Below are positions 1 through 64,000 of a stretch of 64,000 bases of DNA, in pieces. How positions within the stretch are numbered: position 1 is the stretch's first letter; every line of letters starts with the position of its first letter. Source of the stretch: Paraspadella gotoi (lineage: Eukaryota; Animalia; Chaetognatha); the NCBI GenBank assembly GCA_051294375.1, contig CM119266.1, positions 5,188,564 to 5,252,563 of the forward strand, written 5' to 3'. The position numbers and the translations under genes were made by a program. Below the pieces are notes generated by a model that worked only from the letters and a program-made list of their open reading frames with translations, was not told where the DNA came from and searched no databases.

Positions 1-182
1 ACGCACGATGAGCGACGCGTGCAGCCCGACAGTCGCAGTCTCGACTTGACGCATCCACGCGCGATGATAAAGAATTTCGTATTCGAGCAAAATCTTGGCT
101 ATTTTGTTGTAGTTGCGGACAATCTTCTTCGCTTCCGGACCCTGAGGTGGGGACCATTCAAGTGGCTCAGTCTGTATGTATG

Positions 183-266
<84 letters not shown>

Positions 267-2508
267 TCTCTCGTCGTACCTGCAAGATGTTGTGGTGCTG
301 CGCGAAAATTTCCATCGGCTCCTGAAGGAAAACAAATTAATTTTCATTATCAATTATTTCAACTTTTTATGAAACTGACTTATTTTTCCATTCAAACTCA
401 TTTCCACTCGCACGATGCCATCAAATCTTTATTTCCGGCTCAACCACCCGATTTCCAAACGCAAAGTTTAAATTAAATTGATCCATTCAATCACTAGTTT
501 TTGGAACTTAAAACTCAACACGGCAGTAATGACCAAATTCAACATTGGCCAATAATGGCCAAAGCCCTAAGACATCCACAAATTAAACCAATCTATAACT
601 TCTAATAAAATCAAAAATGTAAGAAATGATCGAAACTGCTCAAATCTCATTTTAAATAAACCAAAAGCGATTCTCCTCCGCATCCACAGTCAACTCTCCC
701 CAACCAACCTGTATCCTCCTGAAGAGCTGCCTGGCCCAAGTGATCTTTCCCGCTACTGGAGGCAAATCCCTCGCTATCGGTGGCTCAGCTTTGTTGCGTT
801 GATAAAGTTTCGAGACGAATTCGACATCTCGGCCAAAATGAGCGAGGATCCGAGCGTACTTCTCTTGGATGCCGAGGTTGGGGAGACCGAGCTTCTCGAA
901 CCGGTGCAACAACTTGGTTGGGGAGGGGGTGGACGGGAAAATGGGGTTGGGAGTAAGATGGTGAAATGGTCGGTTTTGGATCGTCACATTGGGTCAGTTC
1001 TCAAAGATTTGCAATGGTCTTTAGTGAAGCAGTATGCAATGAATTCTGTGAAAATTTTTTTTTAATTATGCAATTATAAACTCTCTCTCTTTCTCTCTCT
1101 CTCGCTCTCTCTCTCTCTCTACCTGCAGGGCCCGTTGAGTGTTTGAAATCCTCTCGAAGCGAGAATCCATAAATCCTGAGGAAGAAATCAATAATGAACC
1201 TCGTCTCTTACTCATCTCTCGTCGTAAGATTCATTTCAACGAACTTACCCGAGGTTTTCACCTCTAATTTGAGAGTTCACCGATCGGGGCGACCTCACCC
1301 CGAAACAACTTACCTCTGATATTAGAGTGAAGTTCAGCGATTTGTCTCTTAAAGTCTTCATAATCATCGTCGAATTCCATTCTTCTCTGATCCAAAAAAT
1401 CGTAAGGTCGATTTTTCATCATCGATCGAATCTTTTCAAAATTTTGCGACATCGTCTCCATGCCTTAATTAAGGGGAGGGGCGGAAGTTTCGTGGAATAG
1501 TTTGAAATTGGACAATGATTGAAAAAATTAACCATTGATTTATTAAATAGTAAGCTATTTGGGCTACTGAGATAGGAGAAAATGTTAATCAACTGTTAGA
1601 GCACTTGTCTTTCTAATAAATTTTAATTAATATAACGACTTTTGAAAAAAATTATTTCCAGCACAACTAAACAGAAATGTTATCGCCCCTAGATAATAGC
1701 GTTTATTTTAAATTTTATAATTTCAGCATTAAAAAAAAAACATTATTTAGTCACTTTATACACTTAATAACTTGTCCTAGTTAATAAAGTATTTAAATAA
1801 TAAACCAATCTTAAGGCCACATTATCCCCAAACAATGAACTCACCCTCGATCCTAGATTCAGAGAGATGACAGTAAAGATCGAGCGTATTGAACATGTCG
1901 ATGATTTTCCTGCATCGACGAACGAAAGTATCGAATTTCCCGAAGATGTACATTTCTGAGAATTCGAATTGACGCTCGTTGGGCATCTCTTCCAATTTGC
2001 GCTTGGTCTTGTGGAAGCACTGTTGGTACTCCTGGGGACAGTGGTAATAAATAATTAGAAATGAACAACTAAAAGCAATAATTACAGATCAATACAACCA
2101 ACAATAATAAAATTACGATATTAAAAAAAATTAGTATTTTAAATCAAGTAACTACTAAAACTACACAATTGTTAGGAATATAATTCATTCATTTATTCTT
2201 AACAACAACATATTAAGCGATAAAAATTAAGATAAATACTAGAAAAAATATACATCGACAATAACAGATTTATTAAAACCAACTATACAATAAGAACATT
2301 AATTACATCGTCAACCCGAAACATCTTCAACAGCCCCATCAACGAACCCCATTGAGGTTGATGCAATCCTCAAGCTTCTTGACGACTTTCTGTTGATCTT
2401 GAGTCCAAACTGTTTCCGTGTTGTGACACGTGACGTAGGTTTTGCAGGCGGTGATCATTTGGTTGGTGATTTTCACGAACAACGACGTCATTCTGAGGGA
2501 GAGGGAGG

Positions 2509-2551
<43 letters not shown>

Positions 2552-3249
2552 TAAAGGAGGATAGGGTAAAAAACAGAAGAAATGTCCGGGAAGTACGAGC
2601 AAGTAGTTAATGGTAAGGCAGTAGGGAATCATTTAAAAACGATTGCACTTACCTTTCGGACGTGTTGTAGAATCTTGAAATGCTATGAATCATTCTGATC
2701 GCGTTGATGAGACCTTTTGATCGGGATAAATTGGTTTAAATGAGCTTAATAATTTAATTAATTTAATTGATTGAAGGCATAATTGATTTATTTTATTAAA
2801 ATAAATCCATTAAGTCCTCAATCAATCAATAAATTCCTACATCAAAGTCATCTATTCCGTGAACCAATTAATCTTCAAAGAAGCAATCAATCAATCAATG
2901 AATCAATCAAAATCCTTCCGACGCTCTTTCTCTACCGGGAATGCCGTCCATCATTCCCACTGGATTCGAATTGTAAAGCGGATCGCAGAATTTCTCCAAA
3001 GTGTAGAGGAACTTGACGTTGTCTTTGGCTTCGTTGGCGGCGTCGGTGATGCGGACGTCGAGTTCGCGCCAAGACTTGGGGCGGAGGGGGGGGGGTAAGG
3101 GAGGAGGGAGAGAATGGGGTAAGGGAAGGAGGTATTTAAGGGGTGGGAGGGGAATGGAAATTATTTTATTTTTATAATTAAATGAAATTTGAAATATACG
3201 TATGTTAAATACTAGCTGAGGCCTCTCTGACAATAGACGCCCGTTTTCA

Positions 3250-3299
<50 letters not shown>

Positions 3300-3330
3300 A
3301 TACCTATCTTTTTTAAAGGAAATTGGTTCA

Positions 3331-3367
<37 letters not shown>

Positions 3368-6300
3368 TTCTTTCCCTTTCTTTTCTTTCTTTCTTTTTTC
3401 TTTCTTTAATTATTCTTTTTCTCCAGCTTACTTTCTCATCACAACTCAATCGCCTCCAAAGTTCACGACTAAAAAAAGGCAGTGAGTGTGAATAGGGCTA
3501 TTTCTAAAAGGGGCCTTCCGACCATTAAGCCGATAAATCAATGTTTCACCCCCCCCCCCAAAACCCTCTCCTCCCCAAAAACTACCTTCAACGATTTCGA
3601 CTTGGCGGCCTGGAGACATCCGAGGACGGCCTTGACCGGTGGAGACTTGATCTGATCGACGAGGTAGTTGAACCTCGACATCCTCTTCTTCCAATGTTCC
3701 AGTTCGGCGCGAGGACCGATGTCGTCGGCCTCTTTGCGCATCTGTTCGCTCTCGGCCAGAACCTGTCGAAGGGGGTGTTAAAGGGGTGGACGGGGATGTT
3801 GAGAAAAGCGTAGTGGGTAAGGGATGTTGAAGAGGGGTGTGGAAGTTTTTAATTCTTCGATCTTGAGAATTAAAAAGGAGGGAAACTGGACTTTTAGAAA
3901 ACTGAATTAACCACCTTTTTTTTTTTTAAATTTCGGAGAAATTTCTTTTTTTCCCCTCGATTCAACCCTAATAATGCTATTTAATTTTTAAGCTTGCCCT
4001 ATCAACTTTCTTATTTTACAACTTAACGTTTCGTACAAATTCTATTTTCGTTGCGCAATCAAGAGGAAATAATGACTAATGACTAATTTTAAATTCTGAC
4101 TAATAATGACTAATGACTAATTTTAAATTCTGAATCATAATGACTAATGACTAATTCCACACTTTTCTCCAGCTACTCCTCCAATTAAATCCTTTTCATT
4201 ATTAAATTATACAACTGTCAATATAGAATCCAACTAAACGATGTTACATCAACCTTTTTTGTTTAACCTGAAATGTAAAGAATAGAAAAAAATAAAACTT
4301 TCGAATCCCGGTTTGACCACTTTCCGCATTTCCGAGAAATGTCCGAAAAGTATATTTAATTGGCGCGCGGTAAAAGTTTGTAAAATTCGCTCGCTCGCTC
4401 TCTCGTTTGATTGCTCGCCATCATTTTTTAAGCGTGATTATTGACAATATTGGACTTTTTACAGTTAAATTTATCGCTCATTACAAACAAAATAAAAAAG
4501 GAAAAACAGAGATAAAAAAAAATGGCTCCGAAAGCCATAAAGTCATCGGGTCGAAAGTCCGGATACAACAAGAAAGGAAACCGTTTCACGGTTTACGACA
4601 AAAAACGTGGTAATTATTCATACAAAAATATGGATGGAAGCACTTATTACAATGCTGGTAAAAATCAAGGCTCTTTTTATCGAAACATGGACGGACTACG
4701 ATGGTGAGTAAAGCCTGAGAGTGTGTGGACTGAAGTTTGTCAAAAAAAAAAAATGTCAACCTTATGGTGGGCTAAAATCCACCATTTTCGTCCACCATTT
4801 TAGTCCACCATAACCTTTTCGTTTCAGCTACGAGAATTCGTCCGGCGTCAGATTCTGTTCTACTACGAAGACTAAAAAAAAGTAAGAAAAAACTAGTTGA
4901 CTAAATAGCATTTTTATGAAGCAATGAACTTAATTATCATTATTCCTAAATTTAGATCCGCTGGCGGCCGTAGAAAACCTCCCAAAAAAATTTGACGAAT
5001 ATTTGGGAAAAATCTTTCTTGACTTTATTTTCAACCCCTGAATAAAATATCAAATAACAATTGAGAGTAAGGCGACGGTCAAAAGACTTCTGTTTTGTGG
5101 CCAGTGAAAACTGTCCCATTCAAGTATGACGTTTGACCGATTGACCTGTTTTGGTTTTAATAACTTTTTGAAATATGATTTTAATGTTTTTTTAAATTAA
5201 ATAATAAATCGTAAGCTATTTCCTACGCCCTTTTTTTATTTTCGAGTATCGCAAGATTTGGAGATCAAAGTTCCATCAGTCGAATCTGCGATTGGTCGAA
5301 AAAGAAGCGAAGCTGCTCGACCACATTTTATTCTGATTTCGAAGAGAATTTAATTACTGGAAGCGTATAATTTTCTTTTTTTTTAAAATCAATAAAAAAA
5401 TCCGCTCATTTTTTAACCTTCTTATTGAATTTTTTATCGACTTGCGATGATAATAACTAGAACAAAAACGTTAACAAAAACTTTAAACACTAATCTCTTT
5501 TTTGTACTCACAGTAATCCTATCGAACCTGAGACCATGTCGGACAAAAAAACCGATGCAAAACCTGAACGTCAAACCGGAACGAATCGAGACGGTAATTC
5601 TTTCACGAATTACGGACAACCGCGCGGCAACTTTTACTACAAAAATGCCGACGGCAGTCGGTATTACTCCGCCGGAAAAAATCAAGGATCTTTCTATCAG
5701 AATCCGGCAAAGGGCTATCAATGGTACTAAAACTCGGAATTTTTAATTCAACTTAGCCTAATGATTAAACACAATATTATTGATTTAAAAGGTACGAAAA
5801 CTCTGCCGGAGACAGGTCTTATTCGCCCTACCCAAAGAAGTAAGTTATGAGAATTAATTTAAATTGCGAATTGAGTTTTTAATTTTAAAAATTGAACAAG
5901 AAAACTAAAACTTTCGACAGATCGGAGGACGGACAAGGCAAAAGCAAATCCCCGAAATCTGGGAAATAATAAGTCAACGTCAAGTTCAAAAATATTTCGT
6001 CTGCGATGCCGAAAAAGTACGAATGCGACCTATTTTAAATTATACAAATCGTTTATTTATAACCTAGTTCATCTTAGGGAATAATGTCTAGATGTTTGTT
6101 ATTTATTATAAAGAGATAAAGAGATAAACCGAAATTATAAATTTTTGAGATAAATACAAATATATTTAAAAAAACTTCATTGATCTTTTTTTTCATTGTA
6201 TTGTTTCTTTAAGCTATGAAAAAAGGTAGACATAGTGTAATAATCATTTCTCTTTCGTTGTGTCAGGATATTTAGTGAAAAGATTTGAAGTAGATTTCCC

Positions 6301-6641
6301 AACGATTTTATTAATAATTAACGCACATGTTAAGACGGTTAAACTGCTTGTAAAATGTCGCTACAGCTCAATCAAAAGTTAGGAAACAGTAGATTTAAAA
6401 CAAACCGAAATAGACCATGTCGGAAAGTAATGCTGTATAAATTCAATATTAGTCACGAAGCTAAAATTTTCTCACATAATGGGTTATTTTAATTTTGACT
6501 GATTTGACGCGAAAAAAACTTTGAACTTTTGTTTTGTCTCGAGTTTTCCAAACTCGTCTTATCTTTGAAGATAACATTTTTTTTGTGTTTTCCAAATCTT
6601 ATCGGGAAAAATGGGGAATGGAGAAGGAGGGAGGGAGGCAG

Positions 6642-6718
<77 letters not shown>

Positions 6719-9700
6719 TTGGGCAAGGAATGCACGACCTCACAAAGGAGGGTTGTGATAAGTCGTGATTTGTGATTCCAGAAACGAAAGCAGCTGTTTT
6801 CTCACCGACTGCGTTTCACTCCTTCGAAAATAAATTATTGGAAAGGAAAAAAAAATGCTGAGTCAGAAAAGTTTGGCCGACCTGGCGGAGAGGAAGAAGA
6901 CGTCGGGAGAGTGGGGAGTGTCGGAAGTGGGGGAGTGTCGGAAGTGGGGGAGTGTCGGAGGAAGAAAGACGTCGGGAGAGAAACCGTACTGAAGACCGGC
7001 ATCGCGGGCGCCGTGATGTTTGCAAATAGGTTTTTTTTTTTATAATATTTTTTTTTTAAAATACCCTGACAATATATTCGAAAATCTATTCAGAATCTCC
7101 GATATGAAAGATCCCCCAAATAAAAGCAACAAAATAAAAGCAATAAAAGCAATAAAAGCAACCCCGTTAATATAAGACACGTTTGTCTTTTTGTCTTTTT
7201 ACGCGGGAAATTAAGATTTCGGGTTCAAATTTCATTCATAGTATCACAGACTCACAGTATCATCCTAAGTCCCCTCTCTAGTGTTTTTCTTTTACTATTA
7301 TTATTATTACATTGCAATTATTTCAAAATCTAAGAATAAATTATAATATTTAAGGCAATCAGTTTATTTTGTCATTGCTATCATATAAGTTATATATATA
7401 TATATAAGTTATATATCATTTTAACTCATAAATCTTGCGAACGAGAGAGTGAGAGAGGGAGAGAGTAAGAGAGATAGAGAGAGATAAAAGATAGAGAACG
7501 GGCGCTCAGTTAAATACGGAGTTTGGGAAAAGGGAACTACTTTGTGAGCGCATAACGCTTGCGTGAATACGATTAAGAAAAGGAGGAACGGAGGAAAAGA
7601 GACAAAGAGAGAGGAAAGGTATAAAAGGAAAGGAAGGAAAGGAAAGAGGACGAGAACTCTTTTTCCATCCAAGGAGGCAAGAGCTGTGTTGTGCTATGCC
7701 TAAAACTTTTATTTTTCTACTAATTGTGATGTGTAACCTTTATGGAGATAAACAACGGAAAACTTAATTTGCTCTTCATTAATTTCTGCTAACAAAGTTA
7801 GTAAAGCTTCCGGGCTCGTTAGTAAGGTGTTGTAGCGGTCAAGTTGATACAAATTTTCGTCTTTCACGACTTTAAATACGTTGAATTTTGAAATAAACAT
7901 TTTTTTAGGCTAGACCAAAATTTTTGTCAGAGGTGTCAGAAAATTAATTGGCTCTCTGTTAGCGTTTTTTTTTCTATATTACAAATCTTAAAATATAGTA
8001 ACAAAGCTTTTCTTAAAATGCTCGTCGCACATATTAAATCAAAGATGATGTTAAGTTAGAACTAATAGAAGCGACACGGATATTCCTCTCTGCGATCGAT
8101 CCTCGTCCTCCTCCTCCTCCTCCTCCTCCTCCTCGCGTCCTTTTCGGTCACTTTCTCTCCCCGAAGAATTACGCCTCATCGCTCATTATTCGTAAACAAT
8201 TTTGTAGTTTAAAATTTGTAAGACCACTTTTTTTTAACCAGAGCAAAATCCTCTTACATTTTAACTCTTTCTTATTTTCTCGCTTTTCAGTTCACGAAAC
8301 TTTCGCGAAATTTCCGCTTCGAAGCAAATCTACGATTTTCTTTTTGCGCTATTACAAAATCGATCAAAACCGGCGAGATGTCTGAAAAAAGATCGGGCAC
8401 CAATAATCAAGGAAACGCCTACACCAATTACGGCGAGTCCCGCGGCAATTACTACTATAATAATCAAGATGGCGGCCGTTACTACAACGCCGGGGAAAAC
8501 CGAGGCTCGTTCTATTCGAACGCCGACAAGGGATACCAATGGTAAGTCTTGGATATAAACTAGACTTAGGTTTGACACTGATGTGGAGCGATACATAATT
8601 TGTGCCGCTAAACCGCCAGGCAACAGACTTCTCAAATGCTTATATTTTAGGTATCAGAATTCCTCGGGAGAACGATCCTATCAATCGTACGGAGGCTCGA
8701 AAAAGTGAGTTAACGCTTATGAATTCACAGGCTTTCGTAATATTATTAAACTTAATTTTATAGTTGAATTATGTATGAAATTGCTATAAGTTATAACCAA
8801 TATAAAAATTATCCATTCCTAATGTATATAACTTTTCGTCTTCAGTTCCGGAGCCGGACAAGGCAAAGGCGGATCCGCCGGAAAATCTTGAGAGTCGGAA
8901 ATTCTCCGAAGAAATCCGATTCTATATCATGGAAGAGACTTGTCAAGTTAACTAAATTGTCTGCGTTTTACAAACAACAAACAAAATGAATTAGTTTTGA
9001 CTTTAAATCCAAGAAAATACGTTGGTTGAAATCATGTACTGTTTTAGTTTATTATCCTCAGATCAAAATCGCTTTTTATTGCTTTGTCAAATTTGTGTTT
9101 AATCGCGTTCAATTCCGTAGCAAGTTTTTGTTATCGTAATTCGTCCCAAACAAACACATTCCTAATTACGTTTTATATATCACATTTATCCAGTTTTTAA
9201 CCGAGGATTAAATCTACCTTTTTGACTAAAAAATCTGCTCTTTAAATCTACGATCAAAACTTTGGCCATGGCCGAACGCCGCTCGGGAACGAACCGTCAC
9301 GGAAACGATTACACGTCCTACGGCGGACATCGTCAAAATTATTACTACAAGAATCAAGATGGCGGACGATACTTCAACGCTGGACAAAACCAAGGATCGT
9401 TTTACCGCAATTCTGACAAAGGATATCAATGGTGAGGACAGTGGGTTGATGGGAAGACTAATAAAGTTTGAAATCAAACCGTCCATTTAAATACTTGAAC
9501 AATTCAAGAATGTATTTATTTGATGTATAATAATCCTTGACTTCTGTTTCGTCGCAGGTACCAAAACTCCTCGGGCGAAAGGTCTTACAAGCCTTACGGC
9601 GGAAATCATGGGTAAGTTAAACATTTTTAGCGAATGACTTCCAAAAATCTTTGACTTTGTTGCTGATTCAATGTTTAAATCGAATTTTCATTTTACAGTG

Positions 9701-12700
9701 GACAGCTCCCGCCCGAAACGCGCAGTGGCGTCAACAGACAAGGCAACGAATATACTCAGTACCGCGACAGTCCGTCCAGCTATTCTTACGAGAACATGGA
9801 CGGTGGTGAATATCATCATCACGGACCGAGTGGCAGCTCAGAGTATCACAACGCCGACAAAGGATACGAATGGTGATTAATTAATTAATTGTGATTAATG
9901 ATTGTTGGCATTTTACCAATTCTGATCCTCGCGTTTATAAACTGTCGTTAAATTACGTAATCCTAATCATTTACGTGCTAAGTATTATTTAATGTTATTT
10001 ATTCATATATTTAATGTTAAACATAATTTAAATATTCGTCTCAGGTACCAGGATGCTTCCGGTGAGAGGGTTTATGGCAAATACAACTGAATAACCCCTG
10101 CAGGTGATTTATAAATCCACTAGTTAAGACTTCTGACTAAAAGTTTTGAAATCTACGTTTCTTTTTGCAGGGATGTTGATTACGGTGCGTTTTGCGTTCT
10201 ATTCGCTCAATAGAAGTCGCGTTCAAATGTTGTGAAATCTCTACGAAAAGCTAAAGTTTGTTTTTATAAATTCCTTCGTTAGAAAGTAGACGTATTTTCG
10301 TTTGTTCGTTGCTGTTTTCATTTCTTTCTCAAAAATGAAAAATTCTAAAAATTCATTTTCGAACTCCTACAAAAGAAAAACCCTACAAATGTGAAATTTC
10401 TCAGTTTAGCAGTTTTTTTTAGTGTAGTCAGAAAAATTAACTTTAGAATGTATGAAACCGTACGCGTCATCGTTTTTATTACATTTGATCAAAGAAAATT
10501 TTAAAATTTGATTTTGCTTGATAGGAACCAAAGTTAAGATCTTTTAAGGTAAATATTTGTGGTATTAAAATAAAAGAAAATAACCCGGTTATTGAATTAA
10601 CCAAGTAATCCGTAATTGTTGCATAGTATTTATGGGGTAATTTGATTATTCAATCGATCGTCGTCATTCGCCTGGCCTCACCTGTTCGATCTGCCTTATC
10701 CACATGCTCATGCACTCTTCGATCTTCTCCATTATCTCTGGGTTCTGAGCGGCGGCGATAAAGTCCGCCGGGCAGGTCAGCGTCGAGAGGTCGTAGTTCT
10801 CACTAGGTTGCAGCATCACTCGTTCCCGGAGGCTTTCTTGGGCACCCTAGTGGACGAAATGTTTGTACTAATTTAGTGTAATTAAACTGTAAAGAGTAAC
10901 AAAATACATTTTGTTTCTGCTGGTCGATCGCAAACTTCGATTAAAAAATTTTCTAGATTATTTTTCACTTAAAGAAGCAGAAAAGAACATCAAATCATTC
11001 GATATGGATTTTATAATCAATAGGCTGGCTTAGTAATTATAATTTAACCTGCGTTTAGCCTTCCCATCTGTATTTTCACAAATCACCTCAAGGATGTGAA
11101 CGAAGGACTCCAGGTGATTGAGAAACTCCATCCTTGTATCCAACCCGTCGGGACCTGCCAGGGCCCCCCAACCTGAATCGATGGCAAGAAGGGAGGGGGG
11201 GGGGGAGAGATAATTTGATTTGTTTGCCGATAGTCGCCACTTTGTTAGCATAGCCCGAATGATAAATGTACACTTCTTTTTCTGTGTTGGACAAGGGACT
11301 ATAGGGAAAGGTTTTTGTGGCCAATAGACTCTTAAACCCACCCGAATCCATGGCCCTGATCATCGGAATATAGATCTTCTGCAGCAGCTCCTGAATCCCC
11401 TTGAGGAGGCCTTGGCTCGCATCCAGGATGTTCATGCAGATTTCCCGTCCGACCGTCTGCTCGGTCAGCGGCGGGCGCGTTGTTCGGACGCAGGAACGAG
11501 ACGCACATTCCCGTCAACGCCTCCTTGCGCCCGTCCGTGATGAAGAGGCGCTTCCGCCCGGAGCGCTGGGGGCGTGCCACGGCGCCGTAGCGTTGCAGGT
11601 CGGCTGGCGTTGAGGGGGGGAGGGTGTTGTGGGGTTAGAGATGGTGGGGCGGGAGGTTAATTTATTCATGAGTTTATTATGTTTGAAGACAATTTACATA
11701 TTACATAACACATTTTACTTATACCACGCGCGTCGGAGGATATAAGTGAAAGAATAAATGCGTTTTGCTTTGAGATTGTTTTTGTAATTGTTTATTGAAA
11801 ATTCTATTATTGAAAAATATAATAATCCTTTCTTTATGTTGCTCTTAATGTAAATTTTTTCACAGTTCGACGCTTATGGTAACCGACCGATTTTGAACAT
11901 TAGTTAACAAAGATTAGTCCCGTCGACAAGATGATACATTAATTGTATTCTAAGAAATAAAACTCGATCCGTGAACAAACAATGTCAAATAACTTTTATT
12001 GAACAAATTTAAGTATTAAACTCAGTCGAACACGAATTTTAACAGTTATGATAAAGCATAGTTGTAGTAATTAGCACGGATATCTTTAAAAAATTTTTTC
12101 GATTTCGATAAACATGAGCTTTTATACATGAACAAAAAATCGTTGCAATGATATTTTAAGAATCACCTGGTGTATTTGTAGGAACGACTAATTCTTGGAA
12201 TACAATAGTAAAACGAAACAGTTTATTGCAACGACTAGTATGTTAATTCGATGTGGTTAAGTCAAGCTCCACTGTTAAATAAAACTATGGATTACTTCTT
12301 TTACAAGCTTTCCGGGTTATTTAACTTTTTACCTTTATATTTTTCTGCGCGTTTTTACCATCGCGGAATTAGATTACGAATTATTTGAAATGTAATGTTT
12401 CAAAAAATAATCGAAATATCACATTTTCTTGCTGTTATAAATTTTAATCGTGTTTTAATTACGTATTGAATATGTTAAAACGACGATTACTAGGTATTAA
12501 ATTGATCATTCTTACTATTTATGAAAACTAAAAAGTTTATAAATTAAAAAAAAAATTTAAAGAACAAACCTTGATCATCTTTTGTTTCAGCTTCCTGGTA
12601 GAAAAACAGCAGCGCCTTCGATCCTTTGGCGGCGAATAACGCGTTCATGCGTTCAATCTTTAAAAAAAAGATCAGAAAATCAATACATTTTGTACTAGTG

Positions 12701-13486
12701 TGAGTATTGTGACTCATGGCCGTTCGGCCCGTCCAATGAAATAACCGATTAAGTCGAATCTTAAGCAATATTGTGTTACTATTGATCCTGTGATAAGATA
12801 ATGCTTAATGTTTAATATTTTGTTTATTATTGATTATTTCAGTCTCACCTGATTGCCCTCTAAACAACAGTCCTCGACCTCTGACCTCTCCAACAGCAAA
12901 ACGTCCGCCACCATGAGAATGATCCACTCGTGACAAGGACCCAGCGAAGCTCTCTTCGCCTCTCTCTCTTCCTTCAGTTTCATCTGGGATAATAAAATTA
13001 ATAATAAAATTAAAAACATCGTTTATTAATATCTAACTTTAGAGAAAAGTTTGAAATGAATTTAACAACGATTTATTTGAAACAACATTTGACATGTTTC
13101 GGCTCTTGTTCAAGCCTTCATCAGTGTTTGAACAAGAGCCGAATCATGTCCGTTATTATTGTTTCAAATAAATCGTTGTTGAATTCTTTTCAAACTTTTC
13201 TCTAAATCTCAACCACAACGAAACGAAAGGATTATAATGTCAAATATCTAACTAAATTTAAACTATACACAATATACTCTAAATTAATCCTCTCCCGCTA
13301 CCCTCAATAATTATCAATTAATCATCACTTTACTCATAAAACATTGTTCACCTGTTTTTCTTTGATATTTTCTCCGGGGGCCAGCGCCGCCAAGCGGGAC
13401 TTTTTGGCGTCTCCCCCCACCGCCTGACCTCGTCCGCCGGCGGGTTTCTTTTCTTTGGCGCCTCCATCGCCTGCCGCTTCTGCCAT
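1..13486 (-). CDS. DNAH5: Axonemal outer-arm dynein heavy chain (DNAH5/DNAH8 family), N-terminal tail region; gene continues beyond the left edge of the window
   Basis: Phase-consistent GT-AG exons (minus): 13486-13352, 12983-12849, 12657-12570, 11603-11342, 11172-11087, 10846-10682, 3762-3586, 3074-2936, 2713-2653, 2492-2348, 2031-1845, 1463-1314, 1175-1123, 912-709, 321-280, 141-<1. Peptides [99 protein letters not shown] and [25 protein letters not shown] are recognisable DHC_N1 sequence of the DNAH5/8 group. One +1 frameshift near 11470. DNAH5 versus DNAH8 cannot be separated in an invertebrate. Confidence 0.93.
4522..4995 (+). CDS. Nested small gene A, 91 aa, basic member of the GYNS-rich beta-hairpin-repeat family
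   Basis: Exons 4522-4703, 4828-4881, 4956-4995 (GT-AG, both introns phase 2). Protein [97 protein letters not shown] at 5041. Aligns with genes B-D and shares their intron positions. Confidence 0.82.
5536..5969 (+). CDS. Nested small gene B, 94 aa, GYNS-rich repeat family
   Basis: Exons 5536-5723, 5792-5839, 5921-5969. Protein [94 protein letters not shown]. Intron 1 splits the Trp codon (TG|G) as in C and D. Confidence 0.85.
8378..8891 (+). CDS. Nested small gene C, 87 aa, GYNS-rich repeat family
   Basis: Exons 8378-8541, 8651-8704, 8846-8891. Protein [87 protein letters not shown]. Absent from the ORF track because each exon is short. Confidence 0.87.
9268..10090 (+). CDS. Nested small gene D, 145 aa, two tandem copies of the GYNS-rich domain
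   Basis: Exons 9268-9431, 9558-9611, 9699-9872, 10045-10090; possible 3'UTR intron 10104-10170. Domain 1 [70 protein letters not shown]; domain 2 [66 protein letters not shown]. Confidence 0.87.
13040..13206 (-). mobile_element. Penelope-like element remnant: hammerhead-bearing pLTR fragment with inverted partial copy (long hairpin)
   Basis: Near-perfect inverted repeat (TTAGAGAAAAGTTTGAAA...AACAACGATTTATTTGAAACAA / TTGTTTCAAATAAATCGTTGTT...TTTCAAACTTTTCTCTAA). Minus strand 13126-13091 reads CA-CTGATGA-AGGCTTGAACAAGAGCC-GAAAC-AT-GTC, the minimal hammerhead motif typical of PLE pLTRs. Confidence 0.7.
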
Positions 13487-14436
13487 CTTCTGGATAATTA
13501 TTAATTTATTTTTAAGTATTTTTTATGCTTATTAGTTTTATAGTCATGGCGCGTAACTTTAACATTCGATCGGAGAGGCTCGGAAATGTTATCAATAGGG
13601 AAGTAACGTTAGTGGATAGATTTAAATAATAAAAAAATGAGTATATATATAGAGACTTTTAGTCCTTTTACTGAGTAATATTATGAACAAAACAGGCTGG
13701 ACAGTCAAATTGGGATCAAGTCTATTTTCAAAGAATATCTTTTAGCTAAAGGTATCATTTTTCAAGGTAGGCGTTGTTTTACTTCGTAAGAAAAATTGAT
13801 TTTAAAAAAAATTTGTGAAGGAAAGATTTGTTGCAAGATCACGTTTGTATCCGGGTAGGATTTGTAAGAGGGTAAGATTTATGTCAAGGTAAGATTTATC
13901 TCGATTTAGTCGATCGATCTTCTTGAGATTCACGCAAAAAACCCCCAGCGTAGAATCGGGGATTTTAGGTTAAAAAAAAGTGAATTTTATTAACTTTTTT
14001 CGTGAGAAAATTTCGGTTTTTTTAAAAAAGTTTGTAGATTAAATCTTTCGACCTTCATTCTCACCTTTTTTTAAGTTGTATTTATTTGTCCGTTAAATAT
14101 TTCGCTATTTTTTTTAATAAATTTTAAATTTTAAATCTCGACGATGTATTTTCTTTTTCCCTTTTATTAATATTGATCATTTGTTAATCGGCGATTCTTA
14201 GTGATCTGTGATTTTTTATACAGCAAAGGCAATTAATAATCCGTGCGCAAATTATATTTGTATTTTTTTGAGGGTTTTTTTTTGTGATGGTGACTGATAC
14301 GTTATCACAGTGACGAAGTGATACAATTTTTGTTTCGAGAATATTCTTTCCGCTTTTATTTTCCCATTTCGCGTTTATAGCGAAATTTTTATTTATTTAT
14401 TTTTAAGACGAAGCGATTCTCAGTCGCCGTTGAAAC

Positions 14437-14449
14437 GGCGGCCATTTTG
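14437..14449 (-). promoter_or_regulatory. YY1-like motif near the presumed dynein TSS
   Basis: Minus strand CAAAATGGCCGCC, about 55 bp downstream (dynein sense) of the X-box, inside a CpG-rich patch (14400-14580). Confidence 0.45.
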
Positions 14450-14504
14450 AATCTGCGCCTTCGTTGGGTTTTTCGTCGAAATCGCGACACGAAAAGTGGA
14501 AGCT

Positions 14505-14518
14505 GTCGTCATGGTAAC
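14505..14518. promoter_or_regulatory. RFX X-box (ciliary gene promoter element)
   Basis: GTCGTCATGGTAAC fits the X-box consensus GTHNYY-AT-RRNAAC at every position. It lies about 1 kb upstream of the dynein ATG, which is preceded by a splice acceptor (ccag|AAG ATG), implying a 5'UTR exon near here. Confidence 0.75.
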
Positions 14519-14624
14519 GGTTCTATGGTGTCTGGCAGACGTGGGCGGACCCGGGGACGAGTCGGCTGGATATGGTGGTAACTCTGATTATTTACTAAAT
14601 TTCTTCAATTTCTGGGGGTTCATT

Positions 14625-14821
14625 TTTATTCTATTTGTAATATCAATAATGACCTTTTATTGTCATTTTATTGTCATTTATTCTATTTGTAATATAATAA
14701 TGACCTTTTATTGTCATTTTATTGTCATTTGATTCTATTTGTAATATCAATATGACCTTTTATTGTCATTTTATTGTCATTTTATTCTATTTGTAATATC
14801 AATAATGACCTTTTATTGTCT
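14625..14821. repeat. ~52-bp AT-rich minisatellite, about 4 copies
   Basis: Repeated TTATTCTATTTGTAATATCAATAATGACCTTTTATTGTCATTTTATTGTCAT just upstream of the X-box. Confidence 0.85.
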
Positions 14822-14919
14822 TCTCAATTCTTAAGATGTTTCGTGTTTTTCTTACGACTTGGATCGCCATTTATGATTTTTGAGATTTAGAACCGATGTT
14901 GCCTGACACGCGAAAGAGA

Positions 14920-15027
<108 letters not shown>

Positions 15028-15232
15028 TGATTCAGGCCAATTAATTTTTTTGAAAAGGACCCGAGTTTCGCGGTCATCGATTGCAGAATGTGGATTGCCT
15101 GACCTGGCTCGAAACTTTTGCTAACTCAATCGAGGAAATTTATCCCAATTACTCACTGCATGTTTGCTGTTCATAGTTAGACATTGTAGTGCAACGTAAA
15201 TCAAATTATTGAGGTCAAAAAAAATTTGACAC

Positions 15233-15456
15233 TGTGAAGAGACAGTAATTATTATTATATGTTAGTGACAGAACCGTTCAATATAAGCAGTCCCTGAGCT
15301 GTCACACCGTGTTACAGGCGGTTTAAGCGCCCCGTCCCTCTTAACTGCCAGGCGACCACCGGGCTAGAACCCGGGACCTTTGGGTTGGGAGGCGAATGAC
15401 TTGCCTCCGTCTCCAATGTCCGCTGATGAACGGTTTGTGGATTTTCGTCCACCATA
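15233..15456 (-). mobile_element. tRNA-derived SINE, family 1, copy a
   Basis: Reverse complement matches 42617-42850 (GAGGCAAGTCATTCGCCTCCCAACCCAAAGGTCC..GGGTTCT.GCCCGGTGGTCGC...GTTAAGAGGGACGGGGCGCTTAAAC...GTCACTAACA.ATAA.AATAATTACTGTCTCTTCAC); B-box-like GGTTCTAGCCC. Confidence 0.7.
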
Positions 15457-16948
15457 ACTGGCGATTATTCGATTATTCCCTCTTTCGAATTTTAGGGAAA
15501 GGAGTTACTAATTTCGTCTCTAGAAAATGAAATGGGCTTATGGAACTATTCGCCATTTTAAAGGTTACCAACCATTCGTTGGTGTATTTTTGTAATTTAA
15601 CTATGTACATCGCGTAGTTCCCTTTCATTTTATTCCTACCTTTCTACACTTGCGTATTTATACTAATTGCTAGTTTTCACCCAAAAGCTTTTGTTCTCAA
15701 ATAAAAATCATTCTACATTTTATTAAGCCGAAATTATGAACATAATCTATCTCGTCTCGCGCGCTTACAACCCAACGCAGCCTTTTTACGCTGCTGCTTC
15801 AAAAATCTGGTGCAGCTGATGATGCTGCAGCTGCCGCGGCGTCGTAGCTGCCACGGCGTTTAACGCTGCGTCATTGATCGCATACATGTTCTACGTCATG
15901 TCATTTTTTTAAAGGCGACTGACATTTGTAAGAAATTAATTAGTAGTAAGTTTTTAAAGTTCCTAATTTAAAAAGAAAAAGAAAAATTGTCTAAAAATAC
16001 ATCATCTCGAGCCTAATTAACTAATGAAGCTCCAACTAAAATGATTGCAACATTCCGGCAGCGATCATGGTCCGATGATTCTAAATTCTTATAAATGTTT
16101 AAATCCAAAAGAAAATGTATCAATTTGGACCTGGATTCTCAAAATTAAGCCTTTAATGTAATAAACTCATAACTCTCAATCCTAAGTGTCTAAAAACTAC
16201 ATTGACTTTTGAAAAGAAAAAAAAAGTAATACAAATTCTTCTCCCACAACACGTACGCCCTTTCGGGTTCACAACCACATTCATCCTTTAAAAAAGAAGA
16301 AGCCGGTTCAGACCGAGGCGCTCATTGCAGAACAAAAAAAAAAAAAAGAACAGCGATTACAAAATATTGCTCCGCTAAGATAATAGAATTAAATATTTTA
16401 TTATATTTATTTTTTTAATTTTATATACAATTTATATATATTATGAAATTGGTACAACCATATAATATATATAATATATATATATATATATAATATATAT
16501 TAAATTAAAAATTAAAAAAAACATTAATTATCATATATATAATAATATATAAATTATATATTATAAGTTATAGAAAACCCTCATTAATATAATTATGTAA
16601 ATAATTATTGAATATTTGCACAAAGAGCATTATTTAAAATATAACTTATCTGCTTAGTAAATAATAAAATGGCTTAAAATTATGTTTTAGCAAAAATACC
16701 GATTTAATGACACAAACGAAAAAACAGATAGACAGACCAATCAATAGACCGAGAAGTGACCTCAAGAGTCGCTCGGCTCAACTCGCGTCTCAATTAAAAA
16801 ACAAAAGATTCCACCGTCACACGAAAACGATGCCGTCGAAAAGTCGTCGACAAAACTGAATTTAAAAAAAATCGAAACTTAACAAAAAAAAAAGAAAATG
16901 TTGGATCAAGAAGGATCGCGTGCAAAAGGCATCGTTCCTCTCTTTCAA

Positions 16949-17040
<92 letters not shown>

Positions 17041-17221
17041 GATCCTCGATATCCGATAGATTCGTCACGGTTTAATAATTTTTTTAGTAATTATTTCCAG
17101 CATCAACTTCCTTCTTTTATTATTTCTCATTAATTTTTTTTTCAACTTCTTTGGGAGCTATTTATAATATTTTTTTAGAGTGAGATTTTTCGAGTTTTTA
17201 AAATATTTGAACCTCTTGCTT

Positions 17222-17292
<71 letters not shown>

Positions 17293-17458
17293 CTCTCTCT
17301 CTATCTTATCACTTTTTGCGTTGCTATGACATTCGCCCTCCACTCCCTCTCTCTCTTTCATTTCGTCAACTTCACCTGAATAATGAGATCAAAGTTTTTG
17401 ACTGATAATCGCTTCACTCTGGACGATTCCTGCTGGATTCCGCTTCTAGAATCCGGCT

Positions 17459-17495
<37 letters not shown>

Positions 17496-17509
17496 TCATC
17501 TCTCTCTCT

Positions 17510-17542
<33 letters not shown>

Positions 17543-17890
17543 CCTCTCTTTCATTTGCTCTCGTCATTGGATATTAATTTTATTGCGATCGTATAATATA
17601 ACTTTTTTTTTTTGCCTCCAAAGATTTTCGAACAAAGACCAATCAACCAATCAATTAAATTGAGTCAATCAATATAATTGGAATTAACCCATTTTTAGCT
17701 GACTGAGAAACTAATCAAATCAAAATTTAACATTAAAACCGCAAAATAAAAAAAAATAAAATATTGGAAAAGGTGAGCTTTAATGAAATGTCTCAAATCT
17801 CAAAGACGGTATGAAAAAAAAAATAAAAGATAAAATTTATCAAATTAGGATCAAAACGAACATTTTTTCCCACATCCCATCGCAAGGAAA

Positions 17891-20339
17891 ATGTCTTGGA
17901 TAAATGTATCGATCCTTTTGCTTTTTCTCGGATTCAACTTCGTCTCTTCAACGGCGACCATCGCGTCGACGGGTAAAGAGTTTTCGGCTCCATTTTTCGA
18001 AACCACCCCATTTCATCTTAAATTCGAATTTTTTTAGGTTTAAAGATTAGTTTAAAGATAGAGTTATGGATTAGTTTAAGGATTAAGGTTATAGATTATG
18101 TAAAAAACGTTTATTATTTTTTATGCCACGAGAGTCGTCCATACAGCCGATCTTTTCCAGGGAAACGATTATGATTGAATAACAAGTGACGAGGTTTTTG
18201 GCTAAAAGAAAGTTACAAGAAAGCGACTAGAACGGTGAAAAGACTGGTCTGAAAAGGTCAACTAAATGACCAGGGAAAAATGACCGGTCGCGAGGTCACA
18301 AAATCTTTCAGATTAGGTTACTGATTAAGGGCTAGAGATCATTGAATAAAGATCAGGGTTTGCGGTAAAGGTCTAATATTAAGGTTTAGGTTTAGGGTTA
18401 AAGATTAGTTAAGGGCTAAGGATTAGGGTTTTAGATTAGGGTTAAAGATTAGGTAAGGGCTAAGGATTAGGGTTAAAGATTAGGTAAGGGCTAAGGATTA
18501 GGGTTTTAGATTAGGGTTAAAGATTAGGTAAGGGCTAAGGATTAGGGTTAAAGACTAGGGTTAAAGATTATTCTCAGAATAAAAGTTCATCTTGATTTCG
18601 TCCTTAGAAATCTTTGAATTTTACAGATTAGTATTAAATATTAAGATTAAAAATAATTTTAGGGATAGAGGAGCAGAACTGGTGCGCTTTGGAAAATAGA
18701 GCCTAGTTTCCTCTTTTTTTTAAAGATTTAATAATCTTTTCTCATAATTTTCACTCTTTATTTTTGATTCAGGTCAAGCCACTCCAACTGCAGTTATTGA
18801 GGTTTCTCTCACTTCCTCTCGTGCTTCTCTTCAACTTCCTTCATTAACCGCATTTTCAAGCGGAAACTCTGAAATAATTGCTGCCCCATCTTCTGTGATT
18901 CCCACTGGTACAGCAGATGGGACATTATCTATAGTTCCTGGCATAACAGCGGAAGTGTCCCAAACTGTTGCTGCAACATCATCCATAGTTCCTGTTGTAA
19001 CAGCAGAATTATCCAAAACTGTTGCTGCAACATCATCCATAGTTCCTAGTGTAACAGAAGAATTATCCGAAACTGTTGCTGCAACATTATCTATAGTTCA
19101 AAGTGCAACAGGGAAATTATCCAAAACTGTAGCTGCAACATCATCTATAGTTCCGAGTGCAACTGCGGAATTATCCGAAACTGTTGCTGCAACATCATCC
19201 ATAGTTCCTAGCGCAACCATGGATCTAACTGCAACCCCATCGTCTGTTATTCCTAGCGCAACGATTGAAGTATCTGTTATACCCAGTACAACAGCCGATA
19301 ATTCGGCCACACCATCCCTTGTCAATCCCAGCCAAAGTGTGGAGTTGTCCATCACTCCATCCTCGGCCACGCCCACTCCATCATTAGATGTCTCCGCAGC
19401 AACATCATCTGTATTTCCATCTGCATCCATAGTCGACCCTATATTTCCATCTTCTTCCTCTCTGGAGGCATCTGTCTCACCCACAATCAGCTCGTCCTTC
19501 GTCTCCCCCGCATCCCCGACGTTGTCGGCTTCGTTGTCGGCATCTTTGTCGGCGACGCCGCTTTTGTCCACTTCGATCGACGCCGGTTTCACTTCGACGC
19601 CGGTTTCGACTTTGCCGTCGATGTCCTTGGCGCCGTCGTCGTCGTCGTCGTTGGCGCCTTCGTCGAGTTCGGTCGTCGTCACGCCCTCTTCGTCGCCGGG
19701 TGAGAGACAAAAGACAGTGTCACAGTAACAGTGTAAAGAGACTAAAAAACTAAGCATCCTCACACACTCCATGATTTTTCTCAGAACCCTCTCCATGCGA
19801 CGCCAATCCATGTCAACATAGCGGCACCTGCCACGATTTAGATTCGGCGAATTTTACTTGCACCTGTCCGTCGAACTGGGAAGGAAACACCTGCGAAGAG
19901 GGTGAGTGTGAGAGTGAGTGTGAGGGTGAGTGTGAGGGTGAGAGTCCGCTAATGCCGAAATATTTACATAAATATTTTTTGGATAAATCATAATATGCAA
20001 ATGAGGTATATAGTAGGCAGGAACAGGTTGAAAAGTAGAAGTTCTCCCCGATCTAACACTTAAGGGATTGGTCTTTTCATACAATTGAAACATTCTTTGA
20101 AATATTATACCACTTCATTGATAGGGAAGCCAGGTGCTCTGGGAGTGAATAAACGGGACTGTGAGAGAGTCTTGATTGAAAGCTTGCAGGGACCTGCTAT
20201 GTCATTATCTTGTAAGAGTGATGGAGGCCTTAAACCACCAAAGCCTGTCCAAGGTCAGGGGCGGGATAGCTTATTTATTAAATGAATGGATAATTTTTAT
20301 ATTGGTTGTACCAATTTCATAAATAATGGTTAAGTCACT

Positions 20340-20381
<42 letters not shown>

Positions 20382-21874
20382 TTTTATAATTTTTCTTATT
20401 GATTAGCGCACGGAAGCATTTAAAGATTATTTTATTACTATACAAAGTTTAAATTTTTTAAAAAATTTTTCATTTTTTTTAATAGATTCTGGTAGAGCTT
20501 TAAAAATTAGATAAAGGTTATTTTTTTAAATTTTTTTGTTTTATTGATAAAAATTTTAAAAAACCATAAAATTCAGCCAATGATGATGATGATGATGATT
20601 TTCTAAGGTTTTTTTCTATTTTTAACCAATTTATTGTAAAAATTTGAAAAAATTGTCGTACTAACTTTTATTTATCTTTTCAAGCTCTATAGGAATCCGT
20701 TCTTAAAAAATTGTCATTTGTTATATATTTAAAAGCTTCAGTGCAACAACCCAATGAACTTATTCAAAAAGTTGCATTGAAAATTAATTTAGTGATAGAA
20801 GGAAAAAAAAGAAATGAACAGTCACTTGCTAATTACAGACGTTGACGAATGTCAAAACGAGGCATTGAACGGATGCTTCCCTAAGACATCCTGCGTGAAC
20901 AACAACGGAAGCTACGACTGCGTTTGTCCAGAGGGCGCGGAATTAAATAAAACAAGTGAGCGTAATAATTCCAACGTGATTTTGTTCATTGGGACGGAAG
21001 AATTAGTTAAACAATAATTAAACATTTAAACATTAAAGGGAAACAAACATGATGGAGTTTATTTTTTTTTTACCATATTTTTCACGTTATATGTTTTTTT
21101 AAAACAATCGGAACTACATTCTATAAATGTTAAATGTACATTATTATACATACTACATACTGATAGTATGTTAAATTTATCGCCTACTTTTCCTCCACCA
21201 GACATACGCCAGTGCGTCGACGTTAACGAATGCTCCTCCTCCTCCTCCTCCTCCTCCTCCCTCTGCTCCTTACGCAACCAAATCTGCCGCAACCTCGACG
21301 TCCTCCGTCCTCCCTTCGAGCCTTACGAATGCGGCTGCGCTCGCGGCTCCGTGCTCCGTCTGGGCACCGTGCCTTCGCGGTCGAGCGACTGCGATCCTTT
21401 CGAGGCCGTCGCGCCCGGAGTCTTCAGTCTGAAGGAAGAGTTCGTGCCCGAATTGAACGACCCCGAGTCGGTCCAATTCCGCCAAATGTCGGTCAAAGCG
21501 GGCAGTGTCGTAAAAGATCTTTTGAAGGCGAATTCGTTCGTCGGCTTGTCGGCCGCTTTCTCCAACGGAAGCGTCGTCGTTCGATTCAAGGTTCGTTTTG
21601 ATGCTGTTGCCGTTGCTACTGCTGCTGTCGTTGTTGTTATTGTTTTTGTTGTTGTCAGGGTCGTTCATTTGTTTCTAAAAATATATGATCTTTAATTTTT
21701 TATTGATCATAATCGTATGATTATTAATCGTCATCAGGATCATAATCGTCATCATCATTGTCGTCGTCATCGTCATCATTGTCATCATCATCATCGTCAT
21801 CGTTATCACCATCATAATCATCATGGTAATAATTGTCGACATGATCATCATAATTAATCGTCATCATCATCAAT

Positions 21875-21907
<33 letters not shown>

Positions 21908-24900
21908 GTCATCATCATCATCATCATCGTCATCATCATCTCCATCAGACTCCAATCCCACCCCAACTTTCCTTTAGGCATACTTCTCCGCTCCTTTCAA
22001 CGCCACCATACTCAACGAAACCATCGACGCCAATTTGGCCAAACTCTGCTCCGCCACGCCCACCGATTGCGTCGTCGCCGGAGCCAAAATCGACCCCAGC
22101 TCCGTCGAACTGAACGGCGACGCCGACGCCTGCGCAGAAATCGATTACTGCGAGGCTGCGTCGACCGAGTGCCGCGGCGTCGGCGGCGGAAGCTTACGCT
22201 GCATCTGCAGGGAAGGATTCGAGGCTTTTCCCCAAGAGACCCCGGATCGATTTAGATGCAGGGGTGAGTAGAGGGAGGGAGAGGGAGAGGGAGAGGGGAG
22301 GGAGAGGGTGGGGAGAGAGAGAGAGAGGGGGGAGGGAGAGAGAGAGAGAGTTTGTTTGTTTGTTTGATTAATGCATATTTTTGTTATTCATTCATTTATC
22401 GTTTATAAATTGAAATATATTGATTTCTTTCTTTATCCCAACGCAAGGTTAAAAAGTACTAGGTTTCTAGTTAGATATATATCAACCATCGTTTTTTTTA
22501 CAAATATTATAAGTTAATATTATTAATTTTAACGCTTCTCTTTTTAAATTCCTGACCAAACAAATACCATCTCATTTTTTCCAGACATCGACGATTGCGC
22601 CGTCAACCCCAAACTTTGCAACGAGTCGTCAAACTCTATTTGCATCAACGGTCCAGGCAAAGCCAGTTGCGAGTGCGATTTTGCCGGCAAATATCCGGAT
22701 TGCGAAGACTTTTGCGGCCGGTGCAAGAACGGGGCGAGTTGCGAGAAGGAATCTTTAAAGTGCAGGTGTGAATCTGTATTTAATTACCAATCATTAATAA
22801 ATAATCATTAATAAATAATCATTAATAAGTTGAGAAGAGGAAGAGAAGTTCAGGAAAAGAGGGTGAGCTAATCCTGTTAAATTTTAGAAACCAACATATA
22901 AGTTATTTAATATTATATAATGATAATTAATGGTTTTTCGATTAGTTGTGCCGCCGGCTACGAAGGCGGATATTGCGAAGCCAAGAAATCCTCGTCAACT
23001 GATTGGGAGACAACGGCCATTGCTCTTGGCGCGATCGCCGGAGTTTTGCTCTTTATCCTCATCCTCGTCGTCTTCTTCAAATTCATTCGGTTAGAGCATG
23101 AATTTAATTAATAATTAATAGTTGAATAGAAGAATTATTATTTATTCCATAATAAATAATATCGGGCGATGATTGATCAATCCATTGACGTGGAATCCCG
23201 CTTCTCTTTCTCGCGATTATCTTTTGTTTTTAATGCCGAATTCGAAAACCGCGCGCGCTCGCGCCCTCTCGCGGAAAAAAATTAATAAAACAAAAGGCCG
23301 CGACTTTTGAACCGACTGCGCAAGGGTCCGAGCGTCGCTTACGGGTTCTCACCCGGCTTGGATCTCGTCTACAGATTAGACAATGTAGATTCGTTTCCTT
23401 GTAGCGTAACCGGCCCGGCGGACTCGAATCAGAACGGGACGTTCAGGTATAAATTTATATAAAGTACCATGTCATATTTAACCCAGAGTCACGAACAGAA
23501 AGTGGAAAATGAGATTATCTTTGTCTCTCACAAAAACTCACTTGTCACAAAATTCATCAATTTTATAATTTCGATAAGATTTCGAATTTTACCGCACAAG
23601 TTTAAAATATGTCCAAATTGCACGTTTGACATGTTATTTAACAAGTACACAATTTTCGGTTTACTTCATTGACATAAAGAGTCTTTATAAAAAAAAATTA
23701 CGGCATGTAGTAGGTTAAAGAAGACATTTAAAGTAGCACTTGAACTATATTCTCTAAATTGTACTATATAACTGCTATTAATTTTCTCCAAACTGTTCAG
23801 TTATTAATGTTTATTAATATTTATTATTTTAATATTTATATATGTTAAACTTTTAAAATGTTAAAGCGCAATCAAATCTAACTAATTTTACGGAATTTTC
23901 CCGTCTTTTTACGCCACGAATTCTTTTTAAAAATTTTAGCAAAAGTAAAGAACCTGGAAGGTCATCGTCGAAAATCGGATCCTACGCTGGGACGCGAACC
24001 CGTGGCTCAGAGGATTCACTAGGTGGCGTCTACGTCGGGGACAAGAAAAGCGGAGATCATGAGGTGAGTGATCCTCTTTGGGGATTAGAGGATCAGTGGG
24101 AAATCAAAAATGGGGATCATGTCCCATAGGAGGAATGAAATTTGAAAAGATCCCGGAAGAGAAATGTATGTTCATGATTGCATAAAGCATATTGTATAAT
24201 CACTATAATGTATATTATTTTGGTGCATTTAAAAATGAACGGTGACCATCCAAAATGACAATTATATTTAAATGTCTGGAAAATAAATGTAATAAAAAAA
24301 TCTAATTAGAATGGTTTCATGATTTACTAATAATGAACTAAAATTCTGTCATAAGTTAAGAGTTAAAATTTCAAAGGCCTTTTTTCGTTGTAGAATCGAC
24401 GCCTGGATTCTGTACCAATTATCACGGAAGAAAGGCTCATTTAAATGGTAAACAAATATTTCAATTTAAATTTCGTTTAAAATGAGGTAATTTAATTAAA
24501 CTAAAATAGAACAATTTTTTTTTTACATTGGTCATTTGGTTGGTTCACAATTTTTTTTTCTTCCGAATCAGTAAAATTCAAGTTATAAATAAATAACTCT
24601 AAAATGTCAAGATAATTTCTCCCCTACTTTTCTTACTACTTCTCTCCTTCTACTCTTATCTTCAAACCACCTCTGCCCAATCCCACCCACTATCACCTTA
24701 CCCTCCCCTTACTCCCCCACCACCAACCCCCGTCAGTACATCGAGATGGACGACCCTCCCCCGTCCCGCGATTCCGAACGCGCCAGACTCACAGCGTTTC
24801 CAGGCAACGGACGCGCTCGCGATTCCCCGATTCCGCGGGCGCGTTACCCGACGCGGACTGATGGGCGTGACCCGAGAGACGCCGCTTACGAAAATCCCGT

Positions 24901-24955
24901 CGCGCCTCAAAGTCATTACGTGGATCCGGACGAGGGAGAGTCGACTTACCTTTGA
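17891..24955 (+). CDS. Transmembrane mucin-like protein with EGF and SEA domains (MUC13/HEG1-like architecture)
   Basis: Phase-consistent exons: 17891-17972 (signal peptide MSWINVSILLLFLGFNFVSST), 18773-19699 (Pro/Thr/Ser mucin region), 20839-20955 (cbEGF DVDEC...CVNNNGSYDCVCPEG), 21202-21590 (cbEGF DVNEC plus SEA with FSNGSVVVRF), 21978-22263 (SEA end plus EGF), 22585-22765 (cbEGF DIDDC plus EGF), 22946-23089 (EGF end plus TM AIALGAIAGVLLFILILVVFF), 23405-23446, 23940-24063, 24737-24955 (tail ending ESTYL*). The cytoplasmic exons are less certain. Confidence 0.85.
18378..18570 (+). repeat. Degenerate TTAGGG-like tandem repeat in mucin intron 1
   Basis: Repeats of TTAGGGTTAAAGATTAGGTAAGGGCTAAGGA. 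Confidence 0.75.
18931..19218 (+). repeat. 54-bp (18-aa) coding tandem repeat in the mucin PTS exon
   Basis: IVPGITAEVSQTVAATSS / IVPVVTAELSKTVAATSS / IVPSVTEELSETVAATLS / IVQSATGKLSKTVAATSS / IVPSATAELSETVAATSS. Confidence 0.85.
21725..21945. repeat. (TCA)n microsatellite in mucin intron
   Basis: Long imperfect ATC/TCA run; source of the spurious poly-His, poly-Met and poly-Asp ORFs. Confidence 0.9.
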
Positions 24956-26348
24956 ACTTACCTTTGAAACTCTAGTCCTCTGAACCTTTTTTTTTTGTCC
25001 CCTTTTGAACCCATTAGGATCAGCTCCACTCGCCATTTTCAATCTTAACATTGTTTGTTTTAAAGGATTATCATTTTTGCCTTTGTTTATATTTCATCTT
25101 GTTTATATTTCAGTTCTCTCTCTCTCTCTCTCTCTTTTTTTTGTTCCCCAAATTGTTAAATAAAAATAGAGAAAAAATTAAAAAAAAAAAATTAAGGAAC
25201 GGAAATGATCCTTCCTGTTTGATACTAAAATCCGCAGCTTTTTTCATTGTACATTAAATTCGGCAAAAAGTATTTCTTTATCATTATCCATTCTGCCAAT
25301 CAAATGATTGTACTTAATAAAAAAAAAACAACTGATTATCAGTTCTATACGGTTAAAACATTTTTTGCAATACATGTAATTCCTTCTTATCACGATGTGA
25401 TAAAATTTTGATACATACAAAAATATGAGTTTTGGTATATTACCCGTATGAAAAAAAAAGTGAATTATTGTTTACAGTTTTGCTTTTTTTCCTGGGCTCG
25501 TGGTATTTAAAAGAAAATGTGTTTGTCGCGTAGTGTTTATTAATACTAACAGCTATTGTGATATCGATCTTCTTTGGTGATTTTTACTAATACCTGAAAT
25601 TATATATTCTTTAAAACGTGTGATTTATTACATTTTTGGACTTTCAATAAAATCAAATGACAATCAATTATTGCTTCTTATATGTTTTATGAATTGTTAA
25701 AATATTTTTGTTTTACAAATTCTTTATCTGTTCTCTCTGTCCTAATTCAATCCGTCCTCAAATAAGTTTGGTTAACAAAACCCGCGCTTCATTCCTAGCG
25801 ATTGTTCACAGTACGTAATACTAAATAAGATAAATAAAAAATATTTTCAATTTATTTGCCTTTTTCACATTTTTTTTAAACTTGAGAAGTATTTTGTTAT
25901 TTCAGATAGTTTTATAATTAGAAACATATCAGTTATTAAATAATTTTCACTCATCAGCCTATAGTACAAAACTGATCTCTAACTAGTTCCTAAAGAAATG
26001 AAAGTTATTTTATAAATTAACAGTCTTTTTTAAGTAAAATCATTTTTACACATTGGAGCATAAAAAAATTTTGAAACTCATTTCGGCCCGACACAAACGT
26101 CGTAGAGAAATCAACAAAAGCTATTGTTGTAAAATGCTTTCAAAAAAAAAAAAAAAAAATTACTGAAACAGAAAATAATAAAAAATACCACGCATAAATT
26201 AAAAATATATTTATCTATATTAAGCAATTAAGCAATATTCACACATCAAACACTTTTTACATAAAAACGGACTCTCAAAATAGGTAACAACAATAAGTTG
26301 TGATCTGAACAAAATGGGCAACTAATGCAGGAAGTAGAATAAGAGTGA

Positions 26349-27548
26349 AGAGTTTTCTCTGACTTTTCCAAAAATGAAAATCACAAAGTTTCTCCAACAT
26401 CTGCGTCATTAAATGACTCATTTCCAACAGCAGAAGAATCGGATCTTGTTTTAGATTCCACAATTCCTGCTCCAATTATTGATAGTGAAACTTTTTTCGA
26501 TCTCACAGTCACACATTGCGTATCCGCTCCTTCAATACCAGCTGGATCAATTGTTGCTGATACAACTGCAACGCCTGACTTTCTACCATCAGCAATTCCA
26601 ATTGAATCCCATGTTTCTTCAGCATCCATAAAAACCGATTCTACAGGGTCAACCGTGGAATCTGATACTGACCTTACACCAACAGGCACAACAGTTGCCA
26701 CTGTTTGTCCCTATACATCAACCATATCTGCTTCAACACTGCCTGCAATCCCTTCAACAACTTTGTACACATCCTCTTTTTTTTTCACTGAACCTAAACA
26801 AAGACAGATGAGAATTCAGACTGCGGGGAACTATTGCCACAAAATGGCTCAGGATCTGTTTCGTTGGAAATTAGAAGAGTTGATCAAACTCGACTGTCAT
26901 CAAGGACTTGAGCGAAGAAAAATTTGAAGAATTAGTTTCGAAATATCTTTTTACTAAAAATTCTTCCTGGACGGAAGTTGTCATCGCTTCTGTCGCAAAG
27001 CCGTCGCCTCGGATTCGCACAAGTCTCACAACCGTCAGTCAGCGACAGATAATTCTCATAGGAGGACGAGCAAGTATTATATTTATGTTAACTATTTGGA
27101 TTAGTAGAAAGGTTTCTGTGTATTTATTCGGTCATCTACTAATGCTTCAACTTACTGCTACTTAAAAAATATACATTGCTTTCTATATATTTATCTTCAG
27201 ATTGTGAGTTTTAATTGCTCTGAAGCTGGTTTATTAACGGTTTACTCATTCTTTCATAACATATCATTCTATCTCTTTATATTATTTTAAAAGTTAAAAA
27301 GAAATTGTCAGAGTAAATCTTTTGACTAATCCTAAAATCATTCAACAGAACCGGAAATGGGTGACGTTTGGATTTTCGATCTCAAGACTCAAGAGTTCCG
27401 CCAACTTAACCCTCTACCGGCAGGAGATACCGGAATCAACGAACACAGATCCGTCTTCATAGGCGGAAACCTCTTCGTCGTCGGCGGCGGAGTACGAGGG
27501 GGGCGCGTCCTCTTGGATAACATCTTCAAAATCCGGGTGTCGGGATGA
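26349..27548 (+). pseudogene. S/T/P-rich region followed by about two Kelch repeats; frameshifted (pseudogene or assembly errors)
   Basis: Open frame 26349-26927 is S/T-rich. A frame change near 26885-26905 leads to ...SSWTEVVIASVAKPSPRIRTSLTTVSQRQIILIGGRA; phase-1 intron 27074-27348 then joins KPEMGDVWIFDLKTQEFRQL...INEHRSVFIGGNLFVVGGG...IFKIRVSG*. PSPR, hydrophobic-GG and DVWxFD are Kelch hallmarks. No in-frame ATG upstream. Confidence 0.6.
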
Positions 27549-28487
27549 ACTTTTTTTTTCTCCAGTTTCATATGTAAAGGTATGATTTAAAACTTTGAAT
27601 TATTAGCACTGTTTTCCGAATATGCCCCGTTTCTGTTATTAATCCTTGAACTTAATTTTATTAATAATATTTAATCTTAAACTTTTACTTAATGTGCAAC
27701 GGACTCCTAATTTTGATCACTTTCCCTAAACCATAAACTTATCACCTAATCCTAAATTAATTTAATTCTAAATTTAAGCTGAAATAGGGCGCTTATGGAA
27801 AATATGAACGTAATAATTGTTAAAGTACTTTTTCAAGCACGATTTTAATAAAATTTTAAATATTTTTTTTATTACTGCTATTATTTATGTTGAAAATATT
27901 TTTCATGACCGAAAAAATTTTTCAATATATGCGTATTCACAGTTTAGTAATATTTGAAGATTAGTTTGGGAAGGCTGCTGAGTTGTAGTTGCGACTCTTT
28001 AATTCAAATTAAAATATTAATACAGTACCGGAAACCTAGAATGTCGTAAGTCTGTACATGGAATAAATTTTCCATTTATAGGATTAATGGCTTTAGGATT
28101 TTATAGGAAGTTGCCTGCATGGCTGGCTATTGCCCATTTAAACAATTTTTCAAAAAAATAATCTTAAACCACTTAAAAATTGGGTCAAAATTTTTTTTAA
28201 AAACTTGCATAGCTCTAATATATTCTAAATTTTTTTCTTAAAATTTTGCCAACTTGTACTCAAGAGGGTTTGTAAACTTCTGTAGAAATATTGTTACTAT
28301 CAAAAAATTTTTTCCCATATTTATCAGTACTAATATTTTAGATGGGTCATTTTTTCAATGATGCATAACTTCCTTATTTGTGAATATTATGGTTTTCAAT
28401 TTTAGTAATAGGTGGGCCTGGGGTAGTCCTACAATACATATAAATTTCAGGTCAATTTTTTTTTACAAAATTCAATTGTCAATCCTG

Positions 28488-29998
28488 NNNNNNNNNNNNN
28501 NNNNNNNNNNNNNNNNNNNNNNNNNNNNNNNNNNNNNNNNNNNNNNNNNNNNNNNNNNNNNNNNNNNNNNNNNNNNNNNNNNNNNNNNNNNNNNNNNNNN
28601 NNNNNNNNNNNNNNNNNNNNNNNNNNNNNNNNNNNNNNNNNNNNNNNNNNNNNNNNNNNNNNNNNNNNNNNNNNNNNNNNNNNNNNNNNNNNNNNNNNNN
28701 NNNNNNNNNNNNNNNNNNNNNNNNNNNNNNNNNNNNNNNNNNNNNNNNNNNNNNNNNNNNNNNNNNNNNNNNNNNNNNNNNNNNNNNNNNNNNNNNNNNN
28801 NNNNNNNNNNNNNNNNNNNNNNNNNNNNNNNNNNNNNNNNNNNNNNNNNNNNNNNNNNNNNNNNNNNNNNNNNNNNNNNNNNNNNNNNNNNNNNNNNNNN
28901 NNNNNNNNNNNNNNNNNNNNNNNNNNNNNNNNNNNNNNNNNNNNNNNNNNNNNNNNNNNNNNNNNNNNNNNNNNNNNNNNNNNNNNNNNNNNNNNNNNNN
29001 NNNNNNNNNNNNNNNNNNNNNNNNNNNNNNNNNNNNNNNNNNNNNNNNNNNNNNNNNNNNNNNNNNNNNNNNNNNNNNNNNNNNNNNNNNNNNNNNNNNN
29101 NNNNNNNNNNNNNNNNNNNNNNNNNNNNNNNNNNNNNNNNNNNNNNNNNNNNNNNNNNNNNNNNNNNNNNNNNNNNNNNNNNNNNNNNNNNNNNNNNNNN
29201 NNNNNNNNNNNNNNNNNNNNNNNNNNNNNNNNNNNNNNNNNNNNNNNNNNNNNNNNNNNNNNNNNNNNNNNNNNNNNNNNNNNNNNNNNNNNNNNNNNNN
29301 NNNNNNNNNNNNNNNNNNTCTCTGATTACGCAAAATAGAATTTGAGAAATAAAAAATTGATAGTACCAATAGTTGGTGTTATGTAACTTAGGCGTACCAA
29401 TGGCATCGTCCATGCCAATCGTNNNNNNNNNNNNNNNNNNNNNNNNNNNNNNNNNNNNNNNNNNNNNNNNNNNNNNNNNNNNNNNNNNNNNNNNNNNNNN
29501 NNNNNNNNNNNNNNNNNNNNNNNNNNNNNNNNNNNNNNNNNNNNNNNNNNNNNNNNNNNNNNNNNNNNNNNNNNNNNNNNNNNNNNNNNNNNNNNNNNNN
29601 NNNNNNNNNNNNNNNNNNNNNNNNNNNNNNNNNNNNNNNNNNNNNNNNNNNNNNNNGGTTAAAATTATTTAAAAAATTTAAGTAAATAAAACTTATATTT
29701 TTTACATTTAAACTCATTTTCACTCGCACGATTCCATCGAAACTTTATATCAAGCTCAATCAAACACTTCCCTACCCACACACAAAATTTCATTCCAATC
29801 CATCCATCCAATCACTAGTAATTGGAGTTTTTTGCTATGGGGGACGGCGGGACAGACAGACGGAAGGACGGACATCTTTTTTTTTGCATAATTTATCANN
29901 NNNNNNNNNNNNNNNNNNNNNNNNNNNNNNNNNNNNNNNNNNNNNNNNNNNNNNNNNNNNNNNNNNNNNNNNNNNNNNNNNNNNNNNNNNNNNNNNNN
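28488..29998. other. Assembly gaps (three N runs)
   Basis: N runs 28488-29317, 29423-29656 and 29899-29998; smaller gaps at 48020-48044 and 53935-53959. Confidence 0.99.
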
Positions 29999-32793
29999 AA
30001 GAGAGAGATGGAACCAAGGAGGTAGAGCGCGAATGAATTCGCATTTTATCATCCCAAATTGGTTTTTAATTATCTATTTAATATAAAATTTCAATGCAAA
30101 TTACGAATGCGATAGAGGACGGGGGCTTCGCCTCCTGCATCTTCCTCCCCATCTCCTCGTCCCTTCCTCACGGGGCTCGTGATTTCACGATTCACTTTTT
30201 ACACCTTCCTCCCGTACTTCTTACATTTGCTGATTAACTGACGCCTCTCTCTCATAAACGCTTTACCCTTTTATTTCCAGTTCTATTATTTCACGAGGAT
30301 ACTTATTTCCCAGGGAATGAAGTCCGTTTATCGCTACGCGTAAAGCCGTTTTTAAGGCGCAATCCCGGGCCGTATTTAAAAACTGATTAGAGAGGTTCTA
30401 ATGAGGACTCAAATCGAAAAAAAGAATGATCATGCGCGATCCGGGCCAGATAAAAACGAATTTAAACTGCTTTACGTATTTCACGTTTGCAAACGGTTCC
30501 CACGGTTCGCGAAATGTTTTTAGTGGTATATTCTTGAACCAAGGGTTAATTTTTTCATAATCATACAATCATTAATCATTAATTAAGTTATCATATGTTA
30601 CAAAAAATAAATCAGGCATTTTCGGGAGAGTAATTATGTTCTTGAGGTCTAAGGAAAGATGAAACAGTTAATGCGGTCTGTTTTGTTGGATTTATAGTTA
30701 AACTTTTAAATAATATTAAGCTTCTCCAGGGCTTATTGGACAAGGAAGAGCAAGTGGAAAAAATAGTAGCAAGTTGAAAAAAAATTAGTATGCAAGTTGA
30801 AAAAATTAGTATACAAGTTGAAAAATAAGTTCAAGTTTAAAAAAAAAGTCTATATACTTTTTTTCCAAACTTGCATACTGTTTTTTCTAAGTATGCATAC
30901 TTTTTTAAAAGTATGCACCTTTTTTTTCAGAAGTATGTATAACTTGTTTCAAGTATGCATACTTTTTCAAGTATGCAATTTTTTCGAACTTGCATACTTT
31001 TTTCCAACTTGCCATACTTTTTCTAATAGCATACTTTTTTAGCTGATTACTGCTAAATTAAATCGTACGGCAGATATAACAATTTGTTTAAATAAAATAA
31101 GCAGATTTCAGATATGATAAATTTTGGATATTATAAACCATCGTCATCGTATTATATTAATTTTACTCATGCATCAATTATCATAATCATTATCTTTTAA
31201 TTATATTTATTGCTATCATATTCTGTTATCAAATAATGTATTTTTGTGATTAATTTTGTAAAAGATCCTTTTTTTCCGGACTTTGCCTTATTCAGTTTTT
31301 TCTTTTAAGATGGCCCCGGTTTCGCGCATAATCGCTATATCGGTTTAAAGCTAATAAACTACGCGTAGTTCAAATCCTTATTGGATCAAAACGAGGTTTT
31401 GATTTTAAGCGAAAGTTGATTGGTTTGAACGCGATTTTTGCGACCTGTTTAATTGCCATAACTTTGACCAGATTATCCGATTTTTAATAAAATTTTGCCC
31501 AATATTAGTATTTTAAATTCCTATCGATCGTACCAAATTTATTTAAAAATACTCAATAGTTAGAAAACGACTGCTTATCCCTAGTTAACATTGTTTTTAA
31601 TCTCCGTGAGATTGGGACAAGTTTCGACTCTATGATTACGAGTCTTCAACAGCAAATTAAATTATCACAAACTTTATTTCTTACATTGACTTTGGGAGAG
31701 AGAGAGAAGAGGCAGTGAACTTTCTATCAAGGAAATATCAGTAAAAAAACACTTTGCAATATTGCTAGAACTATTACCTTATAAAATTAAATTAAATTAG
31801 AACTCCCGAAAGACAAAGTGGCTAGACTAAAGGATTAAATTGAAATGCATCTGCAGCCATTTTTCTAATCAAAGAATCAATAATCATTTTGCTACTTTTA
31901 ATAAAAAAAAATTATGTCATTTTTATCCATTTGATGTTTTGTCTTGAGAATTTTGAATGACAAGAATGGTTTAGAGAAAAAGTTTTTTATTTCGTTTCCC
32001 GGGTCTTTTTAATCTTCCGCTACCTCTGAGTCAGTTCATAATTCCAATTGAAAATCTATTGTTGCCTTTGAATTAATTTTAAAATGACTAGTCAAAACTC
32101 ACATTTTTAGTTTTTATTACAATTTGTTAAACCAAAAATAGTTTGATTTTACTTACAATTCTAAGCAAATATTCCTATTCAACTGAGCTTCCAACACCTA
32201 AAAAATTTATGGCAAAATATTCAATACTTTTTTATAGTTTCATCAGATGAGAAACACACCTAATGTTCAAGTTTTTAACAAAAAACCGCCATTCTTTTAA
32301 TGTATATGGAATCTTCAGGTCATTTTTTCTCCATTTTTTTTGCGGCAAAATCTCTGCAAAAATCTGTCAATTTTTTACAAATCTGCTTAGGCAACCAATC
32401 TTCCGTTAAAATATATGCACTACTCTATTTTTTTCTTACAATACATTTGAAAGATTGAAAAAATTATTGAGCAGGAGAAAAGATAAGCGAAGCAGAGTAT
32501 CGGTAAAAAAAAGGGGCAGGAGAGGGGAGAACAATGGAATACAAATATTATATGAGGAGAAGAGGAGAACGAGAGAATGATTAAGAGAAAAAAAAAAAAA
32601 AGAAACAAGCAAGAAAGAGAATCAGAGAGGAGAGAAAAGCAGAGATAAGAGCGGAAGGGAAATAAAGGTAAAGGAAGAAAGAATGGATGACACAGATAAT
32701 TATGAGGAAGAAAAGTAAGAGAAAATGAATGAAAGACAGAGAAAAAGAGAGAGGAACAGGGAGAAAGTTCAAAAGAGAAAAGTAAAGGATAGA

Positions 32794-34115
32794 AAACAAG
32801 TTTGAGCAAACAATGTCGGATCTGCCTACGTAATTAATTAATTAATTATTAATCGATTAATTAATTAATTTAATATTAATAATTAATTTTAAATTTATAT
32901 TCCTCTATCAGTCATCGATGTCCTTAAATTAAGTTAACGAAGTTATTAAAATATGTTTTGTTACATTTTATCAGAACAAACAAATATCTTCTATTTATTT
33001 TATCGTCTCCTTCTCTCTCTCTCTCACTCTCTCTCTGCTCTCTCTCTCTCTCTCTCCACTCTCTCTCTCTCCTCTCTCATCTCTCTCTTTTTTTTTTTAT
33101 GCAATGCGACGATCTTATGCTTTTATAATTTTTTACCTTGCATCATTTTTTCACATTAATTAATTAATTAATTAATGTAATTAATAAAAACATTATAGTA
33201 ATCATAATATTAAAGATCAAGTAAATTGACTTATGTTTTTTTCCATCTAACTCTTTCCACTGGCACAATTCGTCAAAACTTTAATATAATTATTATATAA
33301 TCAATAAATATTAAAAAGCTTCAGTGCAACAACCCAATGAACTAATTCAAAAAAGTTACATGACAAACGATTAGTAGTAAAAGGGAAAAAAAAATTTAAA
33401 AGAGCATTAGAAAGTTATAAAAGGTGTTCAATTTTGGCCCACCTTACTAGATATTAGGCCGCACAGGTTGAAACTAAGAAGTTCCTCAAATAAATAATGG
33501 TTAAGCGACTATTAATACATAAATGAAAATGAAAATAATTTTTAAAATTTTGCTTATAAGCTTTTTTTCTAGATTCTGATAGAGCTTTAAAAAGTTAGAG
33601 TAAAGTTATTAATGCAATTTTTAAATTTTTTTGTTTATTAATGAAAAATTAAAAAAACTAAATTCACCAATAATTATGATGATGATGATTTTTTTAAGAG
33701 TTTTTTTCTATTTTAACCCAATTTATTGCAAAATTTGAAAAAATTATAGACTAACTTTCTTTAACTTTTTAAGCTCTACAAGAACCCGTTCTTAAAAAAT
33801 CACATTTTAAATTTTTTTTTGTCCATTTGTTATATTTTAATATATTTAAAAGCTCAGTGCAACAATCCAATGAACTAATTCAAAAGTTACATTGAAAATC
33901 GATTTAGTAGTAGAAGGAAAAAAATTTTTTTGAAAGAACTAGAAGTTTATAAAAGTGTTCAATTTTGGCACCGCCTTACTAGATATAATCCAATGTGATT
34001 AAACAATGTATCGGAATAAATAATTTTATCATTTATATGTATTTTTAAGTATTTTAAGTATTTTTATTCAGTGAGTAAAATAACAACTTTTTTTATCGCT
34101 AATTTTTATCTCGGA

Positions 34116-34159
<44 letters not shown>

Positions 34160-34214
34160 TGCGATTGCAACGATCCTTATGCTCATTTTTCTGCTCTCTC
34201 TCTCTCTCTCTCTC

Positions 34215-34275
<61 letters not shown>

Positions 34276-35818
34276 TTGCAATTGCAACGATCCTTATGCT
34301 TTTAGGATTTTTTTAACTTGCATCATTTTTCTGCTTGCATCATTTTTTCAACTTGCATAATTTTTTTAAACTGCATCATTTTTTCACATAATTTATTAAA
34401 ACATTTATTAGTAATCATAAATAATAAAGATTCAAGTAATGTGACTTATGTTTTTTCCATTTAAACTCATTTCCACTGGCACAATTCCGCCAAACTTATA
34501 TCTAGCTTCTTCACACACTTTCCTACCCGCTCACAAAATTTTATCTCAAGTATTATGGGTAAAATAAGTAAAAAGATTCAAGTAAATGTGACTCATATTT
34601 TTTTCCATTTAACTCATTTCCACTCGTACGTTTCACGAAACTTTATCTCAAGCAATCGTTACACATTTTCTACCCACACAAAAAATTTTACTCATCAATC
34701 CATCCAATTATGATTAATTAGAGTACTTATTGGTTAAAATAAGTAAAATATTTAGTAAAATGCGACTTATGTTTTTTCCACTTAAACTCATTTCCACTCA
34801 CCGATTCCGTCGAAACTTATATCCAGCTTTATCACAAACTTTCCTATCCCACACAAAAATTTCATTCTAATCAACCAGCCAATCACGATTATTGGAGCAT
34901 TTTGCTAAGGTGGGACGGATGGACGGATTGATTGACTGATTAATTAATTATTGATTAATTAATTAAACTAAATTGAGTAAGATTAACTGCATTATATATA
35001 TGTTGATTATTAATATATCCTGCATTATACATCAAGATTAGTAAAGGAAAAAAATCATAATCAATTAGTACTGTAACAGGTTTTTGCGTTTTTTTTTTCA
35101 TTTTAAACTCATTTCCACCTTTAAAAAGATTCCATCTGAAACTTGGTTTCCTGTTCAATCACACACTTTCTACTTACACACAAAATTCAATTCGATTTAT
35201 CTTATCCAATTTTTAATAAACATAATAATTATGAGTAAATTTAAGTAAAAATCTTCAAGTAAATATGACTTTTGTTTTCCATCTTAACTCATTCCACTCG
35301 CACGATTCCATCGAAACTTTATATCCAGCTCAATCACCACTTTCCTACCATCATACAAAATTTCCAAGTCAATTGCCCTATGCCACTGCATGAGCCAATT
35401 GGCCGTTCAAATAGTGAAATTATTTTTTTGTTTTTTCCATTTAAACCCATTTCCACTCGCACGATTCCCTCGAAACTTCATATCCATCTCAATCACACAG
35501 TTTCCTACCCACACACAAAATTTCATACAATCCATCCATCCAGTCACGAGTAATTGAGTTTTTGCTAAGGTGGGACGGACGGACGACGGACGGAGGACGG
35601 ACGGAGGACGGACGACGGACGGACGGACGACGGGACGGACGGACGACGGACGACGGACGGACAGACGGACGGACATCATTTTTTTTGCATAATTTATCAT
35701 AATTCGATGTTCTGACATGATATAAGTGTGTGCCTGAACAATATTGAGGGGGCGGACCGACGGACCGACAAAGTGAGTTATAGAGTCGGGATCTGCTGAT
35801 AAGCAGATCCGACTAAAA
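32794..35818 (-). mobile_element. Helentron-associated non-autonomous element (HINE/DINE-1-like), full-length composite copy
   Basis: One end is AGTCGGGATCTGCTGATAAGCAGATCCGACTAAAA (palindrome plus T-tract); the other is AAACAAGTTTGAGCAAACAATGTCGGATCTGCCTAC, sharing the subterminal inverted motif GTCGGATCTGC. Interior has a (GGAC/GACG)n microsatellite and ~120-130-bp tandem units (AAACTCATTTCCACTCGCACGATTCCATCGAAAC...CCTACCCACACACAAAATTTC). This is the DINE-1/HINE layout. Confidence 0.7.
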
Positions 35819-35928
35819 GGAAAAAAGGTTTATACTATAGCATGCTTTTTTTGCCTAAGCAGTACTATATCTAAAATACGTGACAGATCTTACAAATAAT
35901 TTAATCTCTAAAAGTTGGTCTTACCATG

Positions 35929-36958
35929 AACAAGTTGAGCAAACAATGTCGGATCTGCCTACAATAATTAAGCGGTAATCTGCTAATCAGATGATAAATT
36001 CACAATATATTTTTTATATTTTTTTTAACTCGCATCATTTTTTTAACTCGCATCATTTTTCAACTTGCATAATTTTTTCCACACATAATTTTTCAACTCA
36101 TCATTTTTAAAATTACATCATTTTTACAAATTTGCATCATTTTTTTAACTCACATCATTTTTTCCATGCACATAATTTTTTCAACTCATCATTTTTACAA
36201 TTTGCATCATTTTTTTAACTTGCATCATTTTTCAACTTGCATAATTTCTTTCAACTTGCATAAATTTTTCCATTTGCATATTTTTTACTTGCATAATTTT
36301 TTAACTGCATAATTTTTTTCAACTTGCATAATTTTCAACTTGCATAATTTTTTTCAACTTGCATAATTTTTTCAACTTGCATAATTTTTTCAACTTGCAT
36401 AATTTTTTCAACTTGCATAATTTTTTTAACTTGCATAATTTTTCAACTTGCATAATTTTTTAAACTGCATATTTTTTTAATTGTATCATTTTTTCAAATT
36501 ATTAATTAATTAATTAATATTGATGCGATGATAACCAAATATTGATCGATGATAACCAAATAGTGATGGCATGATAACCAAAGGATTGATGCGATGATAA
36601 CCAAATGATGGATGCGATGATAATCATTCATTGATGCGATGATATCTTGTGTATTCATTGATCGGATGATAATCATTCATTGATGCGATGATAGTCATTC
36701 ATTGATGCGATGATAGTCATTCATTGACGCGATGAGTTAATTAGAGAGAGAGAAAAAGAGAGAGAGAGAGAGAGAGAGAGAAGATATAGAGAGAATAATA
36801 AATATTAATAAAAGTTTTTAGAAGGAAAAAAATAAAAATCCACAAAAATCTCGGAAATAAATTTGGATTTTGTATTAAGAAAAAGTGGCCGTGATAAAAA
36901 TAAATTGTTTTATTAGAGTGTGATTAAGCATCAATTAACTTTCTATTTTTTTTCAATT

Positions 36959-37021
<63 letters not shown>

Positions 37022-37035
37022 AGCGAGACAGATAG

Positions 37036-37098
<63 letters not shown>

Positions 37099-37172
37099 AG
37101 AGAGGCCGGAACTCGTTTACTCGTCGCCTTGTGACGGTGGTGAAAAAAAAAGTGAATAATTTTTTTTTTTTG

Positions 37173-37224
<52 letters not shown>

Positions 37225-38904
37225 AAACGGAGGAACGGAGGGAGAGAGAGCCTGAACTCGTTTTTAAACGATTCAGAAAAGGCAGCGCCTGATCAAATAT
37301 ATATTTTTTTAGAAAGAAAAAAATAATCAGAATTTTTCAAAAACGAACGATCACGCAAGAGATCGTAAAGAAAGAGACAGACGCACACAGAGAGAGACAG
37401 ACAGAGACTGAGAGAGACTGAACTCGTTTTTAAACGATTCAGAAAAGGCAGCGCCTGAAAAAAATATATATATAATTAAAAAATAAATAAAAGAAAGACA
37501 AAATAGGTTACAATGGTTTACAACTGAATTTTTCCAATCATAGGTTGTTAACGTTTTTTTATTTTTATTTGTATTAAATTCAAGTAAATGTGACCATATT
37601 TTTTTTATTTAAACTCATTTCCACTTACACTTTCCTACCCACACACAAAATTTTACGTCAAATATCCACCAATTATGATTAATTGAGTATTTAGTAAATA
37701 GAACTCATACGCACGATCCATCGAATTGTAATCCTGTTGAGTCATTAACTCCATTCTACTGATTGACATCGTTGTGCCTGGATCGGTTGTTATCCTGATT
37801 TAACATTCTTGTTAGAATTCACCTTAATAAATAACACATGATATCACTTCAACAGCAATTAAATTTTTGACACAACATCTATATATAATTATACATATGA
37901 AACTAAACAATTTAATCTACAGTTTAGGTTGTTAACTTTCATTTGGCTTTGTAAAATGGTTCCAAATAAGTTGAATCATAGATGGAAATAACAACTTAAG
38001 TCAGCTGATTCTTTGTATATTGGAATGATCTTTTGTTTCATAAACAAAAGGCAAAACAAATAACGTGTGAAATTTATATAGTAACTATGGAAATAATATA
38101 CTAACTACAGAAGTGGCGAATTAGTGAGTCGCAAACGTGGCTGTCTCATCACGGTTCGAATCTACACACTCGCACGATTCCATCGAAACTTATATCCAGC
38201 TTCATCTCCCACTGTCCTACCCACACACAAATTTCATTCCAATCCAACAGCCAATCACGAGTTATTGGAGCTTTTGCTAAGTGGACGAAGACGGATTGAT
38301 TGACTAATTAATTAATTATTGATTAATTAATTGACTAATGATTAATTAACTGATTAATTATTTGATTTATTAATACATCCTTCATTTACATTTAATATAA
38401 AAGGAAAAAGAAGCATAATCAATTAGTGAAACAGGTTTTTTGTTTTTTTCCATTTAAACTCATTTCCACTCTAACGATTCCATCGAAACTTGATTTCCAG
38501 TCAATCACACACATTTCTACCAAAATACAAAATTTCAAGTCAATCGCCCCATCCACTCTTGAGTAATTGGTGTTCAAATAGTGTCATTAATTTTTATTTT
38601 TTTCCATTTAAATTCATTTCCACTTGCACGATTCCATCGAAACTTCATATACAGCTCATTCACACACTTCCCTACCCACACACAAAATTTCATTCCAATC
38701 CATCCATCCAATCACGAGTAATTGGTGTTTTTTGCTTAGGTGGGACGGACGGACGGACGGACGGACGGACATCGTTTTTTTGGCATAATTTATCATAATT
38801 CGATGTTCTGACATGATATAAGTGACTGCCCGACAATATTGAGGGGGCGGACCGACGGACCGACAAAGAGTCGGATCTGCTGATAAGCAGCTTCCGACTA
38901 AAAA
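35929..38904 (-). mobile_element. Second HINE-like composite copy
   Basis: Same two termini as 32794-35818. Carries an 18-bp AACTTGCATAATTTTTTC array (36020-36495), a 22-bp ATTGATGCGATGATA array (36520-36735), (AG)n and the ~125-bp units. Confidence 0.65.
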
Positions 38905-39011
38905 TTGAAATGATGAATGGTTGTACTAAACTCGTTTCTCAAATCATTATTTTATTCGTTTTGAGCTTTTTTTATATTTTTTAATAAGTTTTCTTATTAT
39001 TTATTTAGAAT

Positions 39012-39099
39012 ATGAAAAGGATGGGATTCAACTTTTCATACCTTTGCTTGACTCTTTTGGCTTTCATCGGCTACCAACTCGTCAGCGCCGATGCAAAAG
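39012..39099 (+). CDS. Isolated signal-peptide exon of an unidentified secreted or membrane protein
   Basis: tttag|aat-ATG...MKRMGFNFSYLCLTLLAFIGYQLVSADAK-G|gtaagt: basic n-region, hydrophobic core, VSA-D cleavage site, canonical phase-1 donor; unique sequence among repeats. Confidence 0.55.
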
Positions 39100-39480
39100 G
39101 TAAGTCACATTTACTTGAATATTTTTACTAATTTTAACCCATAATTATACTAATTAACAATAATTGGAAGATAGATTGAAATGAAATTTTCGGTAGAATC
39201 GTCTGGGTGTAAATGAGTTTAAATGGAAAAAATATAAGTCACATTTACTTGAATCTTTTTTACTAATTTTAACCCATAATTACTCAAATTATTCATTATT
39301 GGATGGATAGAATGAGATAAAATTTTGTGTGTGGGTAGAAAAGTGTGACTGAGCATAATATAAAGTTTTAATGGAATCAAGGAGTGGAAATGAGTTCGCT
39401 TAAAAAAAACCAAAGTCAAGTTGACTTGAAATTTTATTATTTATGCTTTCTCATGAATGTTTTAATTAAATTTAAAAAAA

Positions 39481-40170
39481 GATGCAAGTTGAAAAAATGA
39501 TGCAACTTTAAAAAATTATGCAAATTAAAACAATTATGCAAATGAAAAAATTATGCAAATTGGAAAAATTATGCTATTTGAAAAATGCTGCAAGTTGAAA
39601 AATGACGCAAGTTGAAAAAATGATGCAAGTTTAAAAAATGATTCAAGTTGAAAAAATGATGCAAGTTAAAAAAATGATGCAAGTTAAAAAAATAATGCAA
39701 GTTGAAAAAATGATGCTAGTTGAAAAAATGATGCCAGTTGAAAAAATGATGCGAGTTGAAAAAATGGTGCGAGTTGAAAAAATGGTGCAAGTGGAAAAAA
39801 TGGTGCAAGTTGAAAAAATGGTGCCAGTTGAAAAATTGGTGCCAGTTGAAAAATGGGTGCAGTTGAAAAATGATGCAAGTTGAAAAAATGATGCTAGTTT
39901 GAAAAAATGATGCCAGTTAAAAAGAATGATGCGAGTTGAAAAAATGGTGCGAGTTGAAAAAATGGTGCGAGTTGAAAAAATGGTGTAAGTTGAAAAAATA
40001 GTGCCAGTTGAAAAAAAGGTGCCAGTTGAAAAAATGGTGCCAGTTGAAAAAATGTGCGAATTGAAAAAATGATGCAAGTTTAAGAAATGATGCAAGTGAA
40101 AAAATGATGCAAGTGGAAAAATGGTGCAAGTTAAAAAAAAGTGCAAGTTGAAAAAATAATGCCTGTTGAA
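39481..40170 (+). repeat. 18-bp tandem array TGATGCAAGTTGAAAAAA inside a HINE-like element ending near 40362
   Basis: More than 30 degenerate copies; followed by the terminus TTTGCTCAAACTTGTTT at 40347-40363. Confidence 0.88.
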
Positions 40171-40513
40171 GAAATGATAAAAGTTTAAAAAATAATAATA
40201 ATTTAAAATATTATTTGTTTGTACCATAGTAACAGTATGCAAGCGATTTACATGTATATGCGTACATTGTGTCGCCATTGATTTGGTATGGTACGATCTG
40301 TTATGATCACAAATTGAGAGAATTATAGTCATTTATCATCTGATTATTTGCTCAAACTTGTTTTTATTTAATTCTATTGAGTAATTTTAATTAAGTAAAG
40401 GTTAGATTAAAATGAGAACAGTTCTTTCTTTATTATCTTTGTAATTTATATTTTATTGATATATTGTAGTCGGGCGTAGCAAAGTTCACCCCGCCTTTAA
40501 GCATGACACCTTC

Positions 40514-40682
40514 AGTCGTAACCCGATGGCTCATTGAGTAAAGCCATCAGCTCATGACCACTAGGTACCGGGTTCAATCCCAACCTTGTACCTACCCTAC
40601 GGAAAGTGTGAGGACGGCCGTAAGAATCCTTGGGGGAGTGGAAAACACTCAAGCCTGGTTCCAATCCCAGGGCCCGTTTTGT
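40514..40682 (+). mobile_element. tRNA-derived SINE, family 2
   Basis: A-box-like TGGCTCATTGAG, anticodon-like loop CTCATGA and B-box GGTTCAATCCC. The body (CCTTGGGGGAGTGGAAAACACTCAAGCCTGGTTCCAATCCCAGGGCCCGTT) recurs inverted at 50487-50558 and 54497-54566. Confidence 0.65.
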
Positions 40683-40685
40683 CCT

Positions 40686-42170
40686 TTTGTCCCAAAATCT
40701 TGGAGGCAAAATGTGTTCGACGCGGCCATCCCGCAGTCGCAAGGACGCGAGAAACCATACCGGAAAACTTCGTCTGGCCCTCAATGCGGACTGACGTCAC
40801 CAAGTGGGCGCGGACGTGCATTCCCTGCCAACGCGCCAAGGTGACGCGCCACGTCATCCCAGAGATCGGTGAATTTACGGTCCCGCCAAGACGTTTTCAA
40901 CACGTCCACGTAGATATCGTCCACATGCCTGCTTCAAATGGTTTCCCGTATCTCTTGACCACGGTGGACCGCTTTTTGAGATGGCCGACAGCCATCCCGA
41001 TCGAGGATATTTCTGCAGCAACAGTCGCAGACGCCTTCACTCAGGGATGGATCGCGACATACGGGATCCCCGCTGAGATCACAACCGACAGAGGGTCCCA
41101 ATTTTCCTCAACCATCTGGAAACAGTTGGGAAAGATTTGGGGTTGCCAACTTCACCTAACTTCAGCGTATCACCTGGAAGCCAATGGCTTAGTAGAGAGG
41201 TTCCATCGCCGCCTTAAAGAATCGCTAATCACGCTCGGCGCCGATGACCCCATCAATTGGTATTGGAGGCTCCCCACTACACTACTCGCGATACGGACGA
41301 CCGTCAAACCCGACATTGGGGCATCACCGGCCCAAATGGTATACGGCGACGGCCTCACAATCCCCGGCGCCGTCCTCGGCCCTTGCGTCAACGCCGAGGA
41401 TGAGAGGGAAGCCCAATGCCGCCTCCACGACGAGCTGCGACTCGAGGTGGAGCGACTACAACCGATCCCTACAAGTAGCCATCGCCAACCGCGAGTCCAC
41501 CTGCCTGACAATCTCGCTACGACGTCGTATGTATTCATCCGCAGAGGAGGCGTCAATCCTCCATTCACGGCGCCGTACGAGGGCCCCTTTAAGGTTGTAG
41601 CAAGAGACAACCTGAACTTCAAGGTGAAAATACCTGGAAGGGGTCAAGAAACCTTCTCCATAGCCCGCAAACGTTTGGAACGAGGCTACAGGAGACGACA
41701 CTCCTCCTGCTCGTGACGCGACACTCCCTCGGCCACGCCCAGGTCGACGCCCACGCGCGCCGACCGCCTTGGTCGACGATCTAAACTCGCGCAAAATCTC
41801 GACCTCAAACATCAAGAACCGAGGAAGAAAACAATCTCGATGACGACGACGCCTCCATCCGGTCAGGCGACGCGCCATCCTCCCCACCACTCCCAGCTCA
41901 ACGCCCAAGCCCGCGCCACCCACCACCGTCTTCGATCCAAACTCGCTCGAAAACCCGCCTCCAAGCATTAAGGGATGAGGAGGAGAGCAACCTCGACGAC
42001 GACGCCACCCCGCGGCCAAGCGTCAACGCCACAAGATGCCCTGACTACAATGCTGTACAAAAATATCTCCTCAAGCAAAACTCTGACTTGGAGCCCAATC
42101 GTGAAAGTAATATTTACTTACATTCCTCTTCACCTTCCGTATCATCGTCTGGGGGGGGATGTAGACTGGA
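40686..42170 (+). mobile_element. Ty3/Gypsy LTR retrotransposon 3' fragment: integrase, PPT and start of 3' LTR
   Basis: ORF 40586-41716 has Zn-finger GHP...WPSMRTDV..W.RTC..CQRAK, catalytic D-D-E (HVDIV, TTDRGSQF, ANGLVERFHR) and GPY/F motif PYEGPFKV. Upstream VPKSWRQNVFD is in another frame (deletion). G8 polypurine tract at 42151-42158 followed by TGTAGA at 42160. No RT or gag present. Confidence 0.92.
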
Positions 42171-42616
42171 TCACCTGACCTTTTCATCGTTCTCTAATTA
42201 ACCTAAATAATTAACTTTACAATTTATCAATAACAAAGAAAAGATTCATTGCCAGGATTCAATCCCATAAATTTCTCACCAATGTCAAGGCATTTTCTGA
42301 CAGTGCCACCTATGCACTTTACATATAGATATTCCAATTTAGTAAATATATTTAGTAGTGTGTTAATTCAACTATTATAAACAAATGAACATGGCAACCA
42401 TAAGCCTATAGGTTGCACAAGTTATTCTAATTTACTTTCTCATTGTTAATTGATTTTTGTAGCTCCTTCATAAAGGATTGGACTGTCAACTGGATTCCAT
42501 TAAGTTTATTAATGTATATTAATGTTTCATTTTACTATTGTTTTGGCATATAGATATTATTTTATGCTGCTGCAAAGCAACTTAATATCTATATGCTTTG
42601 ATTATTTTATTAAGGC

Positions 42617-42850
42617 CCTTATGGTGGACTAATATCCACCAACCGTTCATCAGCGGCCGCGCGCCATGGTGCTCGAGGCAAGTCATTCGCCTCCCAACCC
42701 AAAGGTCCGGGGTTCTCGCCCGGTGGTCGCTATCAGTTAAGAGGGACGGGGGCGCTTAAACCCGCCTGTTACAACCTGATCGAAAGCCAGCGACTGCTTA
42801 CATTAAACGGTTATGTCACTAACACATAACAATAATTACTGTCTCTTCAC
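42617..42850 (+). mobile_element. tRNA-derived SINE, family 1, copy b
   Basis: A-box-like TGGTGCTCGAGG, loop CTCCCAA, B-box-like GGTTCTCGCCC; homologous to 15233-15456 (inverted); tail repeated at 48559-48595. Confidence 0.7.
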
Positions 42851-43383
42851 CCTTTTATTAAATAACCAAGCAAAAAAGTTGGTTAAGCAACTTTTACCAA
42901 GCAATACGAACTTTACTAAGAATAAAAAAGCGTGGCAACGATTTTCCATCACACTATAATTGTTGTTTCTTTATTGATTATAATGTATCTATTTTTTACT
43001 TTGATCTCATTTGTATTTTTATCAGAATGTCGCCCATTTTCTTGCCAATGCGAGGACGTGTAAATCACTCATCATGAGGCCCAATATGTAATCGAAAATA
43101 TCTTAAAAAAGAATCTGATAACCTTGGATCAGGTTATTCAAGATTACCTTTTTTAAATGAGGTAAGATAACAATAAGAAGGATTACTGCCACGTGGGATG
43201 CCCTGTTAATGATGATCTTATAAGTACTATGTTTTCCTTTCTTCCTCGTCTATTGGCTAAGTAGGTTAAATTACACTGATGAGAAACTCAATAACGGTAA
43301 TTCAAAATCATTTTACTTACCCCCTGAAATTTTTTCTCCCAATTTTCCCAATTTTTTTTTTTTAATTTTAGTCGGATCTGCTT
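42833..43383 (+). repeat. ~550-bp segment duplicated at 48559-49141
   Basis: Near-identical direct copy differing mostly by small indels; both copies end in the same HINE terminus TTTTAGTCGGATCTGCTT. Confidence 0.9.
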
Positions 43384-44478
43384 TCACAATTCGATTAACA
43401 CTTGCGTGGGTGGAATCGTCCGTAGTGGAAATGAGTTTTTAAAAAAAATTGAAAAAAATAAAAAAATTATTTCACTATTTTTAACACCATATTACTCAGA
43501 GTGGATGGGGCGATTGACTTGAAATTTTGTATTTTTGGTAGAAAGGTTATTGAAGCTGGAAATCAAGGTTCGATGGAATCGTTTGAGTGGAAATAGTTTT
43601 AAATGGAAAAAAACAAAAAAACCTGTTTCACTAATTGATTATGCTTCTTTTTCCTTTATATTAAATGTAAATGAGGATGTATTAATAAATAAATAATTAA
43701 TCAGTTAATTAATCAATTAGTCAATTAATTAATCAATAATTAATTAATAGTCAATCATCCGTCCTTCGTCCCATCTTAGCAAAAAGCTCCATAAACTCGT
43801 GATTGGCTGGTTGGATTGGAATGAAATTTGTGTGTGGGTAGGACAGTGTGAGATGAAAGCTGGATATAAAGTTTCGATGGGAACTCGTGATGAGGGAAAA
43901 GAGTTTAAAGGGAAAAACATAAGTGCGAATTCTACAAATATTTTTACTTATTTTAACGCAATAACAGTACTCATTTAATCATAATTGAAGATGATATGTT
44001 GAGTTGAATTTTTTGTGTGGGAGAAAAGTGTTGAAGATGGCTTGATATAAAGTTTCGGTGGAAACGTAACGAGTGGAAATGAGTTTAAATGAAAAAAATA
44101 TAGGTCACATTTACTTGCAAATTTTAATACAAATAAAAATAAAATCGTTAACAAATTAAAAAATTGGAAAAATTTCCAAATTGTTAAACCATGTGTAACA
44201 TTTTTTGCTTTTTTTTATTTATTTTTAGTCGATCTGCATTTATCAGGCAAGATCCCTACTCTATAATTCACTTGTCGGGTCCGTCGAGGTCCGCCCCCTC
44301 AATATTTGTCGGGCACACACTTATATCATGTCAGAACACGAATTATATAAATTATTGCAAAAAAAAAAAACGAATGTCCGTCCGTCGTCCGTCCGTCCGT
44401 CCCACCTTAGCAAAAAAATTCCAATTACCGTGATGGATGATGGTTTGGTCATGAATTTTGTGTGAGGTAGAAACTGGT

Positions 44479-46764
44479 GTTTGATAAAGTAGCGAATATA
44501 ATGAAAAAGCTCAGCTAACACGGGGATGAAACAATCACCTTCAGGAAAAAAAAAAAAAAAAAAAGCTCCTCTCCCACCCTAACTCCTAAACCAAACCTCC
44601 CGTTCAACTCTCGTGCCTCTTCCCCTAACCCTAACCCGGCCTGGGCCTCCCGTACATCTCCGTGCCTCAACCCTAACCTAACCAGCCTTTTGATGCATCA
44701 AACCACGGGCCCCTCCCCAACCCTAACCCTAAACCAAGCCTTCCGTTCAACTCTGTGCGTACTTCCCTAACCCTAACCCAGGACGGGGCCATCCCGATAC
44801 ATCTCCGTCGCCTCAACCCTAACCGCTAACCGCCTTTGATGCATCAACCACGGGCCCCTCCCCCAACCCTAACCCTAAACTAAAGCCTCCCGTTCACCAT
44901 GCCTCTCCCTAACCAGGCCCAGCCTCCCGTACACTCCGTGCCTCAACCCTAACCCTAACTGCCTTCGATGCTCAAACCATGGGTCCCTCCTGCACACCCC
45001 TAACCCAAAGGCTCCTGTTCAAACTCCATGCCTCTCCCCTAACCCTAAACCAGGCCGCGCCTCCCGTACATCTCCGTACCTCAACCCTACCCTAATTCCT
45101 TCCGATATATAACCACGGGCCTCTCCCAACCCTAACCCTAAACCGCGGCCAGCGCCTCCCGTACAAATTCTCCGTACCTCAAACCCTAACCCTTAATTGC
45201 CTTCGATATATAAACCCACGGGCCTTCTCTCCACAACCCTAACCCTAAACCGGGCCCAGGGCTCCCGCTTACATCTCCGTGAACTAACCCTAATCCCTAA
45301 TGTCCCTCGCCAGTACCTTCCCTGAGCCTAACCCTAACGCGGCCTCTTGGTATCAAACAACAACCCTCCCTACCCTATCCCTAAAATTGGAACATTAATA
45401 ATAATTAAAAATAAACTTAACTTAACTAACCCTAACCTAAACTACTTCAACCCTCAACCCTAAACTTACTCAACCCTAACCCTTAAACTACTACCAACTC
45501 AACCCTAACCCTAAACCAACTCAACCCTAACCCTAACCCTAATCTGAGTTTAGTTTAGGCCAAAATCGCCATAACTAGAACGCTAGATGTAGCTTCAATG
45601 CAAAATCGCCAAATCGCGACTTAGCCATGACGACCTCGCCACTTTTGGCGATTTAAAAGCTGTGAACTAACATTCTAGCATTCTTAGAGTTATGTCGATT
45701 TCGCCTAAACTAAACTCAGATTAGGGTTAGGGTTAAGGGTTGAGTTGCGTAGTAGTTAGGCAGTTCAGGTTGAGTAGTTTAGGTTTAGGGTTGAGTAGTT
45801 TAGGGTAGGGCTGGAGTTAAGTTAAGTTTATTTAGGCTTATTATAGATGTCAATGTTAGGGATTAGGGGTAGGGAGGGTGTTGTTGAGACCAAGAGGCCC
45901 GCGGTTAGGGTTAGGCTTAGGAAGGTACTGGCGCAGGACATTAGGATTAGGGTTGAGGCACGGAATGTACGGGAGGCCTGGGCACCGGTTTAGGGTTAGG
46001 GTTGGGAGAGAGGCCCGTGGGGTTATTATCGAAGGCAATTAGGTTAGCGTTGAGGTACGGAAGATGTACGGAGGCCTGGGCCCGGATTTTAGGTTAGGGT
46101 TTGGGAGAGAGCCCAGTGGGTTATAATATCGAAGGCAATTAGGGTTAGGGTTGAGGTACGGAGATGTGGGGGGACGGGAGGCCCGGGCCTGGTTTAGGGT
46201 TAGGCGAGAGAGGCATGGATGGAGTTGAACAGGAGGCTTGGTTTAGGGTAGGGTTGCGGGAGGGACCCAATTCGGTTGTATGCATCGAAAGGCGGTTAGG
46301 GTAGGCGGTTGAGGCACGGAGATGTACGGGAGGTGGGCCTGGGTTCAGGGGAGAAGGCATGGAGTTGAACGGAGGCTTAGGTTTAGGGGTTTAGGGTTGG
46401 GGAGGGGCCCGTGGGATGCATCGAGCGAGTTAGGGGTTAGGGTTGAGGCACGGAGATGTACGGGAGGGCCCGGCCCTGTTTAACAGGTTAGGTTAGGGAG
46501 CAGGCACAGAGTTGAACGGAAGGCTTTGGTTTAGGTTAGGGTTGGGGAGGGCCCAGTGGTTGATGCATCAAAGTCGGTTAGGTTTAGGGTTGAAGGCATG
46601 GAGATGTACTGGGAGGCCAGGCCCTGTCGTTAGGCGTTAGGGGAGAGGCACAGAGGTGAACGGGGGTTTGGTTTAGGCGTAGGGTGCGGAGAGCGAGCAC
46701 TGAAGGTGATTTTCATCCCCGTGTAGCTGCCGCTTTTCATTATATCGGCTACTTTTATCAAAAC
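44479..46764. repeat. 2.3-kb palindrome (foldback element) with arms rich in CCCTAA (left) and TTAGGG (right)
   Basis: Outer ends TTGATAAAGTAGC.GAATATAATGAAAA...CACGGGGATGAAA.AATCACCTTCAG and its reverse complement at 46700-46764; inner ends AATCTGAGTTTAGTTTAGGC / GCCTAAACTAAACTCAGATT; axis near 45630. Confidence 0.88.
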
Positions 46765-46859
46765 TGCGAGTCGCCAGTGGGGGACTGGCGACATCGCCAA
46801 AGGCCCTGGCGATATCGCCATGGCAAGTCGCCAACCAAACTAGAACTAAGCTCATCTCT

Positions 46860-48019
46860 CGCGTTATTCTACTTGCTTATCATTCAAATTTTAAAAGTGT
46901 CACACTCAACTTCTCCCAAAGTCTTACAAACCACTTCACACTTGAGTCAAACATATGCCATCGTTCACGTGCTACAACACCACAAAGATCACAAATACCA
47001 TCACCTCTTCCTACATAGGCATAATCAATGTATGCTGTCCAGGAAATTTAAGTTAAACCTGCGCCAAATCAGCAAGATCTTAAACATTTAAGAAGGAATC
47101 AGAGCTCACATAATTGCTCCCCAAATGCCCTCCACTCATTAGCTTAAAACTAATTCAAAGTACTCTTCCAATTTCTCTTTCATAATGTCTTACACTCTTA
47201 AATTAAACTCTCAATTGAGGAATAAGTTTCCGCAAAAATGACATTTTTCACTCAACCTTCCCTATTGGCTCCTGTGTTACCTCTTAAAATGAAGTCAGGA
47301 TGATATCATTTGGAACAATATTTTCAACATGCTCGCCTCACTCTTACATATGGATATTCCAAAAATCCTTTTCCTCTGAGAGCGTGGAGTCTCATTCATT
47401 GGAATGCTATTTCAAAAATTTTACCAACAGTCTCAATCCTCGCTTCTACTATATTACTAAACGACTTTAAAACTATTCATCTGAATCAGTCACATTGCAT
47501 ATTATAATAAATGGTATTCTACTCAACAGCAAATTACCCCGTTCAAATTTGAAAGCAAGCATGCACCAAGCCCTTACAGCCTCAGCATAAAACCCGACCA
47601 ATACCAATTGCGTAATCCCGCTACTTTTTGCTCCCTCAGGCTATCCAATCCATAAAAGCACAATGCTTTCCATCCAATAAGCTTCATCTGCTAAAACTCT
47701 AGCAAAAGATTCCTTAGGCATGCTTAACAACCTTTTAATCTACATCTATTTTTCTTGCTGCTTTAAACCTTATCTCTGATATCCATTAATTGCGCTCCAC
47801 CTATTAATAATAAGCAATCCCTCAGCCTCATCCTTAGCAATCTCTTTTTCTACCAATAAAACATCCAATTTTCTAACCTCAGTTTCTAAAGCATAATATC
47901 ACCCCACGAGGCGGTCAACAATCTGTTCTATACCAATAAATCAGAATACATAAATATATAGTAACCTTGCCTTCCTAGGTTGACACATGGCGAGTTTTCC
48001 AGAGATCTCTTCTTTTCCG
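46860..48019 (-). mobile_element. Degenerate L1/Tx1-clade non-LTR retrotransposon, ORF2 C-terminal part
   Basis: Minus-strand fragments across frameshifts: GGAQLMDIRDKV...IKRLLSMPKESFARVLA, GFYAEAVRAW and GDGICDLCGVV...WHMFD..C....LW (zf-RVT-like CCHC). Confidence 0.6.
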
Positions 48020-49122
48020 NNNNNNNNNNNNNNNNNNNNNNNNNGGCATTTAAAAAAAAAGATTTAATTGAAAAATTTATTTGCATTAAAAAATGATTTT
48101 ATTTTTAAAAAATGATTAGATTTTGAAAAGGAAAAAAAATATATTCGTTTGAAAAAATGATTCGAATCGAGAAATTGGAAAAAACAAAATTTGCCAAAGA
48201 GAAAAATTAAAAAAAAAAAAAACGCGCAAAAGTTTGTTTCGTTTTCGTTGAGTTGTAGTTTTTCTTTTTCTTTTTGTTTTTTTTTGTTTTCTTTTTTTTG
48301 TTTCTTTTTTACATCGGCTCTCACACGTGTGGACGCAACAAGTTTCAGAATAAGAATGATTTATTCTTCAACAACGTTTAAACAATAACAGTCAAAATGC
48401 TCAGATGCTAAGTCTATTACAATGGTAATTACAAAGGTCAACGTTGACCATAAAGGTCAACGTTTTGACCATAAATAAGTTGGGGAATTGAGCGAGGTAA
48501 GTTTGGTAAGGTAATGTGCGTTTGACCGAGGTTGCGTGTTCTTGATGTTCTTCCACAATGTCACTAACACATAACAATAATTACTGTCTCTTCACCCTTT
48601 TATTAAATAACCAAGCAAAGTTGGTTAAGCAAACTTTTACCAAGCAATACGAACTTTACAAGAATAAAAAGCGTGGCAACGATTTTCCATCACACTATAA
48701 TTGTTGTTTCTTTATTGATTATAATGTATCTATTTTTTTACTTTGATCTCATTTGTATTTTTATCAGAATGTCGCCCATTTTCTTTGGCCAATGCGAGGG
48801 TACGTGTAAAATCATCATGGAGGCCCAAATATGTAATCGAAAATATCTTAAAAGAATCTGATAACCCTTGGATCAGTGGTTATTCAAGATTACCTTTTTT
48901 AAATGAGGTAAGATAACAAATAAGAAGGATTACTGCCACGTGGGATGCCCTGTTAGTGATGCATCTTATAAGTACGTATGTTTTCCGTTTCTTCCTCGTC
49001 TTATTGGCTAAGTAGGTTAAATTACACGTGATGAGAAACTCAATAACGGTTAATTCAAAATCATTTTTACTTACCCCCTGAAAATTTTTTTCTCCCAATT
49101 TTCCCAATTTTTTTTTTTTTAA

Positions 49123-49966
49123 TTTTTAGTCGGATCTGCTTATCAGCAGATCTCAACTCTATAATTCACTTTGTCGGTCCGTCGGTCCGCCCCCTAAATC
49201 TTGTCGGGCATTCACTTATATTATATCAGAACATCAAATTATGATATATTATGCAAAAAAAAACGAGGTCCGTCTGTCCATCCGTCCGTCCATCCGTCTG
49301 TCCGTCCCACCTTAGCAAGTGGAAATGAGTTTAAATGGAAAAAACCAAAAAAATTATTTCACTATTTGAACGCCAATTATTTATTCATTAGTGGATGGAC
49401 CAATTGACTTGAATTTTTTTATGTGTGTAGGAAAGTGTGTGATTAAGCTTAAAATCAAGTTTCGATGGAATCGTCTGGGTGAAAATGAGTTTAAATGGAA
49501 AAAGCAAAAAACCAGTTTCACTAATTAATAATGCTTCTTTTTCTTTTTAAATTAAATGTAAATGCAAGATTAATCAAATAATTAATAAGTTAATTAATCA
49601 ATTAGTCAATTAATAAATAATTAATTAATCGGTCAATTAATTATTAAATCAATCAATTTATTTATCTATTAATTAATTATTCAATCAATCAATTCATTTA
49701 TAAATTAATTAAATATTTAATCAATCAATCAATCAATCAATCAATCAAGTCAATTGGTATCGGCACTATTGTCGTCGTCGCCATCATCGTTGTCGTTGCT
49801 TTTGTCATGGTCAGTAACAAAAAGACCTAAAAACAAACATTTCGGATCAAATTAATTAATTTAATAATTAAATTATTATTTTAGATTATATAGTTTGTAT
49901 TAATTAATTAATTAATTACCGCTAATGATCGTGGGCAGATCCGACATTAATTGCACAAACTTGTTT
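49123..49966 (+). mobile_element. Short complete HINE-like element
   Basis: Starts TTTTTAGTCGGATCTGCTTATCAGCAGATC, has (GTCC)n and ~125-bp units, ends GCAGATCCGACATTAATTGCACAAACTTGTTT. Partial copies at ~29700-29898, 43366-44190, 44222-44478, 52923-53180, 53825-53925, 57958-58220 and 62540-63669. Confidence 0.7.
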
Positions 49967-50558
49967 AAATCAAAACTCTTTAAAATTATTTCTTTTTTAA
50001 TCATAACTCTTCAAAATCATTTCCTAAAATCATAACTCTTCAAAACTGCATCCAAAATATAATTTTTTTTTTCAGCGCATCTACCTGCTAATTCCGAATC
50101 CAAAGAAAGTTTGTAAGCTTTCATTCACGATTTCAAAGGATATGTCCTTCTATTATTACAGTCCGAAAAATATCTGGGTGACGGCCTATTATCCAAACAA
50201 AAGCGGAACATATTCTCTCATCGATACCAAGTACGGCTGGGGATAATTTCTTAACGGCATTGCAAATTTCAAATCGCCTCTTAAAATTTGAACTCATGAT
50301 TGGATATTTGGATTAAGTTGAAATTGTGGAATTGGGTAGGGAAGTATGCTATTGAGCTGGAAATCAAGTTCCGATGGAATCATAGTAGAAATGATTTTAT
50401 TAGAAAAAACAAAAATGATATTTAACTATGTGGTGCTAAGTGGGCTGAAGATGACTATCAGCAACTTTAACACCTCTAGCAGCCATGGAACGGGTCCTGG
50501 GCTTGGAACCAGGCTTGAAGGTTTTCCATGCCCCCAAGGAGGCTTTGGGCCATCCACA

Positions 50559-50872
50559 TAAGAGCGTAGTGAAAGTTACATACAGAAATTCTAAAAGTCA
50601 ATTATGAACAACATACCATTAGTGAATATTAATTTGTAAAAAAAATAATTTTATGTTTTTTAATTTTCGCAGTAGCCTATATTTATTTATAGTACTATCC
50701 TTAGTGGTAATAACCTTTCTTTTTCGTTGTTATATGTATTTGGGCAAAATGATTTTTGTTTCACAACGAATTTTTTTATTCATAGAAAACGTACATGTTT
50801 CGGCTTTGGATGCAAGCCTTCTTCCAGCGTCAATGATTTGTGAAAATTTGTACAGTTTTTGTGTTGAAAGAA

Positions 50873-50910
<38 letters not shown>

Positions 50911-52404
50911 AGAGATAGGGCAAAAGTTTCCAACACAGAGTTGAGAAAAAAAGAATAGTGGTCAAGTGGTGAGGACAGGTTAAGAATGAGGACAGATAGA
51001 GATTTTAGTTTTGAATAAGAAATGAAATGGTCAGAGTGAGAGAGATTGAGAGAGAGAGAGAGGGAGGAGAGGAGAGCAGGAGAGAGAAAAAATATTTACA
51101 TTTCAAATACAACAAATAAAGTTTTTAAACGTTATTAACAATTAACTATTTAATAAATAAATAAGTGAAGGTGAAATGAAATGTGAAAGTGAGAAGATAC
51201 ATTTAGTGTAAAGAATTTTAATAAAGTTAGAAATTAAGAATAAGAAAGAGCTCAAAAGTGAGCTGGCCCCCCCTTGGTTTGGACAAATGAGAGGCTCGGG
51301 CGATGGGCTGGGTCATTGGCGTGTCATTGGTTGAGAGGACAATTGAACCGAATATGTTATTGTCGGCTAGGGAGAGGAGGCTCCTTGCGGAAACATTCCA
51401 AGTGCTACTCGAATGTTCTTTGGCTGATACGCTGCCAGCTGCCCTCTTTCTCGCCTGCTGACGAGGTGGGCGGTTTGTCAGTTCTTGCCACTTTTGTTGA
51501 CAGGAGTGCTGGACTCCTCCCCCTCCTCCTGGAGCCGTCGTTTTGGGTCGACGCTGCGCTCCACAGAGAGAGGGATTGAGTTTGCTTACAGTCGAGGGGA
51601 GAGGCATCGCCTGCCCATTGCTGCGTAAGGGTCTCCGCCTGTCACGTTGAGTAGTAGCAACAGGGAATCATTGTGTGGGACGTGGTTGGATGCGTGGCTC
51701 CACCACGCTTTTTATAAGCGAATCATAGCTAGAGGGAGGTCGAATCGTCCTCCATCACGGTCAAAGAGGGCTCGAGGCTTTGATGAAATTAGCCTCTCTA
51801 ATAACCTCTTGAGAACCAGTTCGGGTCATGGGACAGCACGGAGGACAGTCTGACTCTCTAAATCCAAAGCGAAACATGTACGTTTTTCTATTGATAAAAA
51901 TAAAATTCGTTGTGAAACAAAAATCATTTTGCCCAAGTTACTATCTTTATTAAAATGAAAAATTTTCAAAAGAAGCTTTTCTTAATTTTGATTGCAGATT
52001 TGAATTCTCTCAAAAGTTTTATAAAAGAAAATATAAATCATTTTTAAAAATTTTCATTAAGTGAGTTAAAAATTAAAAAAACTTTATTTAATATATAAAA
52101 ATTAATTTTCAGCTTAAAATATAGTTTTTTCTAATTTTTGACCACTTAATGAAGAATTTTAAAAAAGAGTTATATTTCTTTTTATTAACTTGTTATGACG
52201 AATCCAAATCTGCAAAAAATCTTAGAAAAAAAGTTTTAAAATTTAAACATTTATTATTAGTACTAGTATAAATATGGCCTACTGCGTAAATTGTAAAAAT
52301 TATTAAAAGTTTTTTATTACATAAATGTTCATAGTATAATGTTGTTCGTTCCTCAATTTTAGAATTTTAATTAAAGTTAAATTTAGAAATTTTACTACGC
52401 CTTA
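50559..52404. mobile_element. Non-autonomous TIR DNA element with long imperfect TIRs and 7-bp TSD ATCCACA (second copy 54567-56416)
   Basis: Ends TAAGAGCGTAGTGAAA... / ...TTTTACTACGCCTTA; ATCCACA on both flanks (exact at 54560-54566 and 56417-56423); inserted into a SINE-2 fragment. Confidence 0.7.
50741..51935 (-). mobile_element. Penelope-like/retrozyme-like insertion with hammerhead and inverted partial terminal repeat (second copy 54748-55945)
   Basis: 50741-50810 is the reverse complement of 51862-51935; only the left arm extends into the CTGAnGA core. Same architecture as 13040-13206. Confidence 0.6.
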
Positions 52405-54796
52405 AATCCACATGATTCCCAAACCCATGCGTATAGGCTGGGTGAACTTTAGGCGATGCCCGACTACAACTATTTAATTTGATTTTGTTTACTCTTTTAT
52501 ATGAAAAACTTCATACTATGATTAAAACAATTTACAAAACCACTTCTACCAAAAACAAACACAAACAACATAAGAGCCATTACCAAAACTATGACCAGAG
52601 CGACTTCCACAGCATATAAAAACCACCATAATGGTCCAAAACCGAATGAATGAACAAAAAAATGATAAAAATAAAAAGTTCACGAATATGAAACAAAACA
52701 TAGAACAAAAATTAATCAATAATAGAAACAAAATGAACAAATTTAATAAGAGTTTGAGCAAGCAGTGCCATATCTGCCTACAAGCTTGAGCAAGCAGTGC
52801 CGTATCTGCTCCTACAAGTTTGTGCAAGCAGTGTCGTATCTGCCTACAATGATTAAGCTGTTAGAAGCTAATCAGGTTAACGAGTCGTAGTACATTTTAC
52901 AATATTAAGATCTTATGTATCATTTTTAGTCGGATCTGCATATCAGCAGATTCCGACTCTATTATTTACTTTGTCGGTCCGTCGTCCCTAAATCTTGTCG
53001 GTAAATCATTTTTATCACATCGGAAACATCATATTATGCTAAATTAGCAAAAAAACGATGTCTGTCCGTCTGTCTAAAGTCCGTCCCACCTTTTCATTAA
53101 ACTCCAATTACTCGTGATCGGATGGATGGAATTAGAATGAAATTTTGTATGTGGTTAGGGAAAGTGTAAGATTAAGCTGAATATGACGCAGAGAAGTCAC
53201 GCGTAATTTGTTTTTTCCCAAACCCCCCCCCAAACTTATGATCATTTTTACTCACTGGTCGCCATATTGATTCATAATCTTTTAGCTATAGTTGTTGTTT
53301 GGTACCGGAGACCTGATACTATCTCCGAGAGTGTCAACCGCTCACAAGAAGGGCAATAGGGTCAGGAAAGAAGAGAAATCTGACAAAATCCAGAAAAAGC
53401 TGTACAAAAAATTGCTATAGTAGCGTTTATGTTAGGCGGAAATTTTGCTTTAAAAAAAAAATTCACATTTTTCTATAGAGATTTCGTTCTGGAATCTGAC
53501 TGCCCCAATTTACAAACGAGCCTGCAGAAATTCCGGTAGAAGAAACAGTTGTAAAAACACGCCGATTCCGACAGCTTTGTCATCTTCAAGAGCTTCGTTC
53601 CGTTCTTTTGTGGCATTTGATCATAAGATTTTACTATCAAAACAAGCTAGGGAAAATAGGACTACTCATCTCCGGAGGATTTCCATTCCTTATTGTTTAC
53701 TAAGGAAATGAAATGGGAAATTTCACTTTTTTAAAATTACAAACGGGATTAGGGTATGTTAGCATTATAAGTGGTTACTTCGAATTATGGATTCAAAAGC
53801 CTTGTGTCCTAGAGCTCGTTCTATTTTTAGTTCGATCTGCTTTTCACGCAGATCCCGACTCTATAACTCACTTTGTCGGTCCGTCGGTCCGCCCCCTCAA
53901 TATTGTCGGGCACCACTTATAATCTCTCTCTTTTNNNNNNNNNNNNNNNNNNNNNNNNNAATTGCACAAACTTGTTTAAATCAAAACTCTTTAAAATTAT
54001 TTCTTTTTTAATCATAACTCTTCAAAATCATTTCCTAAAATCATAACTCTTCAAAACTGCATCCAAAATATAATTTTTTTTTCAGCGCATCTACCTGCTA
54101 ATTCCGAATCCAAAGAAAGTTTGTAAGCTTTCATTCACGATTTCAAAGGATATGTCCTTCTTATTATTACAGTCCGAAAAATATCTGGGTGACGGCCTAT
54201 TATCCAAACAAAGCGGAACATATTTCTCTCATCGATACCAAGTACGGCTGGGGATAATTCTTAACGGCATTGCAAATTTCAAATCGCCTCTTAAAATTTG
54301 AACTCATGATTGGATATTTGATTAAGTTGAAATTGTGGAATTGGGTAGGGAAGTATGCTATTGAGCTGGAAATCAAGTTCCGATGGAATCATAGTAGAAA
54401 TGATTTTATTAGAAAAAAACAAAATGATATTTAACTATGTGGTGCTAAGTGGGCTGAAGATGACTATCAGCAACTTTAACACCTCTAGCAGCCATGGAAC
54501 GGGTCCTGGGCTTGGAACAGGCTTGAAGGTTTTCCATGCCCCCAAGGAGGCTTTGGGCCATCCACATAAGAGCGTAGTGAAAAGTTACATACAGAAATTC
54601 TATAAAGTCAATTATGAACAACATACCATTAGTGAATATTAATTTGTAAAAAAAATAATTTATGTTTTTTAATTTCGCAGTAGCCATATTTATTTATAGT
54701 ACTATCCTTAGTAATAAAACCTTTCTTTTTTCGTTGTTATATGTATTTGGGCAAAATGATTTTTGTTTCACAATGAATTTTTTTTTATTCATAGAA

Positions 54797-54839
54797 AACG
54801 TACATGTTTCGGCTTTGGATGCAAGCCTTCTTCAGCGTC
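54797..54839 (-). ncRNA. Minimal type I hammerhead ribozyme (PLE type)
   Basis: Minus strand GACG-CUGAAGA-A-GGCUU-gcaucca-AAGCC-GAAAC-AU-GUA/CGUU: stem I GACG:CGUU, 5-bp stem II, palindromic stem III ACAUGU, GUA cleavage triplet. The duplicate at 50788-50831 has CUGGAAGA (one extra G). Confidence 0.7.
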
Positions 54840-56444
54840 CAATGATTTGTTGAAAATTTGTACAGTTTTTGTGTTGAAAGAAGGGAGAGAGAGAGAAAAA
54901 GAGAGAGAGAGAGAGAGGAGAAGATAGGGCAAAGTTTCCAACACAGAGTTGAAGAAAAGAAAGAATAGTGGTCAAGTGGTGAGGACAGGTTAAGAATGAG
55001 GACAGATAGAGATTTTAGTTTTGAATAAGAAATGAAATGGTCAGAGTGAGAGAGATTGAGAGAGAGAGAGAGAGGGAGAGAGAGAGACAGGGAGAGAGAA
55101 ATAATATTTACATTTCAAATGTACAACAAATAAAGTTTTTAAACCGTTATTAACAATTAACTATTTAATAAATAAATAAGTGAAGGTGAAAATGAAATGT
55201 GAAAGTGAGAAGATACATTTAGTGTAAAGAATTGTTAATAAAGTTAGAAATTAAGAATAAGAAAGAGCTCAAAAGTGAGCTGGCCCCCCCTTGGTTTGGA
55301 CAAATGAGAGGCTCGGGCGATGGGCTGGTCATTGGGTGTCATTGGTTGAGAGGACAATTGAACCGAATATGTTATTGTCGGGCTAGGGAGGGAGGCTTCC
55401 TTGCGGAAACATTCCAAGTGCTACTCGAATGTCTCTTTGGCCTGATACGCCTGCCAGCTGCCCTCTTCTCCGCCTGCTGACGAGGTGGGCGGTTGTCAGT
55501 TCTTGCCACTTTTGTGACAGGATGCTGGACTCCTCCCCCTCCTCCTGGAGCCGTCGTTTTGGGTCGACGCTCGCTCCCCAGAGAGAGGGATTGAGTTGCT
55601 ACAGTCGAGGGAGAGGCATGCGCCTGCCCATTGCCTGCGTAAGGGTCTCCGCCTGTCACGTTGAGTAGCAACAGGGAATCATGTGTGCGGTGCGTGGTGG
55701 GCGGGGCCTCCACCAGCTTTTGATAAGCGAATCATAGCTATGGAGGGAGGTCGAATCGTCCTCCATCACGGTTCAAAGAGGGCTCGAGAGGCTTTGATGT
55801 AAATTGCCTCTCTAATACTCTTGAGAACCAGTCGGGTCATGGGACAGCCGAGACAAGTCTGACTCTCTAAATCCAAAGCCGAAACATGTACGTTTTCTAT
55901 GATAAAAATAAAATTCGTTGTGAAACAAAAATCATTTTGCCCAAGTACTATCCTTATAAAATCGAAAAATTTTCAAAAAGAGGCTTTTCTTAATTTTGAT
56001 TGCAGATTTGAATCCTCCTCAAAAGTTTGATAAAAGAAAATATAAATCATTTTTAAAAATTCTTTCATTAAGTGAGTTAAAAATTAAAAAACTTTATTTA
56101 TATATAAAAAATAATTTTCAGCTTAAAATATAGCTTTTTCTAATTTTTGACCCACTTAATGAAGAATTTTAAAAAAGAGTATATTTTCTTTTTATTAACT
56201 TGTTATGACGAATCCAAATCTCAAAAAAATCTTAGAAAAAAAGTTTTTAAAATTTAAACATTTATTGGATTAGTACTAGTATAAATATGGCCTACTGCGT
56301 AAATTGTAAAATTATTAAAAGTTTTTTATTACATAAATGTTCATAGTATAATGTTGTTCGTTCCTCACTTTAGAATTTTAATTAAAGTTACAATTTAGAA
56401 ATTTTACTACGCCTTAATCCACATGATCCCAAAGACCATGCGTA

Positions 56445-57466
56445 TAGGCGTTGAAAAGACAGTAAGCGAAATATAACAATTCAAGTGGAGGTACATCAGC
56501 GTATTTGTGTAATATAGATAAGTTCTGTAGAAGTTCGATGATAGATTGAACCATTGTTTTTTGGTAGTAGTGACCTCATCTTCTGTTTGTTCGGAAATGG
56601 CGATTTTTGCAGCAATATAAGGTGCTTAGATAGACTGGAGCGAAACATTGTATGGCGAAGTATATATGAATACTCAGCGGTCAGATTATTAAGATTGTTA
56701 GTAAGAACCATATTTGAACTTACATAATATGAAAATAAAAGACCCATATAGATATTTTGTAAGTTTATTACAATTTATATTTTATTAATAGTTTGTTAGC
56801 TATATTTATTAATAAATAATAATTAAAAAATAAGCTAAAGTGAAAAAATAAAAAATTTAATATTTTAAAACCAGATTTGAATTCCTTACAAAAAGTTGAT
56901 ATAAAAAAATATAATCCATTTAAAAAAATTCTTTCATTAAGTAGGTTAAAAATATTAACAACTATTATTTTTGTTTAATTTTTAAATTTTTAGCTTAAAA
57001 TTATAGTTTTTTTGAATTTTGTCCAACTTAATGACATAATTTTGATATAAAAATTATATTTTCTTATATCAACTTTTTGCAAAGAATGCAAATCTATGAA
57101 AAAAATTTTGAAATTATTATTTTTTAACTTTAGCCCAATTTTTACTCATAATTATTAATAAATATAGTTAACTAACTTTTTATAAAACATAAAATTTAGA
57201 AATAAACTTACCAAAATATTTTTATAAATCTTTATTTTTTATATTTCAAAAGCTCATATAAATTTTATAGAATTTTAATAATTTGATTTATCATAACTTA
57301 TAATGTTTTAATAATTTTATATACATTAAAAACCCTTATTTTCGACAAGAAAGATAAAATTATACAAAAAAATGGTCATCACCATCGAATTCTACAGACT
57401 ACATTACTCTAAAATAGCTATGTACCTCACTTGATTTGTTATATTTTGTTATTTTTCAACGCTCTA
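56445..57466. mobile_element. MITE-like TIR element with 7-bp TSD ATGCGTA, absent from the paralogous site at ~52430
   Basis: TIRs TAGGCGTTGAAAA...AAATATAACAATTCAAGTGGAGGTACAT / ATGTACCTCACTTGATTTGTTATATTT...TTTTCAACGCTCTA; ATGCGTA at 56438-56444 and 57467-57473; the empty allele reads CCATGCGTATAGGCTGGG. Confidence 0.8.
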
Positions 57467-59693
57467 ATGCGTATAGGCTGGGTGAACTTTAGGCGATGCC
57501 CGACTACAACTATTTAATTTTGATTTTGTTTACTCTTTTATATGAAAAACTTCATACTATGATTAAAACAATTTACAAAACCACTTCTACCAAAACAAAC
57601 ACAAACAACATAAGAGCCATTACCAAAACTATGACCAGAGCGACTTCCACAACTATAAAAACCACCATAATGTCCAAAACCGAATGAATGAACAAAAAAT
57701 GATAAAAATAAAAAAGTTCACAAATATGAACAAAACATAGGAACAAAAATTAATCAATAATAGAAACAAAATGAACAAATTTAATAAGAAGTTTGAGCAA
57801 GCAGTGCCATATCTGCCTACAAGCTTGAGCAAGCAGTGCCGTATCTGCCTACAAGTTTGTGCAAGCAGTGTCGTATCTGCCTACAATGATTAAGCTGTTA
57901 GAAGCTAATCAGTTAACGAGTCGTAGTACATTTTACAATATTAAGATCTTATGTATCATTTTTAGTCGGATCTGCTTATCAGCAGATTCCGACTCTATTA
58001 TTTACTTTGTCGGTCCGTCGGTCCCTAAATCTTGTCGGTAAATCATTTTTATCACATCGGAACATCATATTATGCTAAATTAGGCAAAAAAACCGATGTC
58101 TGTCCGTCTGTCTAAAGGTCCGTCCCACCTTTTCATTAAACTCCAATTACTCGTGATCGGATGGATGGATTAGAATGAAATTTTGTATGTGGTTAGGAAA
58201 GTGTATGATTAAGCTGAATATGACGCAGAGACAGATCACGCTTAATTTGCTTCCCACCCAACTTATGATCATTTTTACTTCACTGGTCGCCATATTTGAT
58301 TCATAATCTTTTAGCTATAGTTGTTGTTTGGTACTCGGAGACCTAAGGTACTATCTCCATGAGTGTCAACCGCTCACAAGAAGGGCAATAGGGTCAGGAA
58401 AAGAAGAAATCTGACAAAAAGTCCAGAAAAATGCTTACAAAAAATTGTAGTAGCGTTATGTTAGGCGAAAATTTTGCTTAAAAAAAAATTCAACATTTTT
58501 CTAATAGTGAAAAGATGACATTAAAGGTGAAGTTAGTGTGAAGCGTCGTGCCCGCCCGCAGCATTCATGCTTTGCAAAAACATGCCCCTGTTCTCTACAT
58601 AAATAAGATGTTTAGCTTTGTGCTGGTTGGTAAAGAAAGATAAATAGTTAGGCCTGTGAATGGGGTGAATAAATATTTGTGTAGAATTATAATTGTAAGC
58701 ATAGCTTGTAATTCAGTGAAGCAAATATTTTAATGAAAAAAACATTATATGTTCCATTTATCCATAAAATCTTTAAGTTTACTATAGTAAATTTAGCCAT
58801 TTTTTCTTTCAGAATCATAAAAAAGAATTTATTTTCATACTTTAATTTTGAATGGGGTTTCATTAGGTTCTAAATATTCCATACTAGAGGTTTTGACTTA
58901 GTTTGACACTCACCCTGTAGAGGTTTAGCAAAGTAATAATTCTAATATTGTGACTTGTCATGTTGCTATATGAGTATGGCTCTCATTTCTGTACTGTTGG
59001 GATCAGCCTGTTATATCTCCTTATTGGTTGGATAGGTCCTACCAAGAAGATATCAGGAAAAATGCAAGTTGTTTCACTCTCAACCTTCTTTTAATTATCT
59101 TATTGGAACAGTGCGAAAATTTCAGTTTGTCAAACCTAGACCAAATGGACTTTTAACATTGTAGGTTTAACTATGCAGGAGTCTTTGGTCAATGAATGAA
59201 AAGAACAAATTGGGGCAAGCTCTTGAGACAAGAAGGCTATTTAAATGCTCAAATAATTCGAAGTAATATGATAATGTTAACATATACCCTAGCCCCAAGT
59301 TTACAATTTTTTAGAAAAGCAAAAAATTCCTTTCATGTTCTATAGTAAAAAACAGGTTTGGAAAATTCTGCCGGAAGATGACTAGCTGCCATTTCCGCCT
59401 AGGCTTTGTTTGATATTTAAATCCTTTATCCCAAATGCCATAAGAACGAAATTGTGGCTAGCTCTTAAGATATAGACGCTATCGGAATCGTGTGTTTTCG
59501 TACAGACGGTAGCCGAATTTCTGGCAATCTGCGTTTGCAATTGTGGTAGGTCAGAATTGTTAAACGGAATATAGTCTTCTATTAGATAAATGTTGACAAT
59601 TTTTTTTTAAGCGAGATTCTAAGTCTAAAAGAAGTTAAAAAAAGGAGATGGGATTAGAAGTAAGAAAGTTAAAAAAATAATTTCACAGAAAAG

Positions 59694-59742
<49 letters not shown>

Positions 59743-60059
59743 CAACTGAAGAATAGGAAGAGGGCCGAAGGATCGAGGACGCCGTTTATGGGAGGGAAGG
59801 AGAGGAAGAGAGAGAGAGAGAAGAGAGGAATGAAAAGGAGGGGAGGACGAATTAGAAAGTAAATTTTAAGCATATTTGGCAAAGTATATTTAAATTGAAA
59901 TAATGATCAAAAAGAGAAGAGATATGTTTTTATAAACAAGTAAAAGAAAATTTAAAAAAAGAGATGGGTTTAGAAACAAGTTTAAATAGAAGCTAAAAAA
60001 AACAACAAAAACAGACAACTCGAGAAGGGAGGATGAGAAAAAGAGAAGAGAAAGAGAAT

Positions 60060-62140
60060 TTGATCATCGACGAGATTTGAGCCAGCTGCTGTGACTGCTG
60101 CCAGCGTCACGCAGCGGGAAGGGGATTGTCTGGGCCGTGTTGGCGGCGGGTCAAAAGAGGCCAGGGCACAGAAAAATATTTAAAAGTTAAAGAGTATAAA
60201 AGAGGGATGTGGTAAAGGAGAGATGGTGAGATATTGGGTGAAAGAGAGGGGAGAGAGCAAGGCAATCGAGCTGTTTAGGCTGCAGCTGTCGTGATTGCAT
60301 CTCCTGGATGGTGATCCTCTGGCCGAGGTTCAAGCGTTGAAACCGTCGGGGGTAAAGAAAGGGAAGAGGGGCGGGGATGGAGGTGAGGAGGGGGGAAAGA
60401 AGGCGGCAGGTAGAGAGGGGCACAGGCGTTCAATCACTTCTTTGGGTGAAAGATCCTGGGGTGTGAAATAAGTCACGTGAGCAGTGGTCAAGGATGATGC
60501 GAGTATGAAAAGGTCAAGAGGATGAACACCACGAGAGAAAGAATAGAGAGAAAAGTAGGAGGAAAAAGCGTGCTGGTCAACGTGACGACTTGCTCCAGAG
60601 GAGGGTCACGGTCCAGAGAAAAGGCGGATAAGATAGATAAGCAGACTGGAGAGCTTGAGTAGGCTATGGTAACTCAGGTGAGACGGAGGAGTTCCAGTAG
60701 GGAGAGAATCGAAATGAGCAGGAGGCCAAAACATTAAAAGTAAAAGAGATTAAAGAAAGATATCTGATATAATATAGAATTCCAAATAACGGTGTTGAGT
60801 AATTACGAAATAAAATTTAAATGATAATTTAGGGGAGTATCATAAGTAATCAGAGGAAATAAGGGAAATAAATAGTGAGGTAACAGAACTATACGTCAGT
60901 AAGAGAAATAGTCGAACGCACGTATAGTAATGGAAAGAGTTTTCCAAAATGAGGAAGCAATTTGGGAATAAGGATAATGTTATGAAATAAAGTGAAAAAA
61001 GTTTTTAATAGCCAGTGAACAGGTAGGATATGGAAAATCTCGAAAATTTAGTTGAATGAGAAGAAAATGTGGAGACCTGTAAAAGGAAAATTTGTTTTTA
61101 ACTACTGTTTCTCTGAAATACAGGGACGGGAGTCGAGTCGACGGTGAAAAAAATTTTAAGATTAGCGTCGTCCAGCTTATGAGAAAAGGAGAGATAAATT
61201 TCCGTTACCATTCAGTTTCGTGTCAACTGAGGAAGAAAGGTTTGGTTTATTTCGCTAAATTTCAAAAAATTGTGAACAAGGAATAAGAGACAGGCTTCGT
61301 ACCCCTCTGTAAAATGAAATAATTATCACAAATTACGGATGTGACGCCAATCTGTAAAAGAGTTTAGTTACGGTTTTGGTTGCTAAAACATCAATTTTTT
61401 TTTATTACAATATAACCACATTACATATCATACTACATTCGGTTTTCATGACTCGCTGTTTGTTATTTTGTTTAACCGAGTAGCTCCTGAGTCAGTTTGT
61501 TTTCTTCTCTTTTGTTTTTTCCCCCTAAAAATTTGCCTTTTGTTGCGCGAGAAAAAAGTTTTTAATTTTTTTTTGTTTACCAAAATTGCAGTAGAAAAAA
61601 TGTAAGTAAAGTGTATGTTTAAAAACAAGTTTTGAGTGAGGAATTCAAACAAAATTCGAGGTAAAACCGAAAAAAAATGCCAGGTTTGTTTTGAAAGTCC
61701 GAGGAGTTAGATAGAAGAGATGAGGTTAAACAAAGAAAGGGAGGAGTTTGGACGCCCCGGGTGGGTTGGGTGGGTTTAGGTGCCCGGTTAAAGTCGGAAG
61801 CACGGGATCTTAATCCTGGGTAGGTTAACCTAGGGAGAGGCCTGATTGGGCGCCACTGGAAGATGGGTATCTAGTAAAGGTAGGTACTAACTAGTCTCTC
61901 ATCAGGTAAACGGGTAAGTAAGGATATGGACGTCTAATAAGTCTAAAGTATAGTAAGGCGGTTATGTACAAATAAGAGGGAGAGGGAGGAGGTTTCTTGT
62001 GCCCGACTTGTGGTTGAGCTGAGAGTGAATCCTGGTCCCGCCCGAGGGTTGCCGGAGGGATGAGAGAGGGATGAGGAGGAGGGGACGACGGGGATGGGAA
62101 GAGCTGTGGCGGTAAACGCCCCCTCTATCTTGTCAATCAC
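60060..62140 (-). mobile_element. Possible highly degenerate retroelement fragment
   Basis: About 2 kb of strongly C/T-skewed minus-strand sequence with broken ORFs (P/S-rich 62140-61943; weak endonuclease-like hints near 61220). No diagnostic motif confirmed. Confidence 0.3.
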
Positions 62141-62424
62141 AGCAGTGAATGACTATCATCGCATCAATAATTGATTATCATGCGAATCAATAATCAATTC
62201 CTATTACATCAATAAATTACTATTACATCAATCAATTAGTATTACCTCAATCAATTACTAGTACATCAACAATTCGTTATCGCATGATTCATTCGTTTTT
62301 TTCCCGGGTTTTTTCATTAATTTTCTATGATAGTGGCTCTGGCTCGATCTTGAGTCTTTTAAGATTTTTTTATTTTATGTCTCCTTCTCTCTCTCTCTCT
62401 CTCACTCTCTCTCTCTCTCTCTCA

Positions 62425-62455
<31 letters not shown>

Positions 62456-64000
62456 ATGCAATAGCGACGATCCTTATGCTTTAAAGATTTTTTTAACTTG
62501 CATCATTTTTCAACTTGCATAATTTTTTTCAACTTGCATTCCGTCAAAACTTTATATCTAGCTTCTTCACTCACTTTCCTACCGGCTCACAAATTTCATC
62601 TCATCTATCATGGGTTAAATAAATCAAAAGATTCAAGTAAATGTGACTCATATTTTTTTCATTTAAACTCATTTCCACTGGTACGTTTCCACTGAAACTT
62701 TTATATCAAGCTTCGTCACACGTTTTCCTACCCCACACACAAAATTTAACTCAATCTATCCATCCAATTATGATTAATTAGAGTATTTATTGGTTAAAAT
62801 AAGTAAAAAGATTTTAGTAAATTCGACTTATGTTTTTCCATTTAAAACTAATTACCACTCACACGAGTTATTTCAGCTTTATCACACCTTTCTACCCACA
62901 CACAAAATTTAATTCCAATACCACCAGCCAATCACGAGTTATTGGAGCTTTTTGCTAAGATGGGACGGATGGACGGATTGATTGACTATATAATTAATTA
63001 TTGATTAATTTATTTACTAATTGATTAATTAACTGATTAATTATTTGATTTATTAATACATCCTGCATATACATTTAATATAAAGGAAAAGAAGCATAAT
63101 CAATTAGTAAAACAGGTTTTTTGTTTTTTTTCCATTTAAACTCATTTCCACTCAAACTATTCCATCGAAATTGATTTCCTGTTCAATCACACACTTTCCT
63201 ACCCACATACAAAATTCCAGGTCAATCAGCCATCCACTCATGAGCAATTGGTGTTCAAATAGTGAATATATTTTTTTTTTTTTCCATTTAAACTCATTTC
63301 CACTCGGACGATTCCATCGAAACTTCATATCCAGCTCAATCACACACTTACCTATCCACACACAAAATTCATTTAAATCCATCCATCCAATCACGAGTAA
63401 TTGGTGTTTTTTGCTAGGTGGGACGGACGGACGGACGGACGGACGACGGACGACGGACGGACGGACGGACGGACGACGGACGGACGACGACGGACGGACG
63501 ACGGACGACGGACAGCAGACAGGGAAAATCATTTTTTTGCATAATTTATCATAATTCGAAGTTCTGACATGATATAAGTGTGTGCCCGACAATATTGAGG
63601 GGGCGGACCGAGGACCGACAAAGTGAGTTATAGAGTCGGGATCTGCTGATAAGCAGATCCGACTAAAAATAGAACGAGCTCTAGGGACACAAGGCTTTTG
63701 AATCATAATTCGAAGTACCACTTATAATGCTAACATACCCTAATCCCGTTTGTAATTTTAAAAAAGTGAAATTTCCCTTTCATTTCTATAGTAAAAATAA
63801 GGAATGGAAATCCTCCGGAGATGAGTAGTCTATTTCCCCTAGCTTGTTTGATAGTAAAATCTTTATCAAATGCCACAAGAAGAAGGAACGAGCTTTGAGA
63901 TGCAAAGCTGTCGGAATCGGGTGTTTTTACAACTGTTTTCTACCGGAATTTCTTGCAGGCTCGTTTGTAATTGGGCAGTCAGATTCAACGGAAATCTCTA

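Follow-up and report, generated by a model that had tools for sequence, protein, structure and literature searches.

The locus raises three questions: what is encoded by a set of small tyrosine-rich units packed into one intron of a dynein heavy chain gene of the chaetognath Paraspadella gotoi, how these units arose, and whether their position in that gene has any bearing on their function. The window analysed was a 64,000-nucleotide stretch of contig CM119266.1 (assembly GCA_051294375.1), on which an earlier note had proposed four separate plus-strand genes carrying five copies of one domain within a 6.9-kb intron of a minus-strand DNAH5-like gene. Transcript evidence came from run X1, which is probably an RNA run (its RNA status is presumed, its contigs are strandless and no listed run is registered as RNA), with read mapping covering positions 3400-7350, the A/B side of the cluster; in runs X2-X4 the matches were limited to short low-complexity pieces. 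The features of the locus are as follows.

1..13486, minus strand: 5' part of the host gene, a DNAH5-like outer-arm dynein heavy chain, which leaves the window at base 1
3763..10681, minus strand: host intron of 6919 nt with GT..AG ends, holding the cluster; its splice is bridged by an 8044-nt minus-strand X1 contig
14505..14518, plus strand: X-box-like site with 1 mismatch, ~1 kb upstream of the host ATG
4473..4703, plus strand: AB exon 1, with ATG 4522, the 5' part of domain A and a leader acceptor at 4464 (X1 contig)
4828..4881, plus strand: AB exon 2, the 3' part of domain A; read-through of its donor gives Lys-Lys-Lys-stop at 4885
5514..5723, plus strand: AB exon 3, a 7-codon linker, B's retained ATG at 5536 and the 5' part of domain B
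5792..5839, plus strand: AB exon 4, the 3' part of domain B, with its donor on Lys-Lys-stop (X1 contig)
5921..6132, plus strand: AB exon 5, a Gly/Lys/Ser tail, a stop ending at 5969 and the 3' UTR (X1 contig)
8378-8541, 8651-8704 and 8846-8891, plus strand: gene C, predicted from a sequence model (87 aa, one domain), with a leader acceptor at 8290
9268-9431, 9558-9611, 9699-9872 and 10045-10090, plus strand: gene D, predicted from a sequence model (145 aa, two domains), with a leader acceptor at 9193

The host and its intron were as the earlier note had described them: DHC_N1 was found in 5 exon frames, the exon at 10682-10846 matched human DNAH5 (E 5.6e-11), the start is likely the ATG at 13486, and the 14 other introns in the window measure about 140-970 nt (from approximate anchors). 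The five plus-strand domain copies also lay where they had been placed, within 3763-10681 (tblastn of copy against copy, E 1e-7 to 1e-24), and no sixth copy was detected by tblastn in the window, where the best match outside the known copies had E 0.04; a search of 3700-10800 against Rfam gave no match. In all five copies the first intron is in phase 2 and splits one and the same codon, TG|C in A and TG|G in the rest, and a second phase-2 donor follows 54, 48, 54 and 54 nt downstream in A, B, C and D1, again as had been noted.

The division into four genes did not survive. Although the four original models do translate to 91, 94, 87 and 145 aa, a 755-nt contig from run X1 merges A and B in one in-frame spliced transcript encoding 180 aa and two domains, and the rebuilt AB mRNA has exactly the same length of 755 nt. 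In it splicing runs from the second donor of A (4882) to acceptor 5513, which lies 22 nt 5' of the ATG of B, with the frame kept, and this joint (4881 to 5514, GT..AG) was covered in X1 to a depth of 200.6. The spliced form of the third exon first assigned to A (4956-4995) was not seen in run X1. Nine coding junctions had been predicted, of which three were found as stated and one uses another acceptor, the five in C and D lying outside the mapped 3400-7350. As A and B lie on one contig, the cluster likely consists of three gene units, AB being shown by the contig while C and D are predicted. For C the word share was consistent with expression, for D two-domain relatives are known (P0048 and P0004), and a fusion of C to D through acceptor 9193 was ruled out as it would break the frame.

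Decaying repeats or an assembly artefact would be a very improbable explanation of these copies. Copy A is divergent (Cys replaces Trp, and there is one deletion) and the first donor of B is non-consensus, as decay might leave them, but all four AB junctions are spliced GT..AG in run X1, which largely refutes this explanation for AB, the reading frames are intact, and relatives 78-88% identical were found in other samples. Between copies pS was 0.71-1.0 against a pN of 0.13-0.39, with synonymous sites saturated in 9 of 10 pairs, while protein identity was 40-78% and intron similarity was no higher than that of shuffles in all 10 pairs. Judged by these substitution patterns, the copies are old and have been kept by purifying selection, which upholds what had been claimed from the conserved coding motifs and diverged introns.

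Iterated searches recovered unnamed proteins of 45-150 aa from ascomycetes, Mycena, Saprolegniales, Chromera, Chironomus and marine plankton, including UniRef100_A0A229W3A2 (Aspergillus fumigatus), UniRef100_A0A0G4FES9 (Chromera velia), XP_012200866.1 (Saprolegnia parasitica) and CAG9797151.1 (Chironomus riparius), the last of which sits on a 61-Mb record. A kinship with small unnamed fungal proteins, suggested in the earlier note, was thereby borne out, and profile scores agree: a profile of 12 named ascomycete proteins, built with no window sequences, scored 12.8-18.7 bits on the five window domains, a score reached by 0 of 1000 shuffles for each domain, and a profile of 25 other, non-fungal relatives scored 29.7-37.2 bits, these profile relatives having themselves been collected by iterating from the window copies. 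The small G-T-N-S-Q-G-N proteins share with the window copies the G-x-N-x-x-G-N start, the Y-x-Y-x-N-x-x-G hairpin, Y-Y-x-x-G, the last conserved Tyr and the lack of a signal peptide; they frequently end in KK and are annotated as 'hypothetical' throughout. The ascomycete and oomycete forms differ in that an insert follows their first hairpin and the chain ends after about five strands, whereas members of the window subfamily are seven-stranded and come in tandem versions with two or three domains. Every one of the 70 aligned domains, those of the window among them, has Tyr22, Asn24, Tyr30 and Tyr41 (C-domain numbering), and as these positions played no part in choosing the alignment rows this speaks for a fixed fold and surface rather than composition alone.

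That no characterised family covers these proteins also held. When 5 exon translations, 24 alignment members and 11 homologues were scanned against Pfam at E up to 1, the rows returned were all weak and unrelated, with no match to TCP10/G-box or to the 23-residue MORN motif; NCBIfam gave a single sub-cutoff TraF-like row, from two repeat-bearing homologues; PHROGs gave no match; and a sequence search of the PDB gave two capsid rows at E about 1 and, in a second search, nothing at E up to 10, TCP10/G-box included. Searches of main texts with the family motifs and twelve locus tags or accessions returned no relevant paper, though the genes may be listed in expression tables of supplements. The ESM Atlas returned only unnamed fungal clusters (0.84-0.90, low recognition), which are a lead. 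Narrow pattern scans for related loci confirmed 0 in 92 + 228 metagenome stretches and 0 in 28 prokaryote-genome and 46 viral stretches, absence not being implied. P0016, a 1142-aa bacterial-type repeat protein (E 1e-4), was discarded as a chance match.

Horizontal transfer had been raised in the earlier note, and acquisition of the domain by the animal from fungi would fit the mainly fungal names among the homologues and the lack of vertebrate or model-animal names among the family search results. In the best tree, however, the window copies group with environmental sequences in a starred clade of 20 rows (98/87), outside the separate starred clade formed by the fungi (98/93), and the non-fungal profile scores the window copies at 30-37 bits against 13-19 bits for the ascomycete profile. 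AU tests rejected no alternative, leaving a grouping of the window clade with Mycena (p-AU 0.27) or a sister relation to the fungi as a whole (p-AU 0.56) standing, on an alignment of only 67 columns that limits the deep branches. Since another animal, Chironomus riparius, and other eukaryotes such as Chromera carry the family and the best tree separates the fungi, we regard transfer from fungi as improbable.

An AlphaFold2 model of a close homologue, P0005 (43 rows), rather than of the window's own spliced proteins, has seven strands with a pLDDT of about 90 over residues 51-110, while exon 1 of C modelled alone reached 64. The domain is thus predicted to be a free-standing one-layer seven-stranded meander with four N-x-x-G turns between short strands, in support of the stacked beta-hairpins proposed earlier. 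Each 60-residue domain has 0-5 aliphatic and 11-15 aromatic residues; with almost no aliphatics and no ordinary core, rows of tyrosines would have to hold the sheet together and also face solvent. The nearest folds were one-layer meanders, namely a C1 central-pair chain (Z 9.1, rmsd 7.7, 80 aligned), the CPAP TCP10 domain (Z 8.3, rmsd 4.1, 73 aligned; CPAP/SAS-4 chains 8.3 and 7.5) and MORN4 (Z 6.1), at levels that are background for such searches (the best Foldseek E was 0.055, and a Z of 7-8 is typical of unrelated models), and the matches also take in phage spikes and barrel pieces.

The TCP domain has been described as a core-less sheet with PDG turns whose aromatic residues bind prolines, and free-standing one-layer sheets were deemed unique to CPAP in 2013 (PMC3776556). 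The window domain, as predicted from the homologue, would resemble the CPAP/SAS-4 TCP10 (G-box) domain in being a single-layer antiparallel meander with Asx-Gly turns, no hydrophobic core and an aromatic surface (PMC3776556), but TCP10 has about 20 strands and PDG repeats and belongs to a large centriolar protein, whereas the window domain is a free 60-aa unit that is present also in organisms without centrioles. MORN proteins (MORN1, MORN4, radial-spoke heads, junctophilin) likewise have Gly/Tyr-rich hairpin repeats in an extended sheet and gave many weak fold rows, but the MORN repeat has another turn motif and spacing. The Y-x-N strand presumably resembles that of a WW domain, a candidate that was rejected on having at most one Trp (the signature being two plus a terminal Pro), seven strands against three, and no Pfam WW match.

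Our main reading, at a probability of roughly 0.4, is that this is an old tandem cluster of AB with the predicted C and D, whose domain is a predicted sheet with a likely intracellular aromatic surface that would grip extended, probably proline-rich, peptides. A soluble aromatic binding sheet is likely the best description, and the binding of peptides is proposed by analogy of fold with the CPAP TCP10 sheet. Exposed tyrosines would stack on the prolines or basic side chains of a partner, as suggested by TCP10, two- and three-domain versions would raise avidity or bridge two partners, and the genes would likely run from their own promoters.

That the proteins are instead self-assembling structural subunits is possible but unlikely: open edge strands would pair across molecules into sheets, fibrils or condensates in the manner of a functional amyloid, and tandem domains would accelerate this. 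Of the residues in the four original models 50% are G, S, Y or N, the predicted sheet has two free edges, tandem copies originated several times (AB, D, P0003, P0004, P0048), and the TCP sheet has been called reminiscent of an amyloid conformation (PMC3776556). The same source reports the TCP sheet as mainly monomeric (PMC3776556), though, and the position-specific invariants over fungi, insect and alveolate, together with the confident monomer model, fit a defined domain, while charged tails would be expected to counter stacking.

Tyrosine stacking combined with asparagine hydrogen bonds is a typical feature of sites that bind sugars and bases, and the tyrosine/asparagine surface might bind nucleic acid or carbohydrate with the help of basic termini, given the basic character of AB (pI 9.8) and C (pI 9.3) and the final Lys of 27 of the 39 short representatives. 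We consider this rather improbable, as D is neutral (pI 7.1), the net charge of 13 homologues ranges from -4 to +4 and no lectin or RNA-binding fold was prominent in the structure searches. No signal peptide or hydrophobic stretch was found, in agreement with the earlier note, so extracellular glycans would be out of reach.

AB is a nested gene, its contig lying entirely inside 3763-10681 and this intron being removed by host splicing. Nesting is in itself ordinary. Nested antisense clusters in long metazoan introns likewise consist of short duplicated genes in a large host (PMC5174743), but here the duplicates are old, with saturated pS, and two neighbours have been fused by splicing; a search of main texts for nested genes in dynein introns found no relevant paper. 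A link to cilia or sperm had been suggested from this location, by which the proteins would be ciliary or sperm accessory proteins that share the expression of their host. The DNAH5-like host with its upstream X-box-like site, the presence of host and AB contigs together in run X1, and best fold rows consisting of central-pair, radial-spoke, MORN and centriolar sheets all favour it. Against this, a pattern scan with an RFX consensus found no X-box-like site inside the intron, those near the locus being all upstream of the host gene, and solved axonemal chains gave no sequence match. The family is also widespread in Ascomycota and Basidiomycota, which are not known to have cilia. With most named homologues coming from such fungi and the intron lacking X-box-like sites, the link is weakened to the point of being improbable. 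The expression of nested gene pairs in Drosophila tends to diverge, which would also speak against it (PMC5174743), although a study of mammalian nested genes reports no such divergence (PMC8467205). The dynein host is thus likely incidental to the cluster.

The AB joint may indicate how the domains came to be fused. In A, B and C alike, reading through the second donor leads to a KK-stop 6-9 residues past the last strand, with the caveat that phase-2 donors starting GTAA or GTGA always yield a stop on read-through. A similar placement of a KK-stop was seen in 8 of the 13 cluster representatives whose last strand lies close to the terminus, KK closes 17 of the 39 short representatives, and B has kept its own ATG downstream of a good acceptor. 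D1 read-through gives no KK end, so the idea rests on three of the four cases. An ancestral Lys-Lys-stop may therefore underlie the second donor: a single-domain gene ending in Lys-Lys-stop would have moved into the intron and been duplicated there, its stop context (AAG-TAA/TGA) would have turned into a splice donor, and the new donor would have added tails (B and C) or captured the leader acceptor of the next copy (A to B), stops thus becoming splice sites that fuse domains.

Taken more widely, and tentatively, these may be ancient, eukaryote-wide and uncatalogued microproteins in which a minimal core-less sheet with Tyr rows and Asn-Gly turns forms a new binding or self-assembling module, with KK-stops turned into donors that fuse tandem copies to one another and, in a relative, perhaps to calmodulin, as P0006 and P0023 may show. 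The family joins moulds, mushrooms, a midge, water moulds, an alveolate and marine animals through strictly kept residues, with no Pfam model and no paper found, and since small genes escape annotation its true range may be far wider. If this is true, a natural 60-residue sheet would provide a clean system for studying how a beta-sheet stays stable with no core, the domain would be a possible new peptide-binding module, and the A-B fusion offers a checkable case of domain duplication through splicing.

Searched in translation, the window proved to contain five copies of the domain and no sixth, all of them similar coding stretches on the plus strand of 3763-10681, the intron of the dynein gene in which they had been proposed to lie. 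The minus-strand host was confirmed as DNAH5-like by DHC_N1, found in five exon frames, and by the exon adjoining the intron, which matches human DNAH5. Together with a neighbouring SEA/EGF mucin-like gene, this makes an invertebrate the likely source of the DNA. Translation also reproduced the earlier gene models, whose products are 91, 94, 87 and 145 aa long; their introns have GT..AG ends, and every one is in phase 2.

The sequencing run X1, whose RNA status was guessed and not recorded, contained a fraction 0.37 of the words sampled from 4400-10200. It was mapped to 3400-7350, the AB region, and gave a single contig of 755 nt, at a word depth of 200.6, whose four joints are all GT..AG:

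4703/4828, plus strand, joint 1 of the AB contig (X1, GT..AG)
4881/5514, plus strand, joint 2 of the AB contig (X1, GT..AG)
5723/5792, plus strand, joint 3 of the AB contig (X1, GT..AG)
5839/5921, plus strand, joint 4 of the AB contig (X1, GT..AG)

Joint 2 splices A to an acceptor 22 nt upstream of B's ATG, and the AB exons joined by coordinate make exactly 755 nt, with one 180-aa frame encoding two domains. X1 contigs carry neither strand nor expression level, so the strand here is taken from the splice signals. This spliced, in-frame A-B contig rules out the four separate genes of the earlier note, and the cluster is three units, AB and the predicted genes C and D. Exon 3 of the former A model was covered solely by an unspliced low-depth piece (4939-5405, depth 11.7) within AB intron 2, ending 9 nt past an AATAAA at 5391, which may mark a 3' end used by A alone, or stem from pre-mRNA or from priming on a run rich in A. 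By rough count, pieces around AB account for about 0.21 of the words and, with the C and D exons added, for 0.36, against 0.37 observed; this is a hint of C and D exons in X1, in a gap that unlisted intronic pieces could also fill. Between AB and C lies a short tandem repeat, rich in G (6832-7021), over which the summed contig depth reaches 650; it has no second copy within the window and is probably a dispersed repeat. The 3' UTR of D has a likely intron (10104-10170) starting 13 nt past the stop. A minus-strand X1 contig of 8044 nt bridges the host intron.

When the second donor is read through, A, B and C end in a KK-stop (at 79, 79 and 73 aa) and D1 in an HG-stop. Relatives with a single domain often share the KK ending, which closes 17 of 39 short representatives (42 of 72 with cluster members counted). 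B retains its own ATG and upstream acceptor, and comparable leader acceptors precede A, C and D:

4464, plus strand, acceptor-like site 57 nt upstream of the start codon of A
8290, plus strand, acceptor-like site 87 nt upstream of the start codon of C
9193, plus strand, acceptor-like site 74 nt upstream of the start codon of D

These may belong to 5' UTR introns or be trans-splice acceptors; the AB contig begins 8 nt past 4464, and no leader letters were seen at its start. It is plausible that stop contexts were co-opted as splice donors and that A captured B's leader acceptor. Because any donor of this kind brings a stop with it on read-through, the KK part is the sole evidence for the co-option.

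Among the ten copy pairs (58-60 codons, amino-acid identity 40-78%), pN was 0.13-0.39 and pS 0.71-1.0, with synonymous sites saturated in nine pairs and dN/dS at 0.16 in the remaining one. First-intron similarity beat its own shuffles in none of the ten pairs (lowest fraction 0.07). Purifying selection beside diverged introns, as previously proposed, is supported: the copies arose by duplication long ago, and their protein is maintained. In the databases, P0001 and P0008 end exactly at the Trp codon of the window's first intron, the outcome to be expected if a gene caller had run on into this intron in other species.

Homology searches returned 2 matches among 35 candidates and 21 among 1.84 billion representatives, and iterated searches 21 among 1086 candidates, then 49 among 1473. 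The closest relatives are unnamed proteins from ENA, JGI, Logan and marine catalogues, some of which carry the domain two or three times in tandem, and the named ones, all 'hypothetical', come from Mycena, many ascomycetes, Achlya, Saprolegnia, Chromera velia and Chironomus riparius. Profiles built without window sequences scored each domain above 1000 of 1000 shuffles, and hhalign of alignment A5 (three Mycena rows included) to an Aspergillus protein gave a probability of 97.8, so that the suspected kinship with small fungal proteins is more than composition. Sequence searches matched the domain to no curated family or solved chain, and no publications on the family or on nesting in dynein introns were found in main texts by motif, tag or phrase. 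Two JGI proteins, P0006 and P0023 (4 and 1 contigs), carry a window-subfamily domain in frame, N-terminal to a full calmodulin, and disagree with each other at 1 of 119 residues in the N-terminal part and at 7 of 149 in calmodulin; they may represent a true fusion, read-through of an operon or an assembly chimera.

The tree used 67 columns from 70 domains of 81 proteins, omitting 18 ids (a chance hit, cluster duplicates and intron read-throughs), and its motif rule missed a few domains from multi-domain proteins. Horizontal transfer from fungi to the animal, raised earlier alongside patchy distribution, is the less likely origin. Grouping the window clade with all fungi (p-AU 0.56) or with Mycena (0.27) survived the AU test, as did grouping with chironomid-like rows (0.22). 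Against transfer, the five window copies share a starred clade of 20 rows with environmental sequences, and fungi and Achlya form a separate starred clade; with 67 columns the deep branch order is weakly resolved. It is simpler to suppose an old family that is patchily distributed or under-annotated. The P0047 cluster (Achlya, Saprolegnia) has a fungal-type insert and is placed among ascomycetes, making it a candidate fungus-to-oomycete transfer.

Exon 1 of C alone was predicted to form five strands (pLDDT 64), and P0005, a complete homologue that shares 78% identity with C across exon 1, seven (pLDDT about 90, with 43 rows), in agreement with the stacked beta-hairpins proposed before. Read against the sequence, the strands are joined by four N-x-x-(x)-G turns. 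Domains contain 11-15 aromatic (His counted) and 0-5 aliphatic residues, and four Tyr/Asn positions that played no part in choosing the domains are the same in all 70 of them. Foldseek gave no match below E 0.001, and VIA scores were all near background (central-pair chain Z 9.1, CPAP TCP10 8.3, phage and injection-system spikes 7.3-8.3, MORN4 6.1), so the modelled domain resembles a one-layer meander but lies outside those families.

Function can be proposed for the family only by analogy. The CPAP sheet lacks a core, is monomeric and uses aromatic residues to bind prolines of STIL (PMC3776556), and the domain is predicted to be a similar meander to this aromatic-surfaced sheet, the Z of 8.3 being near background. 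By that analogy the domain would offer an intracellular peptide-binding surface (probability about 0.4). Self-assembly seems rather unlikely, and nucleic-acid or sugar binding more doubtful again. The cilia or sperm link suggested earlier fares worst: a scan of the window with an X-box consensus found 7 sites, of which one lies roughly 1 kb before the ATG of the host and none falls inside the host intron, and many homologues come from fungi that lack cilia. A near-palindromic X-box-like site (24796-24808) lies close to the end of a plus-strand mucin-like neighbour (~17900-25000; Ser/Thr-rich exon, EGF and SEA-like domains), and 40565-41716 has a plus-strand integrase frame of a retrotransposon, with rve and an H2C2 zinc domain.

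Nesting in the dynein intron is probably incidental. Short duplicates inserting into long introns are the typical origin of nested genes, and in Drosophila their expression diverges from the host (PMC5174743); in one mammalian study the contrary is reported (PMC8467205). The genes are real, expressed in the case of AB, and conserved, and they belong to a family that is unnamed but widespread.
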